Of a stretch of 64,000 nt of DNA, positions 1-64,000 are shown in pieces. Location: the NCBI GenBank assembly GCA_002269645.1, contig NIVC01000586.1, forward strand, positions 210,490 through 274,489. Reading direction: 5' to 3'. The notes beneath the pieces were generated by a model. That model was not told the origin of the DNA. It worked only from the letters and a program-made list of their open reading frames with translations, and did no database searches. Each line of letters starts with the position of its first letter. Within the stretch, counting starts at the first letter, position 1. A program made the position numbers and the translations under genes. The DNA is from Macrostomum lignano. Lineage: Eukaryota.

Positions 1-83
1 CTAATATCTTTTCTAATAAAAATGGTATATAAAGGCTACATTTCTAACATAATTTAAAGTTTTATCAAACATTTTAATGTAAT

Positions 84-869
84 GGCTCATTCCATATAAG
101 CATGGTCGTAACATGACAGGTTATTTTTACTTATAAAATGAAATCTAATAATAGAATATACTAAACCAATATTTTAAATGAAAGATTATTTTGTCTAGAA
201 TATATTTATAGAGTTTCATATAGATATCATCATTAGTATAGATGCTATTAAACCTTAAATGACACTTATGGTCGTAACGACAGGATTTTTGACATATAGA
301 AACTAAAAGGTAAAAGTCTTATAACATTTTTCATTTTTGATATTTTGCAATACATTTTTAAAATTTGACTAAGAACATCTTTAGAAATCATACTCTTTTA
401 TTAGAATATATAAACTCAAAAGGCAACAAAGATAAAAAAAAAAGGCAGCCTTATGGTTGTAACATTATGGTCGTAACATATTTTTTTCTGTCAATTCAGC
501 AACTTTGAGGTACTAATACATTAAAAATATAATAGATTATTTGGTCACCAATGCTTTTATCTGATGATGCAAGTACTATACTTTTATCTATAGTTTGTTT
601 CAACCTTCAAAAGCTTTCTATTTGTTTTTAAAAGGTACAAAATCTTAATGATGTCTTTTGCTTCGAAAAATGTCCAAATTTTTACAAAAATGACTTTTTG
701 CCAATTGATTACATACTAATCCAACATTTTACCATTCCTTTTTTCTTAGATTGTATATATTGCACAATATAAACATTTGGTAAAAAAAATAGGCTAATTA
801 GGCAATGGCAAGCAAAAATATTGACTTTTTTCTATTTTCCAAATATGTCCATCTTATATGGAATGAGCC
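84..869. mobile_element. Non-autonomous TIR element (MITE-like), about 790 bp
   Basis: 17-bp perfect inverted repeat GGCTCATTCCATATAAG (84-100) / CTTATATGGAATGAGCC (853-869). TAAT lies on both flanks (80-83, 870-873). Internal ATGGTCGTAAC repeats near 102, 268 and 467. Confidence 0.6.
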
Positions 870-1474
870 TAATAATGTATGTATGGCATTTAGTGAAAAT
901 AATAAAGAATGCATCAATCTAATATAGTTTGCTATTTTTAAAGCGATATCATTATAAGAAAACAAGTTATAAACTATGCATTTTGAACCAACCCATAGTT
1001 TTTTAATCTAACCCAATTCCAATTTTTTATCTTTAAAACTATTTTTTGTATACTCTATTAAAATAAATAGTATTAAATATTAATACTTAATAACAATAAT
1101 AACAATTATTAGTAATTATAATAATCAAAGCTTTCTAATGTTTAACTGCCAATAGCCAATTGATATATATATCAAATATATCAAATTAAACAGTCAACAT
1201 ATATATGTATAGCCTCTTACAAGACCTTGTTGCCAGATTGACTGTTGCTATTTTGACTGTTGCCAGATTGATTAGACACCATTTGTATAAACTCAAAAAG
1301 AAAAAATCAATAAATCATATTTAAAATTATAAAAAATTAATGTTTATAAAATAGGAAAATTTATATAACAAAGTTTTAAATATGTATTTTACCAATTGTT
1401 TTGCAAATATATTATAAATATATAAAGGATAAAAAAGAGCTATATAAAGCTGTATAAAAATATTATAATTTTAA

Positions 1475-2856
1475 TATAGCATTTCCCAGTCAATTTGGTC
1501 CTAGAATCACTTAATTTAATCCATAAAAGAGAAACCTAATTCATTCTGCCATCACTGAAGATATGTCTATGGCCAAATATGCTGTTTTGTTCCACTCAAT
1601 GTAATCCTGGAGGCACTAATTTTGCGTATATATTTTAAAAGCTCTTACTTTTACTCTTACTTACCATTGGCATGAGTCATTGGTGGAGATGGAACATTTA
1701 GGTTGACTTTGACTCTCAGAAGCGCCAGCTGCTGCTTGATTGTGGCTTTTAAACAGCTATGAGCAGATTCCACTATGTTAAAAAATGGCAAGTAGGGTGG
1801 AAGCACTACAACCTACCAATTGTGCTGGAACATTGCTGGAATTTTAACCCCATTGTAAAATCTGGCCCCATCCATTACAATGTAGAACTGCTACTAGTGA
1901 CGTACATCATGGTGAGCACTAACATTCGCATCTTTGCAAGATATCAATTGATGCAGTCCTGAAACTTTTGAGCAATCATTGTCTCAGCAATAATCTCATG
2001 GTGCAGTAGGTCAGGGTATGGGATATAGCTTGAAAAATGTTCACTTGGACACCACATTGTGTATGAACAACTTGGCACACTTGTTGACCCCGTCAGCTAT
2101 GGCCTTGACCACGTGGCGTCCACAGATTAAAACCTGTTTCATTGACTTAAATCAAATGGCAATCAGCTGGTAGACCTAGCAGCCATTTGTCATGCTCATG
2201 TCTCCTTGCAATGTTTTTGGGGCTGTTCCTGGCTGCTCGCATATCTGTGTCCCTTACCAAGCACTTCATTGTAAACAATTGCTTGTCAAGCTTCCAAGCA
2301 ATGGTACTTTTGCTAACTTCCATTCCATGAGATTGTTAAAGATCATGTTGCATTTGACTCAGCATTAAAAGTAGATTTTCTTCCAACATTTGCAACAGCC
2401 TGTTTTTGTGTATCTCTCCCAGTTATTCATATTGCAAGCCACCTCTGAGAAGAAAATCTTGGTGGCCAGTGGTTTCGTATCACCTTCTTATTGAGTATAC
2501 CATTTAAATTTTCATGTTTAGCCACTGAGAAATTGACAATAAAGTCTCTCCACACTTAAGAGCTTTCACAAGGAGACGGTACCTCTCATTGTTGACTTTT
2601 GCATATGGTCTGCACCCCTAATTTCCTTCTCTGTCAGCATTGACAAAGCTGGTGCTACTTTCCAAGTCATCATTCTTGCTTAATAATGGCTTTTAAAATA
2701 ATTATACAAAATTAGTGCCCCTAGGATTAAATTGAATAGAATGAAACAGCATATTTGGCCATAGACATATCTCTAGTGACAGCAGAATGAATTAGAATTC
2801 TGTCTGGCAGATTAAATTGAATGATTCTAGAACCAAATTGACTAGGAAATATTATA
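1475..2856 (-). mobile_element. Degenerate Tc1/IS630-type DNA transposon, about 1.4 kb
   Basis: Diverged inverted repeats of about 165 bp (1475-1640 vs 2693-2856) with TA at the ends. Minus-strand translation near 1700-1900 gives IVMDGARFY...VVVLPPYLPFFNIVESAHSCLK, the second D to E of a DDE_3 transposase, broken by TAG stops. Confidence 0.8.
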
Positions 2857-4368
2857 ATTTATATAAAAATTTGTGTCAATGCTAGAGTAAGTTAGAGCTA
2901 GGAGATTTCAAACTCACTGCTAGCATAGCTTGTACATTCATATAGTAGTGTATTTTGTCTAGTATACTTGGCGCACAATTGAAAATATTTTTCAGTAACT
3001 TCTAGTGTATACATTATATGATCTTGACTATAGATGCACAAGTATATGTGCATATGTGTATTCCCTCTAGGAAAAATTTTATGAGGCAATGCTAAGTTAG
3101 TAGTTAGCAATTACTAACTTTGCAGCAGCAGCTAACCAACAAGTAGGAAGTTTTGGTTTCATGTCTAAGCTGCTAAATAATAACTATTAGTTAATAGTAA
3201 GGTTGTGCCACCAAAACATCTATGTGATAAGAATGTAGGCTCTCTCAAGGCAAGTAGGAAAATACTAAATATTAAGCAGCTTTTTGTGGCTTTGAATTAA
3301 AATGGCCTCCATTAAACACAAGAAACTTTTCTGTCCCTAATGGGAGCTCACAAGTCAATGTTTGCAAGTTTTTCTGATGTTTCTAAGGCAAAGAGTAAGA
3401 AAAGAAAGGTGTGAGAGAAGATTAGATTTGCTATGGAGTCGAATGGACTGAGCAATTCAGTGTTTGCTCATGGGAAATCAGGTTTCTACTTCTTAGGGCA
3501 TTGTATTCCAACTGTAGGCCAATACAATCTACTAGAAAATTAAATGTTTCTGGGTTCATTTAGAAGTATTGATTAAAGTCATTACTAGCATTATAATTTA
3601 TGTGATCTTTGAACTCTCTTGGCCAACAATTTTCAACCAGGATATCAGCTTATTGAAGCTTGTCAAATAGTGGAATCTCCATTCTTAGCTGCCTCTTGAG
3701 GATACTAAACTTTACCAGTTAAACTTGTTGTCCTTTTAGGCTTTAGCTGAACTGCTAAGGTCATGAAACTGCAAACTAGTGCAAACTTTTGACCATAGAC
3801 ATTGCTCAGAAACCCCTTATCCAACTAATATGCTTATGAAGCCAAAAGTTAGTGTAGTAGACTGATAAAAATTAGAATGCAACTACTAGACTCAAGAAAC
3901 CAAAGGATGCCTGCAAACTATATATAATTAAAATGTTTTGAGGCAAACTGATCCCTAATTTCTTCCTAGACAATGGCTATAAAATCTGATGGTTACACTA
4001 TTATAATGCTAGAACTATTTTGTTTCCCTGAAAAATATAATTTAACAAAGAATTAATAATGGTTATACTTTAAATTTGTTTTGGAATTTCCAAAAAGTAC
4101 TATATTACTCGTAATATTTTACCAATTACAAAAGAACAATTAACTTTTTATTGCTCCAAGCATGCATAAAGGATAATATATAAATACTCATTTCTTTGTT
4201 TAAAAAATATTTGAGCTCCAAAAATAAGAAAAGCACTACTACTACTTCCAGCACTACTGCTCTCATTTCATTCGGTCTCGCTTGGCAAGAGCAGCTGTCT
4301 AACCAGTCTGTGAAGCAGAAAAAAACAAAAGTCCAGCTAGCATATTTTCAATTGTACTTTATTACACA

Positions 4369-7300
4369 ATGGCCTGCGACCTGCTAATGCCATCATCGCA
4401 AGGCGGAGCCAACAATCCAGCCTTCTCGCCGCTGACCCTGTTCGAGTGCACCATCACCAACGCACAGATGCTCATCGACTCCATGGCCGACCGGGACCTG
4501 ATGCAGGCCCTGAAGATCGCCGGCGGCCTCCACACCCACATTGTCGGCGTCATCGAGCCGCGCTACGATCGCGTCTGTCAGCGTAGCGACGAGCACGAAG
4601 CCTGCTGCCAGGCGGCTGCCGCGGCTGCAACATCAGCAACGCTGACTCCTTCCAAGTCAGCTGGCGCCGCCAACTCGGCCAGTTTCGGAGCCAATGGCAG
4701 CGGCGCCGATTTGAAATCTGCCGTAGCTGCCGCCGCCGCCGCGGCCGGCCTGAAGTCCGAGTCTACCGGCTCTGTGGCAGCTGGCGGCGTCAAGTCCGAG
4801 CTGCTGGACCCTGACGCGTTCCCCGAGGAAGACGAAGAGGACTGTCTGATCCTGGAGGAGGACTGCTCCTTCCCCGCCGCTGCTGCCGCAATGTCGCCGT
4901 CGGCCTCCAGCTCCGCCAGCCGAAAGCGCCACCGCCCGTTGTCGCCCTCGTCAAGTCTGCAGATGCCGGGCGGAGCCAGCGCGGGTTTTCCTGGCAGCGC
5001 CCAGCAACTGGCCGAGTGCAAAAATGCGCTCAGGATGGCCTATAAAAATATTAAAGGCAACGGGCCGCACCTGTTTGACTTTGCGCTGTCGTGAGTTGCT
5101 CTGCAATTCTTGCATCCCTTGTAGAGGGATTCGGTGGGGTATGCGCGGGTGAGGGATTCAGTGGGGTATGAGCGGGTGAGGGATTCAGTGGGGTATGAGC
5201 GGGTGAGGGATTCAGTGGGGTATGAGCGGGTGAGGGATTCAGTGGGGTATGAGCGGGTGAGGGATTCAGTGGGGTATGAGCGTGTGAGGGATTCAGTGGG
5301 GTATGAGCGTGTGAGGGATTCAGTGGGGTATGAGCGGGTGAGGGATTCAGTGGGGTATGAGCGTGTGAGGGATTCGGTGGGGTATGAGCGTGTGAGGGAT
5401 TCAGTGGGGTATGAGCAGCACAGTGAGGGATTCAGTGGGGTATGAGCGGGTGAGGGATTCAGTGGGGTATGAGCGGGTGAGGGATTCAGTGGGGTATGAG
5501 CGTGTGAGGGATTCAGTGGGGTATGAGCGTGTGAGGGATTCAGTGGGGTATGAGCGTGTGAGGGATTCAGTGGGGTATGAGCGTGTGAGGGATTCAGTGG
5601 GGTATGAGCGTGTGAGGGATTCAGTGGGGTATGAGCGTGTGAGGGATTCAGTGGGGTATGAGCGGGTGAGGGATTCAGTGGGGTATGAGCGTGTGAGGGA
5701 TTCAGTGGGGTATGAGCGTGTGAGGGATTCAGTGGGGTATGAGCGTGTGAGGGATTCAGTGGGGTATGAGCGGGTGAGGGATTCAGTGGGGTTGGGTATG
5801 AGCGGGTGAAGGATTCAGTGGCGTATAAGCGTGTGAGGGATTCAGTGGGGTATGAGCGTGTGAGGGATTCAGTGGGGTATGAGCGTGTGAGGGATTCAGT
5901 GGGGTATGAGTGTGTGAGGGATTCAGTGGGGTATGAGCGTGTGAGGGATTCAGTGGGGTATGAGCGTGTGAGGGATTCAGTGGGGTATGAGCGGGTGAAG
6001 GATTCAGTGGCGTATAAGCGGGTGAGGGATTCAGTGGGGTATGAGCGGGTGAGGGATTCGGTGGGGTATGAGCGGGTGAGGAATTCGGTGGGGTATGAGC
6101 GGCACAGTGAGGGATCCATTGGGGTCTGAGCAGCACAATGAGGGATTCAGTGGGATATGAGCAGCACAGTGAAGGATTCAGTGGGATATGAGCAGCACAG
6201 TGAGGGATTCAGTGGGGTATGAGCAGCACAATGAGGGATTCAGTGGGGTATGAGCAACACAGTGAGGGATTCAGGGGTCTGAGCAGCACAGTGAGGGATT
6301 CAGTGGGGTATGAGCAGCACAGTGAGGAATTCAGTGGGGTATGAGCAGCACAGTGAGGGATTCAGTGGGGTATGAGCAGCACAGTGAGGGATTCAGTGGG
6401 GTATAAGCAGCACAGTGAGGGATTCAGTGGGGTATGAGCAGCACAGTGAGGGATTCAGTGGGGTATGAGCAGCACAGTGAGGGATTCAGTGGGGTGGTGA
6501 GGCAGTGCAAGAACCCAACCAATCGCATTACATTTCATTACAATTTCACCAACCAATCGCAACGCCGCCGCAGCTTCCACGACCCGTCCAATCAGAGAGT
6601 ATCCGAGCAGATTATCGCTACGGCCCGCCAGCAGCTGAGCCACCTGCGCCTGCCTAACGATGTCTGGTGGAGTGAGTTGGTTATTTAATAATTTAAACAA
6701 ATGCATAAGTGACTACTCGCAACCAGTTAAAGTAATAGCATTAGCAAATGTATTAAGTGAATATTGATGTCGGCCCTCTCCTTGCATTTGGTGACTTCGC
6801 ACCGTGATCCAGTTTGATTGCCAGCTACAATAAGAGTTTTCATATCTTACCTGAGTATGGCTAGTAGCTAGTTTGTTTCCCATGGGACGGCAGCGCAACT
6901 GTCCCGTCATTAATTGATTCCGCCTCTATGAATTCATAATTAACTAATTATCTATGCTCTTCTTAACTGTTAGCAGTACAGTATGCATTTCAGTTTGTTG
7001 ATTTTGCTTCCCACTACCTGAGGTGCAGGTTTTATTGGTTATTTAAACCGACTGCAGGGTCGCGTGCTGATTATTGATACAAGCTGTGCAATTAGTTGTA
7101 CTTTTATTGCTGATCAGCTGCGTGCTGCCGTTCAACTGAAACTTTGTTTAGGCCAAGCCGGCAACCTGTGTAAGCGAATCAAAATCGAGCTGAACAATAA
7201 CAAGCGGCGCAATCGGCAGTTTCGCTGCAGGCAGAAGGTTGTTCTCCAACTGATTATTCTATTGGCTACCTAGCTAGCGAATCCCTACCAGCTGCAATGC

Positions 7301-10300
7301 TGAGCAGCCAGCCTCCCACATCCCCTAATGAGCCAGCCTCCCACATCCTTAATGAGCCAGTCTACCTCACCCCCTAATGAGCAGCCATCCTCCCACATCC
7401 CTAATGAACCAGTCTCCCTCACCCCCTAATAAGCAGCCAGCCTACCATATCCCCTAATGAGCCAGCCTCCCACATCCCTTAATGAGCAGCCAGCCTCCAA
7501 CACCCCATAATGAGCAGCCAGCCTCCCACACTCCCTAATGATCCAGCCTCCCACATCCCTTAATGAGCAGCCAGCCTCCCACACTCCATAATGAGCCAGC
7601 CTCCCACACCCCCTAATGAGCAGCCAGCCTCCCACACCCCCTAATGAGCAGCCAGCCTCCCACACCCCCTAATGAGCAGTCAGCCTCCCACACCCCCTAA
7701 TGAGCAGCTAGCCTCCCACACTCCATAATGAGCCAGCCTCCCACACCCCCTAATGAGCAGCCAGCCTCCCACATCCCTAATGAGCAGCCATTGAGTCTTG
7801 TCTTCTTAGCTTAGTTTATTGTGGCAGTGATAACAATCGGGAAAAGTTCTCAATGCCCTTATGAAGTGAAGCGGATCAAACTGCGGTGAAGCGGTGAAGT
7901 CTCGGGCAGTTGCTTGCTCAGCTCCGACAGTCATACCGCAGAGCCAATCAAATGCGTTTTTTAGAATCGCTCAACAGCAGCGGCGTGTTCGGTCAGGCGA
8001 GGCACAATTACTTAGCCAAATTTCGAATGCTTAAAATTAAACGGAAAAGCAACGTAGGTTTATTTGAGACTGTGTTCTCACTGAGCTGCGTGTGTCTGCA
8101 AACTCTGTTAGGTCATGGTTATAACTAGGGGGACAGGCAAATAAACTGACTTGCTGTGCCAGCGCTGTTAACCTGTAACCAAGTGTTAACCCGTAAACAG
8201 AGAAAGGCATGCCACTCGCCTTGCAGACAATAAAGCTGCTCGAGCATTTTATGCCGAGGAGAAAAATCGCGTGCTCACTCGAGTCCGAATGCGCCGCGTT
8301 GCCGGGCAGAAGTCTGTAAGGAGTCGCATCTGCCTTCCCTTCCCATCTTGTTTTTCTGAGTTGCAGTTTTGTCGCTTCTAATAGTTGCTTAATCAGCTGT
8401 TGCCACGGGCGTCTGGAGTTCCCGCTGGACTGGACTGGGGCGAGCATGGGGGGGGTAGTCAAATTGGGTATATATTCAAAAGGTGTTCATGACGACGCTC
8501 AAAGATCCCAGTGTCCAGTCCAGATAAGCTCCAGTGGTCCCTGGCCCATTCACCCATTGTTCATCCTGTTAATCGTTGTTATACGCTTTTATAAAAATTC
8601 GTAGCGATTCGGTGGCAAAGAGTTGGCCCATATCGACTAGAGTGCAGCTAGGCAGTATCTATGCAATAATAGCACACTGGATTGGACCGCTTACTGACCT
8701 TATTGCAGAGCACTGCTTCCCCAGCGTGTACGATGAGTTAACCAAATATGACAAGCATAGGGAGCGAATGAAGCACAGAATGCGAGCTCGCAGGCTTATG
8801 AACAGCGTACGTATTATAAATAGCTATAACTATTTGGCAGTGCAAGCCTGCTTGTTTCATAAATCACTGCCTAATCACGCATCAAACGCAAGGTCCGCGG
8901 CTAACACTTCCCATGGTTTCTTAGCGCAATCTTAATCCTCTTTGGGGTTGGGGATTTCTTTTTAAACTGTTTCAGGCCTGTCCAGTGCTGCGTTTGCTGA
9001 TCTGCAGCACAGCATATTGGAGAAGCGGCACTATACTAAGCATTCTGTGCGGAAATTCCGCAGCAAACTCAAGGTAAACACTGCCCTGGTCCGGATTGGG
9101 TCTTTGATATTAGCTTTTGCTTCTGCAGTCCAGTGTGTTCACCGTGTGTTCCGTGTTTGTTCTGGGCTATTAAAAGAGCAAGCTTTAATAGCCAAGATCT
9201 GGTCTGACAGTCGAATCCCACTGTCAAGTCCCAATCCCATAGTCAGAAGTCCCAATCCCGCAGTCAGAAGTCCCAATCCCATAGTCAGAAGTCCCAATCC
9301 CACAGTCAAAAGTCCCAATCTCACAGTGGGAAGTCACAATCTCACAGTCAGAAGTCACAATCTCACAGTCGTAAGTCACAATCCCACAGTCAAAAGTGAC
9401 AATCCCACTGTCAGAAGTCTCAATCTCGCAGTCAGAAATCCCAATCCCGCACTCAGAAGTCCCAATCCCACAGTCAAAAGTCCCAATCTCACAGTGGGAA
9501 GTCACAATCTCACAGTCAGAAGTCACAATCCCACAGTCGTAAGTCACAATCCCACAGTCAAAAGTAACAATCCCACTGTCAGAAGTCTCAATCTCGCAGT
9601 CAGAAATCCCAATCCCGCACTCAGAAGTCCCAATCCCACAGTCAGAAGTCACAATCTCACAGTCGTAAGTCACAATCCCACAGTCAGAAGTCCCAATCTC
9701 ACAGTGGGAAGTCCCAATCCCACAGTCAGAAGTCCCAATCTCACAGTCAGAAGTCCTAATCCCGCAGTTAGAAGTCCCAATCCCACATTCAAATCCCAAG
9801 CCCATAGTCAGAAGTCACAATCACACAGTCAGAAGTCACAATCACACAGTAGGAAATCACAATCCCGCAGTCAGAAGTCCCAATCACACAGTCGGAAATC
9901 ACAATCCCGCAGTCAAAAGTCCTAGCCCTGCTAATTTCAAATTAATCTCTACTGACTAATCCCTATTAAATTTATTCTGATAAATTGATAGGTTGCATGC
10001 CTGTTGGAGGTGCATAGCAACCCGGTAACGATGGTAACAAATTTCACGCAGCATCAAAAGCAAGGCCCGGCCGCCCCAGTTTAGCCAGCTCCGTTAGAGA
10101 TTGAATCCAGTGTTTCAGGACCGCCCGGCAGTAACACCTGCGCCGTGCGCTGCATTGCAGGCTGCGCTGAGGAATTGTGGCTGCTATTGAAGAAAGCTGT
10201 GGCGCACAAGCGCGAAAGAGACGTCTTCTATCAGCGCAAGGGGCGCCTGAAAAATAAAGTAAAACCATGCAGTCTATGCTCATTTGCTTACTTTTTCCAC

Positions 10301-11114
10301 CGGGTTTTATCCTTTGTTGTGAATTAACCAATTGGGTCGGTAAGACGCATATAGGCTTTTAGGAAGTAAGTGCTAATCAGGGACTTTTCTGCTCTCATTT
10401 ATACGACTGACATGATGCCTCATCTTTAAAATTGATTGGGCTGCGTGATATTACACCTCGCTGCCTCCCGATTTCCATCTCCCATTTCCAACCTCCATCT
10501 CCCCCTCCCAGCCTCCCTCTCTACCCCCTCCCAGCCTCTCTCTCTACCCCCTCCCAACCTCCCTCTATCTCCCGCTCCCAACCTCCATCTCTACCCCCCT
10601 CCGAACCTCCCTCTCCATCTCCTCTTTTCAATCTACCTTCATCTCCCCCTCCCGACCTCCCTCTCCATCTCCCTCTCCCGACCTACCTCTCCGTGTCCCA
10701 CACGCCACATACAGCTCCTGTTTTCTGACCCATCAGAAACTGGCCAGACGGCAGAAGAGCTTCGAACTGCTAGCAACCAGTTTATCCACCGACAAGTTCG
10801 ACAAGTACCGCATCATTTTGTCCCGGGACTACACTTCGTCTGACGAGGAAGCCGATGTTGGCAGCGGCGGTGCCAGCGCGAGCGGCGATGACGGAGGAGG
10901 CGGCGGAGGCGTCCTTCGAGTCCGCGAGCTGCCCTGGGAATCTGCGGAGCTGCGCGAGATGAAGCAGCAGCTGGACTCGATCTATCTGGAGAATTGCGCA
11001 ACTCAGAAGCAGGCGCAGCAGTTGCGCAGCACAGTGCGCGACTCCGGCTGCGTCAGCGGCAGGACTCCACCTGCCAACTGCCCGTCCTGGGCGCTGTCTA
11101 ATGAGTACCGCTAA
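4369..11114 (+). CDS. Paralog 1 of an uncharacterised gene with a mutually exclusive exon cluster; 427-431 aa per isoform
   Basis: Exon 1 is 4369-5090 (donor GTGAGT, phase 2). Exon 2 is 6574-6671 (98 nt, CAG acceptor, GTGAGT donor, phase 1). One of six cassettes follows (7152-10258). The last exon is 10737-11114 (phase 0, KLARRQKSFELLATSL...SRDYTSSDEE...WESAELREMKQQLD...PSWAL). Flanking splice positions match paralog 2 and the joined frame is open. Confidence 0.85.
5120..6497. repeat. 27-bp minisatellite (GAGCGGGTGAGGGATTCAGTGGGGTAT) in intron 1 of paralog 1
   Basis: About 50 near-identical tandem units; explains the YERVRDSVG-type ORFs. Confidence 0.95.
6884..6906 (+). promoter_or_regulatory. 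Candidate splicing docking site for the paralog 1 cassette cluster
   Basis: GGGACGGCAGCGCAACTGTCCCG lies 212 nt after the exon-2 donor, a similar distance to the paralog 2 dock. It is complementary to 7122-7133 (12 bp) and 7903-7913 (11 bp with a bulge); other matches are short. Confidence 0.4.
7152..7237 (+). CDS. Paralog 1 cassette exon 1 (86 nt): (S)QAGNLCKRIKIELNNNKRRNRQFRCRQK
   Basis: TTTAG acceptor, weak GTTGTT donor, phase 1 to 0, open frame, basic. Confidence 0.6.
7305..7790. repeat. Minisatellite, about 25-30 bp (TAATGAGCAGCCAGCCTCCCACACCCCC)
   Basis: Tandem degenerate units between cassettes 1 and 2. Confidence 0.9.
7965..8053 (+). CDS. Paralog 1 cassette exon 2 (89 nt): (K)SLNSSGVFGQARHNYLAKFRMLKIKRKSN
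   Basis: TTTTTAG acceptor, GTAGGT donor, phase 1 to 0. Confidence 0.75.
8227..8315 (+). CDS. Paralog 1 cassette exon 3 (89 nt): (N)NKAARAFYAEEKNRVLTRVRMRRVAGQKS
   Basis: TTGCAG acceptor, GTAAGG donor, phase 1 to 0. Confidence 0.75.
8709..8806 (+). CDS. Paralog 1 cassette exon 4 (98 nt): (K)HCFPSVYDELTKYDKHRERMKHRMRARRLMNS
   Basis: TTGCAG acceptor, GTACGT donor, phase 1 to 0. Confidence 0.75.
8976..9073 (+). CDS. Paralog 1 cassette exon 5 (98 nt): (S)LSSAAFADLQHSILEKRHYTKHSVRKFRSKLK
   Basis: TTTCAG acceptor, GTAAAC donor, phase 1 to 0. Confidence 0.75.
9215..9925. repeat. 21-bp minisatellite (AGTCCCAATCCCACAGTCAGA)
   Basis: About 33 tandem units between cassettes 5 and 6; explains the SPNPTVR ORF. 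Confidence 0.92.
10161..10258 (+). CDS. Paralog 1 cassette exon 6 (98 nt): (S)CAEELWLLLKKAVAHKRERDVFYQRKGRLKNK
   Basis: TTGCAG acceptor, GTAAAA donor, phase 1 to 0. Confidence 0.75.
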
Positions 11115-11259
11115 TGCTTGCCAGACTGATTAGGTGGCGAGCTGGTTGATTCGCGAACTATAGGGTTACTCGCGCCGTTTACCCAACTAACTGACGAATT
11201 TAGGGCCAACCATTCTTTACTGCAATTGTTTCTGACACCCAGTTTTGTTCGTGTTCTCT

Positions 11260-11532
11260 TCCATCCATGGGATACCCGCCACACCTGGTCTCTCCCATCC
11301 ATGGGATACCGCCACACCTGGTCTCCCCCATCCATGGGATACCGCCACACCTGGTTTCCCCCAGCCATGGGGTACCCGGCACACCTGGTCTCTCCCATCC
11401 ATGGGGTACCCGCCACACCTGGTTTCCCCCAGCCATGGGGTACCCGGCACACCTGGTCTCTCCCATCCATGGGGTACCCGGCACACCTGGTCTCTCACAT
11501 CCATGGGGAACCCGGCACACCTGGTCTCTCAC
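11260..11532. repeat. About 33-bp minisatellite (CACACCTGGTCTCTCCCATCCATGGGGTACCCG)
   Basis: About 8 tandem units downstream of the paralog 1 stop. Confidence 0.9.
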
Positions 11533-12119
11533 ATCGAGTTCGTCATGCTGTCAATGTTGACTTTTCGAATCAAAATTTGAATAGCTCTCCAATGCTGGCA
11601 CAGAGGCTCCATGCGATTTCAATACCTGGGGAAAAGTATTTGCTGCATTTAAGCTTCAATATTTGCACTGCGAGTAGTTGCGCAATGCGTCTCTTATCTA
11701 TAATATTTTACTTGTTGCTGCTATCCCAGTCAGTAAATATTATTGCAATTAGCGAACTTTCATAAACCCCACATTGTCACATGTCTCTGTTCACTTGTTA
11801 ATCTGTAATAAGTTTGCCTGTATTCTGTTTTCATGTGTTTATTATTTTTTGCTGTTGTTTAACTGCCCCCAGTCATTTCCGCAGCTTTGCTTTTGCGTTA
11901 ACACACTGTCTCGTTCTGTACATGCTATAAAATACGATAATTACATAACAATATGATAATAATTAATTTATTTGCTAAAGAATTTTTCATTCTTTTTCAG
12001 TTGTTGCCGATTAATTATCGGAAAATGCAGTTGTATTACTGTTCTGAAGCTTTGCTCATGTAGTGAAATAGACCAGGCTTTATTATTATAGCATAGTGTA
12101 ATTCATAGTGCATGTTTAG

Positions 12120-12788
12120 TTCCTGGGATTCCCCTCCAGCACCCATCCCCCTGACTGCCTACCCCACAGCGTACATTGAATGTCTGGGATTCCCCTCCAG
12201 CACCCACCCCTCACTGCCTACCCCACTGCGTACATTGAGGGCCTGAGATTCCCCTCCAGCACCCACCCCTCACTGCCTACTCCACTGCGTACATTGAGTG
12301 TCTGAGATCCCCCTCAAGCACCCACCCCTCACTGCCTACCCCACTGCGTACATTGAATGTCTGGAATTCCTCTCCAGCACCCACCCCTCACTGCCTACCC
12401 CACTGCGTACATTTAATGTCTGGAATTCCTCTCCAGCACCCACCCCTCACTGCCTACCCCACTGCGTACATTGAATGTCTGGAATTCCTCTCCAGCACCC
12501 ACCCCTCACTGCCTACCCCACTGCGTACATTAAATGTCTGGAATTCCTCTCCAGCACCCACCCCTCACTGCCTACCCCACTGCGTACATTGAATGTCTGG
12601 AATTCCTCTCCAGCACCCACCCCTCACTGCCTACCCCACTGCGTACATTGAATGTCTGGAATTCCTCTCCAGCACCCACCCCTCACTGCCTACCCCACTG
12701 CGTACATTAAATGTCTGGAATTCCTCTCCAGCACCCACCCCTCACTGCCTAACCCACTGCGTACATTAAATGTCTGGGATTCCCTTCT
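12120..12788. repeat. 59-bp tandem repeat
   Basis: About 11 units of CTGGAATTCCTCTCCAGCACCCACCCCTCACTGCCTACCCCACTGCGTACATTGAATGT just upstream of paralog 2. Confidence 0.95.
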
Positions 12789-12846
12789 AGCGCAATGAGT
12801 CAAGTCTGCAATTACGCTTTTGCATGTAGCCTTTCACCACCAAACA

Positions 12847-15800
12847 ATGACGGACATTCTGCCTAGCCACTCCATCACCGGGGGCGTTTTTTCACCCCTG
12901 ACCCTGTTCGAGTCCACCATCACCAACGCGCAGATGCTGGTGGAGTCCATGGCCGAGCGGGAGCTGTTCTCCGCCCTGCGCATCATCGGCGGCCTGCACA
13001 GCCACGTTGTCCAGGTCATGGAGCCGCGCTACGGCCGCCTGTGTGAGCGCAGCGACCACCTCGCCGAGCTGGAGGCTGCCGGCCTGGATCAAAGCCACGG
13101 CTCCGCTGCCGAGGCTGCCGAAGCCACTTCATCCTCGTCGGCTGCTGCCGCTTCTAGCAGACGCTTCGCTAAGGAGGAGAAACTGCTAGGCGACACCGAC
13201 ACGGAGCAGCAGTGCACCTCCGTGCTGCGCTCCGCCCTTGGCACCATCAAGGTATTTCCTATTCACCGCGTTGTGATGTCGGCGCCTTTCCTATTATATT
13301 TGATGTCGCGGACTTTCCCATCTCCTCTGATGTCGCCGACTTTCCCATCTCCTCTGATGTCGCCGACTTTCCCATCTCTGATGTCGCCGCCTTTCCCATC
13401 TTTTTTTATGTCGCCGCCTTTCCCCACTCCTTTGATGTCGCCGCCTTTCCCCACTCCTTTGATGTCGCCGCCTTTCCCGTCTCTTTGATGTCGCCGTCAT
13501 TCTCTTCTCTTCTCTTCTGGTGCTCAACAGATGGAGAACTTTGACGCGGCCGGCGCTTCCGCCCTGCCATCCGCCGCTAACGCAAACTTCGGCGAACAGC
13601 TGGAGCCGCCGGAGATCTTGGAAGAGGACGCCGATGATGAAGACGAGGATGACGATTGCGTCATCACCGACTACTTCGACGACAGCAGCTTTGGCGCTAG
13701 CGGCATCGGCGCCTTCGGTGGCGTCGGCCCGTCGCCCGCCAAAATGCCGCGACTCGGCGGGGTCGGCGGCGGCGCAGGCGACAGCTCGATGCCGGCCGAG
13801 TGCAAGACCATCATGCGCCGGGCTTACAAAGCTCTCAAGGGCAACGGGCCGCATCTGTTTGACTTCAGCCTGCCGTGAGTCTCCTTAGCTGGCACGCCGG
13901 TTACCAGTCCCGGCCTCAGTCTGGAAACGCCTCTAGAAATCTTCGACTTTACATCAGCCAAAATGCAAACCCTGGTTAGGCTACCCTGAACAAACCCTGA
14001 GCCACCCCTGAACAAACCCTGAGCCACCCCTGAACTCAAGTCTGAGCCATTCCCTGAACTCAACCCTGAGCCACCCCTTGAACTCAACCCTGAGCCACCC
14101 CCTGAACTTAACCCTGAGCCACCCCCTGAGCTCAATCCTGAGCCACCCCCTGAACTCAACTCTGAGCCACCCCCTGAACTCAACTCTGAGCCACCCCCTG
14201 AACTCAACTCTGAGCCACCCCCTGAACTCAAATCTGAGCCACCCCCTGAACTCAACTCTGAGCCACCCCCTGATCTCAACCCTGAGCCAGCCCCTGAACT
14301 CAACCCTGAGCCACCCTTGAACTCAACCCTGAGCCAGCCCTGATCTCTGTGGACTCAAGAGCGCCGCCTCCCCCACCGCCGGCCCCACAGCTTCTCTTCG
14401 GAGCACAACCAGCGAGTTGCCACCCGCGTCACCGCCAAAGCCAAGGAGATGGCCCAGGGCAAGGGCTGGCCCGAGGACATTTGGCTGAGTGAGAAACAGT
14501 GCCGCTTTTTGTGCATTTAGATATAAAGTTTGATAAGTTGATAAATGATGTGTAGAATACAACTCTTAATTAAGATTACACTGCGTATGAAGTAGTTAAT
14601 AGAATAGATTAATCGTAAAATCTTATCTTAGTTATATTCTATTAATACTACTCGCACAGACTAGCCAAGTAGTATCTATAGGCTGCGCTAATTTGCTAAT
14701 TTTACCTGCCCTCAAGTCTGGAAACGTCGCAAGTAATTTGGGTACAAGAAATATTTAATAACTAATTTTAATCTCCTTTCAACTTGGGCTGCTTCTAATA
14801 GGTTCATGTCTGACTATTTGAGACACAATCAGAGACTTAATTATGCATTAATTATCTAATTAATTATTTGCATTATTTCTATTGCCGAACTGCCTACAGT
14901 TAGCAGGTGGTAAAGCGATGTAATGCTACTGAGACTGTTGCCTATTCGACGTTTCTTATTGGCCATTTAGAATGAGTTTTGAATAAAGCTGAACTGCTCA
15001 ACTCACACTTAGAACTGCCCTACGGCTCAAGGCTAGTCTACCTGTACCTGGATTTTCGGCAAAAGATGAGGTTTAAGCATCGATGCGTTGTAAGCTTTGC
15101 TGGTCATCTCTGTTTCTATCGGTTTTTTGTGTCACACCAGCCTCCACTGTCCTGCTTGCGATGTTCGCCCAGACTCGCGTCTTTATAACAGGCTTTGCTC
15201 AAAACAGTTTTGCCAATATGTTTCTGGCCTCCAATTTGCCCAGGGCTGCCCAAAGAGTCCAGAGTAAATCGGATTCACTGCACCTATGGAGCCCGTCTGC
15301 GCGCCAAGCACAGGCAGATTGTGAGTTCCCTCCCCCTGTGCCCTCCCCTGTACCTTGATGAGCCGCCTCTCCCCCTGTGCCTTTGATGAGCCGCCTCTCC
15401 CCTTGTGCCTTTGATAAGCCGCCTCCCTCCCCCTGTGCCTTTGATAAGCCGCCTCCCTCCCCCTGAGCCTTTGATGAGCCGCCTCTCCCCATGTGCCTTT
15501 GATCAGCCGCCTCTGCCCCTGTGCCTTTGATGAGCGGCCTCCCTTCCCCTGAGCCTTTGATAAGCCGCCTCTCCCCTGAGCCTTTGATGAGCCGCCTCTC
15601 CCCTTGTGCCTTTGATAAGCCGCCTCCCTCCCCTGAGCCTTTGATAAGCCGCCTCTCCCCTTGTGCCTTTGATAAGCCGCCTCCCTCCCCCTGAGCCTTT
15701 GATGAGCCGCCTCTCCCCCATGTGCCTTTGATCAGCCGCCTCTGCCCCTGTGCCTTTGATGAGCGGCCTCCCTTCCCCTGAGCCTTTGATAAGCCGCCTC

Positions 15801-18800
15801 TCCCCTGAGCCTTTGATGAGCCGCCTCTCCCCTTGTGCCTTTGATAAGCCGCCTCCCTCCCCCTGTGCCTTTGATAAGCCGCCTCCCTCCCCCTGAGCCT
15901 TTGATGAGCCGCCTCTCCCCACGTGCCTTTGATCAGCCGCCTCTGCCCCTGTGCCTTTGATGAGCGGCCTCCCTTCCCCTGAGCCTTTGATAAGCCGCCT
16001 CTCCCCTGAGCCTTTGATGAACCGCCTCTCCCCTTGTGCCTTTGATAAGCCGCCTCCCTCCCCTGTGCCTTTGATAAGCCGCCTCCCTCCCCCTGAGCCT
16101 TTGATGAGCCGCCTCTCCCCCATGTGCCTTTGATCAGCCGCCTCTGCCCCTGTGCCTTTGATGAGCGGCCTCCCTTCCCCTGAGCCTTTGATAAGCCGCC
16201 TCTCCCCTGAGCCTTTGATGAGCCGCCTCTCCCCTTGTGCCTTTGATAAGCCGCCTCCCTCCCCCTGTGCCTTTGATAAGCCGCCTCTCCCCTTGTGCCT
16301 TTGATAAGCCGCCTCCCTCCCCCTGAGCCTTTGATAAGCCGCCTCTCCCCTTGTGCCTTTGATGAGCCGCCTCTCCCCTTGTGCCTTTGATAAGCCGCCT
16401 CCCTCCCCTGAGCCTTTGATAAGCCGCCTCTCCCCTTGTGCCTTTGATCAGCCGCCTCTCCCCCTGTGCCTTTGATAAGCCGCCTCCCTCCCCCCTGAGC
16501 CTTTGATGTCCGCCTGTCTTTGCGCTGGGTTAAGCAAGTCAGTGATAAATAAGTCTACAATTTTACAATCAATTCGACGTTTCCCGTCTGGACAGTTGGC
16601 TAAAAACTCTCGCCTATAAGTGCACCCAGAGTCTGAGGCGATTTTCCCGCAGGACTGCCGAAAGTCGGCCGCCTGTCCGAGATTTTCTTTGTTTTCAGAA
16701 GTCAAATCCGAAACAAGCTGCGACTCGTTGTACGCAATTGTCACAGTTCCGCACTTTCTCTGTTGTGTTGGGAATTTTTCTGTCAAAAATTTTCTACGAT
16801 GCATATCGGCGTTTCCTGACTAAAGTTGAGCAGATTTGGCTTTGCGTAGCAAATTTCTACCAAAGTCGCTATCGTCTACTCACGCCAGTCAGTAGTGTAT
16901 TGAGGAGTGCTCGGCTCACTTTTTACATCTATTTTTAGATCTGCCTTCCAGCGGCAAAATCAGGAAGATGTTCACCGATTTTAGGCAGAAGATGCGCGCT
17001 AGGCTGGTGCTTGGCGTGCGTGCCCGATTTTCTCTGTTTAGGTTTTTATTTAATTTTTTGACGTTTCCCGGCTGCCTGTAAGCTCACTGCTGTGTGAGGC
17101 TTGTGCTTGCTAACACTTGACCTGACTGCCCCGCTGTTGCAGGGCTGCCACACACCGGCCGGCCGACCGCCATATTCAACGATTTTAGAAAGAAAATGCG
17201 CACCAGGTTTCGAATGGATGTTAGTGATAATTGCTTTAGGTGTTTCTATGGGGCTCTGCGAATTCCGCTTCAGTGCTGAGACGTTTCCCGACAATGGCCG
17301 GGTGCTGCAATTGTGCGAACCCCCCTGTGTCCGTCACGCCACCGACTGCCGCTTGCAGATCTGCCGCCCAAGGCCCGCCTGCTCGCCATTTTTGGCGACT
17401 TTAAAAAGAAAAGGCGATTCAAGTCCCGCTCTGATGTCAGTGCAGCTGGGTGGCTTTTCGCCTCATCTGTGTTGTCTGTTTTCCCCCATTTTTGCTTGCA
17501 CTGCCTTGGCTGGGTAGGCAGGGTAGCTAGATTGGTAGACAGACAAATTGATTGATTGACAGACAGGCAGGCAGGCAAACAAACACTAAGATAGGCAAAC
17601 AGACAGACACAGATACGCTAGCAGACCAACGCAATTGCGCGGTGCACCGTGGGGGGGGGGTGAGGCTGTACATTGCTGGCACTGTTGGGCCAGCCGCCCT
17701 TACTCGCTGTAACTTATCGCTCAGCCTGTTACAATGCCAGACGCAATGCCAGACGTTTCCTGACAACTCAGACTGTGAATTGTACAGCACACAGAATTGC
17801 CAGCAAACAGTTCCCCATCGCGCGCGTTGCAGAGCTGCCCATGAACAGCCGATTGATCTGCATATTCGCCGACTTTAGAAAGAAGATGCGCAACAGATTT
17901 CGTTCAGATGTTGGTCCGGGTTCAAAACTCGATTTCAGAGCTTTCAGGCTGCGATATGAAAATATTTGTTACATGCTATTGGAACTACTGTACTGACTGC
18001 TGATCAGTAGTCAATGCCATCATGATGTGAAAAATGTTTTCCTCTCTGATTTGCTTCTGTTTAAACTGTACTGAGCTGTCGAAAAGCCACTGCATGACCT
18101 GAGCTATGACTGAAAAGCCACTGCATGACCTGATCTATGACTGAAAAGCCACTGCATGACCTGATCTATGACTGAAAAGCCACTGCATGACCTGATCTAT
18201 GACTGAAAAGCCACTGCATGAGATCTGAGCTATGACTGAAAAGCCACTGCATGAGATCTGAGCTATGACTGAAAAGCCACCACTCTATGACCTGAGCTAT
18301 GACTGAAAAGCCACCACTCTATGACCTGAGCTATGACTGAAAAGCCACCACTCTATGACATGAGCTGTGACTGAAAAGCCACCACTCTATGACCTGAGCT
18401 ATGACTGAAAAGCCACTGTATGAAGGCTATGACTGAAATGAATCTCAAAGCAGCCAGCTCTCGCAGTCTTGCCTCGCTTCCCCCGAACTTGCAGAAGCTG
18501 AACCGCCGTCAGAAAAGTTTCGAACTCGTGGCCACCAGCCTGACCTCTGACGAGCTGGAGAAGTTCCGCGTGATCCTCACCAGGGAGTACACCAGCTCGG
18601 ATGAGGAGTGCGGCTCCGGCGGCGCCGACCAGCTGCGGGTCCGCGAGCTGTCCTGGGAGTCCGACGAGGTGAAGCGGCTGAAGCGGCAGCTGGACCAGGT
18701 GTACGCGGACAACTGCGCCACCACCAAGCAGAAGCAGCAGCTGGCCAGGTGCATCCGCGACCCCGTCCGATCGCGGTCGCAGCGGCCGCCGCCCGAGGCT

Positions 18801-18884
18801 GCGCCAAGCTGGGCTTTGAAGGCGCCGCTGCAGAAGAACCGGCCGGGAGACGGCGCTCCGCCGCCCGCCTCCGGCACCGCCTGA
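12847..18884 (+). CDS. Paralog 2 of an uncharacterised gene with a mutually exclusive exon cluster; 437 aa per isoform
   Basis: Exons are 12847-13251, 13531-13874 (donor GTGAGT, phase 2), 14391-14488 (98 nt, phase 1), one of seven 77-nt cassettes, and 18495-18884 (KLNRRQKSFELVATSL...TREYTSSDEE...WESDEVKRLKRQLD...PSWAL). The total is 1314 nt with an open frame. The N-terminus FSPLTLFESTITNAQML is shared with paralog 1. Confidence 0.88.
13985..14340. repeat. 24-bp minisatellite (CCCTGAACTCAACTCTGAGCCACC)
   Basis: About 14 tandem units in an intron of paralog 2. Confidence 0.92.
14715..14733 (+). promoter_or_regulatory. Putative docking site (AGTCTGGAAACGTCGCAAG) for the paralog 2 cassette cluster
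   Basis: Reverse-complementary to a motif found upstream of all seven cassettes. It lies about 227 nt after the donor of the 98-nt exon. Confidence 0.8.
14947..14955 (+). promoter_or_regulatory. Selector A (CGACGTTTC)
   Basis: 9/9 complementary to dock positions 14721-14729; about 58 nt before cassette A. Confidence 0.65.
15013..15089 (+). CDS. Paralog 2 cassette A (77 nt): (K)LPYGSRLVYLYLDFRQKMRFKHRCV
   Basis: CTTAG acceptor, GTAAGC donor, phase 1 to 0, homologous to B-G. Confidence 0.88.
15155..15175 (+). promoter_or_regulatory. Selector B (CTTGCGATGTTCGCCCAGACT)
   Basis: Pairs with the whole dock: 11 bp (one G-U) plus 7 bp around a 1x3 internal loop; about 69 nt before cassette B. Confidence 0.7.
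15244..15320 (+). CDS. Paralog 2 cassette B (77 nt): (R)LPKESRVNRIHCTYGARLRAKHRQI
   Basis: CCCAG acceptor, GTGAGT donor, phase 1 to 0. Confidence 0.85.
15330..16505. repeat. About 23-26-bp minisatellite (GTGCCTTTGATAAGCCGCCTCCCTCCCCCT)
   Basis: About 45 units with higher-order blocks, lying between cassettes B and C. Confidence 0.95.
16575..16588 (+). promoter_or_regulatory. Selector C (CGACGTTTCCCGTC)
   Basis: 10 contiguous bp with the dock; about 65 nt before cassette C. Confidence 0.7.
16653..16729 (+). CDS. Paralog 2 cassette C (77 nt): (R)LPKVGRLSEIFFVFRSQIRNKLRLV
   Basis: CGCAG acceptor, GTACGC donor, phase 1 to 0. Confidence 0.85.
16807..16821 (+). promoter_or_regulatory. Selector D (CGGCGTTTCCTGACT)
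   Basis: 14/15 positions pair with the dock (one G-U); about 118 nt before cassette D. Confidence 0.7.
16939..17015 (+). CDS. Paralog 2 cassette D (77 nt): (N)LPSSGKIRKMFTDFRQKMRARLVLG
   Basis: TTTTAG acceptor, GTGCGT donor, phase 1 to 0. Confidence 0.88.
17060..17073 (+). promoter_or_regulatory. Selector E (GACGTTTCCCGGCT)
   Basis: 13/14 positions pair with the dock (one G-U); about 70 nt before cassette E. Confidence 0.7.
17143..17219 (+). CDS. Paralog 2 cassette E (77 nt): (R)LPHTGRPTAIFNDFRKKMRTRFRMD
   Basis: TTGCAG acceptor, GTTAGT donor, phase 1 to 0. Confidence 0.88.
17280..17292 (+). promoter_or_regulatory. Selector F (GACGTTTCCCGAC)
   Basis: 12/13 positions pair with the dock; about 67 nt before cassette F. 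Confidence 0.72.
17359..17435 (+). CDS. Paralog 2 cassette F (77 nt): (N)LPPKARLLAIFGDFKKKRRFKSRSD
   Basis: TTGCAG acceptor, GTCAGT donor, phase 1 to 0. Confidence 0.88.
17752..17764 (+). promoter_or_regulatory. Selector G (GACGTTTCCTGAC)
   Basis: 12/13 positions pair with the dock; about 69 nt before cassette G. Confidence 0.72.
17833..17909 (+). CDS. Paralog 2 cassette G (77 nt): (K)LPMNSRLICIFADFRKKMRNRFRSD
   Basis: TTGCAG acceptor, GTTGGT donor, phase 1 to 0. Confidence 0.88.
18085..18435. repeat. 28-31-bp minisatellite (GACCTGAGCTATGACTGAAAAGCCACTGCAT)
   Basis: About 12 units in the intron before the last exon of paralog 2. Confidence 0.92.
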
Positions 18885-19789
18885 CCGCCTTCGCGAGTTA
18901 CTCCTGCTTGACCTGACTTCATCTGCCCTTCTCCGTTATCCGCTCCCATACGCCCTTACCCTCCGTTATTCGCCCGTCCATTCGCCCTTACCCTCCGTTA
19001 TCCGCCCCCTCATCCGCCCTTACCCTCCGTTATTCGCCCCTCCAGCCGCCCTTATTTTCCGTTATCCGCCACCTCATCCGCCCTTTCTCTACGTTATCCG
19101 CCCCCACCCGCCCTTACCCTCCGTTATCCGCCCCCTCATCCGCCCTTACCCTCCGTTATTCGCCCCCTCATCCGCCCTTACCCTCCGTTATTCGCCCCTC
19201 CAGCCGCCCTTTCTCTTTATCCGCCCCCTTTCTTGCCCTTGCTCTCACAGTCCCTGTTATCCGCCCCGCCTCCGCTCAGTCGCAGTTCGCAAGCGCGGAC
19301 CAGTATTCGAACCCGGGGCAACGAGTTATTGAACTGTTATTAAAAGCCGCTCTGTGCCCTCCTGTTTGCGCGTCTGCAATCCCCTGTGCCGCTGTTCAAT
19401 GTACATTGACTTGTGTTTTATTGAATATTTTCTGTTCGTGGCAGACTTTGCATTTTTATTTTTGTAAACTATTTGAGTATCAATATATTTGCTTTGTCAA
19501 TCACCCATCAATTAGCATGGACTGTTTTATTTTTCATTAATATACACCCGCGTTTAATCACAATGTCCAGGCTCTGTTGAACTGCAATTGAATGTCTTTA
19601 ACCAGGCAAATACAGAACCGCCAACGCATTAACAACTGCTTATTCAATTATCAATTGCTGTTGCGAAATGATCGAATTCTTATCGATAAATATCTTGATA
19701 AGCTGGCTGCTTTATTTTGAAAATAGATTTTTGCAATTGCATTATCAAAAATATCAGTTTAGTTTGTGGACCCTGAAATAATTGGGAAT

Positions 19790-21360
19790 CACCAAAGTGA
19801 GATCTGCAATCGTGGTGGATCCTCTAAGTGAGACCTGCAATCATGGGGGGGATCCTCACAGTGAGATCTGAAATCACGGGGGATCCTCACAGTGAGATCT
19901 GCAACCATGGGGGATCCCTAATGTGAGAGCTGCAACCATGAGGGGATCCTCACAGTGAGATCTGCATCCATGAGGGGATCCTCACAGTGAGATCTGCAAC
20001 CATGAGGGGATCCTCACAGTGAGATCTGCAATCATGGGGGATCGAAGTGAGATCTGCAATCATGGGGGATCGAAGTGAGATCTGCAATCATGGGGGATCC
20101 CCAAAGTGAGATCTGCATCCATGAGGGGATCCTCACAGTGAGATCTGCAATCATGGGGGATCCCCAAAGTGAGATCTGCATCCATGAGGGGATCCTCACA
20201 GTGAGATCTGCAATCATGGGGGATCGAAGTGAGATCTGCAATCATGGGGGATCGAAGTGAGATCTGCAATCATGGGGGATCCCCAAAGTGAGATCTGCAT
20301 CCATGAGGGGATCCTCACAGTGAGATCTGCAATCATGGGGGATCCCCAAAGTGAGATCTGCAATCATGGGGGATCCTCACAGTGAGATCTGCAATCATGG
20401 GGGATCCTCACAGTGAGATCTGCAATCATGGGGGATCCTCACAGTGAGATCTGCAATCATGGGGGATCCTCACAGTGAGATCTGCAATCATGAGGGATCC
20501 TCACAGTGAGATCTGCAATCATGGGGGATCCTCACAGTGAGATCTGCAATCACGGGGGGATCCCCAAAGTGAGATCTGCAACCATGGGGGGATCCTCACA
20601 GTGAGATCTGCAATCACGGGGGGATCCTCATAGTGAGATCTGCAATCACGGGGGATCCTCGAAGTGAGATCTGCAATCACGGGGGATCCTCGAAGTGAGA
20701 TCTGCAATCATGGGGGGATTCTTTAAGTAAGATCTGCAATCATGGGGGGATCCTCACAGTAAGATCTGCAACCATGGGGGGATCCTCACAGTGAGATCTG
20801 CAATCACGGGGGGATCCTCATAGTGAGATCTGCAATCACGGGGGATCCTCGAAGTGAGATCTGCAATCACGGGGGATCCTCACAGTGAGATCTGCAACCA
20901 TGGGGGGATCCTCACAGTGAGATCTGCAATCATGGGGGATCCCCAAAGTGAGATCTGCATCCATGGGGGGATCCTCACAGTGAGATCTGCAATCATGGGG
21001 GATCCTCACAGTGAGATCTGCAACCATGGGGGGATCCTCACAGTGAGATCTGCAATCACGGGGGATCCTCGAAGTGAGATCTGCAATCATGGGGGATCCT
21101 CACAGTAAGATCTGCAACCATGGGGGGATCCTCACAGTGAGATCTGCATCCATGGGGGGATCCTCACAGTGAGATCTGCAATCATGGGGGATCCTCACAG
21201 TGAGATCTGCAATCACGGGGGGATCCTCATAGTGAGATCTGCAATCACGGCGGATCCTCACAGTGAGATCTGCAATCACGGCGGATCCTCACAGTGAGAT
21301 CTGCAATCACGGGGGATCCCCAGAGTAAAATCTACAATCATGGGGGATCCCAAAGTGAGA
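19790..21360. repeat. About 30-bp minisatellite (GTGAGATCTGCAATCATGGGGGATCCTCACA)
   Basis: About 50 tandem variant units. Confidence 0.95.
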
Positions 21361-21838
21361 TCTTTCGGCCTCATCAATCGTCATTGGACATTCGAACTTC
21401 TGAGAACATTGAGAAGTCAGTCCTACGTTACACAATTTTAAGCGGCCCACATACAGGTTAGACGCCCCAAAGACTGTTTGCGAGCTTTGTTTGTCCAATG
21501 CTGTTTATTTAACTTTCTTCGCGCGGACTGCGAGCCCAGAGCGCTGAGTTGCGCTGCTGGGTAACTGCTGAGATGAATTTTGGCTTTGCTTGCTCACGGC
21601 TCAGCAGCGCTCAGCTTCTGCATGCGATGCAGAAGGCAAATATAATTTCTTAATTCATAGCAGCAGAGAATTGAGTACAAGCTCGAGATTTGAGCCGAGC
21701 AAATTCAAGTGTCTTCGGTGTTGCCGAGCCCCATGGCAACCTCGGAATACACAATTCGGAGTTTGAGTTTGAGTTGAAAAATACTGCGCACTGCACGGCA
21801 GCGACGGCAGAGCAGAGAAGCAGAGCAGAAGCAGCAAG

Positions 21839-23461
21839 ATGCCGATCTCTTCCGGAGCGGGTGGCAAGCCCAACTCCTACTTCAATCCCGGCAACGCCCT
21901 CTCCCGTCGGCCCTCGGTCAGCAGCGCCGCCAACAGCGGCAACTACGGCGGTGGCGGCAGTCCCGGCTATTACTACGGCAGCTACGGCGGCGAGCCCGTT
22001 GCTATGGCAACAGGCGCGGCCGCTACGCCCAGGGGAGTTCAGGTGGGTCCGTATGATTATGGCTAATAGGCCTGCATGTGCTCCGCTGTGGCGGGATCCC
22101 GGATCACTCGTGCCATACCGGCACTCTATTCGTCACTCCATGGCACTCCAACTTCACACCCCGAATCCCAGGTTGTGGACATTTCCAGCGGCCGGGTCCC
22201 CCAGAACGCGCAGGCCTCGGTGACCCGTGACGCCCCGGCCGGCCGGCGCTGCTGCCCCTGCCCGGCCCGCGGGCGGCCGGAGATGAAGATGCCGGCCATG
22301 CCGAAGAGCAAAATGGCCACCGCGGGCGGCGCCGTCACCCGGCACGGCTGCTGCATCTTCCTGATCGGCCTGCTGGCCCTGGCCATCGCCGCCGGCCTCA
22401 TCGCCGGCCTGTACTTCCTGTGCACCGGCCTCAGCGGCATCCGGTCCGACAGGGGCGCCTTCTACCTCATCCCGGGCAGGCGGCCCGGCGACCTCATGTG
22501 GGTCATCTACGGCACCCTGCAGGAGTGCGAACCCGTGACCACCAGCTCGTCCACCACCAGCACCACCACCACCACGAGCACCACCACCACCGCCACCACC
22601 GCGGCCACCAGCGGGACCACCGAGTCAACGACTCCTACCACCACGGCTGCGGCCACCACCTCGGGCACCACTCTAATCTCCTGCGCCAGCACCACCTACC
22701 GATACCAGCAGGTGAGATTGATGTGTTTCAGGTGTGCAATTCAAATTGGAGGGATAGGATATGGTAAGATACATAAAAGGCATATAATTATCAGGTGAAA
22801 ATGGAGTGGGGTGGTTGGCTTATAGTTATCAGGTGAGAATGGAGCTTTGGGGTTGTTGGCTCTTAATTATCAGGTGAGAATGGAGTGGGGTGGTTGGCTT
22901 TAATTATCAGGTGAGAATGGAGTGGGGTGGTTGGCTTGAATTATCAGGTGAGAATGGAGTGGGGTGGTTGGCTTTAATTATCAGGTGAGAATGGAGTGGG
23001 GTGGTTGGCTTGAATTATCAGGTGAGAATGGAGTGGGGTGTTTGGCTTTAATTATCAGGTGAGAATGGAGTGGGGTGGTTGGCCCTTAATTATCAGGTGA
23101 GAATGGAGTGGGGTGGTTGGCTTATAATTATCTGGTGAAATTGTCATCAGGTGTTTATGGCTTCACGCGCAGTAACTGATAATTAAAAGCAAACCTTCCC
23201 TGTTTCATTCTCACCTGCAAATATCTGGTAAATGGAAAGTGTGAGGCTTCTGTTATCGCTAATTGTACCTACCTCATATAGTCAAAGCTTCCATTCAGAT
23301 AATATTAGATTTTGGCACACCACACGCAGGTAACACTGGCAGGTGGCAGGTCCGGACCCGATCCGATCTTTGTTGCGGCCTCCGCCGCTGCGGCCATCGT
23401 CCGTCAGCTGCTGATGATGCCGAGCCTGCCAGCCGGATTCTGGGGTCACGTGACAGGCTGA
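21839..23461 (+). CDS. Putative type II single-pass membrane protein with a Thr/Ser-rich stalk
   Basis: Exons are 21839-22042 (GTGGGT donor), 22172-22711 (in frame; TM segment CCIFLIGLLALAIAAGLIAGLYFLC, then a poly-Thr tract; GTGAGA donor) and a tentative last exon 23330-23461. No recognised domain. Confidence 0.6.
22790..23140. repeat. About 38-bp minisatellite (AATTATCAGGTGAGAATGGAGTGGGGTGGTTGGCTTT)
   Basis: About 9 tandem units in an intron. Confidence 0.9.
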
Positions 23462-24499
23462 TGCTGAAAATTGGCTGGTAGAGGCGACGGGCCAGCAGCA
23501 TGGAACTGAAGTTTTTCTTGCAGCGAGCCGCAGAATTTAATCGATGCTCAAACCGCACTACTGTCTTAAGTAGAGTAGCCAGCTTCCTCTTAAAAAAATT
23601 TTCTTCTATAAAACAAAAATCCGGTATGTATCGAAAAGATAGTAAGCCTGTCTTTTCAAAAAATGCTTAAATTTTTTACCGCTATTTCTGTGCAGTCCAT
23701 TTTCTGAAATCTGAAATAAAGCCCAACTATATCAGATATTTACAGTGCTCTGTGTACTTTAAGTGTTCTTTGGCTATCAACGTTGCAAAAATAAAGCTTA
23801 TCCAGAGCTATTATTTACTAAAAATGTTAATCTTTTATAAAATAAATACGCAGCTTTTCAGATTTTATAGTTAAAAAGGCACACAGACAGACAGAAAAAC
23901 AGTCAGTCAGAAAGAGAGACACTGGGACATTAAAAGACTGGGGGCATTAAGAGACTGGAGCATCAAGACACAGAGACATTAAGACACTGAGACATTTAAG
24001 ACACTGATACATTTAGACACTAGGAAATTTAAGACAATGAGACATTTAAGACAATGGGACATTAATTAGACACTGGGACATTAAGACACTGGGACATTAA
24101 GACACTGGGACATTAAGACACTGGGAAATAAGGACACTAAGACATAAAGAAACTGGGACATTTAAGACAATGGAACATTTATTAAAAACTGGGACATTTA
24201 AGACACTGGGACATTTAAGACAATGGGACATTAATTAGACACTGGGACATTTAGGACAATGGAACATTAATTAAAAACTGGGACATTTATGACAATGGGA
24301 CTTTAGCGACTCGCAAAATGAAATGGCGCGAGAGAAAGTAAACTTTTATTTTTCACAATCGCATATAAATACTGCGCGACAGAGAGGCATGGGGAGGTGC
24401 GCATAGTCCGTGCCAGACCCTGCGGCTTAGCGCGCCGGCCGTCTGGGTGCACCCACCCCCCGGGCAGGGTGAGTCAGGCCGATTGAGTGCAGGTGCACT

Positions 24500-25290
24500 G
24501 CCGGCCAGGCGGGCCGAGAAGTCCTGGATGTGCGGCACTGGGTAGCGGTCGGGCACCGTGGCGTCGTTGAGCCGCCTGAAGTCGCCGCAGGGCCGCCACC
24601 CGCCCGAGGCCTTGGGCACCATGTGCAGCGGCGAGGACCACGGGCTGTTGGACCGGCGCGCGATGCCGAGCTGCTCCAGGAGCCGGAACTCCTCCTTGGC
24701 CACCGCCAGCTTGTCCGGCGGCAGGCGGCGAGGGCGGGCGTGGACCGGCGGGCCCTGAGTCGGGATGTGGTGCTCGACCCCGTGGCGCGGCTCCGCTCGC
24801 TGGAAGCTGGGCTCGGTGAGGGCGGGGAACTCGGCCAGCAGCTGGCTGTACGGGTCCGCAGCGGCGGCTGCGGCGAGCTGCAGTCCGGGCCCCGTGCCGT
24901 CCAGCAGGTGCACGCTGGCGAATGAGCGGGCGTCCAGGAGTCGCCGGTGCGGCAGATCCACCAGCAAGCCGTGGTGTCGCAGGAAGTCGGCGCCGATCAG
25001 CGGGCGGGAGACCTCGGCCAGGATGAACGGCCACGAGCAGCGCCGGATTCCGAGGTCGAGCGTGAGCTGGCGGGTGCCGAAGGTGCGAATGAGGCTGCCG
25101 TTGGCTGCAAAGAGCGGCGGGCCGGGCGTGTGCAGGCGAGCATCCGAGCCATCGACGGGGAAAATGCTGACCTCGGCGCCGGTGTCGACCAGGAAGCGCC
25201 GGCCCGTCTGCACATCGGGGATGAGGAGCAGGCTGCTGCTGTTGCCGGCCGCCGAGCTGTTCACTGACGGCCGGCCTGCCCGTTTCCCTG
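24500..25290 (-). pseudogene. pol: Truncated pol (aspartic protease plus N-terminal part of reverse transcriptase)
   Basis: [10 protein letters not shown] protease motif; RT motifs [12 protein letters not shown] and CGDFRRLN...DRYPVP. It ends at DFSARLAG, fused to the LTR, with no YxDD, RNase H or integrase. Confidence 0.9.
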
Positions 25291-25959
25291 GAAGCTGCAT
25301 GGAGATTCGCAGCGGCGTGCCTTGGCTCCGAAACGGCGATGGAAGTAGCACAGGCCGTCGTCAGGGTGATGTTGTTGCTGCTTAGACGGCCGACTGCCGC
25401 CCCGACGGGTCGCCGAAACCACCGGCTGGGTGGGCTCCGCTGCCGGCTGCTGGACGGAGGCCGCGGCGAGCTGCGGCCGGCTGGCCCACAGCTTGTCGGC
25501 GAGCTGCGCTGCTTCCCGCGGGTCGCTGAAGTCGGCGGTCGCCATTGCCATTCTGACCTCAGCGGGCAGCTGCTGGCGGAACAACTCTTCGAAGAGCAGG
25601 CAGGGCCGGTGGTCGCCAAGCAGGGCGAGCATCTCGTCCATCAACTCCGTGGGACGCCTGTCGCCGAGGCCGGACATGTTGAGCAGGCGGCTGGCCCGCT
25701 GTTGTCGGGACAGCTCGAAGGTGCCGAGCAGTCGCTCCTTCAGCCTCTTGTACTTTTCTTCCCTCGGCGGATTCTCCAGCGCGTCGATGAGCCGCTCGGC
25801 GGTCTGCTGATCGAGCGCCGCGATGACGTGGCTGTACTTCGTGTCGTCATCGGAGATCTTCCGCAGAGCGAATTGAGCTTCGGCCTGAACAAACCAAATA
25901 CGAGGTTGAGATGCCCAAAACGTGGGCAGTTTGAGTGCAACGGCTGACTCCGTAGTCAT
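25261..25959 (-). CDS. gag: Retrotransposon Gag, 232 aa
   Basis: ALKLPTFW...[10 protein letters not shown]-terminus and a C-terminal Cx2Hx9Cx3C knuckle ([18 protein letters not shown]). Slippery heptamer G GGA AAC at 25282-25288, with pol in the -1 frame. Confidence 0.9.
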
Positions 25960-27370
25960 TCCTCAGCTACGGCTGGGGTTGTCGGGCTCACCAATTTAGC
26001 GACTCGCAAAATGAAATGGCGCGAGAGAAAGTAAACTTTTATTTTTCACAATCGCATATAAATACTGCGCGACAGAGAGGCATGGGGAGGTGCGCATAGT
26101 CCGTGCCAGACCCTGCGGCTTAGCGCGCCGGCCGTCTGGGTGCACCCACCCCCCGGGCAGGGTGAGTCAGGCCGATTGAGTGCAGGTGCACTGCCCGCGC
26201 CTACAGCGGGCTGGTCTGGCCGCCACAGGACAGTAATTAGACACTGAGAATTAAGACCCTGGGACATAAGGACACTGGGACATTAAGACACTGGGACATT
26301 AAGACACTGGGAGATTTAAGACACTGGGACTTTAAGACACTGAGAGATTTAGGACACTGGGGCATTTAAGACAATGGGGCATTTAAGACAATGGGGCATT
26401 TAAGACAATGGGGCATTTAAGACAATGGGGCATTTAAGACAATGGGCATTTAAGACAATGGGGCATTTAAGACAATGGGGCATTTAAGACAATGGGGCAT
26501 TTAAGACAATGGGGCATTTAAGACAATGGGGCATTTAAGACAATGGGGCATTTAAGACAATGGGGCATTTAAGACAATGGGGCATTTAAGACAATGGGGT
26601 ATTTAAGACAATGGGGCATTTAAGACAATGGGGCATTTAAGACAATGGGGCATTTAAGACACTGGGCCGCGTGTCTAATTAATGTCTGAAGTGTCTTAAT
26701 GTTTCTGTGTCTTAATTCCTCCGTGTCTAATTAACACGACATGAAGACACTGGGACATTTAAGACAATGGAACATTAATTAAAAACTGGGACATTTAAGA
26801 CAATGGGACAGTAATTAGACACTGAGAATTAAGACCCTGGGACATAAGGACACTGGGACATTAAGACACTGGGAGATTTAAGACACTGGGACTTTAAGAC
26901 ACTGAGAGATTTAGGACACTGGGGCATTTAAGACAATGGGGCATTTAAGACAATGGGGCATTTAAGACAATGGGGCATTTATGACAATGGGGCATTTAAG
27001 ACAATGGGACATTTAAGACACTGGGCCGCGTGTCTAATTAATGTCCCAGTGTCTTAATGTTTCTGTGTCTTAATTTCTCCGTGTCTAATTAACACGACAT
27101 GAAGACACTGGGACATTTAGGACAATAGATCATTGAGACATTCAGATATAAAGATATTAACACACTGGGACATCAAGACGATCAAGATGAGGTTTTTACT
27201 GAAAGCATAAAAGGAAACGGTATATTAGAAACAACTGTAATCGAATAATTAAATCTCTCTTCAGAGTCATCGCGAATTCGTCTACTTACAGTAGAAAACA
27301 AAGAAAATAAACGCCTAAATCTACACTGCAAGCTTTAGCTTAATAATCCGCTGCAAAAAGTAAAAAACTT

Positions 27371-27853
27371 CTATTTAAGGACGATTTCATAGACTGAGTT
27401 CACCCCCTCGCCGCCGCAGATCTCCTCGGCGTAGCCGCGGCAGTTCTGGTCACAGCTGGACTCGTCCACAGAGCCGTACCTGCCGTAGGAATCGCCGCAG
27501 AAGCAGCTGCCGCCGCCCTGCAGACCAAAGTACCGGTTGCCCGAGCCGCGGCACAGGGTGTCGCACAACTTCCGGTTGACCCGACCGGTGCCCAGGCCGT
27601 CACCGCCAGCCAGCCGTTCGAGATCCGGGCTGCCCTCTTTGTCCTGGTAGCAGCCGATGTAGCGCGGCTTCAGCGCCTCGGGGCTCGCTGACAATTTTTG
27701 GGGAGTCAGGGGTCAGGGACAGCCTCCGGGTTTGGAGCTTCAGATGCTCAGATTCGGACAGACAGACAGACAGACAGACAGGCAGACAGGCAGACAGACA
27801 GACAGACAGACAGACACACAGACAGAGACAGGCAGACAGACAGACAGACAGGC

Positions 27854-27898
<45 letters not shown>

Positions 27899-27901
27899 CA
27901 C

Positions 27902-27938
<37 letters not shown>

Positions 27939-28233
27939 GACAGGCAGACAGACAGACAGGCAGACAGACAGGCAGGCAAACAGACAGACAGGCGGGCACA
28001 GACAGACAGGCAGACAGACACACAAACAGACAGGCAGAAAGGCAGGCAGACAGACAGGCAGACAGACAGACAGACACAGACAGGCAGACAGGTAGGTAGG
28101 TAGGCAGGCACTGTAGGCTAGACAGACAGGCAACTGCATGCACGGCAGACTTACATTTGCATGCGGCGATTTCTGAGCAGGAGCAGCAGAAGCAGACCAG
28201 TAAAAGGATAAGATTTCCGGATGCGGGCTTCAT
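27371..28233 (-). CDS. Secreted single-WSC-domain protein, 131 aa
   Basis: Exon 1 is 28155-28233 (signal-peptide-like MKPASGNLILLLVCFCCSCS, GTAAGT donor, phase 1). Exon 2 is 27371-27687 with WSC motifs YIGCYQD...C...C...YFGLQGGGSCFCG...C...C...CGG...NSVY. Confidence 0.85.
27757..28130. repeat. (GACA)n/(GGCA)n microsatellite in the WSC gene intron
   Basis: Direct reading. Confidence 0.97.
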
Positions 28234-28449
28234 TGTGTTCACAAGCGGGACAGGGTGGTGTCTAACCAGTCTGGGCTGCCGGAACAGCCGCTGTTGTCAA
28301 GCCATGCAAGGTATGCTGCGCTGTGTGGCATGAGGAAGCTGCCTTCACAGACGGACCATAGACTGGCGAGCCGCAGCTAAAAATAGCCCAGCGTACGCCA
28401 GCACGTGAGCAGACGCTGGGCCTAAGCTAGATTTTGATTGATGATAAAG

Positions 28450-30055
28450 TTGGTGTCGGTGTCAGCTGAGGCGCCACATCTGGTGTCAGCTAGGGCGCCA
28501 AATTTTGAGTTAGTGTCAGCTAGGGCGCCACTTTAGTGTCAGCTAGGGCACCATGTTTAGAGTCAGCTAAGAAACCTCATTTAGTGTCAACTAGGGCGCC
28601 ATGACTCGGTGTCAACTAGGGCGCCATGACTCGGTGTCAACTAGGGCGCCATGACTCGGTGTCAACTAGGGCGCCATGATTCGGTGTCAACTAGGGCGCC
28701 ATGACTCGGTGTCAACTAGGGCGCCATGACTCGGTGTCAACTAGGGCGCCATGACTCGGTGTCAACTAGGGCGCCATGACTCGGTGTCAACTAGGGTGCT
28801 AAATTTAGAGTCAGAGTTAGCTAGAGCGCCACATTTAGTGTCAGCCAGGGCACCACATTTATTGTCAGCCAGGGCGCCACATTTAGTGTCAGCTAGGGCG
28901 CCACATTTAGTGTCAGCTAGGGCACCACATTTAGTGTCAGCTAGGGCGCCACATTTAGTGTCAGCTAGGGCGCCACATTTAGTGTCAGCTAGGGCACCAC
29001 ATTTAGTGTCAGCTAGGGCACCACATTTAGTGTCAGCTAGGGCACCACATTTAGTGTCAGCTAGGGCGCCACATTTAGTGTCAGCTAGGGCACCACATTT
29101 AGTGTCAGCTAGGGCACCACATTTAGTGTCAGCTAGGGCGCCACATTTAGTGTCAGCTAGGGCGCCACATTTAGTGTCGGCTAGGGCGCCACATTTAGTG
29201 TCAGCTAGGGCACCACATTTAGTGTCAGCTAGGGCACCACATTTAGTGTCAGCTAGGGCGCCACATTTAGTGTCAGCTAGGGCACCACATTTAGTGTCAG
29301 CTAGGGCGCCACATTCAGTATCACCTAGGGTGCCATATTAAGTGTGAGCCAGAAAACCACATTTAGTGTCAGCTAGGGCGCCACATTTAGTGTCAGCTAG
29401 GGCACCACATTTAGTGTCAGCTAGGGCACCACATTTAGTGTCAGCTAGGGCACCACATTTAGTGTCAGCTAGGGCACCACATTTAGTGTCAGCTAGGGCA
29501 CCACATTTAGTGTCAGCTAGGGCACCACATTTAGTGTCAGCTAGGGCGCCACATTTAGTGTCAGCTAGGGCGCCACATTTAGTGTCAGCTAGGGCACCAC
29601 ATTTAGTGTCAGCTAGGGCACCACATTTAGTGTCAGCTAGGGCGCCACATTTAGTGTCAGCTAGGGCGCCACATTTAGTGTCAGCTAGGGCACCACATTT
29701 AGTGTCAGCTAGGGCGCCACATTTAGTGTCAGCTAGGGCGCCACATTTAGTGTCAGCTAGGGCGCCACATTCAGTATCACCTAGGGTGCCATATTAAGTG
29801 TGAGCCAGAAAACCACATTTAGTGTCAGCTAGGGCGCCACATTTAGTGTCAGCTAGGGCGCCACATTTAGTGTCAGCTAGGGCGCCACATTTAGTGTCAG
29901 CTAGGGCGCCACATTTAGTGTCAGCTAGGGCGCCACATTCAGTATCACCTAGGGTGCCATATTAAGTGTGAGCCAGAAAACCACATTTAGTGTCAGCTAG
30001 GGCGCCACATTTAGTGTCAGCTAGGGCGCCACATTTAGTGTCAGCTAGGGCGCCA
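28450..30055. repeat. 24-bp minisatellite (CACATTTAGTGTCAGCTAGGGCGC) with a 25-bp variant block
   Basis: About 60 units; explains the RAPHLVSA ORFs. Confidence 0.96.
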
Positions 30056-30799
30056 AAAGGGCGCACCTAAATTCCATGCCAATAAAGAGTTGAAAGTCGG
30101 CACCATCAAAAAGGTTTAATTACTCTTATTAAAAGCCAGTGAGCGGCAAGCAGTCTGCGGACACTCCAGTCTGATGCAGAGATTTTATTTACAATCGTGA
30201 GCACCTGTCAAAGTGCAAAGGCGCTGCAGATGCGAATACAGGCAATTAAAAAAACACACGGGCTTCAATTACAAAAGTAGATTAGTAATGCAGCAGCGAA
30301 GCCCGCCGCTCTGCAGCTTCTATTGCTCAATAAAGTACAATAAAAATGTTCGCATTAATCCATATTGTACAATCGCCGAATACTACTCTCAGTAGCTAAT
30401 CAATGCCTGCAACCAGTTAAAAAAATTTGCCTCGTTGATCAGGTCGGGTCAATAAATAAAAAACACGCACAAATTTTACAAGCTGGAAAATGCACGGAGA
30501 AGCACATTGTGTGTGTGTGTGAGACGCGAGTTAAAATTGATTGTACAGCCACAGGCACACAGGCGCATGCACACTAGTGTAGGATTATAGCACCTTATAG
30601 CTAGCTATACTGAGATCTCCGAGACCGGAAAAACAGGATTATTATCAAATAAAATAGCAATCAATAAACACGATGGGCTGAACTGGATTGGCATCGGATA
30701 AAATTTTGGCCAGTTCCTATGCGGTAAAATTGAATGTTTTACTGCCCTTCACAGCTTCCCGAGTGAACAGGAAGTCACTTACAGATTCAGGAATGAGTA

Positions 30800-31920
30800 A
30801 GATTTGACTGAAGGCTTCCGGAGTGAATTAGGAGTCACTATCAGGTTCCGGAGTGAATTAGGAGTGCCTATCAGGTTCCGGAGTGAATTAGGAGTCACTA
30901 TCAGGTTCCGGAGTGAATTAGGAGTCACTATCAGGTTCCGGAGTGAATTAGGGGTCACTATCAGGTTCCGGAGTGAATTAGGAGTCACTATCAGGTTCCG
31001 GAGTGAATTAGGAGTGCCTATCAGGTTCCGGAGTGAATTAGGAGTCACTATCAGGTTCCGGAGTGAATTAGGAGTCACTATCAGGTTCCGGAGTGAATTA
31101 GGAGTCACTATCAGGTTCCGGAGTGAATTATGAGCCACTATCAGGTTTTGGAGTGAATTGGGAGTCACTATCAGGTTCCGGAGTGAATTAGGAGTCACTA
31201 TCAGGTTCCGGAGTGAATTAGGAGTCACTATCAGGTTCCGGAGTGAATTAGGAGTCACTATCAGGTTCCGGAGTGAATTAGGAGTCACTATCAGGTTCCG
31301 GAGTGAATTAGGAGTCACTATCAGGTTCCGGAGTGAATTAGGAGTCACTATCAGGTTCCGGAGTGAATTAGGAGTCACTATCAGGTTCCGGAGTGAATTA
31401 GGAGTCACTATCAGGTTCCGGAGTGAATTAGGAGTCACTATCAGGTTCCGGAGTGAATTAGGAGTCACTATCAGGTTCCGGAGTGAATTAGGAGTCACTA
31501 TCAGGTTCCGGAGTGAATTAGGAGTGCCTATCAGGTTCCGGAGTGAATTAGGAGTCACTATCAGGTTCCGGAGTGAATTAGGAGTCACTATCAGGTTCCG
31601 GAGTGAATTAGGAGTCACTATCAGGTTCCGGAGTGAATTAGGAGTCACTATCAGGTTCCGGAGTGAATTAGGAGTCACTATCAGGTTCCGGAGTGAATTA
31701 TGAGCCACTATCAGGTTCCGGAGTGAATCGGGAGTCACTATCAGGTTCCGGAGTGAATTATGAGCCACTATCAGGTTCCGGAGTGAATCGGGAGTCACTA
31801 TCAGGTTCCGGAGTGAATTGGGAGTGACTATCAGGTTCCGGAGTGAATTAGGAGTCACTATCAGGTTCCGGAGTGAATTATGAGCCACTATCAGGTTCCG
31901 GAGTGAATCGGGAGTGACTG
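30800..31920. repeat. 30-bp minisatellite (TCAGGTTCCGGAGTGAATTAGGAGTCACTA)
   Basis: About 36 highly homogeneous units beginning about 100 bp 3' of the PTEN stop. Confidence 0.97.
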
Positions 31921-32019
31921 AAAGAGACAGTTCACAATTGAAAAGGCAGTCTGATTAGACAGCAAAACAGGAAGCAGGCAACCAGCCGCTATTTGGCGAG
32001 CACCCAGACGTCCTCCGGG

Positions 32020-35000
32020 CTACAGCGCTGTCGTGACAATCTCTGCCGTCTCCTCCTCCGGCACCGACTGGTGGAGCGCAGCTGCTGGCACCGGGGAGGG
32101 GGAGTTGGAGGCCCGGCAGTGATGTCGGTGGCCGTGCCGATGCCGCTGCTGTTGGGGTCGGGGTGCCGAGGCGGTAACTGTCGCGGCGGGAGAGCCGTTC
32201 ACCCGTGCGGGCGCGGGAGAGTCGCCGAAGGAGGCGGAAGGTGCGGCGGCCGGCACGTAGGGGAACTCGCAGCAGTCGGAGTCGTCCGTGATGGACGAGC
32301 AGGACGAGGACGAGGAGGCCGAAGATGCAACGGAGGCGGTGGCGACCGCCCCGGAGACGCCGTCGACAAATTCGATGCAAGTCGGCAGCGCAGAGTACAC
32401 GGTGATCTGCGATAAGCAGGGGTGGGCGGGGCTGGTATTAGATGATTAGCACACACGGATTAGATGATTAGCACACACTGATTAGATGATTAGCACACAC
32501 TGATTATATGATTAGCACACTGATTAGATGATTAGCACACACGGATTAGATGATTAGCACACACGGATTAGATGATTAGCACACTGATTAGATGATTAGC
32601 ACACACTGATTAGGTGATTAGCACACTGATTAGATTATTAGCACACACTGATTAGATGATTAGCACACTGATTAGATGATTAGCACACACTGATTAGATG
32701 ATTAGCACACTGATTAGATGATTAGCACACACTGATTCGATGGTTAGCATACTGATTTGATGATTAGCAAACTGCTTAGATGATTAGCATACTGATTAGA
32801 TGATTAGCACACACTGATTAGATGATTAGCACACTGATTAGATGATTAGCACACACTGATTAGATTATTAGCACACTGATTAGATGATTAGCACACACTG
32901 ATTAGATGATTAGCACACTGATTAGATGATTAGCACACACTGATTAGATGATTAGCACACTGATTAGATGATTAGCACACACTGATTAGATGATTAGCAC
33001 ACACTGATTAGATAATTTGAACACACTGATTAGATTATTAGCACACACTGATTAGATGATTAGCACACTGATTAGATGATTAGCACACACTAATTAGATG
33101 ATTAGCACACACTGATTAGATAATTAAAACACACTGATTAGATAATTTGAACACACTGATTAGATGATTAGCACACACTGATTAGATGATTAGCACACTG
33201 ATTAGATGATTAGCACACACTGATTAGATGATTAGCACACTGATTAGATGATTAGCACACACTGATTGGATGATTAGCACACACTGATTAGATGATTAGC
33301 ACACTGATTAGATGATTAGCACACACTGATTAGGTGATTAGCACACTGATTAGATTATTAGCACACACTGATTAGATGATTAGCACACTGATTAGATGAT
33401 TAGCACACACTGATTAGATGATTAGCACACTGATTAGATGATTAGCACACACTGATTCGATGGTTAGCATACTGATTTGATGATTAGCAAACTGCTTAGA
33501 TGATTAGCACACTGATTAGATGATTAGCACACACTGATTCGATGGTTAGCATACTGATTTGATGATTAGCAAACTGCTTAGATGATTAGCATACTGATTA
33601 GATGATTAGCACACACTGATTAGATGATTAGCACACTGATTAGATGATTAGCACACACTGATTAGATTATTAGCACACTGATTAGATGATTAGCACACAC
33701 TGATTAGATGATTAGCACACTGATTAGATGATTAGCACACACTGATTAGATGATTAGCACACACTGATTAGATAATTTGAACACACTGATTAGATGATTA
33801 GCACACACTGATTAGATGATTAGCACACTGATTAGATGATTAGCACACACTAATTAGATGATTAGCACACACTGATTAGATAATTAAAACACACTGATTA
33901 GATAATTTGAACACACTGATTAGATGATTAGCACACACTGATTAGATGATTAGCACACTGATTAGATGATTAGCACACACTGATTATATGATTAGCACAC
34001 TGATTAGATGATTAGCACACACGGATTAGATGATTAGCACACACGGATTAGATGATTAGCACACTGATTAGATGATTAGCACATGGATCAGAGATTATGA
34101 TAGATACATTTAGAATCGATCAGAGAGCTCACAGCGAACCCCTCGGGAAACACCCGGTGCTGAGTGTCCTTGCACGCCCTGTCAAGCTCTCCTTTCGTCA
34201 GCGTGACGCACAGGCCGGCCCGGTCCGGACACCTGAGGGCTCCGGGCGTGTCCGGCGGCTGGTTGACAACAAAGAAAGTGTTGAGCCAGCAGTGGAACAG
34301 CTTGTCCAGCCTGGCCAGCAGCTTGCCTCGGTTGTAGAATACGAGTTTAAAGTCGCCGCAGACTGGGATGGGCGCTGGCGGCCGGATGCAGAACCCCAGG
34401 CTGGACTGGGCGCGCCGGGGCTCCCCGCACTCCGCCTCGCCAATTGTGACGTACTTGCTCTTGCCGTCCTGCTCGGGGGGGGGGGCTTACTGAGTGAGTT
34501 GGCTGGGCTGGAGCAGGTCAGGCTTAAAACGAGTTAGGTGACAAATGCCTTAATAGGTCAGACACAAAGACACTGACGCAGGTCAGACACTGATGCAGGT
34601 CAGACAGACACTGATGCAGGTCAGACAGACACTGATGCAGGTCAGACAGACACTGATGCAGGTCAGACAGACACTGATGCAGGTCAGACAGACACTGATG
34701 CAGGTCAGACAGACACTGATGCAGGTCAGACAGACACTGATGCAGGTCAGACAGACACTGATGCAGGTCAGACAGACACTGATGCAGGTCAGACAGACAC
34801 TGATGCAGGTCAGACAGACACTGATGCAGGTCAGACAGACACTGATGCAGGTCAGACAGACACTGATGCAGGTCAGACAGACACTGATGCAGGTCAGACA
34901 GACACTGATGCAGGTCAGACAGACACTGATGCAGGTCAGACAGACACTGATCCAGGTCAGACAGACACTGATAAGCCAAGAACAAATCATTAAACGGGGC

Positions 35001-37334
35001 AGGAAGCACGGGCAGAGCAGCTCACAGCGCTTACCTGGCAGTTGGCCATCTGCCTGCACTTGAACAGCATGCAGCAGCCCGACTGGATGGCTGGCAAGCC
35101 GTTTTCGACCAGAACGGAGGTGAGCAGCAGGCGACACGGCTTCAGGCTCAGCTGCTTGTGCAGCATGTGGGCGTAGTAGAACACGTACCGGCGCTGGGAG
35201 GGGATCGTCACACCCTGAGGATGGCATTGGGGGTATGAGTCACACCCTGAGGATGGCATTGGGGGCATGAGTCACACCCTGAGGATGGCATTGGGGGCAT
35301 GAGTCACACCTTGAGGATGGCATTGGGGGCATGAGTCACACCTTGAGGATGGCATTGGGGGCATGAGTCACACCTTGAGGATGGCATTGGGGGCATGAGT
35401 CACACCCTGAGGATGGCATTGGGGGCATGAGTCACACCCTGAGGATGGCATTAGGGCATGAGTCACACCCTGAAGATGGCATTAGGGCATGAGTCACACC
35501 TTGAGGATGGCATTGGGGGCATGAGTCACACCCTGAGGATGGCATTGGGGCATGAGTCACACCCTGAGGATTGCATTGGGGGCATGAGTCACACCTTGAG
35601 GATGGCATTGGGGGCATGAGTCACACCTTGAGGATGGCATTGGGGGCATGAGTCACACCTTGAGGATGGCATTGGGGGCATACATGCGCAACAGTCGGCC
35701 GAGTCGGCCGATCCGGCCGACTGATTTGGCAGCCAACCAAGGAAGTCGCAAAAATGCCCACCCGAAATACCCCCGTAGTAGTACTAAGTAGCTGACGAGG
35801 CATTTTTGCCTGATAAGACAGTCATAGTTACTCCCGCCGTTTACCCAAAGTTGCGTTAATTTTGCTTTAGGGTTTTTTTACATGTAAGTCGCATTTTTAG
35901 CCAAAAACTACGTCGCATTTTTGTTAAAACTAAGTCGCACGGCCGACCGAATTTTGGACGTTGCACATGTATGATTGGGGGCATGAGTCACACCCTGAAG
36001 ATGGCATTAGGGCATGAGTCACACCTTGAGGATGGCATTGGGGGCATGAGTCACTCTAAGTGTTGCATTGGAGCTATTATCACACTCTGACCCACCTTTT
36101 TATCGTGGGTCCGCTTCTCCCCATAGAGCTGCATGACCTCCTCCGCTGTTAAAAACTTCGGTTGCTGGCCGTGCAACCCGTGAAAGCTTTCGAACAGCAG
36201 ATAGCAGCAGACCATGGCTCCCGTGCGGCCCTGGCGTGCCAATGGTGACAGAAATTATTTATAAACTGGGCAGGTTTGCACCAAAAGTTAAAATGTTGCT
36301 GCTCTATTCGTATAAAATCTAACACTACTGCTGAATCTCATCCTTGAGTTTCAAATCTCACCATTGAATAACAAATCTCACCATTGATATCAAATCTCAT
36401 CATTTAATATCAAATCTCACCATTGAATAACAAATCTCACCATTGATATCAAATCTCACCAGTGAATACCAAATCTCACCCTTGAGTTTCAAATCTCACC
36501 ATTGAATAACAAATCTCACCATTGAATATCAAATCTCACCATTGAATATCAAGTCTTATCATTTAATATCAAATCTCACCACTAGTATGAAATCTCAGCC
36601 TTGAATATCAAATTTGAACTGTATGTATCAAATCTGACTGTTGGACACCAAATCTCACCCTTACGAACCAAATCTCACTCTTAAATATCAAATCTGACTC
36701 TTAGATATGAATTTTCACACTTGTGTATCAAGTCTCTACCTGAGGTTTAGCAATTATCTAAGTGCACCCTACCCCAGTCCCATTTCAACTCGAGTCCCAA
36801 AGGCTCACTTTTCCCGCCTTGCAATGAATCGCAGCCACATAATCCGTGCCCTTCTTCAGCCAATTGTAAACGGATTCGCAGAAGCTGGGAATGATGTGAA
36901 TAGGCGGCGGATTGTGATCCCGCATGGGGAACTGCTCCACCCGGCCTTGAAACTTCGCCGAATCGTAAGTTCGCTCCACGCATCTGGAGGGGCGGAAAGT
37001 GGCGGCGAATGCCTGTACGAGTACACTACTTTGCTGTCTCAATATGTCTGTCTGTGTCTTTCTGTCTGTCTGTCTGTCTGTCTTGGTTTCTGTCTGTCTG
37101 TCTGTCTGTCTGCCTGCCTGCCTGCCTGTGTCTTTCTGTCTGTCTGTCTGTCTGTCTGTCTTGGTGCCTGTCTGTCTGCCTGCCTGCCTGCCTGTGTCTG
37201 TCTGTCTGTCTGTCTGTCTGTCTTGGTTTCTGTCTGTCTGTCTGTCTGTCTGCCTGCCTGCCTGCCTGTGTCTTTCTGTCTGTCTGTCTGTCTGTCTGTC
37301 TTGGTGCCTGTCTGTCTGCCTGCCTGCCTGCCTG

Positions 37335-37383
<49 letters not shown>

Positions 37384-37444
37384 TTGTATCTGTCTGTCTG
37401 TCTGTCTGTCTGTCTGTATGTCTGTCTGTCTGTCTATCTGTGTA

Positions 37445-37476
<32 letters not shown>

Positions 37477-37902
37477 CTGTCTGTCTGTCTGTTTGTCTGT
37501 CTGCTGTCTGTCTGTCTGTCTGTCTGTCTGCCTGTCTGTCTGTCTTATTGTCTGTCTGTCCGTCTGTACAACAGCCCCTAGTTACGGGAGTAACTCACAG
37601 ATTATATACGCAGTACTTCTTGGCGTGCCTCTCCTCCAGAAGTCTGAAGTGCAGAAACCAGTGCAGATAAATTAAACATTTATACAGGTGGTCTAAATTC
37701 AGGGCACTGATTGCACAAGTTTCGAATTGGTAACGGACCTGACAACTTCATCAATATTGTTCCGAAATAGCCGCTCCAGAGTGTCGGCGGGGACGCCCAT
37801 CGCGATGATTTGCGGAGTGATGTAGGACAGGTCCAAGTTGAAGTCGTCCTCTGTGAACCGCTTCTTCTTCTTAGAAACCATCTGGCGCAGAGCTCTGGCC
37901 AT
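32020..37902 (-). CDS. PTEN: PTEN phosphatase homolog, 7 exons, about 473 aa
   Basis: Exons are 37739-37902, 37599-37643, 36809-36983, 36096-36230, 35035-35214, 34133-34468 and 32020-32406, all GT-AG and in frame. Motifs: [20 protein letters not shown] loop, HCKAGKGRTG P-loop, [12 protein letters not shown]2 domain PIPVCGDFK...[12 protein letters not shown], and a C-terminal T-A-L PDZ-type motif. Confidence 0.95.
32440..34090. repeat. 20/22-bp minisatellite (GATTAGATGATTAGCACACACT) in PTEN intron 6
   Basis: About 78 units. Confidence 0.96.
34560..34972. repeat. 21-bp minisatellite (GGTCAGACAGACACTGATGCA) in PTEN intron 5
   Basis: About 19 near-perfect units. Confidence 0.96.
35207..36056. 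repeat. 32-bp minisatellite built from the PTEN exon-5 3' splice junction
   Basis: The minus-strand unit ATGCCCCCAATGCCATCCTCAG|GGTGTGACTC equals the real acceptor plus the first 8 exon nt. About 17 units, interrupted by a MITE. Confidence 0.9.
35681..35971. mobile_element. MITE of about 290 bp inserted in the PTEN intron-4 minisatellite
   Basis: Terminal inverted repeats TACATGCGCAAC / GTTGCACATGTA (one mismatch); subterminal GTCGGCC repeats. Confidence 0.65.
36330..36710. repeat. 20-bp minisatellite (AAATCTCACCATTGAATATC) in PTEN intron 3
   Basis: About 18 degenerate units. Confidence 0.9.
37040..37566. repeat. (TGTC)n microsatellite in PTEN intron 2
   Basis: Direct reading. Confidence 0.97.
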
Positions 37903-39774
37903 GGCGAGCCCTCAGGTTGGAGAACAGTCTGGTTCGCAGCCTTGCTACTGGACTCGCCAATGCAAGGGCTGGCAGGAGTCAAGGTGGGAACGCTGTACAT
38001 GTACTGTTGCTATGCGAACAGACAAAATTATATACTATTTTATATATTTAGTACAATAAGCAAACAAACTTAATATGCTTATAGTTTCCACCTTGATTGA
38101 GTTATAAATATACTTGTGGTTTATTTCTCTCTGAACTATTCAATTGATAATACCAAGTTGTTGCAGTGCTAATAGTTTTTATCTTACTATTAAGCCACCA
38201 AAGCTGTAACAAATGTGTTCATTCTGCCTTCTAAAATAATCCTCCAATTATCACCAAGCTAAAATACAAATAGGGTCTCAATTTATACATTTACTTCTAC
38301 AAATAAACTATAAAATGTATCTTAATACATTTCTAGTAGTAGTTCTAATATATTCTAGTATGAGCCATCTTATTAGTACATATAGAATTTATAATCTTGC
38401 TTGGGCATTATTGAAATTATTATCTCATGGCATTATTCTTAATAATTATATTTCTTTGTATGGACTTTGTTGAACTCTCTCTCTCTTTCTATGTGTGTGT
38501 GTGTAAATCTCTTCAAATTATTCTAGAATTCTCTTACTCAGAATAAACTATACTATAGGCCTAACTATAAATAACTTGTTTCAACCCCAAGGTTAACTAG
38601 GCCCTAGGCAAGTTTGCAATTTGAACTAGCAAATGACTGAAGAGTTTAAAACCCAAGGGCCTACTTAAGGTTTTATCAAAGTTAAGTTAATTAATCAAAA
38701 TATGCTCTTGTTTATAGCCATTTCCCTAATTTATTTATAACAAAAAATAATTCATTGATATATTTGGCATATAAAAACAAAAACTATAGTCTAGTGTCTG
38801 TTTTGCACAATTTCAAGAATTCAACTTGATTAAAATGAAATTCTATAATTGATTACCATTGCATCATAACATTAGGACTTTTATATTCAAACAAAAATAA
38901 GTCAATAAATAAAGTGTAAGCCTAAGTTGGCCATACACCAAGATGGCCACAATATTGAATCTCTATTATATCTATTCTCTTTCTACTATTAATTAGCAAT
39001 ATAACGGCTATTGTTATATTAATTAATTGTTTAATCAATCATATTAATAAATACTAATGCAATTTTATTTATTAGAGGCAGGGGGTTGTGTGCACCCTAG
39101 TGCACTTTAGGCAACATAGGCACACAACCAGCGAGAGGCATTACTGCCCATTCCGCCGACTCCCCTGAGCAGGCATACAAGCGCGCAGATATGTACGCAG
39201 GCACACACTCACACAGGAGTGTACAGCGGCCCTAACTTTATCAATTGTTAGGCATGTACACTTCACTGTGCCTTGGGGGGGGGGTTTTAATTGCACGAGC
39301 AGAGCCAAGCCGAGATTCCAATTCAGCCCCAAATTAATGTGACTGCACTTGGAATCGAGCCTGGGTTGCTGGCACACCAGAGCAGCTGTGCTACTGCTGG
39401 GCTACGGCCCCCCCCCCTATACTGATGCAATAATTAGAAATTAACTAGCAATCTTCGCCCCCCGTTGGGGGACATCTGGATAGAATCTCTGTTCTCTACA
39501 AGTAACAAAAAGACAGCCAAATAAAGCCTTCACAAAGACAACAGAAGAACTACTTAAATAAAGTGTAATGCAAAAGAAATCATCCCCCAGATAGCAAGCA
39601 TTCCCCAGATAGAAAGCATCCCCCAGATAGCAAGCATCCCCCAGATAGCAAGCATCCCCCAAATAGTAAGCATCCACCAGACAATAAGTAGCTAGTGCAA
39701 CAATTTCCTTAGCTCTATAGTGGCTCCTTTAAAATTGGCATGACGCTTACTTTTACGTTTGAAATTGTGTATCT

Positions 39775-40290
39775 TTTATGTTTGACATGGCGGCTCTTTA
39801 ATGTTTGACATGGTGGCTCTTTAATGTTCGACATGGTGGCTCCTTTATGTTTGACATGGTGGCTCTTTAATGTTCAACGTGGTGGCTCCTTTATGTTTGA
39901 CAAGGTGGCTCTTTAATGTTTGACATGGTAGCTCCTTTATTTTTGACATGGTGGCTCTTTATTGTTTGACATGGTGGCTCTTTAATGTTCGACATGGTGG
40001 CTCTTTAATGTTCGACATGGTGGCTCTTTATTGTTCGAAATTGTGGCTTTTTAATGTTCTACATGGTGGCTCTTTAATGCTCTACATTGTGGCTCTTTAA
40101 TGCTCTACATTGTGGCTCTTTAATGTTCTACATATTGTGGCTCTTTAATCTTTGACATGGTGGCTCTTTAATGTTTGACATTGTGGCTCTTTAATGTTCT
40201 AAATATTGTAGCTCTTTTATGTTCGACATGGTGGCTCTTTAATGTTCAACATGGTGGCTCTTCTATGTTTGACATTGTGCTTCTTTTATG
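39775..40290. repeat. 23-bp minisatellite (ATGGTGGCTCTTTAATGTTTGAC)
   Basis: About 22 degenerate units. Confidence 0.92.
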
Positions 40291-40679
40291 TGTAGCAGTT
40301 TTGTGTTTTTAATGTGTTTTAATAAAAAAATCTTTTGCACTACTAAGATTCGAACCCAGGTCACTACATTAGCATCCCAGTCTATTCGCATCTGGGCTAT
40401 CTCTTTTCATTTGGAGAACATGAATTGTGGCCCTTATATTTCAATTCTTACAGCAAGTCAATTAGAGTAGAAAGTTATGACATAATCAATTTCTCAGTCA
40501 GCCAGTATCAGTCTCAATTCAAGTTAGCAATATGGTTACGCAATTTCAATCAAGTCTTGTGTGCGTTTCTGTGGCACTGTTTTCAACTTGTTGTGATGCA
40601 ATCTTTATCACAATTGTAATTCAGCCAGTCAGTTTTTTCTCTAGCATTCTTACAATGCATTTCAAGTCAAAAATTTGGC

Positions 40680-40880
40680 TTGACCTTTGCAAAAAAGCAT
40701 GTTTTTCGAATATTTAATCCCTTTAACATTGAGCAATTTCTTAGCCAAGATGCATGTACCGTCCCAGGAAAATTTCTGATCGAATGGTGCAAGTTTGAAG
40801 AAAATCGGTTGAGCCATTTTTTCTGAAATCTATCGCATAGCTAGTTAGTTACAGACATTTCATTTTTAGTATATAGGATT
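40680..40880 (+). mobile_element. Possible non-autonomous Helitron/Helentron-like 3' end, with a second diverged copy near 50610-50750
   Basis: AAATCGGTTGAGCC...ACAGACATTTCATTTTTAGTATATAGGAT resembles such ends as I recall them. CATTTCATTTTTAGTATAT recurs near 50725-50743. Confidence 0.35.
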
Positions 40881-41743
40881 TGAAACAATATTTGAAACTA
40901 ATTACCTATAATATAAAAACTTTATTTTTTTTCTGTTTTTGCTATTGCTAATGTAGCAATAATGCTAGCAGTTTCAACCCATTTCAGCAAAATAACTTTT
41001 GGCAATAGTCAATAATGACAAAACATACTTTCACAATTTTGTCTAAAGCTGACTATTTGGCAAAAGATTTGTTCTAAGCTTTAGTGAAGGGTTTTGTTGT
41101 TTTAAAAGAAAGTTAAAAAGAAAAATGACAAACTTTATAAAGACAATTTTTATTGTGATATGTTTTTGTTCTGTTGCAGTTTATTTCAATTGTTTTATTA
41201 GTAGGTGCCTAGCGCCATTCTATTACAGCAGGATTTCAAAGCACAATTTTAGGAACTAGAAGTCTAGAACTAAAAAAAACACATTGTCATCATCAGTCAT
41301 CACTAATCTATAAATTTCATATTGATAGATTGCATATACATAACATAGCTACTAGCAAAGTTCATGAGTTATTTAATTTTCTAATTGCAAATAATTTGAA
41401 AAACAATTTGCAAAAATGAATAATTTATTAAAAGCTTCAATCACCAAAGTGATAAGCCTATATTTGCAATTATATACATAGCTGATCTTTTTACCAAACT
41501 GGTCACTTTCTTTTACCAAAATATAGGCCTATATCTATTTAAACTAAAAATTCACTTTTGCCAAAGTATCTTTCACCAAAATTTCTTTCATTGAAATGGG
41601 CTGCACCTATGCTAGCTATACAAAAAATGTGATAAATATACAACAAAATATTTATTTTGTACTAGGTTACTTGCTTTATATAGGCCTATTTATCCAATAG
41701 GCCTATCTATAGGCCCCTAGGTCAGGCAGGCTAGGCCTACAAT

Positions 41744-42503
41744 CAGTGGTGTGATTGGCAAAAGGCCATTTTTTTCGCGCCTCACAAAAAAATTTGCGCC
41801 ATTGTTTACTAGTTTAAATAACATGCTAACTACATAAATGTACATGTAGAAAACCCATATTTTTATGGTTTTTGCTTCTTTTTTCCAGCACTAAGGATCA
41901 ATCCTTGCTGTGGCAGTACTTTACCACTTATAAAAGTTTGGCCTGCACAACTAAAAAGTGAGCAGCAAATGTCCTTGGACAAAAATGGGTGTCAAAACTT
42001 CATAGTATTTGATTTCTAAACTTTTTTGAAGGACACTCTGGGGTAGGCAATGGCTATTCCTAACTTCCTGCTCAACAGCCTTCCATTTCAGCACTTGCTT
42101 AGCAATTCTTTCAGCTTCCTTCAATTTCTTCTGCTGGAGCTTGCATTTCTCCTGTCAAAGCTGTTTCAACTCTTGATCCTTCTCCTTGTTACGAGTCAGC
42201 TCCAGCAGCAGTCGTTGGAGCTCTCTTCAGTCTGCTTCCGTTTTGACTGGATCTCGTCTTCTTTCATTTTCAGCTGCTGCTCCAGATCCAATTTGCATGT
42301 ATTGTACACCATAACATAAAGTTTAAATTTGAATAAAGCGTGCGTGAATAGACTAAACGTGATCAGTTCATCAGTAAAAAATGAAAATTCGAAAATTGAA
42401 AAACTGCGCCTCTGCTTGACAAAAATTCGCGCCTGCCCTCAGAAATTGCATATTTGCACCTTTTTTGCACCTGGCGCGAATTCGCGCCTCAATCACACCA
42501 CTG
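41744..42503. mobile_element. Non-autonomous hAT element, 760 bp
   Basis: Perfect 13-bp TIR CAGTGGTGTGATT / AATCACACCACTG and perfect 8-bp TSD CCTACAAT (41736-41743, 42504-42511). Confidence 0.92.
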
Positions 42504-44009
42504 CCTACAATAAAAGCTACAGCCAAAGGGAATGATTATAATGTAATACAATTTATTTATTTATAGCATCTATCTCACTAATTACTACCAATAGGAAATG
42601 AATGAAATATATAGACCTGGGCTTATTATTTTCTATTTAGACATTTAGAGCTGTGGCTAGGCCTATCTAGGTATGTGGCTATCTTGGTCATGCACCATAA
42701 ATAATTGTGTCAATCACTTCCCATGAAAATGGGAATTTGGTTTCATGATGAAATAAACTTATAATGACCAAATCTTAGGCCTAATCAATTTTAAAACCCA
42801 TTTATACCCTCTCCCTCTGGCCTGCCTACATCAAAAAGGAAAGAAAAGCAGGCAGGCAGGCAAAGGATAACGATCCTTGTCTCTTTGAAAAATAGACTAG
42901 AAAAGACGACTAGGAAAAATAGACTAGAAATTGAATGATTACTAGACATCTTAACTATTTTTATAATTGACTTCAACTTGTTGATGAAGTCTATTTATGC
43001 AGTTTTTAGAATTTTAATATCACTTAAAAAACCCATAATTGGTCATTCTTTGTTTCTATTTTAAGGTGTATCTGTAATTTTAATCAGTTCTATTTAAACT
43101 GTCGATTACCAAAACAGCAAAATAAACTGATATTCTTTAACGCTCGGCTCATGTGCCATAGCATTGCGCATTTGCGCACATTGCATTAAGGCCAAACTGG
43201 CTGGCTAAGAAATAAATATTAAATAGGTCCGCGATAGCATAGTCGTCGATTGTTCATTATCAATGTGGTCGTGGAACTCACGAGCACGGTCGATCGTGAT
43301 TTCCAGGAGAGTGGATGGTTTTTAAATCTGATCACTGAGTCATAAAGTTGGTCTATTAAAGAAGTAACTATTAAATTAGGTGAGCGCTGAATCAGCCTTA
43401 GTTTAATTTACTACCTATAGCTTCTGTCGACAGAAAACTCAGTGGCTTTTTTAAATAAGAATCTACGTTGTACTTGTTTTAATCTACAGATTCACAAGGA
43501 CCTTGAGACTTTTCATATTACCAATTCCAGAATCAGAGAATAGGTTCGGATCTTCCAAGAAAAACAGCAGCATAACTATTTAATTCTGTTGAATGTTTGA
43601 CATGCCTTAACAACCTCACTTAGCACAATTTTTCACAATTTCTTCTTGGCGATTGTCATTCAATAATAAAAACATTATAGCATGTATCTCCCTCTAGTTA
43701 TGGAGACAAAAAGTTTTGTTACTTCACAAATTGGTTCTGTTTCTGGAACCAGAACAAGCAATATGAAAAGGCCCCTTGACTAACTATGAATCGTGATGTG
43801 TTGATTTTTTGCGCTAAAGAATTGCCTATGGCAATGTTTGAGTTCATATTTTTATAGTGTAAGTGCTGCGTCTCATATTAAGTTTCACAAAATATACAAG
43901 TCTGAGGTGCGATTCATCTGTTATTCAATTGCGAACCTCCGCAATGCAACTCGCGGAGACAATCAATTCTTCTGACTGTTCGTCCACTACATGTACTCGT
44001 ATGGTATAT

Positions 44010-44085
44010 ACCAGTCGTTTCGGTGACAAGTCGTTTCGGTGACAGACGTTCGGTGACAAATAGTCGTTTCGGTGACAAGTTGCTT
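44010..44085. repeat. Short tandem GTCGTTTCGGTGACAA repeats
   Basis: Four copies. Confidence 0.8.
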
Positions 44086-44439
44086 TTGTGATGGACACAC
44101 ATCATTTTTGATGAAAAATTAAAGATTTCATGAGTATTGACATTTTAGTGATAAGAGAGGCACTTCAATATTAGCTTGTAGTTATTTATTTCCTCAGTGC
44201 CACCACGCGGCCCCGCGACTAGCTGGCACCCCCAACATCGTGATTTTTCTATCAAGGCACCAAACCAGGCATGTCTGCATATTATACAATGCTTTTGCAC
44301 CGTGTTAAATTGGAGAGTTACAGATTTAACTCGCGACTGAATAATATAAAATATATTTAATTTGTCAAAAATGATATTACAGCAAATTCAAAGCAGAAGG
44401 ATCTGAACACTGACACATACACAATTAGGCTGAGTCAAT

Positions 44440-45048
44440 TGTCACTATTTAATTTGGTGCACAACGTAGGCAGTAATGGTGACTCACTGTCTTTTCCATT
44501 GCAGTGTGTATTCGGCAAATTTCCTTTGTCACACATGCAACACTTCCTTGTTGTTGCACTCAAAGCTTCTCGTCCTTTGACTTTTGTCTCGCGCATGTTG
44601 CACAGCGCTTTCTGCCACCAACTGACACCACAGCCGCCGCTTTGCGTGCCTGTTCCTTCAGTTGCTCGACGTTGATTCGACAACCTGCGAGCTGGAACAT
44701 CAGCCTGTGATGATTGGACAGATTCTGAAGAAGAGCGGCCGATTGAGAGCGCTCCTCGATCAGAGGTTGCAGAAGTTGCGCAGCTGCCTTGCGCTGGAAC
44801 TCGTTGCAATAGTTCGGCGAGGCGCAGAGCTCCGGGTGCGCCAGTCTCCAGATAGCAGCGGCATTCACAGCTGCTATGTTGAGTATGCCGCCGGAGAAGA
44901 TTGCCTTCTCACATGAGTCGGACTTTCGCTTGCAGTCGGATGTGCAGAACATCCTGTTGCAGGTGTCCGTGCCACTCCTGGTAGAATTGTAAATACGCCA
45001 AGCAGCGTACGCCAACTCGCCAAAGTTAATATTAACAATTGTTGGCAT
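44440..45048 (-). pseudogene. piggyBac transposase C-terminal fragment
   Basis: IYNSTRSGTD (third catalytic Asp region), CKRK...FSGGILNIAAVNAAAIW, and a Cys-rich tail KRCATCARQKSKD continuing in another frame as RKCCMCDKG...HC. The N-terminal part is absent. Confidence 0.8.
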
Positions 45049-46885
45049 AACGCCGTAACCTCAGACTCTTATTATAAAATCATAAAAACCGTAAAACTCG
45101 TAAGATGAAAGTACGTTCATAACTATGATCGTGATTTATAAAAATTTAAAATTCCACGCGAACTAATCGTGTAATTTTCTTAAAAAAACTTAAACAAAAA
45201 ATTGATTTTTGTTGGCATTATCTGTAAGCCAATTTACTTTAAATGAAAACCACACATTTGATAAATAATTTATAAAAAAAATTTGTCGCAAAGCCTAGAA
45301 AACCTGGTGTAAGTTCCTAGGACCTTGGCGCACGTTTCAGTATGAAGTGGCGTAGATTTTTTGGGGGACTTTTTATTCCGGCGTATACCATGACATGATC
45401 CTGACTATGCGGTCATATTGGCTCGTAGATGAAGCAAGCGATCGTGACAACATACTGGTATATATTGACGTCAGCCAGTTCCAGCACCAGCGTAAGCGGA
45501 TATGGAAATTGTATTATATTGCGAGTTGGAGGGGGCCGATCGACCTGATGAGGCAGGACTCTCATATCGGAACAACTGAATCGTACCTGCAACTGATTGC
45601 AGGTATACATGTAAATATACATGTAAATGCGAATTACTCGTAATTCTGCACGATTCCGATTTTAAACTGGAGACCTGCAACTGCAGCCCAACATATCCAT
45701 TTCTATCACTTTTGTTCACCTTCTTAACTCCGGCGGCAATCAATATACGTGCAAGATTAAATGTGAGAGAGGCCAAGTTTTAAATTCCCGCCTTTACTAT
45801 GGAAACGTATATTTTTAGAATTTTGTTTAAACGCGTCTTGTTCCCCACCCCAATTTTAGTATAAATAGAAGCGAATTTTGTGCCCAGAGAGGCAACCGAA
45901 GTTTTAGATCTTTTGGTTCATAGGCGAATTGCCTATAAAATTGAAGAAGCGTTCCAAACCTTCCTTCATTTGCTAAAAACTAAGAGCGAATGCTCATTGG
46001 ACTAGCGGTGGAAATTACCAAGAGCAAGAGACGAATTGTCGAAGAGCCAATAGCGTACTAGCAAAGAGCAGGGGCGTAATCAGCCAATAGAAAGAGGAGA
46101 AATATCCAAATAAACTGTTCGAACTGAACAACCAATGGAAAGTCGTATATGACAAAAGAAAATCCGTAAGAGGAAATTGAAATTCACCGGGCAAACTCGA
46201 TCCATTGGAGGACGCTGCTTTAGGACTTAGTCATCCCCCTCTCCCCCTAGCTGAACAGTGTCTTACCGCTCGGGCACTGCGCGCTACCAGGGCAATCCGT
46301 GCTTACGTGAAAGCCCATAGCCTTACCTCAGTAACACCGTATTTTAGTAGTTCATAACGAATTCAATAAGCTAATATAATAAAATTCTAGAATTACAGCC
46401 AAACCCCACCCCCCCCCCCTTCAACAACTTGGTGGCACAGTGAGATAAAATTCAATAACAGTAAAGAGACCTATAACAACTTGGTGCATCGATGGGATAG
46501 TTTATAATAATTAAATCCACCTCCCACAAATGGAACAAAATTTTACCAGGATAGATGGACTGCGGATTGTTTGAATCAAAAAGGAACACTCCATCACAGT
46601 AATGAGGCCCAGTAATAATGAATAAACAAGTGGCCAAATTTTATGTATATTTTAGAGAATTTTTACTAAATTTCCGTTCTCGGGGAAACTTGAGCCTTCA
46701 AAAGTTTCCTAGAAATGAAGAATCGCCATCCTGTGGTCCAAGTGGTCGAAGCAAAATAGAGTAGCTAATTTTTCAACAATATAAATGCTCAAATGAAAGT
46801 ACAGTAAGAAAAACTAATCCAAAGTGATACAGAGCTACTCATTTTTCTCTGCTTTCACTCGCAGTTACCACGGATTTCAAGCTCG

Positions 46886-49800
46886 TCAAACGGCGTTGTC
46901 GGTTCGCAATCCGAGTTGCCAAGAGTCCAGCGGAATGCCGTACTTTGAGCACAGATGCTGGAAGCACTTCTCGTAGCGCTGGTTCAGGCGGACGGCCTGG
47001 TCTAGGGCGAACTTGATGTCCTCGATTTCGTTGAAGAAGTCCTGCGGAACGCGGGAGAGTGGAGTTTTTGAACTCGCCATGACCTTTCATTTGGCCAAGC
47101 TTTGCCCTCCATGACCTTTCATTTGGCCAAGCTTTGCCCTCCATGACCTTTCATTTGGCCAAGCTTTGCCCTCCATGACCTTTCATTTGGCCAAGCTTTC
47201 CCTCCATGACCATGACCTTTCATTTGGCCAAGCTTTGCCCTCCATGACCTTTCATTTGGCCAAGCTTTGCCCTCCATGACCTTTCATTTGGCCAAGCTTT
47301 GCCCTCCATGACCTTTCATTTGGCCAAGCTTTGCCCTCCATGACCTTTCATTTGGCCAAGCTTTGCCCTCCATGACCTTTCATTTGGCCAAGCTTTGCCC
47401 TCCATGACCTTTCATTTGGCCAAGCTTTGCCCTCCATGACCTTTCATTTGGCCAAGCTTTGCCCTCCATGACCTTTAATTTGGCCAATCATTGCCCTCCA
47501 TGACCTTTCATTCGGCCAAACAATTATTGCCTTTTGTGATCCGTTTTTGGCCAATCATTGCCCTCCATGACCCTTCATTCGGCCAAACAATTATTGCCTT
47601 TTGTGATCCGTTTTTGGCCAATCATTGCCCTCCATGACCCTTCATTTGGGCAAGAATTAATTAGTCTGTCTAAACTGACAAAACAATTTGTTTAACTTCT
47701 ATTTGAAACAATACATGGCGGCAATTCAAACAGAGCTCGTGCTCACGCTGTCCAGACCGCGCAGCTCAGACCGGAGATTTGCATTCTCTTCTTTCAGCGC
47801 GTCGATCTTTCGTTGCAAGCTTTGAACTCGGGAGTCTGAAATGAGAAGCAAATAGCGGCTATCCGAATTTGGAAATTGCATAACACAGACTACAGGCCTA
47901 CGGTATAGTGCTCTTCTGCAGATTACAAGCACCTCGGTTTATTCGCCTCTGGAAGCTTATGGGGCGCTCGTGGGGACATGCGGCCACACTACTCTGCTAT
48001 ATTTTATATAGGGTCTACGAGAATTTCCCGCAGGAGATTTTCCCGCCGAGATTTCCCCGCAGGGTTATTCCTGCCGGAATTTCAAGTCAAATCCAATCGG
48101 ATTTCAAATCTATTCTAGTCTAGTTCTAATCTAGTCTAGTTCTAATCTGGTCTAGTTCTAATCTAGTCTAGTTCTAATCTAGTCTAGTTCTAATCTAGTC
48201 TAGTTCGAATCTAGTCTAGTTCTAATCTAGTCTAGTTCTAATCTGGTCTAGTTCTAATCTAGTCTAGTTCTAATCTAGTCTAGTTCTAATCTAGTCTAGT
48301 TGTTACTCTAGTCTAGTTTTTAATCTAGTCTAGTTCTAATCTAGTCTAGTTCTAATTTACTCTAGTTTTCAATCTAGTCTAGTTTTCAATCTAGTCTAGT
48401 TTTCAATCTAGTCTAGTTTTCAATCTAGTCTAGTTTTCAATCTAGTCTAGTTTTCAATCTAGTCTAGTTTTCAATCTAGTCTAGTTTTTAATCTAGTCTA
48501 GTTGTTAATCTAGTCTAGTTTTTAATCTAGTCTAGTTTTCAATCTAGTCTAGTTTTCAATCTAGTCTAGTTGTTAATCTAGTCTAGTTGTTAATCTAGTC
48601 TAGTTGTTAATCTAGTCTAGTTGTTACTCTAGTCTAGTTTTTAATCTAGTCTAGTTTTTAATCTAGTCTAGTTCGAATCAAGTCTAGTTGTTAATCTAGT
48701 CTAGTTGTTAATCTAGTCTAGTTGTTAATCTAGTCTAGTTTTCAAGCTAGTCCAGTTTTAATCTAGTCTAGTTTACGTCGTCTAGTCTAGCCTAGCCTAG
48801 TTCTAATCTAGTCCAGCATTGTCTATAGACTGGAGTTGACTTAGAATTCCGACAGGAAAAACCCTGTGAGAAAAACCTCGGCGGGAAACCTCGCTGTGGG
48901 AAATCTCGGCGGGAAACCTCGCTGTGGGAAAAGCTCGCGCGGGCAAATCTCGGCGGGAAACCTCGCTGTGGGAAAATCTCCTGCCTGAAAACCTCGCCGC
49001 GGGAAAAGCTCGCGCGGGCAAACCTCGACGGGAAAACTTGCGGCGGGAAATTCTGGTGCTCCCTTTATATTTCAGTAGCTGCAATGTAGTGCAAGTTTCA
49101 TTTTCATATTGTTTTTTTCCCATCTCCGCAGTGTATTTTTTCAGGAAATAGGCCTTAAAAAACGCACGACCTGTTATGCTACAGAGGTCCTTGGCCTGAC
49201 GATGAGCAATCCAGAGCCGCTAGTACTATTGCGGAATACGTCGCTCAAAATTTCACAATTTCGACCATCTAAAAGTTTATGCTTGTAAAGCTTTGCTGCA
49301 GCGCAAATTTGACAACACAAACTGTCAGCTGACCTGAAACTGCGGACAGCTGCTTCTTCAGCTTCAGCTTGTCATTCTCCAGCTGCTTGACCTGTCGCTC
49401 AGCTTTTGTGAGCTCCTTTTGTAGTTCGAGAATTTTGCCCTGGAAAAAGATTTAAGATTTCATTTTTGTTACTTTTTGACATTCAGGCACTGTTAAAAAT
49501 GGTACATAGCTGGAGGTTCTCAAAATGTGAGAGAAGCGTACTTGTACCACTAACTTATGCATGAATAAGAAAAGAACTGATCAGTTGCGGCATCAAAGCC
49601 TCTTAACAGCTCACATTCTGAGCAGTGATCATCTGCACATGATCTGCTCCCTTTTTCAACTCCTTCTCGTACAGAATCCTGGCCTGCTGCTGCATCGTCA
49701 GCAGCTTCTCGACCACCTCGCTCTCGGAGGCTCGCTTGCCGCGCCGACCTCCGCCGAGGTGCCCACCGTCCAGATCGCAAGGCTCAGTCTGAGTCATTGA

Positions 49801-50052
49801 GCTGTAGAAGGCCGTGCAAAAGACGATACATGTAGTTTTGCTTGTATCGCAGGAGTTGAATTAAGACTTTGCACTAAATTATTGGCGCAATACCAGCGAA
49901 ACCATCTCTTACGTTCTTTTCCGCACATGCCCTTCGAGAATGTCTTCAATGCGCTGTCGCTCTCGAAATCCGGCCAACTCGCGCTCAAGCTCAGTCCGCT
50001 CCACCCTGAGTTGTTGAATGCGCTTTTTTAGTCGCTCATTCTCCTCGTGGAG
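46886..50052 (-). CDS. 3' five exons of a coiled-coil protein with a CEP290-like C-terminus
   Basis: Exons 49913-50052, 49615-49801, 49334-49439, 47747-47835 and 46886-47041 join in frame with GT-AG. The end ENANLRSELRGLDSDFFNEIEDIKF resembles CEP290 ELENFDPSFFEEIEDLKY (recalled). No start exon found. Confidence 0.7.
47078..47650. repeat. 32-bp minisatellite (CATGACCTTTCATTTGGCCAAGCTTTGCCCTC)
   Basis: About 13 units plus degenerate copies in the last intron of the CEP290-like gene. Confidence 0.95.
48011..49063. mobile_element. Foldback/MITE-like element enclosing a TCTAG satellite
   Basis: Inverted arms 48011-48090 and 48836-49063 are built of TTTCCCGC-type subrepeats and end GGG...CCC. 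The core 48110-48810 is (TCTAGTCTAGTTCTAA)n. Confidence 0.75.
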
Positions 50053-52609
50053 CTGAAGTAAATATTGTGCTTAGTTCTATTAAACTTCATGAAGGTAAAA
50101 AATTGAAAGAAAGACTACGACTACGATATTTTCGTTCAAGGGTTTTTTACTTTTGAAAAAAATACACTATTGCTGAATGAGTGTACGGTTTAGTTGACTA
50201 AATCTTCTAATGGCAGGTTGCAAAAACTGTTCAATCGAAAAAGACACAATAGCACATTAGCAATAAGGTAAGCAGGCTGCATAAGTTGTGAAAAGTATAA
50301 GGGTAGCATACCCGAGTACAGTCATGAATTCCAACCAAAGCCATGACTTCCAATTTTCAGAAAGAATGGAGCTTTCGTTATGGATGGAAACTTCAGCGAT
50401 AGTTTACTTGCTTTAAAGTTATTATAAAGAAGCAAAATATAGTCAAGTCAAATTCAAATAATTTAATGTGGAGCTCAACTCAAGATTCGGATGACAAAAA
50501 TCTTGTGAAAAAATGACATTAAAATATGCGCAAAGTTTATAACAGACATACAAGAACCACGACAAAAATAACTCTACGACCTGCTTTTAAACCTACACTT
50601 TATAATAAATAAATGCACCAAAAAAAGCGTGTTTCCAGCAAAGTCCTATTATAATTTGTTTATAATTAATACAGTTCTAAGAAAAAGTTGGCCCTTTAGT
50701 TCTAACAAGCAAGCAACCAAGCATTTCATTTTTAGTATATTAGAATCCATTTATGGAAACCCGTGAATTAAACCGTAGGACTGGCCACTATCGATGGTAT
50801 TAGTCATTAATAAAACCTAAAGGATTTAATTATATCAGAAGATATGCCCAAAAGAGGTTGGTAGCATGTATGAAATTATTCAACCGCTAGATAATTAAAC
50901 CAATAAAATTGCAGTTGTTCGTATTGTATTGTTATTGTATATGTTAATGTCATTGTTATTTAGTAATATAATATGACAAATAAATTTAGTTAGGCCCCTA
51001 CTAGGCCTAGAACTGCTGTAGAACTCAAATCCCAATGAAAAAAAATAGGTCTGTTACTGTTAGTAATAGGCCTAGGCCTACAAAGCCAACCTAAATTTTT
51101 ACTAAGCCAACAGTCAATGTCAAGCAATACTTAGCCTAACCCTAATGTTCCATTTATGATTGGGCCTAGCCTCACATGTCGATGTCTGATGTCAATTCAA
51201 TAGCAATTACATCAATAGGCCCTATTTATTGCTTTTTGACACATTTCAACTAAATTTAGTCATCATTGTGGCAAACTACTTATTTGCATATAATTTGCAA
51301 TTGATTAGGCCTATGCCTATTGAGATTTGAGATTAGGCCTAGGTTTGTGTTTTTATGTATAGGCCTATCTATTCTAGTATTCTTAATCTAATTCTAAAGT
51401 AGCCTAAGAAAGACTAGCAGTGATAAAAAATCTTATAGTCTATTTGTTTACTGTCACAACACTTTGTCTTTGCAAACTAACAAATGGTCTTAAATAGCAG
51501 ATCATTTTATGCCTAATCAATGCTCGTTTATCCTAGACAGACCTAGTATGTAGGTATCTCTGTTTTTTTCAATGTAAGTAATGTTCTGTTCAATGCAACA
51601 ATGTAAATTTATAAATATAAATAAGACCTATAGATAAGGTATGTTAGATATTTGATTTAAATCTATTAATGTATTGGCCAATTTAATAGAACAAAATGAA
51701 AACTTTAGTCCTAATGTTATACCATTTATAAAAGGTTTTTAAGACATTAAAAGAATTACTATAAAATAGGACCTAGCAAAACCATAATTAGATGATTAAG
51801 ATTATATTGATTTTGTTAACAACTTTGTTAGTGACAAAACTATTCATTTTTTGCTAATACTTTTGGACTTGGGATATTCATTTGTATTGATTTTTATGGT
51901 CTTAACCTTCTTATTGAATATAGTAAGGTAGGGGCAAAGAAGAAATTTAGAGGTGGTCAGTTTTGCTAGGCCTAACACTAATGATGGCTTTAAACTTTGA
52001 ATTCGCGCTAGAATTGCATTTGCATAAAAAAATCTAGAAAATTGAGCAGTTGAATCACAACAAAATTTTCTCCTCTTTTACTCCAGCTGCTGGGGTCCTA
52101 AAATTCCTGGGGGAGGATAGTTGCAGTTATAGGCAAGCAGTCATTTAGTAGCATGGTTGTTCGATTAATAGAAACATGACACCAAAGAATTGACACCATA
52201 GTTAATGTATGTCAATTTGTTAAGCTGATTACTATCAGTAGAGTAGAGTTGCCACCACCATAATTTTTGTATTATGGAACAAATGAGTCCCAAAGCTTTT
52301 TTGAGATAAGAACTGTTTGGTTGTTTTATGCCCCATAGGCAAATAATTCAAGATAGGGTATGGCTTGTTGGTCAACAAATAAATGCTTGGTATATCTTAT
52401 TATTATTAAAATTATTACTGAGCAATCAAAGATAATGGGATAAATATTAGCAGGTTAGTTTAATTGATTTTACCCAACTTTTGACACTAATTTATTAAGT
52501 TTAGCTTGTAGCCAATTTTGTTTGATAAGCAACAGTTAGCCTTTGTGTCTTGGCACCTGTGAATTAATATCTTTTGTATAATTTTAGCAGTTAGCAAGTA
52601 CTAAAGCAC

Positions 52610-52610
<1 letters not shown>

Positions 52611-52677
<67 letters not shown>
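52611..52677. repeat. (GA)n microsatellite
   Basis: Direct reading. Confidence 0.98.
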
Positions 52678-52682
<5 letters not shown>

Positions 52683-53660
52683 CAGGAAAAGAAAAAGAGA
52701 GAGAGGAGAAAGAGAGCCAAAAATAGTAGATTAAATAGCATGAACCCAGTGGGGATTTTCTGTGCGCCCCAATGTTCGCCAGATCCTACGCCCAGCAGTT
52801 GGGCACCTTGCGCCTGGCCCTATTGCAGCCAAGGTCTGAACCGCGCCGGACGCCCCCCTTTCCCGCGCCAGACATCTACCCGTACTGCGCCAGGGCCAGT
52901 CCCCAGGATCAGTGATTTGGTTCAATTAGTCAGTCAATGGCTCGCCGCGCGCTGCGCGCCGCCGCCACACACCACGCCACCGCGCGCCGCCGCCACGCGC
53001 CGCGCCGCCGCCGCGCGCCGCGCCGCCACCAGTCCAATCCGCGCCGGACGCCGTCCACGAAAATGGCCATTGGCTGCAATAGGGGCGCCTGGGCGCATTC
53101 TGTGTCCAACCGCCACGATGGCGCCCCGGATAGCGCCAGGCGCTTTCTAGAAAAAAAATGAAGATAAATTCCCTTTACTCTACTATAAGTAGGGTGTGCC
53201 GTATGTTGTTCGTCATTCGCGTTTAAATATTTTATGCTGTAGAAATTCCCACCAGCAGCTCGCCATCCTGCTCCATTCCCCACCCATGCACTTCGAGTTA
53301 GTATATACTCGTACAAATTAAGCGTCCATCCTTTCAATATATGAATTTCATATCAAAGATAGACAAAAATATAAACTATTTCTTAGCTTCCAATCTCTGT
53401 GTAGATATAAATTTAGCTTCATATTTATTGGTCTGAATTAGTTTGCTGATGAATTCATGTAAATTATCATTAAAAACATTATCGTATAACATACATAGTA
53501 TGCACTGCAATGCAAATGCAAGATAGCAACCGAAATGATTTGATAAATAGTATAATGTTGTTGCTGTACAAATTTCAAAATTTCAATGGAAATAAAAATA
53601 AGCAAAAAAATAGTCGAACAAATATAGAGATATTTACATAAAGGAAGAGAATGCTGGCTT

Positions 53661-56600
53661 TTAAAGACCACTAAATTCGTTCATAATGTCCAAAGCCTTG
53701 TCATCCGACAACTCCATCAGTTCATATTCACTTCGGTGAGGTCGGTGCAAAGAAAGTCTTTTTTGCGGCGGACAACTGGCGAGCTGTGAGCCAGGTCTCT
53801 TCGGCTGTGTGTGTGAAGCGGAGCCAACTGGCGAACTTGTGTTGGCTAGCATCACTGAAGCCGTCGGAGAGGCAGACGCCGCGACAGCCATCAAGCAATT
53901 AGCAGCCGGCGAATTCGTCTTGCTTAGCAGACGCAGGCGGCTGATGGATGAACTTCCGACATTTGAACTGGAAGCAGTCGCAGATGCAGAGGGACCGTCA
54001 GTTGGATTGTCGGACTGCCGTCAATGGGACTTCTTTGACAATCAGTCAACGCCTCGATGCAGAATCTTGCGGCAGGCATTGCTCACGAAAAGCAGTGTCA
54101 AAGTGCCTGCCTCCATCGAGACGCCGTAAATGCTCGTGGCAACATCTGAGTGATTTTTATGTGAAAGAATAACTTGAACAAGTTGTTGCTACTGCTAATA
54201 GTAGACTATTTCGGTTAGGATTTCCTACACGTCAAACTTTGGCGAAATTCAGTATTTTTTAATATTGTTCATTCAATAAATCCTAGCTGAGTACCTGATT
54301 TAATTACACTAAATAAAACTATTTTGAAGAAATTCAATAACAAAAGTAACAGAATTCGGGCCGCTTCTTACCTTGAACATGTTGCAGCATAACGAACTTG
54401 AACCCAAGGGCTGAGTCGGACAGCTCAGTCAGCACGCCAGCCTCCCTGCACTTAGCCCGCAGGCCTTGTCCGCTGAAATTGACTGCAGCCTGCATCTCCG
54501 CAGTCGCATCGTATCGTATCGTATCTGCGGCAGTCCTCATTTTTCGGCTCGGCAGCACTTTTTTCTGTTGGTTTTGAGTGGTTGATTTCTGATGAAGTAC
54601 GAAACGGAATTAAAATTTATTACTTTATAAGTAATGTACTCACCAACTCTAACGTCCACTCTGCAGGCGCATTCTGAGCGTACTGAACATATGCTTCCCA
54701 TGAAGCGATGGGCCAGAACTTTATTTCCTCTTCTGTTGGCTGCTGGCCCCGGGTTATAGTCAGCCGCAGCAGCTGCAGCTCTTCTTTGACAGTGGACAGC
54801 TCGGCTAAACATCGGTTCTGCCGGGCTTCCATCTGTTGGAACTTCAGGGCAGTCTCGCGAAGGACTGACAGAGCAACAAACAAGATGCCGCGATTGCTTT
54901 CCAGTGGAAAATCTAGTAGGGACTGAATTTGCTGTTCAAGGCCTTTGACGGCCTTACCAGAGAAGCGCCCAAAGTTCACTGGCGCCGCCGCAGCCGTGCC
55001 ATCTTGAGCTGCCGCTGCTGCTTCCGCTTCCGCTGCCATTTCCGCTTCCACTTCTGCTGCTGCTTTCGCTACTGCTGCTTCTTCTTCTTCTTCTTCAGGG
55101 CTCGTCTGGGTCGGGGTTAGCCGAAATGGACGGGGGCATGCGCCCCATGCTACGCAGGAGGCCGAAAAGGGCGGTTGGGGACTCCAACAAGTCCTCGGCC
55201 GCGCGGATGCCGTGCAGGGCGCGGTAGCGGTCCCCGCGAGGGCAGGCGAGCAGGATGTGCCTGACTGTGTCGAGTTCGCCGCAGTCAGGGCAGTTGGCTG
55301 TCTCGGTGAGGCCCATCTGATGGAGTGAGCTGTTGTTGATGGTGCTGGCTCCGGCTCGCAGCTGATTGAGGAGGACTTGGCGCTGCCGGGTCATGGTGGC
55401 GGGTGGCTGCTTAAAGGCGCCCACGACCGCAAGATCGAGGGACCTGCGGCTGCGCCGGGCGGCGGCTTTGGCGGTGCTGAGTGGAAGCTCGACGTGGCGT
55501 TGGTCTAGTTGGGCGGCACGGGAAGCCGCCTGATCCGCCGCCTCGTTGCCGGCGATTCCGCAATGTGCGGGGACCCAGGCGAAGGAGGGGGGCGACCGTC
55601 GGCCTTCAGGCTCATGATCGAGTCCCAGCAAGCTGCTGCAGTCGGATCGGTCTGGTCGATGGGACCGGCGAGCAGGGCGGTGAGGGTGCTGAGGCTGTCG
55701 GTGGCGATCCAGTGCGGCTCGGCAGCGCGGTCAGCTTGCAGGTATTTGAGCGCCTCGTGGATGGCAACGAGTTCGGCGGTGTAACTGCTGCAGAGGGCGC
55801 CTGCGGCGGCCGGAAGTTCGACATTGTTGTTCTCGTTGCGCACAATGATAGCGGCCCCGCCACCATTCTTTTAGCCTTCCGTTACGGAACCGTCGGTCCA
55901 GATTGTGTTGGACTCGCAGAGAGTCGCGATGATGTCAGTCGCGTGGTGGGCTCTGATGTCTGGCGGCATGTCGCGGTGGGTCCTGAGGCTGGCTCGAAGG
56001 TCGAAGATGATGTCGCTGGCGCCGGTGGTTCTCCAGGGCTCAACGCCGAGAGGCGGCAGGGCGCGTGGGAACTGGTCCAGGGCGGCGGCGCACTCAAGCT
56101 CGAAGGCGGCGCGGCGCCAGCAGCCACGGTGCGGGCGAAGGGCGTCTTTCTGGCATCCAGGTTGGTTGACGGCGGGCGTGGCATCCGGGCTGTTGCGGGT
56201 TTGGCGCTGCAGGGCTTCGTAACTGCGGTTCTTGAGGTGTGGTCGTGTGACACATTCGGTAGTTTCGCGGCTACTGCTGCTGCTGCAGCCGCTGCAATGG
56301 CTGCCGCCTTAGCTGCCGCCAATTTTGCGAGCGCTGCTCCTGCTACTGATGCATTGTTAGCAGGTTTCGGGATGGTGGATGCAGCTGGTGATGTTGCAGC
56401 AGCTGGCAGTGGACAAAGTTTTGCTACCGTCTCAGGCATAGCTTGGTCAGGTAGCTGCAACGGAAGCAACTGTACGGCTGCTTCTTTCCGACCATTGAAG
56501 AAGTGATCCATGTCGAAAGCGGAACCGAAGGACATGTCCTGTTAATTTAGATAAAATTAGAGAATAAAGTGCACTAGCTTTTCAGTCTGCAGACTGCAAC

Positions 56601-57173
56601 ACAGCACTGCAATATCTTTAACTTCTTGTCTCTGAGAGGGAGAGCTGAAGAGGGTCAGAGTGAGGGAGGTTTACAAATTAAGAAAAAATGTATTAACTCA
56701 CTGCACATTGAAAGCTATGTCATGCTTGTTGCATGTCATCAGCCGAGAATATTCTTGGTCTAATATGGCGGATGACTTCGGCGATTGTCCGCTTTCTGGA
56801 CATGAGGTCTCGGGCAAAGCGTAGGCTCGGAGGCTCCAGATAGTTGTGCAGAATCACCTGTAAGTTTTTCATTTTAAAAAATAAATTTCTGACTGACTGC
56901 TGTCTGATAAGATGGAGATGATATGAGACAGATATCAACAAACTGTGATGAGGAGATGAAATTGAAAGTAAAAAAGCAACTGACCTGACGGACTTCAGCT
57001 GTGAAGAACTTTCCCTCGTACTTCGCTTCGCAGTGCCACCTCTCTTCACTGTCCTTCAAGAGTAGCAATTCGGCTACCAATAGATTTTTTAATACACAAG
57101 GAAGTAGCTGTACCTCTGCTTCTGTCACTTCAATAACCTGCCTGTCGGCTTCGAAAATTACTAGAAATTTCAT
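53661..57173 (-). pseudogene. Five-exon transposon accessory gene (DUF4806-like region), disrupted
   Basis: Exons 56985-57173, 56702-56857, 54644-56538 (minus the LINE insert and one TSD copy), 54372-54564 and 53661-54145 join in phase. Three in-frame TGA stops (56720-56722, 54042-54044, 54021-54023). The family assignment rests on recall and on its position next to the transposase. Confidence 0.6.
55080..56269 (-). mobile_element. 5'-truncated non-LTR retrotransposon (I/ingi-like; RNase H plus C-terminal Cys/His motif)
   Basis: RNase H motifs WTDGS, SSYTAELVAI, IATDSLS and FAWVPAHCGIAGNEAADQAA; CPDCGELDTVRHILLAC; (GAA)n tail; 12-bp TSD AGCAGCAGTAGC (55068-55079, 56270-56281). One stop and one frameshift. 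Confidence 0.9.
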
Positions 57174-57507
57174 GAGGCAAATTTTGAAAAAATCTGATTA
57201 TGGAAATATAAAATTTTAAACGCCTATTTGCGACTCAGTGAACAACATGAAAATCAAAGCTTACTATTTGGTGGTGGAGTGGGACTGAAAATATATTTTG
57301 CTAGGGGAGAATTGGGAAGCGAATTCTTCTGCCCTCTCATTGGTCGGTTGTGAATATTCCGCAACCAATGCCAATGAATAATTCTTGAGAGTTAGCTTGA
57401 CCGTTAGATAGTTGTAGTTGATTTATAGTTGATTGCTTGATTGCATTTTTACTAAAGCCATAATTTACTTTCACTTAATTTATCATTCGATTTTGGCCAC
57501 ATCATTG
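57174..57507. promoter_or_regulatory. Putative bidirectional promoter between the accessory gene and the transposase
   Basis: 334 bp between divergent ATGs, with CCAAT/ATTGG boxes near 57340-57375. Confidence 0.4.
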
Positions 57508-59455
57508 ATGGCTTCTTGGAAAGTGAGACGATTGACGAGCAAGCGTTTGCTAGCATTATTTAAAGATGATGACTGCGATGACTGTGACGTAGACTGCAAA
57601 ACACTAGAGGATGCCTCTATTGAGCCCAGTGTCCAGGAAGTTAAAGGAGACAATGAAGAAGATTTCGGTGGTGTAGAGTTCGACGACTTGCAGTCGATAA
57701 GTGAAAGTGACAAAGACATGGAGAACGACAAGGATGAGGATAATTGGCCATTGGAAGAGAAGCTGGAGGCACTGCTTGTGCTTTTCTTCACGACCTACAA
57801 CATTTCTCGTGATGCCATGGCTTTTCTGTTAGCCGGATTATGCGACATTGGTTTGCCTATCTCAAAGTCCGTAACCAAGATCAAACGACTGGCTAGAGAA
57901 GACTGTCCTACTGGGGACTTGTTGGCCATGGGAGATGGGCACTTTCGCTATGTGTCCATTCTAGAGAATCTGCAACTGCTGCTTTCAAAAAATTTGTTGA
58001 CCCTTCGACCAGAAAATTTGCAGCATCAAGGTCCAACAAAGGTGTACAAATTCGACGCATTTTTAAACAGTGATGGAATTCCACTATATAGATCCAGTCT
58101 CTTTGGTCTGTGGCCATTGCTTATGAAGATTCCATCCGCATTCGCAAAGCCGTTTCCAGTGGCTGTATGGGCCGGCTCTGGAAAGCCTCCATTACAAGAG
58201 TACCTGCAACAGTTTTGCAAAGAAGCGAAAAGATTTCTATCTGGTCCAGTGAAAATCAACGAGAAAGTCAGCATAATGTTCTCCACAATTTATTTTGTTG
58301 TTGATACACCTGCGCGTAGCTTTTTGATGTGTACAATGGGTCACACAAGCTACTCGGGGTGTAGTTATTGTCAAGCTGTGGGTTCTCGTGCTGAAGGGAG
58401 AGTAACTTTTTCTGTAACCGTTAATCAGAGTAGATGCAGAAAAGATTATCGCTCCCTATTAGAGGACAATCTAAAAAGAGATGCTACAGGTGCAATCCTC
58501 AAATTACCACTTCTGTGCTTGCCCAACATAGACTTCGTCAACTGTTTTCCGTTAGACTTTCAACATGCTGTTTGTCTGGGAGCAGTAAGAAAGCTAATGC
58601 ACTATTACTTTGGAGAAGGAGGCTGTCGCTTCGGTCGCAGGCATATGAAGCCTTTGTCTGACTACATTGCCGCAATTGCCAGCTGGACGCCATCAAACTT
58701 CCAGAGAAGACCACGCCGTATTGATAAGTGCTTAATTGGCGACGGAGTTTAGACAATTTATCCTATATTTAGGCCCTGTGATATTCAAGGGATATCTTAA
58801 AGAAAAATTCTACAACAATTTTCTCCTCCTGCACTTCGCCGTATACTGCTATTCAACGGAAAGACATGCAAATATGTGGGATTCTGCAAAAAGCTGCATC
58901 GAGGTATTTGTTGAGCAGATGTCGAAACTGTTTGGACAGAAGTCAATTAGTTATAACATCCACGCACTTCTTCATCTTGACCAGTTTGTTAGAAGACTGG
59001 GTAATTTAAACAATTTCAGTACTTTTGCATATGAAAACTTTTTGGGAGCCATCAAGCGAAAGGTCAAAGTCACCAGGCATCTTGCTGCTCATTCAGTCCG
59101 GCAAGTTTTAAAAGTACGGAACATGTATCTCAGAGAGCCTACTAAAACGACTCTGGAATTTAGCACGAAGAAGGGAAACAATTGTTGCATCATTGGGACA
59201 ACTTTTATTCTTATCGATGAAGTAAAATCCGATGGCATGGTGACTGGCCGAGTGCTTCAGGCATGCGATAATCTGTACACCTATCCCTTCAATTCACTGG
59301 AACTTGGGATTGGGATTTATCAGGTTACATCCGAAATCGCAACTGGCCGTCCAGAGCGGAAATGTTGGTTGCTTCCGAAGAATATTACACTAGCGGCTTC
59401 TGAAGCTGACGGCGAATTCTATAACGTCATTCCCATGACAGGGCAAGACGATTAG
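57508..59455 (+). pseudogene. CMC (EnSpm/Mirage-like) transposase with one frameshift
   Basis: Motifs LNSDGIPLY, LWPLL, FVVDTPARSFL...GH..YSGCSYC, PLDFQHAVCLG, FQRRPR, ATEFRQFILYLGP, SYNIHALLHL and FSTFAYENFLG. The frameshift near 58735 falls where WKATEF is expected. Confidence 0.85.
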
Positions 59456-61269
59456 CCGTTTCTGTGCTTTATGTAAGTCTCTCTAATTCATATTTTTCTG
59501 TAAATAGAGCGTTAGTTTAAAAAAGATAATAAATCTAGAAAGAAAGAAATAATATATACTATATATTAGGCTATAGTTTTAGACTTATAGCCTATAGACT
59601 TTTGCTCCTTATCCATCTACAGGTCGCTTCTTCAATCGGCAGAGTGTTCAGGATTGCTAAAGCTGCGAGCGCTGCGATCCCGTCCAGCAAGTCTAGCGAC
59701 CTGACCGAAGCCGCTGTCTCAATAAACTCTAACTACATGTTTTTTATCTATCAATCCTGTAAGCATTTCTACGTAGGTTATTTTCTGTATGTTATTTGTG
59801 TCTGGCTATTAAGGTAGCTAGCTACTACTGCATTTGAATTGACCATGCTCCATGCATCTTCTATTCACAAATACTCCAGGTTTAAACTTGCTGGGTTGTT
59901 TGCTCCTGCACGTTTCAAAAGAAAAAATTACGAAAAGAAAAAGCTATAGTTTCGTATAGCATATGCAAATGCAGCATAGCTAGTCGGTGCATTGCCTTTT
60001 CCTCAACCCGCATCCCTTCCCACAGTTTGCCAGGCCCCAGCTTGAGGAAAAAGCCCACTCAGAATTTGGTTGCAAGTCCAGATTGACTAGGATATTTCAA
60101 GAGACCGCGCATTGCCAGAGCTTGCCTGGCTGACGCCCGCGGCAGCTATAAACAGAAAAAAAAGAAAATGACGAATGGTCTGTGGCTATAAACCATAGAC
60201 CATTATAGCCACATAAACCATATGTACATATGGTTTATGTACATAAACCATATGTACATATATTCTATATGGTCTGTGGCTATAAACCAAAAAATGCGGG
60301 TCCGCCGCTCAGGTCACGATATAATCAGTCAAAGAAATCTTGAACTAGAAAAAACTTATATATTTAGATCTCCTTGAATCAGTCTCCCGCTCTCCATATA
60401 TCATATTTGGAACAAAGACCTACAACTCTTCAGTTTATGAGGCAAAGAACTCCCAGAAGCTTTAGGACCAGATGGCCTGTAGCACAAACAGCGCTAACGA
60501 AAATGAGAATTATATTTTTATACACAAATGTATGCAGATTTGCTGTGCTAAAAAAGTCTCATTGATGTGATGTATCAATGTTGCTTTCAAAATAGCTGTC
60601 TATATGGGAAGAGAAATAGAATGAGTGAACAAGAGTGAGTGAGTAAGTGAGTTTGTTTCGCTTTGTTGAATCGCTGCCTCAATTCTACTACACAACAGAC
60701 ATGGCGTACCTATTTGACTATTGAATCCATTCGATCCATGCGTAAATATGTAGAAATGTTTCCACAAACTTCTTTATTTAGAAGTGATTTATTGCCCATG
60801 TGGGCCAGGCCAGAAACGTTACAGTGTGGAGTCTGGCTCCCAAAATAACGAATATAAGCCTTGTCAATGTCCAGGGTTCGCAGTGACTGTGCACTGGGAG
60901 TGTTCGCTGTGTTTCTTACTAGCCCCCGAAATCTGCTACTGAGTCATTGTTCATTTGAAGGAATCTAGCTTGCTTTGTTTGTGCTTTTGCTTATCTTATT
61001 TTACTTTTTGTACGCTTCAAATAAATATACAAAAACTTGGTAAAACCAAATCAGGTACATCTAAATTAAATGAGAGTAGCTACTAAGGCTTTTGATGGAC
61101 ATATGAAGCAATTTAAACGTGACAAATATAATGTCCTAATGCAAATCAGTACAATTTTCAGATGACATGTTTTGGTTTAGTTCATGGTTTGCATTGTGAT
61201 TTTAGTTCTATCTGTCTATTTTCTGTCCGTCTTTCTATAGATTTTTATCTGCGGGGTTTACTGCTGCTA

Positions 61270-61560
61270 CACAGGGGTAGAGAGAAAACAGCGAGAACAG
61301 AGTGAACAGAGTGAGAGAGACCAGAGTGAGAGTGAACAGAGTGAGAGAGAACAGCGAGAACAGAGTGAACAGAGTGAGAGAGAACAGCGAGAACAGAGTG
61401 AACAGAGTGAGAGAGACCAGAGTGAGAGTGAACAGAGTGAGAGAGACAGCGAGAACAGAGTGAACAGAGTGAGAGAGACCAGAGTGAGAGTGAACAGAGT
61501 GAGAGAGAACAGAGTGAGAGAGAACAGAGTGAGAGAGAACAGTGTGAGAGAACGGAGAGA
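61270..61560. repeat. AGAGTGAACAGAGTGAG low-complexity repeat
   Basis: Direct reading. Confidence 0.9.
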
Positions 61561-61661
61561 AGGGAAAGAGAAAGGATCACAGAGAGGGGCTGAGCCCACC
61601 CACCCAAACAGTTCTTACTCTTCCTGGACTGTCTGCGTGCCTGGGACACTTGACGTGGACA

Positions 61662-61877
61662 CACTGTAAAAAATATGTGGCCGAAAAAATAGCCAAAAAG
61701 TGGCCAAATGCAAGTAGCCTAAAAGTGGCCAAGAGTGTCCCACGTTCGGCCACATTTCCGGCCACTTTTTAAGTGGCCGAACGTGGGACACTCTTGGCCA
61801 CTTTTAGGCTACTTGCGTTTGGCCACTTTTTGGCTACTTTTTTGGCCACATATTTTGCCGGCCACATATTTCTCGTG
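61662..61877. mobile_element. Palindromic MITE-like element with CAC...GTG ends
   Basis: Starts CACTGTAAAAAATATGTGGCC and ends GGCCACATATTTCTCGTG. It has a near-perfect internal inverted repeat of about 69 bp around a 19-nt spacer. No TSD found. Confidence 0.55.
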
Positions 61878-62370
61878 TTTGTGTTATTTTCGGCTCTTTT
61901 ACGATAAATTTCTCGCTGTAAACGTGGAATCCTTAAATAAAACCCCTCATTGCAGTTATCGTACTGCATTTATAGATTAAAGAAGTAATTAAGCAGTATA
62001 TAAGCATATTATATATGACCAGAAAAATTTCATAATTCATTTCGTTGATTGAATAGTGGAATAATTGTCTCAGTTATCCAGCACTTTAATTGTATTTTTT
62101 TATTAAAGAGACAAAAAAACAGAACATAGAGTAATTGTGAGAAATTGTGAATAAATGTGAGCAATGGTAAGCAACTGAGCAAATGTGAGCAACTGAGCAA
62201 CTGTTTGTGTGGCTGAGTAGGGGAGACTTGGGTGGCTGGTTTCGGCAGATTTGGGTGCATGGCTGAGTATAGGGGAGACTTTGGTGGCTGGTCATGGGAG
62301 ATTTGGGTGGCTGGGAAATTTCTGAGAAGCACAATTGGAGGATGAGACACATTGTCAAGTTCATTGTCGA

Positions 62371-63455
62371 TCACAAAAAACTACTGGGCAAAACTTGCAC
62401 TGTCAACTTGACTGACTGATTGGTGGCTCGCTTAGGATTCCGGAGCTTCAAAAAAATCTCAACCGTCTCCAGCAGGTTTTCTGTGCGGCGGTCATGCTTT
62501 AAATTTAATGCCAGAAATGCTAGAACGTACAAAAGAATTGTCTCCAAAGCAGATTCCGTCTTGATATTAGTCGTGGACACCCGCACGCCACTCCAACAAC
62601 CGTCGAAACTTGAAACGTCACCATCTGCCACAATGCTAACGTGGCAATTTGAGTCGAAAAAGGCATCAAGGTTGCGCACTTTGCCCTTGATGGCCAGAAG
62701 CATAAAACCATTTTTAATGGAAACTTCAGGATCATCTGACTGTAAATAATTTTTTTTTATTGTTAATACAAGTTTGAACAGGTTCTACAAAAGGATAATT
62801 AGCTTTAACAAAATTTAAAAGCTGATAATCACTTAATAAAATATCAAAACAAGTGTTAAAAAAGGAATCAAAGTCCAAAAAGTTACTAGTTGATTCTATA
62901 ATATCAGTTGAAATATTATTTTCTTTTAAAAACTGAGTAGCCATAACATTATACAAGTTACTAAAGGTTGAAATAATTTCCTTTACATTGTCAGTCAAGA
63001 AAAGACTAAGTCTATTAGGTAAACAATGCAGATCTCTATTAGAAAGAAAAAAACTTAATTATATCAAGTACAAGCTTTTCCTTTAGAGCCTCTTTTAGTT
63101 CAGAAGAACTTTGATCAATGAAGCCATAAGCTCCCTCCATGATTTCATCATTTTTAGTTGATATGTCATCATAATCATTTGTTGCATCACTTTTTTCATT
63201 AATAGACCTTGGAAAGTTGGGGTCTATTAAGTAATTAATTTTGCCAGAAATGTCATCTAGTTTGTCTTCAATTGAAAAAATGGCAGTCTCTTCAGCTACA
63301 TAAGGCTTGTTATGGAATCTTAATAAATTCTTAAGTATACCCGCTTTAGTTGAACTACTTAAATTGCAATGTTGAATGGGACAAGTAAACCTGTTTGCTA
63401 ATTGAAGCTTTTCTAGACAAGGGGTGTACTTTGAATGGTGGACAAAACCTGACAT
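62371..63455 (-). pseudogene. Degenerate transposon-derived coding fragments
   Basis: A decayed C2H2-like motif (CPIQHC...RFH) and an LLSDYQLLNFVKANYPFVEPV segment resemble CMC transposase N-termini. They abut an unrelated C-terminal fragment (ILLYVLAFLALNLKH). Recall-based. Confidence 0.4.
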
Positions 63456-64000
63456 TGCTCAAATGTTTTCCCACATTTACAGGGAAACATTCTTAAAAAA
63501 ATCAAAGCAAAATGGATTCTTACAAGGCTAAATTTAAGCAAAAAAATTTCTCGGACCATGTTAATTTATACTGTAGACCTAGCAGACCTAGTTTACAAAG
63601 ATTTAGAATAAGGCTATTATTATAAGACAAAGACCAAGACAATAAACTAAAAAAGCAGACACAATAATAATTAGACAATAATATGTTGAACTACAAAGAA
63701 TAAAAATAAAATGAAGCACAAGAAAAGGTAAGGCTCAAGGGCAAGAATTGAATAAATACTGTGATCTAGGCCTATGTCAAGAAGTAAGTAGTCTATAAAT
63801 ATATACAAATATAAAAATATATACACAAGTCACAATGTTGTTAGGGCCTAATTTCAGTAGTCTGGGTCAATAGTTAATGCAGTCAATAGTTAATGCAGAA
63901 GTTCTTGCAATTTGCAAAGAAACTAAGCAAAGCACGAGAGCAGAGCATATGCAGAGTTGAGCGTAAATGCGATGTAACGCTGAAAATGATTTTAGTAGTT

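Follow-up and report, generated by a model that had tools for sequence, protein, structure and literature searches.

Six probably mutually exclusive exons clustered in one gene of Macrostomum lignano, a flatworm

The window is a 64,000-nucleotide stretch of Macrostomum lignano DNA (assembly GCA_002269645.1, contig NIVC01000586.1, positions 210,490 to 274,489 of the forward strand), in which two neighbouring paralogous genes, gene 1 and gene 2, were analyzed. Gene 1 corresponds to GenBank BOX15_Mlig028241g1 and its near-identical copies. Exon 1 is a 100% match to residues 1-241 of models P0001 and P0168, exon 2 is found alike in models P0001, P0168, P0169 and P0170, and the last exon matches the C-terminus of P0168 exactly. 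The slot between positions 6671 and 10737 is a single intron of 4.07 kb, flanked by constitutive exons, which holds six segments, termed cassettes c1 to c6 herein:

4369..5090, + strand: gene 1 exon 1, from the ATG to the donor GTC/gtgagt; ends in phase 2
6574..6671, + strand: gene 1 exon 2, 98 nt and constitutive, ...LPNDVWW; ends in phase 1
7152..7237, + strand: cassette c1, 86 nt, (S)QAGNLCKRIKIELNNNKRRNRQFRCRQK
7965..8053, + strand: cassette c2, 89 nt, (K)SLNSSGVFGQARHNYLAKFRMLKIKRKSN
8227..8315, + strand: cassette c3, 89 nt, (N)NKAARAFYAEEKNRVLTRVRMRRVAGQKS
8709..8806, + strand: cassette c4, 98 nt, (K)HCFPSVYDELTKYDKHRERMKHRMRARRLMNS
8976..9073, + strand: cassette c5, 98 nt, (S)LSSAAFADLQHSILEKRHYTKHSVRKFRSKLK
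10161..10258, + strand: cassette c6, 98 nt, (S)CAEELWLLLKKAVAHKRERDVFYQRKGRLKNK
10737..11114, + strand: gene 1 last exon, KLARRQKSFE... to the stop; starts in phase 0

An earlier sequence-only reading had reported six segments of 86, 89, 89, 98, 98 and 98 nt here; these coordinates and lengths were reproduced, as were the properties it ascribed to all of them (AG...GT borders, length 2 mod 3, phase 1 to 0, freedom from stops and a basic C-terminal end). Each of c1-c6 is preceded by a pyrimidine-rich tract and AG and directly followed by GT, with donors AAG/gttgtt, AAC/gtaggt and TCT/gtaagg in c1-c3 and AGC/gtacgt, AAG/gtaaac and AAA/gtaaaa in c4-c6. The frame set by exon 2 stays open through every cassette, which it leaves in phase 0, as the last exon requires. 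Any one cassette alone yields an uninterrupted coding sequence of 428-432 codons, while skipping of the cassettes and every combination of two, three or four produced stops (15/15 pairs, 20/20 triples and 15/15 quadruples). The concern that inclusion of four cassettes might also restore the frame is therefore settled, with 0/15 such combinations being stop-free.

Three public models of gene 1 contain three different cassettes, each of them single and directly 3' of exon 2. Cassette c1 is used in PAA80363/PAA80386 (P0001, transcript-derived), c5 in UniRef A0A1I8H8D8 (P0169, a WormBase ParaSite/UniProt model), and c6 in PAA55553.1 (P0168), a transcript-derived, full-length protein of 431 aa that joins exon 2, c6 and the last exon. 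Models of other paralogs differ in their cassette too (P0009 versus P0014; P0010 versus P0011). The GenBank models were derived from RNA-seq with StringTie/TACO and a de novo transcriptome, and their ORFs come from TransDecoder; the annotation retained dominant isoforms only (TACO --isoform-frac 0.75), so that absent models are expected for minor isoforms. No transcript model for c2, c3 or c4 was present among the public gene models. The proposed alternative use at one slot is thus documented by gene models for c1, c5 and c6, and the sequence features of c2-c4 suggest that these are used as well.

The cassette exon is ancestral, to judge from the Lingula homologue, which has a single 110-nt exon at the same position, also 2 mod 3 and in the same phases. 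All Macrostomum paralogs examined carry several cassettes at this slot:

L003 gene1-like: 3 cassettes
L007 gene1-like: 2 cassettes
L004: at least 5 cassettes
L003 gene2-like: at least 10 cassettes
L007 gene2-like: at least 3 cassettes

In the 47%-identical L003 paralog, cassettes e1, e2 and e3 are colinear counterparts of c1, c5 and c6; c1 and e1 are each other's best hit, as are c5 and e2, and the c6/e3 match is weaker. The ortholog of c1, e1, is likewise 86 nt long and comes first in its cluster. Cassette c2 is weakly similar to cassette f2 of L007, and comparison of the paralog cassettes gave no ortholog of c2, c3 or c4 in L003 and no clear one elsewhere. The Lingula exon, the cassettes in all paralogs examined and the colinear L003 matches together uphold the suggestion that the slot is older than the gene duplication. 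The gene 1 and gene 2 cassette sets belong to different length classes (86-98 nt versus 77 nt), so that the presence of several cassettes before the tandem duplication of gene 1 and gene 2 is at most a possibility. The figure of "at least 13 variants from the two genes" becomes an upper estimate, because c2, c3 and c4 lack a transcript model and a clear ortholog. Among three genome copies that are ~1-1.7% diverged, 2/558 cassette sites varied versus 35/2073 in unique (non-repeat) intron (Fisher one-sided P = 0.008, a weak test with copies this close).

The cassettes of gene 1 are more divergent from each other than those of gene 2, as the sequence-only reading had noted. Pairwise amino acid identity averages 22% (range 10-37%) among c1-c6 and 39% (range 19-62%) among the seven 77-nt gene 2 cassettes. 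Similarity within c1-c6 exceeded that of shuffled peptides (z = 4.0; 0/300 shuffles), largely via the common basic tail, and hhalign gave a probability of only 0.5% for a match between a c1-c6 profile and the consensus that other animals show for the homologous exon. Because identity is only 22% and hhalign gave no match, the mutual homology of c1-c6 is argued from position and phase, to which the cassette matches c1/e1, c5/e2 and c6/e3 would add.

In gene 2 a docking site like that of Dscam exon 6 is clear, and each cassette has one predicted selector:

14391..14488, + strand: gene 2 homologous 98-nt constitutive exon
14718..14734, + strand: gene 2 predicted docking site, CTGGAAACGTCGCAAGT
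15013..17909, + strand: cluster of the seven gene 2 cassettes, 77 nt each
15013-15089, 15244-15320, 16653-16729 and 16939-17015, + strand: gene 2 cassettes 1-4
17143-17219, 17359-17435 and 17833-17909, + strand: gene 2 cassettes 5-7

The docking 17-mer is the same in three paralogous loci, the introns of which share no other 12-mer. It is complementary to an element 65-131 nt upstream of the cassette in 7/7 cases, and the predicted selectors overlap on the docking nucleotides, which would allow one pairing at a time. Two of the seven gene 2 cassettes occur in models P0010 and P0011.

A candidate docking site, D1, was also identified in gene 1, 109 nt 3' of the exon-2 donor, along with selector-like elements for three cassettes:

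6780..6793, + strand: candidate docking site D1, CCTTGCATTTGGTG
7051..7060, + strand: c1 selector-like element, ACTGCAGGGT, 92-101 nt 5' of the acceptor
8880..8893, + strand: c5 selector-like element, CATCAAACGCAAGG, 83-96 nt 5' of the acceptor
10052..10065, + strand: c6 selector-like element, CATCAAAAGCAAGG, 96-109 nt 5' of the acceptor

D1 is the same in all three genome copies, and the 15-mer CTTGCATTTGGTGAC (6781-6795) also occurs in the intron of the L003 paralog at an equal offset (L003 11590); D1 is missing from the third gene1-like paralog, L007. In the whole window, complements of D1 with at most two mismatches are found only upstream of c5 and c6. The c5 element has two mismatches against the D1 complement and forms a predicted 13-bp helix (-14.6 kcal/mol, z = -3.0), and its core is constant across the three genome copies. 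The c6 element, which is the same in the three copies, folds with D1 at -16.8 kcal/mol (z = -2.5). For the c1 element, the duplex with D1 had z = -3.3 and the fold reached -15.2 kcal/mol (z = -2.9). In the predicted pairings, the c5 and c6 elements would both occupy one 14-nt stretch of D1, and the c1 element would overlap them. No clear selector was found for c2, c3 or c4, which have short matches to D1 or nothing, and no motif is common to all six flanks, upstream or downstream. Docking statistics over all six gene 1 cassettes were marginal (combined z ~ -2), and a selector next to every variable exon, as in gene 2, was not observed in gene 1, where c1, c5 and c6 alone have one.

Gene models, colinear L003 counterparts and D1 complementarity converge on exactly c1, c5 and c6, and c2-c4 have none of the three. 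This pattern would fit an arrangement in which c1, c5 and c6 are the sole working exons and c2-c4 are silent or decaying pseudo-exons that are still open. We consider this unlikely, although it deserves some weight. Cassettes c2-c4 have diverged like old duplicates, yet in all three the frame is still open, the AG/GT borders and basic tail persist and the length is 2 mod 3, and their donors (gtaggt, gtaagg and gtacgt) are of good consensus. Across the three genome copies, their 276 nt show one synonymous difference (in c2) and one conservative change (Val/Leu, in c4), with no variation in c3. If they belong to minor isoforms, they would be expected to be absent from models restricted to dominant ones.

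Cassette c1 is known only from models that read through its weak donor into the intron. P0001 (two loci) continues from c1 into the intron and meets a stop after 11 codons, and P0171 (also two loci) likewise reads on past the used cassette of a paralog. Such models are what one would see if the cassettes served chiefly as alternative ends, with no splicing after the cassette and truncated proteins lacking the conserved C-terminal domain. P0168 and P0002, however, are full-length with a cassette joined to the last exon, the phase at the GT suits the last exon in every cassette, and the read-through forms resemble intron retention or unfinished pre-mRNA caught by a short-read assembler, making this explanation very improbable.

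The 4.07-kb slot was also scanned for AG..GT segments of 77-101 nt that were 2 mod 3 and open in the exon-2 frame, had at least 10/20 upstream pyrimidines, and carried 5 or more K/R among the 14 C-terminal residues. Exactly c1-c6 were recovered, and a looser scan found no seventh convincing cassette in the slot. The background was 6 matches in ~112 kb (both strands, the window minus the two cassette slots), or ~0.05 per kb. The resulting expectation for the slot, ~0.2 versus 6 observed, is an illustration that carries no P-value, the filter having been devised with the data already seen. The idea that the six segments are intron sequence left open by chance, for which nothing speaks beyond the shortness of each, has a negligible probability against this excess, the three segments in gene models and the three with paralog counterparts.

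It is therefore likely that the region holds six mutually exclusive exons of gene 1, with an origin and a means of exclusivity as follows. One ancestral exon (2 mod 3, phase 1 to 0) would have been duplicated in tandem to give the cluster. In a structure model (AlphaFold, paralog P0002), this exon makes up the greater part of a long, basic alpha-helix, with the cassette placed inside residues 281-333 (pLDDT ~85-92); the protein is conserved among animals and uncharacterised. Each mRNA would join exon 2, one cassette and the last exon, giving up to six proteins that differ in only ~30 helix residues. Inclusion of 0, 2, 3 or 4 cassettes would lead to a stop codon and a truncated protein, and such products may be removed by nonsense-mediated decay (NMD) in M. 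lignano. Intronic RNA elements 5' of the cassettes probably compete for one docking site shortly 3' of exon 2 (candidate 6780-6793). This would be the Dscam exon 6 arrangement, clear in gene 2 and detectable in gene 1 for c1, c5 and c6 only. We speculate that the basic tail, beside the constant KLARRQK, forms a nucleic-acid-binding, nuclear-targeting or partner-binding surface.

Under the Pillmann/Hatje/Kollmar criteria (given in PMC3923563), mutually exclusive clusters are defined by neighbouring exons of similar length within one intron, in the same frame and with a conserved splice-site pattern, and further by homology, inclusion of one exon per mature mRNA and placement in the same secondary-structure element. 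The gene 1 cluster shows the neighbouring position, similar lengths, and shared frame and splice-site pattern. The exon 6 cluster of insect Dscam1 has its docking site 3' of the constitutive exon, and every variable exon there has a selector on its 5' side (PMC6071210); its tandem exons, of the same phase and similar length, share one intron as in gene 1 and contribute one exon per mRNA, as those of gene 1 would. Gene 2 is similar in its predicted docking site, which lies in the intron following the 98-nt constitutive exon, and in its one predicted selector per cassette, and gene 1 has this candidate layout for three cassettes only. Unlike Dscam1, the flatworm genes belong to an unrelated gene family and phylum, so that the origin is probably independent; they have 6-10 exons rather than 48, and in place of an immunoglobulin domain they vary a basic helix, the protein being uncharacterised and probably intracellular. 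The flatworm exons are also 2 mod 3, and therefore the frame alone would remove multiple inclusion.

Among Drosophila clusters, MRP (8), Mhc (5, 3), TepII (5) and 14-3-3zeta (3) are likewise medium-sized products of tandem exon duplication; all exons of such a cluster code for one structural element, as the cassettes may do here, and competing RNA structures have been reported for several of them (PMC6071210). Their docking site is downstream of the cluster (PMC6071210), whereas the predicted site is upstream here. The flatworm clusters further differ in forming sets of paralogous genes, each with its own cluster, with cassette birth and loss. Frame-enforced exclusive exon pairs have lengths that are not 3n, such that double inclusion or skipping leads to a premature stop and NMD. 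The gene 1 cassettes, all 2 mod 3, resemble them in the premature stops that follow from any of the unproductive combinations, but number six rather than two, and the involvement of NMD is our inference.

The splicing device is thus of a known kind, and the gene family that carries it here is animal-wide and unstudied. To our knowledge, mutually exclusive arrays of more than three exons are rare. The docking/selector mechanism is documented chiefly in insects and in a few mammalian genes. Apart from Dscam, the annotated Drosophila list is short (MRP 8, Mhc 5, TepII 5; PMC6071210). The present loci add an unannotated flatworm gene family with arrays of 6, 7 and at least 10 exons and, in gene 2, a predicted docking/selector signature that is unusually clean and has been conserved from paralog to paralog. 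We found no description of flatworm arrays of this type in the literature searched. M. lignano is amenable to transgenesis (PMC5730564), and the RNA-pairing model is therefore testable outside arthropods. The public annotation can also be corrected, as the deposited proteins of these genes are truncated or single-isoform. The protein family, conserved in animals, has no Pfam model or solved structure, and its most variable part would be under programmed diversification. More tentatively, this flatworm gene family, with at least six loci of 2 to at least 10 cassettes each, may diversify the basic helix of a conserved animal protein through Dscam-like arrays run by docking and selector elements, which would be old, would have evolved independently of those in arthropods, and would have undergone cassette birth and loss. 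If true, this would point to a selected repertoire of binding specificities, comparable to recognition or defence systems.

The window matches a stretch of contig NIVC01000586.1 from the free-living flatworm Macrostomum lignano, and the ORF at 4369-5090, the exon at 6574-6671, and the first cassette are identical to GenBank PAA80363.1 (BOX15_Mlig028241g1, public gene 1 model P0001). Between exon 2 and the last exon of gene 1, the six segments proposed as alternative exons by the sequence-only reading (cassettes c1 to c6) were all found, at precisely the positions claimed for them.

Exons and cassettes of gene 1
4369-5090, + strand, exon 1
6574-6671, + strand, exon 2 (98 nt, phase 1 at its end)
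7152-7237, + strand, cassette c1 (86 nt)
7965-8053, + strand, cassette c2 (89 nt)
8227-8315, + strand, cassette c3 (89 nt)
8709-8806, + strand, cassette c4 (98 nt)
8976-9073, + strand, cassette c5 (98 nt)
10161-10258, + strand, cassette c6 (98 nt)
10737-11114, + strand, last exon (phase 0 at its start)

All six cassettes are bordered by a pyrimidine-rich acceptor with AG and by a GT donor, which is near consensus in five (the c1 donor reads AAG, then gttgtt). Each is 2 mod 3 in length, stop-free in the frame that exon 2 sets, and complete in its final codon; any one of them alone gives a complete CDS of 428-432 codons. A mechanical segment scan returned only c1-c6 from the slot, versus about 0.05 segments per kb elsewhere in the window (both strands), and a looser scan of the slot yielded no candidate for a seventh cassette. 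As had been proposed, the six are far more divergent from each other than the seven cassettes of the tandem paralog, gene 2 (mean identity 22% versus 39%). Rfam gave no match anywhere in the window. Transposable-element remnants lie at 24353-25959 (- strand), 55095-55631 (- strand), and 57433-59455 (+ strand); a DUF7041-containing ORF (Pfam E = 2.5e-23) adjoins a further long ORF with no Pfam match, a weak RNase H fragment scored 23.1 bits (under the Pfam cut-off of 25.8), and two adjoining long ORFs without Pfam matches may be another element.

Evidence for use of the cassettes came from public gene models. A query of all six concatenated cassettes matched P0001 alone in the protein database, because the c5 and c6 isoforms sat inside the 90% cluster of P0001. 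The model P0168 (PAA55553.1, 431 aa, from the third genome copy) corresponds exactly to exon 1-exon 2-c6-last exon, P0169 (UniRef A0A1I8H8D8) to exon 1-exon 2-c5 with no sequence beyond c5, and P0001 to exon 1-exon 2-c1 extended past the weak c1 donor into the intron; in P0170 the read-through is already at the exon 2 donor. The GenBank M. lignano models derive from genome-guided assembly of RNA-seq data in which only dominant isoforms were kept (TACO --isoform-frac 0.75) and ORFs were called with TransDecoder (PMC5730564), so that c1 and c6 have transcript support. Deposited models at the locus are truncated, those of gene 1 (PAA80363/PAA80386, 4369-7273) after c1 and that of gene 2 (PAA80364, 12820-14520) after the 98-nt exon, in each case by intron read-through; the public annotation thus lacks the C-terminal domain and all cassettes except one.

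Enumeration of the possible products showed that omission of every cassette shifts the frame, with a stop after 35 further codons, and that every one of the 15 pairs, 20 triples, and 15 quadruples contains a stop codon. Joint inclusion of four cassettes had been raised as a concern, and quadruples do restore the overall frame, yet all 15 contain stops. The full protein arises from single inclusion only, and together the gene models and the frame logic support one cassette per mRNA. The computation thus shows a frame filter, and aberrant mRNAs with skipped or multiple cassettes would be removed by nonsense-mediated decay (NMD). As mechanisms of exclusivity, steric hindrance is ruled out by the lengths of the between-cassette introns (169-1087 nt) and U2/U12 incompatibility by the splice sites, which are all GT-AG with U2-like donors.

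The locus is present in three assembly copies (the window, L002, and L006) with a non-repeat intron divergence of 1-1.7%. In their three-way alignment, 2 of 558 cassette nt were variable (one synonymous site in c2 and one Val/Leu site in c4) versus 35 of 2073 nt of unique intron (Fisher one-sided P = 0.008), and the two constitutive exons varied at 5 of 477 nt. This comparison points toward constraint on the cassettes, in a test that is weak at such low divergence. Most gaps between the copies in the gene 1 region are due to minisatellite arrays, which occupy nearly every intron and the intergenic spacer (periods of 21-201 nt, up to 49 copies; in the window at 5124-6495, 7301-7790, 9214-9922, 10474-10699, 11255-11535, 12123-12783, 13274-13496, 13984-14347, 15345-16515, 18081-18438, and 18919-19245).

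Candidate RNA pairing elements that could select among cassettes were clearest in gene 2, where a putative docking site faces complementary selector elements upstream of the cassettes.

Elements of gene 2
14391-14488, homologous exon (98 nt)
14718-14734, putative docking site, CTGGAAACGTCGCAAGT, 230 nt downstream of the constitutive donor
about 14948, 15158, 16576, 16808, 17060, 17280, and 17752, putative selectors
18495, start of the last exon

The selector, (G)ACGTTTCC(C/T)G, is complementary to the docking site and occurs once per cassette, 65-131 nt upstream, in all seven cases. Within the 64-kb window, the 8-mer ACGTTTC[CT] has five + strand occurrences, all at gene 2 selectors; the motif is exact in 5/7 flanks and has at most one mismatch in 6/7 (2-4 in shuffles), and the predicted duplexes have energies of -16 to -28 kcal/mol (z from -4.0 to -8.2). 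Three paralogous gene2-like loci have this 17-mer docking site without any change, and it is the sole stretch of at least 12 nt (six overlapping 12-mers) common to their slot introns. Selector variants of the docking complement accompany 10 cassettes of the paralogous locus L003 and two of the three gene2-like cassettes of a second one, L007, and orthologous cassettes have a variant in common (CTTGCGATGTT for both gene 2 d2 and L003 h7). The predicted docking/selector model for gene 2 is thus well supported by base complementarity and its conservation.

For gene 1, early docking searches (inverted repeats, sliding 24-nt windows, exact or G-U k-mers, and shared motifs) were at or near null, and a GC-rich segment at 6884-6910 was not significant as a docking site. 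The candidate at 6780-6793 was found solely through paralog comparison: the 15-mer CTTGCATTTGGTGAC is common to the post-exon-2 introns of the window and L003, at donor offsets of 109 and 101 nt, a match for which we calculate a chance expectation of about 2e-4 in two 480-nt introns. With up to two mismatches, a search of both strands of the whole window found its reverse complement only at 8880-8893 and 10052-10065, which precede c5 by 83-96 nt and c6 by 96-109 nt, respectively, and a related element lies at 7051-7060, 92-101 nt upstream of c1. Predicted helices of c5, c6, and c1 with the docking site have energies of -14.6, -16.8, and -15.2 kcal/mol, respectively (z from -2.5 to -3.0), and in L003 three cassettes carry complements 63-114 nt upstream (combined z -3.4). 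The motif is absent from the third gene1-like paralog (L007), and possible selectors of c2, c3, and c4 comprise just 6-9-nt matches, within reach of chance. A rival, less likely view is that c2-c4 see little use or are being lost; its main argument is that a selector, a gene model, and a paralog counterpart coincide in c1, c5, and c6. The docking/selector model for gene 1 stands as a candidate. Separating c5 from c6, a 21-bp minisatellite (9214-9922, 34 units) shows 82-88% complementarity, across 16-17 nt, to the segment that immediately follows the candidate docking site on its 3' side (6791-6807); this match may reflect decoy or balancer pairing, or have arisen by chance.

Several cassettes occupy the slot in every M. 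lignano paralog that was fetched.

Cassette clusters of paralogs
L003 gene1-like (P0002, 47% identical), three cassettes, the first also 86 nt
L007 gene1-like (P0173), 12915-13202, two cassettes
L004 (P0009), 7808-10144, at least five cassettes, with P0009 and P0014 using different ones
Window gene 2, seven cassettes, 77 nt each
L003 gene2-like, 25657-28447, at least ten cassettes of 77 nt
L007 gene2-like, 19799-21414, at least three cassettes, locus incomplete

When the slot was compared with that of L003 at the nucleotide level, only the constitutive exons aligned. In best-hit analyses, c1/e1 and c5/e2 were reciprocal best hits between gene 1 and its L003 counterpart, with c6/e3 weaker; for gene 2, d1/h6, d2/h7, and d3/h10 were reciprocal best hits, and the matches are colinear. 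Multi-cassette clusters are thus older than the duplication separating those genomic regions. The closest matches of d4-d7 and h1-h3 lay within their own gene, and these patterns indicate that cassettes have been born and lost since that duplication. The proposal that the slot predates the gene duplication is supported; that it already held several cassettes before the tandem step that gave gene 1 and gene 2 is no more than possible, as the two genes use different length classes.

Outside Macrostomum, the homologous region of the brachiopod Lingula anatina (LFEI02000595.1, 5759-8689) is a single 110-nt exon, also 2 mod 3 and with the same phases, that stops directly before a conserved 'KL.RR', the same boundary as in Macrostomum; the intron positions around the helix are therefore ancient. 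No extra exon copies were found in the introns flanking this exon. Across nine non-Macrostomum homologues the exon-equivalent is an ungapped 37 residues (consensus xAxKxYFxSxxDxxxRxxxGxxExHxxxxRRxxRxxx), which gave no hhalign match to the c1-c6 profile.

The protein belongs to a family in which Macrostomum has many paralogs, and a profile search with a threshold of E = 0.001 returned 513 relatives. Ten distant matches that were looked up include amphioxus, sea star, acorn worm, Lingula, and bivalve proteins, all of the named ones 'uncharacterized' or 'hypothetical', and when a mixed alignment served as query in a third search for homologues, it gave only 'uncharacterized' Branchiostoma proteins. 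Pfam assigned no family to the isoforms, to each cassette in context, or to distant homologues, and a superficial likeness between c1 and a bZIP basic region is not supported. No relative was found by PDB sequence search, nor by Foldseek of an AlphaFold model against the PDB (overall pTM of only 0.38). That model, of P0002, was built from an alignment of eight family members and reaches confidence only at residues about 224-348 (pLDDT 83-95), where the cassette (286-318) is predicted to form the first two thirds of a long helix (281-333) that runs on into the constant KLARRQKSFELL. All cassettes have a Lys/Arg-rich end adjoining the constant basic motif, and our guess is that the helix might bind nucleic acid, target the nucleus, or bind a partner. 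A literature search on the gene identifiers gave no match. UniProt names of WormBase ParaSite models of the family (e.g., A0A1I8I2Z3, A0A1I8H8D8, A0A1I8HSW4, and A0A1I8H78*) include 'Rab-GAP TBC', 'FATC', 'Copine', 'Exo70', 'Sec8', and 'Ras-GEF domain-containing'. These names look spurious, because the precomputed Pfam field was empty for such entries returned by the search and Pfam scans of a gene 1 isoform, P0002, and P0009 found no domain.

Structural hallmarks of mutually exclusive exons are neighbouring position, similar length, same frame, and conserved splice sites (PMC3923563). The gene 1 cluster has all of these; a further hallmark, sequence homology, is only weak among c1-c6. The gene 2 layout is that of Dscam exon 6, as described in PMC6071210; the Macrostomum clusters would work like insect clusters, yet are unrelated to them, and their arrays (6, 7, and at least 10 members) are large compared with annotated clusters outside Dscam. 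In the literature searched, neither such exon clusters nor docking/selector systems are described for Macrostomum or any other flatworm, an absence that is no proof. The initial interpretation was essentially right: the finding is real, very probably a mutually exclusive exon cluster and a new example of an already known kind. Its added interest lies in a conserved animal protein without assigned function, in the family-wide spread of the clusters, and in the conserved putative docking/selector signature of gene 2.

What the first reader, a model, noticed from the sequence alone, without database searches (positions are those of the whole stretch)
15013..17909. Hidden cluster of seven homologous 77-nt mutually exclusive exons in an uncharacterised gene
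Seen: seven AG...GT-bounded segments, each exactly 77 nt, each phase 1 to phase 0. Each encodes a 25-aa variant of LPxxxRxxxIFxDFRxKMRx+xRxx and lies between a phase-1 donor (14488) and a phase-0 acceptor (18495). Including 0, 2 or 3 cassettes frameshifts the last exon, while exactly one gives a 437-aa protein. Established: this is the architecture of mutually exclusive clusters such as Drosophila Dscam1. Inference: a 7-way isoform switch in a non-Dscam gene family; I know of no description of it but cannot search.
Basis: partly seen in the sequence, partly recalled or inferred. Interest (0 to 1): 0.95.

Follow-up and report, generated by a model that had tools for sequence, protein, structure and literature searches.

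The report
Flatworm seven-exon mutually exclusive splicing cluster
An unannotated part of a Macrostomum lignano (flatworm) gene holds seven interchangeable 77-base exons, and I also found a conserved intronic "docking" sequence with a matching "selector" before each exon, the RNA-pairing layout known from insect Dscam1 exon 6, here in an unrelated gene family and a different phylum.

Summary
Seven homologous 77-nt AG..GT exons lie between a phase-1 donor (14488) and a phase-0 acceptor (18495). Any one of them gives a 437-aa protein.

The window is M. lignano contig NIVC01000586.1, gene BOX15_Mlig032950g2. Its GenBank model stops in the intron after exon 3, so the cluster and the last exon are unannotated.

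New findings:
- **Docking site.** A 17-nt sequence (CTGGAAACGTCGCAAGT, 14718-14734) sits downstream of exon 3. It supplies the only 10-mers shared by the cluster introns of three diverged paralogous loci.
- **Selectors.** Complementary sequences lie 50-108 nt upstream of the cassettes. Six of seven are far stronger than controls; the first is weak.
- **Paralogues.** They carry 1, 5, 7 and about 13 cassettes in colinear orthologous order, under purifying selection. One-cassette paralogues have no docking site.
- **Transcripts.** RNA-seq-derived models of paralogues contain exactly one cassette. Two different cassettes are annotated for one gene and its near-identical copy.

No RNA evidence exists for this locus itself. 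Protein function is unknown: it belongs to a metazoan-wide uncharacterised family with no Pfam domain.

Verdict: a real, undescribed Dscam-exon-6-type mutually exclusive cluster, and a new member of a known kind.

The parts
12847..13251 (+). Coding exon 1 (ATG at 12847), constitutive
   Evidence: Spliced model gives 437 aa. Identical to the RNA-seq-derived protein PAA80364.1/P0001.
13531..13874 (+). Coding exon 2, constitutive, phase 0 to 2
   Evidence: The junction is confirmed by P0001.
14391..14488 (+). Coding exon 3, constitutive. It ends in phase 1 (..TGG CTG A|gtgaga).
   Evidence: The same phase-1 'A|GTGAG' donor occurs in paralogues L001, L002 and L003.
14711..14735 (+). Docking site. 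The core CTGGAAACGTCGCAAGT is at 14718-14734, 229 nt downstream of the exon 3 donor.
   Evidence: The 17-mer is identical in paralogous loci L001 and L002 inside otherwise unalignable introns. Its overlapping 10-mers are the only 10-mers shared by all three cluster introns. It occurs once per locus in L004, L005 and L006. It is invariant in the two near-identical copies.
14946..14963 (+). Selector 1 (weak), 50 nt upstream of cassette 1
   Evidence: Duplex with the docking site is -16.0 kcal/mol, which is within background (18% of control blocks). It does contain CGACGTTTCT.
15013..15089 (+). Cassette 1 (K)LPYGSRLVYLYLDFRQKMRFKHRCV
   Evidence: Orthologous to L001 cassette 14913 and L002 cassette 16142.
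15152..15176 (+). Selector 2, 68 nt upstream of cassette 2. This is the strongest pairing.
   Evidence: -29.6 kcal/mol, the minimum of the whole 64-kb window. The 12-mer GCTTGCGATGTT is shared with the orthologous selector of L001.
15244..15320 (+). Cassette 2 (R)LPKESRVNRIHCTYGARLRAKHRQI
   Evidence: Orthologous to L001 cassette 15159, the one in UniProt model P0004, and to L002 cassette 16410.
16574..16594 (+). Selector 3, 59 nt upstream of cassette 3
   Evidence: -19.2 kcal/mol; 3.8% of control blocks reach this value.
16653..16729 (+). Cassette 3 (R)LPKVGRLSEIFFVFRSQIRNKLRLV
   Evidence: 17 of 25 aa identical to L001 cassette 17902, with pN/pS 0.26.
16806..16831 (+). Selector 4, 108 nt upstream of cassette 4
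   Evidence: -23.2 kcal/mol; no control block reaches this value.
16939..17015 (+). Cassette 4 (N)LPSSGKIRKMFTDFRQKMRARLVLG
17060..17074 (+). Selector 5, 69 nt upstream of cassette 5
   Evidence: -20.5 kcal/mol; 1.1% of control blocks reach this value.
17143..17219 (+). Cassette 5 (R)LPHTGRPTAIFNDFRKKMRTRFRMD
17273..17293 (+). Selector 6, 66 nt upstream of cassette 6
   Evidence: -22.4 kcal/mol; no control block reaches this value. The only selector difference among the three near-identical copies (17289) is at an unpaired base.
17359..17435 (+). Cassette 6 (N)LPPKARLLAIFGDFKKKRRFKSRSD
17746..17765 (+). Selector 7, 68 nt upstream of cassette 7
   Evidence: -21.3 kcal/mol; 0.5% of control blocks reach this value.
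17833..17909 (+). Cassette 7 (K)LPMNSRLICIFADFRKKMRNRFRSD
18495..18884 (+). Last coding exon (phase 0, stop included). It encodes the family's conserved C-terminal domain (KLNRRQKSFE...RVRELSWES...PPPEAAPSWA).
   Evidence: Conserved across the family and in other metazoans. Not part of any GenBank gene model at this locus.

Best explanation
The seven 77-nt segments are real, alternative coding exons of one M. lignano gene (BOX15_Mlig032950g2, a member of an uncharacterised metazoan protein family). One of them is spliced into each mRNA.

Proposed mechanism, by analogy with Dscam1 exon 6:
- One docking sequence in the intron just after constitutive exon 3 can base-pair with only one selector at a time. 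Each cassette has its own selector 50-108 nt upstream.
- The pairing loops out the cassettes that lie between the docking site and that selector. It brings the chosen cassette's acceptor next to the exon 3 donor.
- Because 77 is not a multiple of 3, mRNAs with zero, two or three cassettes are frameshifted and would be removed by nonsense-mediated decay.
- The variable segment is a 25-residue, strongly basic stretch predicted to be helical. Isoforms therefore differ in one surface of an otherwise constant protein.

Shown here: the exon anatomy, the frame rule, selection on every cassette, conservation of the docking site, complementarity and position of the selectors, and one-cassette transcripts in paralogues.

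Inferred: use of all seven cassettes at this locus, dependence of choice on the RNA pairing, how downstream cassettes are skipped, NMD of aberrant products, and the function of the protein.
For: **Anatomy and frame rule.**

**Docking site.**
- The 17-mer is identical in three paralogous loci whose closest cassette pairs are near or beyond saturation at synonymous sites (pS 0.47-0.94).
- With cassettes masked, its overlapping 10-mers are the only ones shared by all three cluster introns of 4-7.5 kb.

**Selectors.**
- In the window, the six best duplexes with the docking site across the 3.7-kb cluster all lie 59-108 nt upstream of a cassette.
- Only 3.8% of 639 control 90-nt blocks reach -19.2 kcal/mol, but 6 of 7 cassette-upstream regions do.
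- In L001 the top 7 duplexes, and in L002 the top 4, lie 49-87 nt upstream of cassettes.
- Different selectors complement different, overlapping parts of the docking site.
- At central positions where a G.U wobble is possible, 20 of 29 substitutions keep the pair through a wobble.

**Negative controls.** Paralogues with a single cassette (L003, and gene A in the window) have no docking motif.

**Selection on cassettes.**
- pN/pS is 0.18-0.56 in all close pairs, and cassette orthology is colinear across loci.
- Among three 97-99.6% identical genomic copies, the cassettes show 4 substitutions. All are at codon position 3, three are synonymous, and there are no indels. The introns carry many substitutions and indels.

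**Transcripts.**
- The GenBank models are RNA-seq derived and keep only the dominant isoform (PMC5730564).
- PAA90078.1 contains exon 3 + cassette 9 + last exon. UniProt A0A1I8JJF2, for the same gene, contains cassette 7 alone. PAA65011.1 and PAA81625.1 contain cassette 3 alone.
Against: - No RNA data could be examined for this locus. Its annotated transcripts (P0001, P0170) end in the intron after exon 3.
- Selector 1 is no better than background.
- Cassettes 3-7 have weak donors: GTACGC, GTGCGT, GTTAGT, GTCAGT and GTTGGT.
- In L001 the last three cassettes, and in L002 the first, have no detectable selector. Pairing therefore cannot be the whole mechanism.
- One transcript model of a paralogue copy skips all cassettes (P0173).
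- One near-identical copy of this gene has a 1-nt deletion in exon 3. This may be an assembly error or decay of that copy.
- The selector motif is also inherited by duplication, so its sharing among selectors is not evidence of pairing by itself.
- The wobble count does not correct for shared ancestry or transition bias.
Confidence: 0.7

Rival explanations
1. The cluster is spliced in a mutually exclusive way, but the conserved GACGTTTCC-type elements and the 'docking' 17-mer are binding sites for a splicing protein rather than RNA-RNA pairing partners. Exclusivity would then come from repressors plus the frameshift/NMD rule.
For: - The selector core is shared through duplication.
- Some cassettes in L001 and L002 lack selectors.
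- Selector 1 is weak.
- No mutational data exist.
Against: - The docking element is the reverse complement of the selectors, not a copy of them.
- Individual selectors extend the complementarity in different directions along the docking site.
- Wobble-compatible substitutions are enriched.
- Selectors pair better with their own locus's docking flank in 16 of 20 cases, although base composition confounds this.
Confidence: 0.12
2. Only one or a few cassettes are used at this locus. The others are silent duplicated pseudo-exons that are never spliced.
For: - Cassettes 3-7 have weak donors.
- There is no transcript evidence for any cassette at this locus.
Against: - All seven keep exactly 77 nt, AG/GT boundaries and an open frame even though the window's cassettes differ at about 65% of synonymous sites on average.
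- pN/pS is below 0.6 in every close pair.
- Differences among the three near-identical copies fall only at third codon positions, with no indels.
- No decayed copies exist.
- Each cassette keeps its own selector.
Confidence: 0.1
3. This copy of the gene is not productively expressed. It would be a decaying duplicate in a recently polyploid genome, with transcripts that end in intron 3.
For: - The annotated transcripts of the window gene and its copy L004 read into intron 3 (P0001, P0170). The copy L005 carries a 1-nt deletion in exon 3.
Against: - Exons 1-3 are transcribed and correctly spliced.
- All three copies keep every cassette, the docking site and the last exon intact, with synonymous-type changes only.
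- Truncated models are expected when a short-read assembler that discards minor isoforms meets seven alternative paths (TACO isoform-frac 0.75).
Confidence: 0.08

Closest known systems
Drosophila Dscam1 exon 6 cluster (docking site / selector sequences; Graveley model, as summarised in PMC6071210)
   Same: - A tandem array of homologous, equal-length exons lies between two constitutive exons.
- One docking site sits in the intron just downstream of the upstream constitutive exon.
- One selector lies upstream of each variable exon, complementary to overlapping parts of the docking site.
- The docking site is the most conserved intronic element.
   Different: - The gene is unrelated: no Ig or FN3 domains and no Pfam hit at all.
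- The phylum is Platyhelminthes, not Arthropoda.
- There are 7 variants here (5 and about 13 in paralogues) against 48 in Dscam1 exon 6.
- The same docking 17-mer is shared by several paralogous genes of one genome.
- No experimental proof of pairing exists, and no repressor is known.
Insect MRP (8 variants), Mhc, 14-3-3zeta and srp mutually exclusive clusters with competing RNA structures (PMC6071210, PMC4691838)
   Same: - Mid-sized clusters of 3-8 homologous exons.
- One docking element competed for by several selectors.
   Different: - In those genes the docking site lies downstream of the cluster, or the pairing is bidirectional (PMC6071210).
- Here it lies upstream, and a search for shared intronic words found no second conserved element near the last exon.
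Two-exon mutually exclusive pairs controlled by competing RNA structures in vertebrates, e.g. ATE1 exons 7a/7b (PMC7797038)
   Same: - Competing intronic base pairings decide which homologous exon is included.
   Different: - Only two exons are involved, with several separate regulatory elements rather than one docking site for many selectors.
Duplication model for the origin of competing structures (Ivanov and Pervouchine 2018, PMC6071210)
   Same: - Each duplicated unit here contains a cassette and its upstream selector, as the model predicts when one arm of an intronic stem is copied together with the exon.
- Copy number varies (1, 5, 7, about 13) among paralogues.
   Different: - The model is about origin, not about present function. 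Here the one-cassette paralogues lack the docking motif, so the ancestral stem is not seen.

Membership tests
Mutually exclusive exon cluster (Hatje-Kollmar sequence criteria, PMC3923563) | Neighbouring exons of similar length, homologous sequence, same reading frame and conserved splice sites | tested here: met
   Seven exons of exactly 77 nt, all AG..GT, all phase 1 to 0, with profile E-values of 1e-12 to 1e-14.
Mutually exclusive exon cluster | Exactly one exon of the cluster is present in each mature mRNA | tested here: inconclusive
   No RNA data for this locus. RNA-seq-derived models of paralogues carry exactly one cassette, with two different cassettes annotated for one gene and its near-identical copy. 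One model skips all cassettes.
Mutually exclusive exon cluster | Wrong numbers of cassettes are non-productive (frame rule) | tested here: met
   Zero or two cassettes give frameshifts with early stops. Three cassettes also shift the frame by arithmetic.
Docking-site/selector (Dscam1 exon 6 type) splicing control | A single conserved docking site in the intron next to the upstream constitutive exon | tested here: met
   The 17-mer at 14718-14734 is identical in three paralogous loci and provides their only shared intronic 10-mers.
Docking-site/selector (Dscam1 exon 6 type) splicing control | A selector upstream of each variable exon, complementary to overlapping parts of the docking site | tested here: met
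   Six of seven are far stronger than controls, and selector 1 is weak. 9 of 13-14 cassettes in L001 and 4 of 5 in L002 have one. All overlap the central GACGTTTC.
Docking-site/selector (Dscam1 exon 6 type) splicing control | Exon choice depends on the pairing (disruptive and compensatory mutations) | not testable with these tools
   This needs minigenes or transgenes. Only indirect support exists: wobble-compatible substitutions and the own-locus flank preference.
Docking-site/selector (Dscam1 exon 6 type) splicing control | A repressor or other device keeps the cassettes downstream of the chosen one out | not testable with these tools
   No candidate element is conserved across paralogues apart from the docking site.
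Dscam gene family | Ig and fibronectin type III domain cell-surface protein | tested here: not met
   No Pfam domain reaches its cut-off. The predicted fold is helical and partly disordered, with no PDB match. It resembles Dscam in splicing layout only.

The most novel reading that the evidence does not exclude
A docking-site/selector system for multi-exon mutually exclusive splicing arose independently in a flatworm. It is shared, with the same 17-nt docking sequence, by several paralogous genes carrying 5 to about 13 variable exons. Together these would give a family-wide repertoire of isoforms that differ in one basic helix of a metazoan-wide protein of unknown function. That would show the mechanism is not an arthropod peculiarity. 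It would also provide a model open to transgenesis for testing how such systems originate and work.
Probability: 0.6. Interest if true: 0.8.

Novelty: new member of a known kind. Interest (0 to 1): 0.7.

Why it matters
- **Taxonomic reach.** In the literature I could search, multi-exon clusters governed by one docking site and many selectors are described only in arthropod genes (Dscam1, MRP, Mhc, 14-3-3zeta, srp). Vertebrates have two-exon cases. A clear example in a flatworm, in an unrelated gene family, would argue that this RNA-pairing solution evolves repeatedly when exons duplicate in tandem.
- **Natural comparison series.** The paralogues, with 1, 5, 7 and about 13 cassettes and the same docking sequence, form a natural series for studying how such clusters grow.
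- **Testability.** M. lignano can be made transgenic (PMC5730564), so docking and selector mutations can be tested directly.
- **Annotation.** The finding corrects the public record. The GenBank model of this gene is truncated after exon 3, and several UniProt models string two or three cassettes together.
- **Function.** It points to a variable, strongly basic helix as the functionally tuned part of a metazoan-wide protein family of unknown function.

Tried and rejected
- **Wide docking probe.** A first duplex scan with a 46-nt docking region was swamped by long, bulged GC-rich duplexes. I replaced it with the 25-nt core.
- **Isoform proteins in the large database.** A profile of 25 modelled isoform segments from three loci found no further spliced isoforms.
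- **Protein function.** No Pfam family reached its cut-off. The AlphaFold model is helical with a mean pLDDT of 57, and Foldseek against the PDB gave nothing (best E=3.5). A profile search found 572 relatives, including echinoderm, hemichordate, amphioxus and mollusc proteins, all uncharacterised.
- **Motif downstream of the cassettes.** A TTTCTCTGTTT / GTTTCTAT motif follows cassettes 1, 3, 4 and 5 and looked complementary to the exon 3 donor region. It is absent from the paralogues, and the complementary base at 14496 differs in the near-identical copies. I dropped it.
- **Second docking site near the last exon.** No intronic word is shared there.
- **Own-locus versus cross-locus docking energies.** Own-locus pairing is better in 16 of 20 selectors (p=0.004). 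Base composition of the flanks confounds this, so it counts only as weak support.
- **Literature.** Searches for the locus tags and for Macrostomum or flatworm mutually exclusive exons found nothing relevant.

Full report
**Source of the sequence.** The window is Macrostomum lignano DNA. It is identical over 21.7 kb to contig NIVC01000586.1 of assembly GCA_002269645.1 (window position = record position minus 210,489). All close protein matches are M. lignano proteins.

**Check of the observation.**
- I scanned 14400-18600 exhaustively for AG + 77 nt + GT segments that are open in phase 1. The scan returns the seven segments at exactly the coordinates given, each encoding an LPxxxRxxxIFxDFRxKMRxRxR-type 25-mer, plus five unrelated chance segments.
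- A profile HMM scores the seven at E=1e-12 to 1e-14 among 2905 candidate segments from four loci.
- A three-frame scan of the whole interval between exon 3 and the last exon finds exactly seven copies and no decayed remnants.
- The model is exon 1 12847-13251, exon 2 13531-13874, exon 3 14391-14488, one cassette, last exon 18495-18884. It gives 437 aa with any cassette.
- Skipping all cassettes, or including two, produces frameshifts with early stops. Three cassettes also break the frame by arithmetic.
- Exons 1-3 and their junctions agree with GenBank protein PAA80364.1 (BOX15_Mlig032950g2). That model reads on into the intron after exon 3 and stops.
- No GenBank gene model covers the cassettes or the last exon. 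The cluster really is hidden.

**A docking site and selectors.**
- Upstream of the cassettes there is a recurring GACGTTTCC motif. Its reverse complement occurs once, in the intron 229 nt downstream of the exon 3 donor.
- I ran RNAduplex scans with the 25-nt core (14711-14735) against the 3.7-kb cluster. The six best duplexes lie 59-108 nt upstream of cassettes 2, 4, 6, 7, 5 and 3, at -29.6 to -19.2 kcal/mol. Cassette 1 has a weaker one (-16.0) 50 nt upstream.
- Of 639 control 90-nt blocks elsewhere in the window, 3.8% reach -19.2 and none reaches -22.4. Six of the seven cassette-upstream regions reach -19.2.
- This arrangement matches the Dscam1 exon 6 cluster: docking site after the upstream constitutive exon, one selector before each variable exon. 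Other insect clusters place the docking site downstream (PMC6071210).

**Comparative evidence from paralogous loci.**
- I fetched three paralogous M. lignano loci. They contain 13-14 (L001), 5 (L002) and 1 (L003) homologous 77-nt cassettes in the same phase.
- A tandem paralogue in the window (gene A, 4303-11111) has a single, non-duplicated middle exon.
- The 17-mer CTGGAAACGTCGCAAGT is identical in the window, L001 and L002, while the surrounding intron is unalignable.
- With cassettes masked, the only 10-mers shared by the cluster introns of all three loci are the eight overlapping words of this 17-mer.
- In L001 the top seven duplexes, and in L002 the top four, lie 49-87 nt upstream of cassettes.
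- The one-cassette loci have no docking motif.
- Selectors share the centre GACGTTTC but extend the complementarity to different sides.
- At central positions where a G.U wobble is possible, 20 of 29 substitutions keep the pair by wobble. This count is not corrected for shared ancestry or transition bias.
- Selectors pair better with their own locus's docking flank in 16 of 20 cases. This is weak support because base composition confounds it.

**Are all cassettes functional?**
- Cassette orthology is colinear across loci. Window cassettes 1, 2 and 3 correspond to L001 cassettes 6, 7 and 11-13, and window cassettes 1 and 2 to L002 cassettes 4 and 5. L002 cassettes 1-3 correspond to L001 cassettes 1-2, 4 and 5. 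The array therefore predates the split of the paralogues.
- In all close pairs pN/pS is 0.18-0.56, with synonymous sites near or beyond saturation.
- Two further genomic copies of the window gene (L004 and L005, 97-99.6% identical) keep all seven cassettes and the docking site.
- Across these copies the 539 cassette bases carry four substitutions. All are at third codon positions (three synonymous, one M to I) and there are no indels. The 1824 intronic bases compared carry 47 variable columns, including indels. The single selector difference is at an unpaired base.

**Transcript evidence.**
- No RNA-seq tool was available.
- The GenBank models of this assembly are RNA-seq derived: StringTie and TACO, plus a mapped de novo transcriptome, plus TransDecoder. 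TACO was run with isoform-frac 0.75, which discards minor isoforms (PMC5730564).
- PAA90078.1 (locus L006) is the near-identical copy of the L001 gene. It consists of exons 1-3, cassette 9 alone, and the last exon.
- UniProt A0A1I8JJF2, for the L001 gene, has cassette 7 alone.
- PAA65011.1 and PAA81625.1 (the L002 gene and its copy) have cassette 3 alone.
- PAA59491.1 joins exon 3 directly to the last exon and is frameshifted. Complete skipping therefore occurs and is non-productive, as the frame rule predicts.
- Several UniProt models of the older assembly string two or three cassettes together using shifted frames or odd splice sites (P0002, P0003, P0016, P0171, P0176). I regard these as mispredictions.
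- A profile search with 25 modelled isoforms found no additional isoform proteins.

**The protein.**
- No Pfam domain reaches its cut-off.
- A profile of seven M. lignano paralogues finds 572 relatives at E<=0.001. They include uncharacterised proteins of a sea star, hemichordates, amphioxus and a mussel. In those proteins the cassette position aligns by eye with a conserved 'YFxSxRDxxRR' stretch.
- An AlphaFold model of paralogue P0005 places the cassette at the start of a long helix (311-344; block-mean pLDDT 54-93) that continues into the last exon.
- Foldseek against the PDB found nothing.
- The cassettes are strongly basic. The conserved positions are L1, P2, R6, I10, F11, F14, R15 and basic residues at 17, 19, 21 and 23. 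The other positions vary. I infer a variable binding surface on a constant scaffold. The function remains unknown.

**Mechanism proposed.**
- The docking site can pair with one selector at a time. Pairing loops out the cassettes between the docking site and that selector and brings the chosen acceptor close to the exon 3 donor.
- The frame rule, with NMD, removes mRNAs with zero, two or three cassettes.
- How cassettes downstream of the chosen one are skipped is unknown.
- Weak points: selector 1 is weak; cassettes 3-7 have weak donors; and L001's last three cassettes and L002's first lack selectors.

**Novelty.** Six full-text searches found no description of mutually exclusive clusters in Macrostomum, no mention of these locus tags, and no docking/selector system in a flatworm. 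The mechanism is of a known kind, while the gene family, the phylum and the sharing of one docking sequence among paralogous genes are new. I rate it a new member of a known kind, with interest 0.7. Confidence in the full explanation is 0.7, limited by the lack of RNA evidence at this locus.

Noticed in passing
window 4303-11111 (+): There is a tandem paralogue (gene A; P0014, BOX15_Mlig028241g1) of the same family directly upstream. It has the same phase-1 'A|GTGAGT' donor after its exon-3 equivalent (ending about 6672). It has only one middle exon (about 7152-7236) and no docking motif. Loci L002 and L006 also have a paralogue of the same family as the upstream neighbour of the cluster-bearing gene.
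   Followed up: partly
window 13274-13496, 13984-14347, 15343-16515, 18081-18438, 18919-19245: Minisatellites (periods 27, 24, about 28/201/430, 34 and 32 nt) fill introns 1 and 2, the intron between cassettes 2 and 3, the intron before the last exon, and the 3'UTR. The intron holding the 15343-16515 array is about 570 nt shorter in the near-identical copy L004. The loop between the docking site and selectors 3-7 therefore differs in length between copies.
   Followed up: partly
window 13915-13926: A 12-nt partial copy of the docking site (AGTCTGGAAACG) lies in intron 2, upstream of exon 3. It is not seen at the equivalent place in L001 or L002. It may be chance, a decoy or a relic.
   Followed up: no
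window 14846-14863; L002 12505-12522: An AT-rich 18-mer (CATTAATTATCTAATTAA) is identical in the window and in L002. In both it lies 110-225 nt downstream of the docking site. It is not in L001. Its significance is unknown.
   Followed up: no
window 14470 (exon 3); L005: The near-identical copy L005 (BOX15_Mlig032950g1) lacks one base in exon 3. Its annotated protein therefore ends ...GKGWPRTFG. This is either an assembly error or an inactivated copy.
   Followed up: partly
L001 16702, 17902, 18147; L002 13004: These cassettes are intact and conserved but have no detectable selector within 200 nt. The three L001 cassettes also have unusual GTAAT donors. They may use another control element.
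   Followed up: partly
window 15090-15120, 16730-16770, 17016-17045, 17220-17250: A motif TTTCTCTGTTT / GTTTCTAT recurs 15-30 nt downstream of cassettes 1, 3, 4 and 5. It is complementary to GAGAAACAG at the exon 3 donor (14491-14499). It is absent from the paralogues, and the complementary base 14496 differs in the near-identical copies. It is probably a relic of recent duplications.
   Followed up: partly
proteins P0002, P0003, P0006, P0007, P0171 (UniProt entries for M. lignano): The UniProt names given to models of this gene and its family (Exo70, Sec8, WASH_WAHD, protein kinase, Rab-GAP TBC) look unfounded. For the window gene's own product, which P0002, P0003 and P0171 model, no such Pfam domain was found. 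The names look like artefacts of merged or mis-assigned gene models.
   Followed up: no

What the first reader, a model, noticed from the sequence alone, without database searches (positions are those of the whole stretch)
14715..17764. Dscam1-style docking site and seven selector sequences controlling the cluster
Seen: one intronic 19-mer (AGTCTGGAAACGTCGCAAG, 14715-14733) is reverse-complementary to a motif upstream of every cassette, at 14947, 15155, 16575, 16807, 17060, 17280 and 17752. Six of the seven end 58-70 nt before their acceptor (D is 118 nt). Pairing is 9-18 bp, and several substitutions are G-U compatible. All selectors target the same dock nucleotides, so only one can pair at a time. 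Established: competing dock-selector RNA duplexes enforce exclusivity in the Dscam1 exon 6 cluster. Inference: an independent origin of that mechanism in this lineage.
Basis: partly seen in the sequence, partly recalled or inferred. Interest (0 to 1): 0.95.

Follow-up and report, generated by a model that had tools for sequence, protein, structure and literature searches.

The report
Flatworm docking-site/selector RNA switch for exon choice
A flatworm (Macrostomum lignano) gene of unknown function holds seven interchangeable 77-base exons, each preceded by a short intron sequence complementary to one shared upstream "docking" sequence; this is the arrangement that lets insect Dscam1 pick one exon at a time, found here in an unrelated gene and phylum.

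Summary
The window is Macrostomum lignano contig NIVC01000586.1. On the + strand lies an unannotated cluster of seven homologous 77-nt cassettes. Only inclusion of exactly one cassette keeps the reading frame.

The dock (14715-14734) lies in the intron before the cluster. All seven cassettes have a complementary selector, 55-70 nt upstream of the acceptor in six cases and 117 nt in cassette D.

- An unbiased scan of that intron recovers the dock as the clear top partner of all cassette-upstream regions.
- In two paralogous genes (66-75% protein identity) the 17-mer CTGGAAACGTCGCAAGT is the only non-coding 11-mer run shared by all three genes. Their 77-nt cassettes (13 and 5) mostly carry selectors at the same offset.
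- A more distant subfamily has 107-nt cassettes and a different dock (GGRCGTTGCAGGGC). Its selectors (CCTGCAACG) match that dock, giving compensatory changes at four or more base pairs.
- RNA-seq-derived gene models of four paralogs each contain exactly one cassette.

I conclude this is a Dscam1-exon-6-type competing-RNA-structure system that arose independently. I found no prior report. Function is inferred, not tested. Selector A is weak, some paralog cassettes lack selectors, and how downstream cassettes are skipped is unknown.

The parts
12832..13254 (+). First coding exon of the gene (MTDILPSH...)
   Evidence: tblastn of P0003, 99% identity
13519..13874 (+). Second coding exon; donor GTGAGT follows at 13875
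14391..14488 (+). Constitutive exon just before the cluster (98 nt); donor TGA|gtgaga
14715..14734 (+). Docking site AGTCTGGAAACGTCGCAAGT, 227 nt downstream of the donor. The 17 nt CTGGAAACGTCGCAAGT are identical in three paralogous genes.
14945..14957 (+). Selector A (TTCGACGTTTCTT); the weakest, about 10 bp, -15.9 kcal/mol
15013..15089 (+). Cassette A, 77 nt (LPYGSRLVYLYLDFRQKMRFKHRCV)
15155..15175 (+). Selector B (CTTGCGATGTTCGCCCAGACT); two helices with an internal loop, -30.5 kcal/mol. Its GCTTGCGATGTT is conserved upstream of the orthologous L001 cassette.
15244..15320 (+). Cassette B, 77 nt
16574..16593 (+). Selector C (TCGACGTTTCCCGTCTGGAC), -19.2 kcal/mol
16653..16729 (+). Cassette C, 77 nt
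16806..16821 (+). Selector D (TCGGCGTTTCCTGACT), 117 nt before the acceptor, -22.4 kcal/mol
16939..17015 (+). Cassette D, 77 nt
17058..17073 (+). Selector E (TTGACGTTTCCCGGCT), -20.4 kcal/mol
17143..17219 (+). Cassette E, 77 nt
17278..17292 (+). Selector F (GAGACGTTTCCCGAC), -23.0 kcal/mol
17359..17435 (+). Cassette F, 77 nt
17750..17764 (+). Selector G (CAGACGTTTCCTGAC), -21.3 kcal/mol
17833..17909 (+). Cassette G, 77 nt
18495..18884 (+). Last coding exon (KLNRRQKSFELVATSL...), stop codon at 18882-18884

Best explanation
In the pre-mRNA, the intronic docking site (14715-14734) can pair with only one of seven selector sequences at a time. Each selector lies about 55-120 nt upstream of one 77-nt cassette. 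The duplex loops out all cassettes between the constitutive exon (14391-14488) and the chosen one. It brings that cassette's 3' splice site next to the upstream donor, so that cassette is spliced in.

Because 77 is not a multiple of 3, transcripts with no cassette, two or three cassettes carry a premature stop and are presumably discarded. This acts as a backstop.

Shown: the sequence anatomy, the statistics, conservation, covariation, the frame logic, and single-cassette transcripts in paralogs. Inferred: that the duplex forms in vivo, that it activates the adjacent acceptor, and that some further factor keeps downstream cassettes silent.
For: 1. All seven cassettes have a dock-complementary element at a stereotyped distance.

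2. A de novo scan of every 20-mer of the first intron against all cassette-upstream regions puts the dock first: median -21.3, next best -14.7, background -9.2 with sd 3.3.

3. The motif is absent elsewhere in the 64 kb.

4. Across three paralogous genes, the only non-coding 11-mers shared by all three form the dock 17-mer. Pairwise shared intronic 10-mers are essentially the dock and selectors at matching offsets.

5. Paralog clusters carry selectors 48-86 nt upstream of their acceptors: 10 of 13 cassettes in L001 (one of them, cassette 13851, only 12 nt upstream and called weak) and 4 of 5 in L002.

6. Selector similarity to the dock complement is confined to the roughly 18 columns that face the dock and falls to background outside them. 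In the core, G-U-compatible transitions outnumber A-C-mismatch transitions 14 to 2; in the flanks the ratio is 53 to 33.

7. The distant subfamily (L004, L005) has its own dock, GGRCGTTGCAGGGC, and matching selectors CCTGCAACG 42-83 nt upstream of 107-nt cassettes.

8. Cognate docks pair better than non-cognate ones. No non-cognate pairing reaches 11 of 14 core matches (0 of 83), against 13 of 25 for cognate beta pairings.

9. Compensatory pairs occur at alignment columns 8:49 and 9:48 (A-U to G-C), 14:43 (C-G to U-A) and 18:39 (A-U to G-C). Covariation score is 0.311 against 0.214 +/- 0.014 in shuffles (0 of 500 reach it). Slid registers give 0.07-0.18.

10. Only exactly one cassette gives the full ORF.

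11. The NCBI gene models come from RNA-seq-guided transcript assembly (PMC5730564). P0002, P0007, P0009 and P0010 each contain exactly one cassette, skipping others upstream and, for P0002 and P0010, also downstream.
Against: - Selector A is not significant on its own.
- L001 cassettes 16702, 17902 and 18147 and L002 cassette 13004 show no convincing selector, and L001 cassette 13851 has only a weak one 12 nt upstream.
- No transcript of the window gene's own isoforms was available. Its annotated model stops in the intron after the constitutive exon.
- Selector rows for the covariation count were picked by complementarity to their own dock, which leans towards pairing.
- The beta/gamma covariation reflects essentially one divergence event, not many.
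- Dock-selector pairing does not by itself explain why downstream cassettes are skipped. No second dock or conserved element in the last intron was found.
- No experiment was done.
Confidence: 0.8

Rival explanations
1. The shared motif upstream of each cassette is a binding site for a splicing regulator protein, copied along with each exon duplication. The upstream 'dock' is unrelated, or binds something else.
For: The selectors share a core, (G)ACGTTTCC. Tandem duplication would copy any intronic enhancer together with the exon (model in PMC6071210).
Against: - A single-strand RNA-binding protein would not recognise both a motif and its reverse complement.
- Selectors resemble each other only where they face the dock, and they extend into different halves of it: L002 selectors run 5' into AACTTGTGACG, window selectors run 3' into CCCGAC(T).
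- Substitutions are biased towards G-U-compatible ones.
- The dock is more conserved than any selector.
- The gamma subfamily changed dock and selectors together.
Confidence: 0.07
2. The complementarity is a neutral relic. An ancestral intronic hairpin arm was duplicated with the exons, and the pairing has no present role. Exclusivity comes only from frame-shift and decay of wrong isoforms.
For: The 77-nt length makes zero, two or three cassettes out of frame or stop-containing. Orthologous cassettes carry orthologous selectors, consistent with inheritance by duplication.
Against: - Introns of the three paralogs are otherwise unalignable, yet the 17-nt dock is identical and selectors persist at the same offset. 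That requires purifying selection.
- Cognate specificity and compensatory change between subfamilies.
- Decay alone would waste most transcripts of a 7-13 cassette cluster.
Confidence: 0.06
3. The elements act at the DNA level, for example as transcription-factor sites or recombination signals, rather than in RNA.
For: None specific. Orientation-reversed copies of a motif can occur for DNA-binding sites.
Against: - Strand-asymmetric G-U-compatible substitutions.
- The fixed position relative to 3' splice sites.
- The one-dock, many-selectors geometry.
- No promoter or trans-splice logic fits internal 77-nt coding cassettes.
Confidence: 0.02

Closest known systems
Drosophila Dscam1 exon 6 cluster docking site / selector sequences (Graveley 2005, as summarised in PMC6071210 and PMC11802352)
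   Same: - One conserved docking site lies in the intron just downstream of the constitutive exon.
- One selector lies upstream of each variable exon.
- Selectors overlap on the dock, so only one duplex can form.
- The dock is more conserved than the selectors.
- The variable exons are tandem duplicates of equal length.
   Different: - The gene is unrelated (no Ig/FN3 domains, no Pfam domain at all) and the phylum is Platyhelminthes.
- There are 7 cassettes here (5-13 in paralogs), not 48.
- Cassette length is 77 nt (2 mod 3), so wrong numbers of cassettes are out of frame.
- The dock sequence is unrelated to the Dscam1 dock.
- No hrp36-like repressor, locus control region or balancer structures were identified.
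Insect 14-3-3zeta, Mhc and MRP1 clusters (Yang et al. 2011; Yue et al. 2017, cited in PMC6071210)
   Same: Competing intronic RNA pairings choose one exon from a small tandem cluster. These show that the mechanism recurs in unrelated genes.
   Different: In those genes the docking site lies downstream of the cluster (PMC6071210). Here it lies upstream, as in Dscam1 exon 6. All those cases are arthropod.
Duplication model for the origin of competing structures (Ivanov and Pervouchine 2018, PMC6071210)
   Same: Selectors appear to have been copied together with their exons. Orthologous cassettes in different paralogs carry recognisably orthologous selector variants, e.g. GCTTGCGATGTT before the B-type cassette in the window and L001.
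   Different: That is a model of origin, not a system. Here a whole paralog family lets the later co-evolution of dock and selectors be seen.
Human ATE1 exons 7a/7b competing structures (PMC7797038)
   Same: Intronic elements compete for one partner to give mutually exclusive splicing outside arthropods.
   Different: ATE1 has only two exons and a more complex five-element arrangement. It is not a one-dock, many-selector array.

Membership tests
Docking-site/selector competing RNA structure system (Dscam1 exon 6 type) | A tandem cluster of homologous alternative exons of which exactly one is used | tested here: met
   There are seven 77-nt cassettes with AG/GT boundaries and homologous peptides. 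Only single inclusion gives the full ORF. RNA-seq-derived models of four paralogs each carry exactly one cassette. Transcripts of the window gene itself were not available.
Docking-site/selector competing RNA structure system (Dscam1 exon 6 type) | A single conserved docking site in the intron flanking the cluster | tested here: met
   14715-14734. The 17-mer is identical in three paralogs and is the only non-coding 11-mer run shared by all three. It is recovered de novo as the top partner.
Docking-site/selector competing RNA structure system (Dscam1 exon 6 type) | A selector complementary to the dock next to each variable exon | tested here: met
   7 of 7 in the window (A weak). In L001, 10 of 13 by duplex energy, of which 8 also reach 10 of 14 core matches. 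In L002, 4 of 5 by energy and 3 of 5 by core match. In the gamma clusters, 7 of 11. Offsets cluster at 42-93 nt from the acceptor.
Docking-site/selector competing RNA structure system (Dscam1 exon 6 type) | Selectors overlap on the same dock nucleotides, so pairings are mutually exclusive | tested here: met
   Six of the seven window selectors pair with the GGAAACG core. Selector B pairs on both sides of it.
Docking-site/selector competing RNA structure system (Dscam1 exon 6 type) | Evolutionary support for pairing (covariation) | tested here: met
   Beta and gamma subfamilies differ on both sides at four or more pairs. Covariation score is 0.311 against 0.214 +/- 0.014 in shuffles (0 of 500 reach it). 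Slid registers give 0.07-0.18. There is cognate specificity. Caveats: rows were selected by complementarity, and the changes reflect one divergence event.
Docking-site/selector competing RNA structure system (Dscam1 exon 6 type) | Disrupting and restoring the pairing changes exon choice | not testable with these tools
   Needs minigenes or transgenics.
Docking-site/selector competing RNA structure system (Dscam1 exon 6 type) | A repressor or other device that silences non-selected (downstream) exons | not testable with these tools
   No conserved second element was found in the last intron or downstream of the cassettes. Several cassette donors are non-consensus: gtacgc, gtgcgt, gttagt, gtcagt, gttggt.
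Dscam / Dscam1 gene family (homology) | An Ig/FN3 cell-adhesion protein | tested here: not met
   No Pfam domain in the window protein or in six paralogs. The family is an uncharacterised one, expanded in Macrostomum. The resemblance is therefore one of mechanism, not descent.

The most novel reading that the evidence does not exclude
This is a multi-exon docking-site/selector splicing switch that arose independently in Platyhelminthes. It is present across a whole expanded gene family, in which different paralog subfamilies carry different, co-evolved dock/selector 'codes':

- beta: CTGGAAACGTCGCAAGT
- gamma: GGRCGTTGCAGGGC
- probably alpha: CTTGCATTTGGTGAC

It would be the first such array that I could find reported outside arthropods. 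It sits in a species where transgenesis exists, so dock, selector and compensatory mutants could be made in vivo.
Probability: 0.6. Interest if true: 0.78.

Novelty: new member of a known kind. Interest (0 to 1): 0.7.

Why it matters
One-dock, many-selector arrays have been documented in arthropod genes. Outside arthropods, competing RNA structures are known mainly for two-exon cases such as ATE1.

An independent flatworm example would show that the solution is a general outcome of tandem exon duplication, as the Ivanov-Pervouchine model predicts. Here it spans 7-13 cassettes and a family of paralogs whose docks and selectors have drifted together.

The paralog series is a natural compensatory-mutation experiment. 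M. lignano is transgenic-tractable (PMC5730564), so the model is directly testable.

It also flags that these clusters are unannotated or mis-annotated in the current M. lignano gene set.

Tried and rejected
- **Loose k-mer scan.** A G-U-permissive scan for elements complementary to many introns was swamped by G/U-rich low-complexity hits. I replaced it with duplex-energy and Watson-Crick scans.
- **Second dock.** I looked for a second dock or conserved element in the last intron or downstream of the cassettes (bidirectional model). Nothing was conserved.
- **L001 cassettes without selectors.** I looked for an alternative dock for cassettes 16702, 17902 and 18147. Nothing convincing.
- **L007 (P0015 gene).** It has three or more cassettes but no clear dock.
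- **Protein family.** Pfam found nothing on the window protein or six paralogs. A profile search shows a large unnamed family, mostly M. lignano, with one mussel hit. The protein's function therefore remains unknown.
- **Rfam.** No family matched in 4000-20000, so the dock is not part of a known intronic RNA.
- **Literature.** No report of Macrostomum or flatworm dock/selector splicing was found. Yue et al. 2017 (MRP across phyla) could not be read, so I cannot exclude that it proposes pairings in a non-arthropod.
- **UniRef models.** P0004, P0005 and P0006 contain two cassettes or read through introns. I treated them as gene-prediction artefacts, not as evidence of double inclusion.
Full report
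**What the window is.** Window 12000-19500 is 100% identical to contig NIVC01000586.1 of the Macrostomum lignano assembly GCA_002269645.1. All close protein relatives are from M. lignano.

The gene is on the + strand. Its exons are 12832-13254, 13519-13874 and 14391-14488, then a cluster of alternative exons, then a last exon 18495-18884. The deposited model (P0003, BOX15_Mlig032950g2) runs through the donor at 14488 into the intron and stops there. The cluster is therefore unannotated.

**The cassettes.** Seven segments of exactly 77 nt are flanked by AG and GT:
- A 15013-15089
- B 15244-15320
- C 16653-16729
- D 16939-17015
- E 17143-17219
- F 17359-17435
- G 17833-17909

They encode homologous peptides of the form LPxxxR....F..F+.K.R.+.+. 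Any single cassette gives an uninterrupted frame into the last exon. No cassette, any pair, or any of the 35 triples gives a premature stop.

**The observation.** The 19-mer is at 14715-14733. The distance to the acceptor is about 55-70 nt for six of them and 117 nt for D.

GACGTTTC occurs five times on the + strand of the 64 kb, and all five are in the cluster.

RNAduplex energies are -15.9, -30.5, -19.2, -22.4, -20.4, -23.0 and -21.3 kcal/mol for A-G. Control 130-nt windows gave -12.6 +/- 3.2, with a minimum of -20.6 (n = 463). A alone is not significant.

Best Watson-Crick matches to the central 14 nt of the dock complement are 10, 10, 11, 10, 11, 11 and 9. In random 160-nt windows, 10 or more occurs in 3.5% and 11 or more in 0 of 2000.

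I also scanned every 20-mer of the first intron against all seven cassette-upstream regions without prior assumptions. The dock came out as the clear maximum: median -21.3, runner-up -14.7, background -9.2 with sd 3.3.

**Paralogs (names alpha, beta, gamma are mine).** The gene belongs to a family greatly expanded in M. lignano: 492 library hits at E <= 1e-3, with names where given almost all M. lignano and one mussel protein. It has no Pfam domain.

Two beta paralogs with 66-75% protein identity were fetched: L001 (the P0001/P0012 gene) and L002 (the P0002 gene). They have 13 and 5 cassettes of 77 nt at the same position.

Their first introns contain the same 17-mer, CTGGAAACGTCGCAAGT, inside unrelated flanks. 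Across the three whole genes, the only non-coding 11-mers shared by all three are this 17-mer. Only one coding stretch is longer.

Pairwise, the shared intronic 10-mers are the dock and selector cores at matching offsets. Examples are GCTTGCGATGTT before the B-type cassette of the window and L001, and GCGACGTTTTCA before the A-type cassette of L001 and L002.

By duplex energy, 10 of 13 L001 cassettes and 4 of 5 L002 cassettes have selectors of -19 to -27 kcal/mol. All lie 48-86 nt upstream of the acceptor except that of L001 cassette 13851, which lies 12 nt upstream and which I count as weak.

**Signature of pairing rather than a shared motif.** I aligned 17 selectors to the dock complement. 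Identity is high only in the roughly 18 columns that face the dock and drops to background outside them. Different selectors extend into different halves of the dock.

Within the core, G-U-compatible transitions number 14 and A-C-mismatch transitions 2. In the flanks the counts are 53 and 33.

**A second code.** The more distant gamma genes are L004 (P0009) and L005 (P0010), with 34-39% identity. They have clusters of five and six or more cassettes, 107 nt long in L004 and mostly 107 nt in L005.

The same unbiased scan finds a different dock in their first introns:
- L005 7520, TGAAAGGACGTTGCAGGGCT: median -21.1, next best -13.8.
- L004 7458, AGGGCGTTGCAGGGCCTGAT: in a GC-rich background.

Selectors with the core CCTGCAACG lie 42-83 nt upstream of 7 of 11 cassettes.

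Anchored on the shared CGT, dock and selectors differ on both sides at alignment columns 8:49 and 9:48 (A-U becomes G-C), 14:43 (C-G becomes U-A) and 18:39 (A-U becomes G-C).

On the 26-row alignment:
- 71.9% of cells pair, against 65.5 +/- 1.1 in shuffles.
- 61 cells change on both sides, against 33 +/- 4.6.
- The covariation score is 0.311, against 0.214 +/- 0.014.
- No shuffle of 500 reaches any of these three values.
- Slid registers give 34-41% paired and scores of 0.07-0.18.

Beta docks pair with beta clusters at -18 to -23 kcal/mol, but with gamma or alpha clusters at only -10 to -17. No non-cognate combination reaches 11 of 14 core matches (0 of 83), against 13 of 25 cognate beta combinations.

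Two caveats apply. Selector rows were chosen by complementarity to their own dock. The beta/gamma difference is one historical divergence, not many independent events.

**Transcript evidence.** The NCBI BOX15_Mlig models come from a genome-guided RNA-seq assembly plus TransDecoder (PMC5730564). P0002, P0007, P0009 and P0010 each contain exactly one cassette joined to the flanking constitutive exons. P0002 uses the third of five and P0010 the fourth of six or more, so cassettes both upstream and downstream are skipped. P0009 uses the last of five, skipping the four upstream. I had no transcript data for the window gene itself.

**Mechanism.** The anatomy is that of the Dscam1 exon 6 cluster as described in PMC11802352 and PMC6071210: a dock downstream of the constitutive exon and a selector upstream of each variant.

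The most likely working is as follows. One selector at a time pairs with the dock. This loops out the intervening cassettes and places the adjacent acceptor next to the donor at 14488. The 77-nt length makes wrong cassette numbers non-productive.

What silences the cassettes downstream of the chosen one is unknown. I found no second conserved element. Several cassette donors are non-consensus, which may contribute.

**Comparison and novelty.** The mechanism is a known kind. The gene is not a Dscam, and the dock sequence and phylum are new, so the origin is independent.

Literature searches for Macrostomum or flatworm docking-site/selector splicing found nothing. One potentially relevant paper (Yue et al. 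2017) could not be read.

I rate this a new member of a known kind. It has the added interest of a family-wide, co-evolving set of dock codes in a transgenic-tractable animal.

Noticed in passing
window 4369-11111 (+): A tandem paralog (alpha type, P0007-like, 42-63% identity) lies just upstream of the focal gene. It appears to have its own cluster.

- Candidate cassettes: 7152-7237 (86 nt), 7965-8053 and 8227-8315 (89 nt), 8709-8806, 8976-9073 and 10161-10258 (98 nt). All lengths are 2 mod 3.
- CTTGCATTTGGTGAC at 6781-6795 lies about 100 nt after the constitutive exon's donor. It is identical to the same position in the P0007 gene (L003 7590).
- Good selectors: GCATCAAACGCAAGG at about 8879 and GCATCAAAAGCAAGG at about 10051.
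- The other cassettes are unclear.

The same alpha-then-beta gene pair recurs in L001, L002 and L003.
   Followed up: partly
window 13913-13930 (+): A partial copy of the dock, CCTCAGTCTGGAAACG, sits in the intron before exon 14391-14488. It shares 12 nt of the dock's 5' half plus 5 nt of window-specific flank. It is not present in the paralogs L001 or L002. It could be a decoy or second dock for the selectors that use the 5' half (D-G), or a neutral local duplication.
   Followed up: partly
window 12123-12783, 13274-13496, 13984-14347, 15343-16515, 18081-18438, 18919-19245: The sequence upstream of the first coding exon, nearly every intron and the 3' UTR of this gene each hold their own tandem-repeat array, with periods of 59, 27, 24, about 29 (higher order 201/430), 34 and 32 nt. 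The 1.3-kb intron between cassettes B and C is almost entirely such an array.
   Followed up: partly
L001 16702, 17902, 18147 (cassettes) and their upstream 200 nt: The last three cassettes of the L001 cluster are relatives of window cassette C. They have no dock-complementary selector. Instead they share a sense-strand (T)GCAAG-containing stretch about 55-65 nt upstream. How they are chosen is unexplained.
   Followed up: partly
window 14848-14863 and L002 12507-12522: A 16-nt AT-rich run, TTAATTATCTAATTAA, is shared by the first introns of the window gene and L002, downstream of the dock in both. It may be chance in AT-rich sequence.
   Followed up: no
window 12832-14517 and 4369-7273: Both family genes in the window are annotated as truncated products. 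P0003 ends in the intron after 14488. The upstream gene's 313-aa model ends near its first cassette. UniRef models P0004, P0005 and P0006 string two cassettes together or read through introns. The clusters confuse both transcript assemblers and gene predictors.
   Followed up: partly

Follow-up and report, generated by a model that had tools for sequence, protein, structure and literature searches.

The 64-kb window of Macrostomum lignano DNA analysed here (by window we mean the whole stretch) contains two paralogous genes arranged in tandem on the + strand: gene A at 4369-11114 and gene B at 12847-18884, the interval 14391-18884 being the 3' half of the latter. In exon 1 of gene B the identity to the M. 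lignano model BOX15_Mlig032950g2 is 100%, and gene A matches the model BOX15_Mlig028241g1. The gene family is greatly expanded in this species, with at least 13 paralogue clusters, and exon arrays like those described below are also found in the paralogous loci L001, L002, L004 and L005. Public gene models contain either a single cassette or cassettes that have been misjoined; the models P0004, P0005, P0007 and P0009 carry one cassette apiece, and P0015 and P0018 have common flanks and differ in their cassette.

Exon 1 of gene B (12847-13251, +) provides the start codon and an N-terminal helical domain (FSPLTLFESTITNAQML...) in an open reading frame that ends at a GT donor, and exon 2 (13531-13874, +) encodes an acidic linker and then the start of the C-terminal domain (...ECKTIMRRAYKALKGNGPHLFDFSLP), ending in phase 2. 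Constant exon 3 (14391-14488, +) encodes FSSEHNQRVATRVTAKAKEMAQGKGWPEDIWL, (P)FSSEHNQRV...EDIWL, and has a phase-1 donor, and the last exon (18495-18884, +) encodes KLNRRQKSFEL...YTSSDEE...LRVRELSWESDE...SQRPPPEAAPSWAL... and the stop codon. Between these constant flanks lie seven cassettes on the + strand, each of 77 nt with AG/GT borders and all of them (7/7) with an LP motif: B1 (15013-15089, KLPYGSRLVYLYLDFRQKMRFKHRCV), B2 (15244-15320, RLPKESRVNRIHCTYGARLRAKHRQI), B3 (16653-16729, RLPKVGRLSEIFFVFRSQIRNKLRLV), B4 (16939-17015, NLPSSGKIRKMFTDFRQKMRARLVLG), B5 (17143-17219, RLPHTGRPTAIFNDFRKKMRTRFRMD), B6 (17359-17435, NLPPKARLLAIFGDFKKKRRFKSRSD) and B7 (17833-17909, KLPMNSRLICIFADFRKKMRNRFRSD). 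Any of them, when included alone, yields an intact ORF of 437 aa. The first-pass annotation had assigned the swapped exon and its surroundings to 14391-18884, and both limits are exact, the constant exon beginning at 14391 and the stop codon ending at 18884. The flanks that it quoted are present as well, with FDFSLP spliced to FSSEHNQRV on one side and KLNRRQKSFEL...EYTSSDEE...LRVRELSWESDE...LD...SQRPPPEAAPSWAL on the other.

Gene A, also on the + strand, consists of exon 1 (4369-5090), a constant exon (6574-6671) that encodes FHDPSNQRVSEQIIATARQQLSHLRLPNDVWW and has a phase-1 donor, an array of six cassettes (7152-10258) and a last exon (10737-11114) that begins with KLARRQKSFELLATSL... The cassettes measure 86 nt (7152-7237), 89 nt (7965-8053 and 8227-8315) and 98 nt (8709-8806, 8976-9073 and 10161-10258). 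The 13 isoforms that had been proposed from the first reading are thus found as the total of the two genes, seven from gene B and six from gene A, and not for gene B alone, the array of gene A lying outside 14391-18884. All 13 cassettes are flanked by AG and GT, run from phase 1 to phase 0, are open and have a length of 2 mod 3, and therefore the reading frame survives only with single inclusion; when none or two are spliced in, the frame shifts and early stop codons follow. Exchange of one segment on a constant scaffold, as first suggested, is thus enforced by frame and phase. The sequence and the one-cassette gene models indicate that each mRNA would carry exactly one cassette, and the isoforms would therefore have a common scaffold and differ in a basic helical segment of 26-33 residues.

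The introns of gene B contain elements that may explain how a single cassette is chosen. A predicted docking site (14712-14734, +, TCAAGTCTGGAAACGTCGCAAGT), the reverse complement of the selector core, lies in the intron just 3' of the constant exon, and a second docking-like site (13915-13934, +, CAGTCTGGAAACGCCTCTAG) lies in the intron that precedes this exon. Upstream of each cassette, 60-140 nt away, there is one predicted selector on the + strand, and all seven are complementary to the docking site: selector 1 upstream of B1 (14944-14960, TTCGACGTTTCTTATTG; duplex energy -18.5 kcal/mol, top 4.3%), selector 2 (15154-15174, CTTGCGATGTTCGCCCAGACT; -30.5 kcal/mol, top 0.2%), selector 3 (16573-16592, TTCGACGTTTCCCGTCTGGA), selector 4 (16806-16822, TCGGCGTTTCCTGACTA), selector 5 (17058-17074, TTGACGTTTCCCGGCTG), selector 6 (17278-17294, GAGACGTTTCCCGACAA) and selector 7 (17750-17766, CAGACGTTTCCTGACAA). 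Ungapped complementarity counts with G-U pairs did not separate the selectors from background, and motif enrichment and duplex energies were used in their place. The sequence GACGTTTCC has five exact matches in the window, all in the docking/selector region of gene B, and with at most one mismatch it has 18 matches against 8.3 expected; the duplex energies of the seven selectors with the docking site fall in the top 0.2-4.3%. In the paralogous loci L001 and L002 the docking core is retained inside introns that are otherwise unalignable, and the selector cores, including that of selector 1, are conserved between these loci, while the surrounding introns are not. The exon sequences of cassettes B1 and B2 are likewise conserved in comparison with L001 and L002, and their introns are not. 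A k-mer scan of gene A found no docking or selector motif. The docking/selector arrangement of gene B is of the Dscam exon-6 type, the pairing itself being predicted.

These observations also bear on whether the arrays are functional at all, as most of the cassettes might be decaying duplicates, or pseudo-exons, of which one or two are used and which provide no functional repertoire of isoforms. Several splice donors are indeed weak (GTTGTT in A1, GTTGGT in B7 and GTACGC in B3), and the use of the cassettes is deduced from sequence and from gene models in which cassettes are single or misjoined. Decay is, however, hard to reconcile with the open frame, length class and AG/GT borders kept in 13/13 cassettes, with the retention of a selector for every cassette of gene B, with the conservation across paralogous loci of B1, B2 and their selector but not of the introns, and with the presence of different cassettes on common flanks in P0015 and P0018. 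We regard this explanation as highly improbable.

The C-terminal part of these proteins, in which the cassettes lie, belongs to a broad family. A profile built from Macrostomum proteins only retrieves 572 proteins at E<=1e-3 among 1.84 billion, and the members include proteins of amphioxus, sea star, hemichordate, brachiopod and bivalve; by this distribution the domain is widespread in bilaterian invertebrates. The names 'Exocyst', 'Rab-GAP' and 'myb/sant-like' that some members bear in UniProt have no Pfam backing and proved to be a false lead. In amphioxus the segment equivalent to the cassettes is encoded by one constitutive exon of 110 nt, from phase 1 to phase 0 and with no array, and the intron positions and phases around this segment are conserved between amphioxus and Macrostomum.

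The resemblance to the C-terminal domain of C14orf93 that the first-pass annotation had proposed was borne out as remote homology. A profile built from 19 invertebrate homologues aligns with human C14orf93 over residues 302-461 (34.6 bits, E 9e-13 at Z=1), and a profile-to-profile comparison by hhalign gives a probability of 92.6% (E 4.5e-7, residues 306-485); the human sequence was confirmed by an exact look-up, in which it matched CN093_HUMAN verbatim. The Macrostomum-only profile does not reach C14orf93 directly at a significant level (E 0.07), and the link is therefore transitive, via invertebrate intermediates. Word-indexed homologue searches, one of them with ELKGACVAYFLTKRREYR as an added alignment row, did not retrieve C14orf93. 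The Pfam family DUF4616 (PF15394) scores 1014 bits on human C14orf93 in hmmscan, with a gathering cut-off of 27 bits, and has no match in the window isoforms, the Macrostomum paralogues or 29 invertebrate homologues, even at E<=1 to 10. The peptide ELKGACVAYFLTKRREYR, to whose helix the cassette had been aligned in the first reading, does fall on the family motif E[IV]xxACxxYFxSx[KR]DxxxR, within the segment that the cassettes replace. C14orf93/RTFC and its mouse counterpart 4931414P19Rik share with the family the order of motifs C..VR..Y, N..V, E[IVL]xxACxxYF.[ST].[KR] and a basic run, and, further towards the C-terminus, an acidic [ST]S[DE]EE patch, the helix [RK]..[WF][ER][SA]..L...LD and S.R.P; the final P.WA motif of the family is unaligned in human C14orf93, and the N-terminal two-thirds of C14orf93 and the flatworm proteins are unrelated. 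From these profile alignments, the C-terminal domain, about 200 aa long, is remotely homologous to residues ~300-485 of vertebrate C14orf93/RTFC.

An association with transposons, which had also been suggested, found no support in the loci examined (L003, L006 and L007), which are too few to decide the matter: the gene stands alone in the 3-kb flanks of the amphioxus locus L003, and in the metagenomic loci L006 and L007 the neighbouring ORFs are short and have no recorded Pfam family; no transposase domain was seen at these loci.

The structural setting of the cassette was approached with an AlphaFold2 model of the paralogue P0005, rather than of the window isoforms, and the P0005 cassette is without the LP motif. 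In this model the cassette is helical (pLDDT 74-88) and not disordered, disorder being an outcome that would have counted against the first reading, and it lies inside a helix of ~46 residues that is continuous with the constant helix, in a compact domain (pTM 0.64) modelled as a monomer only. No known fold could be assigned to the domain. Pfam scans of window isoforms, paralogues and invertebrate homologues returned no consistent family, single-sequence and profile searches of PDB sequences found no relative, and Foldseek searches of the PDB with full-length and domain-only models gave best E values of 0.57 and 2.0 with TM <=0.25; the domain-only model had no match in BFVD. The description of a probable nucleic-acid-binding domain and that of a Myb-like fold, both made in advance of these searches, consequently receive no backing from Pfam, PDB sequences or Foldseek. 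A putative role in binding is deduced from the basic charge of the cassettes and from the mouse homologue being nuclear.

The absence of a matching nucleic-acid-binding fold is compatible with a different reading, in which the long helix would form a protein-protein interface, through a coiled coil or dimerisation, and the cassettes would set the pairing of isoforms or paralogues without any nucleic acid. The ~46-residue continuous helix, the hydrophobic columns 8, 11/12, 15, 19 and 23 at a spacing of 3-4 residues, and a family of at least 13 paralogue clusters, all of which carry arrays, would suit such a combinatorial pairing code. In the 23 B-type cassettes, columns 8, 11, 12, 15, 19 and 23 are conserved as hydrophobic and share one helical face; the helical periodicity of these columns is weak, 404 of 5000 shuffles reaching the observed value, and the helical hydrophobic moment of the individual cassettes does not exceed that of shuffled sequences, so the amphipathicity ascribed to the segment is not above chance. 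That it is basic, as also claimed, is clear in every cassette, with 7-10 K+R in 26-33 residues and a net charge of +6 to +9. Such a charge disfavours homotypic pairing of helices, except where the acidic linker or the SSDEE patch serves as partner, and the domain was predicted to be compact as a monomer; we therefore consider a purely protein-protein interface improbable.

The same basic residues raise the question of whether the cassette serves above all as a signal for nuclear localisation or as a basic targeting signal, its exchange tuning import or sub-nuclear targeting and not ligand specificity. For mouse C14orf93 (P19), the prediction is of a bipartite NLS that begins at residue 369, in the segment equivalent to the cassette, and the tagged mouse protein is nuclear in HEK293 cells (PMC10163356). 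The run R-x-K-x-R-x-[KR]-x-[RK] is kept in all cassettes, in the consensus of 23, and abuts KLxRRQK, and the hydrophobic moment of the individual cassettes, being no higher than chance, speaks for this view as well. However, an NLS does not need 6-10 versions per gene in every paralogue, and the conserved hydrophobic positions, together with a confidently predicted helix that continues into the scaffold, suggest an element with a defined structure; targeting and binding roles can, moreover, coexist. A mainly targeting role thus seems doubtful to us, about as much as the interface does. Among the cassette positions, the hydrophobic ones (8, 11, 12 and 15) and the basic ones (7, 16, 18, 20, 22 and 24) appear to be kept, and those between them to vary.

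The reading that we favour, with a probability of about 60%, is that a basic-helix exon has been duplicated in tandem, that one cassette is used per mRNA and that the exchange diversifies the binding of a nuclear protein. The ancestral exon is constitutive and specifies most of the long central helix, E[IV]xxACxxYFxSx[KR]DxxxR...G....HR...RR..R, running directly into KLxRRxxAL; in Macrostomum its tandem duplication has produced arrays of 6-10 cassettes. The most likely purpose would be a diversified binding specificity of the nuclear protein, the partner being either nucleic acid or protein. The mouse homologue is also reported to be secreted, which complicates a purely nuclear role (PMC10163356). 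A bolder form of the favoured reading, which we hold to be unlikely though worth stating, would see a flatworm-expanded nuclear family in which Dscam-style arrays, about 5-10 cassettes in each of at least 13 paralogue types, swap the face that a single basic helix exposes in a C14orf93-type domain, giving a large repertoire with differing nucleic-acid or protein specificities and marking the functional surface of human C14orf93/RTFC at roughly residues 358-398.

Familial thyroid cancer and thyroid function have been connected with C14orf93/RTFC (PMC5322522), as has cortical development (PMC10163356), and the mouse study found no known domain in the protein with InterPro or HHpred (PMC10163356). 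The present analysis shows the C-terminal third of C14orf93 to be an ancient bilaterian domain, and the basic-helix exon, singled out for diversification in the flatworm, points naturally to that part of it which is likeliest to make specific contacts. The vertebrate C14orf93 gene is not known to have an alternative-exon array. Macrostomum lignano is amenable to transgenesis and RNAi, and the function of the isoforms can therefore be probed in the animal itself.

Predicted docking/selector-type arrays of mutually exclusive exons are thus found in a platyhelminth, recurring across a gene family, for a type of array that has mostly been studied in arthropod Dscam1; our literature search found no report of docking/selector exon arrays in flatworms. 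Other clusters with docking sites and selectors are those of arthropod 14-3-3zeta, Mhc and MRP (PMC4691838, PMC6071210). Like gene B, the Dscam1 exon-6 cluster is a tandem array in which the homologous exons are equally long and each is preceded by a complementary selector, with one docking site next to the constant exon and with single inclusion enforced by the frame. The flatworm genes differ in belonging to an unrelated family, in swapping ~26 residues of one helix and not half an Ig domain, and in having arrays in many paralogues of the family; their pairing is predicted, and gene A shows no such motif in the k-mer scan.

In TCF3/E2A, the E12 and E47 forms arise from mutually exclusive exons that encode alternative bHLH segments and, as in the present family, a basic helical segment is swapped and the rest of the protein is constant. 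TCF3 has two alternatives and a defined DNA-binding bHLH, whereas the Macrostomum domain matches no known fold and its binding is deduced. In Drosophila mod(mdg4) and lola, to which the first-pass annotation had likened the locus, whole C-terminal zinc-finger or FLYWCH modules are swapped via alternative 3' exons and trans-splicing. The analogy is a loose one: it holds for the combination of a constant N-terminal part with many variable modules, but not for the alternative 3' ends or the trans-splicing, the Macrostomum genes exchanging an internal exon, with a constant exon on either side, through mutually exclusive cis-splicing.

Two tandem paralogous genes, A followed by B, lie on the + strand of the window, and the best database match of the assembled protein is a Macrostomum lignano gene model (100% identity), all close relatives also being from M. 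lignano. Gene A includes exon 1 (4369-5090), a constant exon (6574-6671) and a last exon (10737-11114), all on the + strand, as are the gene B exons preceding the cassettes (12847-13251, 13531-13874 and the constant exon 14391-14488) and its last exon (18495-18884). The interval 14391-18884, to which the first-pass annotation had assigned a swapped exon, proved exact, extending from the first base of the gene B constant exon to the end of the stop codon. The constant flanks it had described are recovered after splicing, as FDFSLP followed by FSSEHNQRV upstream of the gene B cassettes and as KLNRRQKSFEL...EYTSSDEE...LRVRELSWESDE...SQRPPPEAAPSWAL downstream. A mechanical scan for AG...GT segments, basic and open in the required frame, located seven + strand cassettes of 77 nt each in gene B (15013-15089, 15244-15320, 16653-16729, 16939-17015, 17143-17219, 17359-17435 and 17833-17909) and six of 86-98 nt, likewise on the + strand, in gene A (7152-7237, 7965-8053, 8227-8315, 8709-8806, 8976-9073 and 10161-10258). 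The expected number of 13 isoforms is reached as seven plus six, but two genes contribute to it and only seven cassettes fall within 14391-18884. Every one of the 13 cassettes starts in phase 1, ends in phase 0 and has a length of 2 mod 3. When assembled in silico, single-cassette mRNAs yield an intact ORF of 427-437 aa in 13 of 13 cases, and inclusion of zero or two cassettes leads to a frameshift and premature stop codons, so that a reading-frame rule would enforce single inclusion for every cassette of both genes. The variable segment is indeed basic, each cassette of 26-33 residues carrying a net charge of +6 to +9, but the amphipathicity also ascribed to it is, for individual cassettes, no more than chance. 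The gene A cassettes are unequal in length (86, 89 and 98 nt) and far more mutually divergent than those of gene B.

The introns of both genes are packed with minisatellites, and such arrays recur in almost all introns and intergenic regions, their periods being 17-63 nt and reaching 201 and 430 nt (an incomplete list includes 5124-6495, 7301-7790, 9214-9922, 13984-14347, 15343-16515, 18081-18438 and 18919-19245); a 1.2-kb array separates cassettes B2 and B3 of gene B. Further downstream, ORFs on the + strand at 21690-22800, with a predicted membrane-spanning stretch LIGLLALAIAAGLIAGLYFLC and then a Thr/Ser-rich mucin-like run, appear to represent a separate gene. Long ORFs on the - strand at 24353-25959, encoding retroviral-type gag, an aspartic protease and the start of a reverse transcriptase, look like a fragment of an LTR retrotransposon and appear unrelated to genes A and B.

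Three additional M. lignano loci were compared. The paralogous loci L001 and L002 share the tandem order of an A-like and then a B-like gene, both genes carrying cassette arrays at both loci, with no fewer than ten 77-nt cassettes in the B-like gene of L002. Two more distant paralogous loci, L004 and L005, contain several candidate cassettes between the equivalent two constant exons. In an alignment of window positions 14930-15345 with L001 and L002, the cassettes and an upstream motif are conserved amid an otherwise unalignable intron, the pattern expected under purifying selection. Each public gene model contains one cassette, and two of them, P0015 and P0018, differ in their cassette while their flanks are identical. 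Actual cassette usage and strict mutual exclusivity are what we infer from the sequence and these gene models. Several M. lignano UniProt models misjoin two cassettes or run on into intron, and the annotation publicly available here cannot be relied on. UniProt names carried by P0002, P0003, P0006, P0008, P0192 and others ('Exocyst subunit Exo70', 'Sec8', 'Rab-GAP TBC', 'Alcohol dehydrogenase transcription factor myb/sant-like') are unsupported by Pfam in the members scanned.

In gene B, RNA pairing between a docking site and selectors would provide additional control, probably enforcing single inclusion. The predicted docking site, TCAAGTCTGGAAACGTCGCAAGT, is located at 14712-14734 on the + strand, in the intron that follows the constant exon, and each of the seven gene B cassettes has, 60-140 nt upstream, a selector whose core is CGACGTTTCC. 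Five exact matches to GACGTTTCC occur in the 64-kb window, all in this gene B region; allowing one mismatch raises the number to 18, where 8.3 would be expected, eight of them within 13923-17760 and in the expected strand arrangement. The predicted duplex energies of the seven selectors with the docking site (-18.5 to -30.5 kcal/mol) rank in the top 0.2-4.3% when every 30-nt window of the variable region is compared, and both the docking core and the selector cores are kept in B-type paralogues. A second docking-like copy, CAGTCTGGAAACGCCTCTAG, is present upstream of the main docking site, at 13915-13934 in the intron preceding the constant exon, and may be a decoy, a second docking site or a remnant. 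At L001, the intron before the constant exon (11462-11945) contains a 25-nt tandem repeat bearing the palindrome-like TGTTTCCTGGAAAC, which combines the selector core with the docking core in a single unit, a hint of how complementary motifs may originate or spread. A k-mer scan of the gene A variable region (6672-10736) revealed no docking or selector motif, and single inclusion there may therefore be secured by frame/NMD or another mechanism.

Neither Pfam nor PDB sequence searches with the window isoforms gave any match. A profile built from seven Macrostomum family members was run on 1.84 billion representative proteins and obtained 572 matches at E<=1e-3, of which 146 reached E<=1e-10; the majority of the matches fell in the C-terminal ~200 residues. 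The named homologues are proteins of amphioxus, a sea star, two hemichordates, a brachiopod and a bivalve, each annotated as uncharacterised, and the family is much expanded in M. lignano, where clustering at 50% identity separates at least 13 groups. Invertebrate members display, in order, the motifs C..VR..Y, N..V, E[IV]xxACxxYFxSx[KR]DxxxR...G....HR...RR..R, KL.RR..AL, YMSSEES, VR.L.WES..L...K..LD and S.R..P...P.WA; in the family alignment, the cassette spans the E[IV]xxACxxYF motif and the basic run as far as the invariant KL.RR. In Branchiostoma floridae, the equivalent stretch DAAKRYYRSKRDDQVRAQKGTYAEHRHSVKRNGRQQQ is a single 110-nt exon, with no cassette array at the locus, preceded by a phase 1 intron and followed by a phase 0 intron and an exon starting KLARRRKAY. 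As these intron positions and phases are those of Macrostomum, the comparison of gene structures indicates that a single constitutive exon of the ancestor was duplicated in tandem to give the arrays. P0172, a domain homologue of 306 aa, has a continuous 921-nt ORF on short metagenome-derived contigs (L006 5001-5921 and L007 2685-3605), in contrast to the multi-exon flatworm and amphioxus genes, and may be a retrocopy or mobile copy.

The resemblance to C14orf93 proposed in the first-pass annotation has been borne out as a remote one. The peptide ELKGACVAYFLTKRREYR named there aligns gap-free onto E[IV]xxACxxYFxSx[KR]DxxxR, the motif at the cassette position. Word-indexed homologue searches did not retrieve C14orf93; the human sequence was confirmed verbatim by exact look-up (CN093_HUMAN, 538 aa). 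An HMM of 19 invertebrate homologues, with Macrostomum left out, matches CN093_HUMAN at residues 302-461 (34.6 bits, E 9e-13 in a single-target test), and hhalign with A3, an alignment carrying invertebrate homologues, gives a probability of 92.6% (E 4.5e-7, residues 306-485). DUF4616, the Pfam family of C14orf93 that spans the entire protein, detected none of the flatworm or invertebrate homologues tested, and membership in it as Pfam defines it is rejected; a Macrostomum-only profile is not significant against C14orf93 (E 0.07). The homology, as judged by profile comparison, is therefore real, yet remote and transitive.

The cassette had been proposed to form a helix, and structure prediction agrees. 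The modelled protein, paralogue P0005, is 56% identical to the gene B isoform in alignment A1. Its full-length model consists of a helical hairpin at the N-terminus (pLDDT about 80-88), an acidic linker modelled as disordered and a confident C-terminal domain (pLDDT 84-98). The cassette (residues 304-329, pLDDT 74-88) takes in the tail of helix 299-308 and then the opening 19 residues of helix 311-344, the latter running on into the constant KLSRRQRSFELVATS. In a domain-only model (mean pLDDT 86.4, pTM 0.64) the cassette (pLDDT 77-84) lies within a continuous helix of ~46 residues; on both models, it is predicted to be helical and ordered. An LP motif, found in all seven gene B cassettes of the window and absent from that of P0005, probably caps or kinks the helix. 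Twenty-three B-type cassettes give the consensus x-L-P-x-x-x-R-[IL]-x-x-[IL]-F-x-x-F-R-x-K-x-R-x-[KR]-x-[RK]-x-x, in which hydrophobic positions 8, 11, 12, 15, 19 and 23 occupy one 120-degree helix arc and the most variable positions lie opposite. This pattern would suit a helix with one constant, anchoring face and another that is variable and exposed, in a basic frame, the shuffle test being weak (hydrophobic moment reached by 404 of 5000 shuffles, variability moment by 1087 of 5000).

The suggestion that this helix belongs to a nucleic-acid-binding, possibly Myb-like, domain fared less well. Pfam, a family profile against PDB sequences and a BFVD structure search returned no match, and the best Foldseek matches in PDB reached an E value of 0.57 with the full-length model and 2.0 with the domain model, at TM-scores <=0.25; neither profile nor fold evidence for a nucleic-acid-binding or Myb-like identity was found. 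The 'myb/sant-like' UniProt name of one family member is without Pfam backing. The indirect evidence left for nucleic-acid binding is the positive charge, together with an experimental study of P19, the mouse homologue, for which the authors found no known domain by InterPro or HHpred (PMC10163356). Tagged P19 is nuclear in HEK293 cells and also present in the medium, and a bipartite NLS is predicted from residue 369 (PMC10163356), which falls in the cassette-equivalent segment. Cassette swapping could also be read as tuning of an NLS, or else as a source of protein-protein specificity.

In the literature searched, docking/selector architecture has been described for arthropod genes, and no mention of flatworms was found. 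The present case would be a flatworm array of mutually exclusive exons with predicted docking/selector control, recurrent across a gene family, in which the unit exchanged is a portion of a single helix, within a functionally uncharacterised domain that is also present in humans. By its predicted pairing, the docking/selector layout of gene B matches the type of architecture known from Dscam exon 6.
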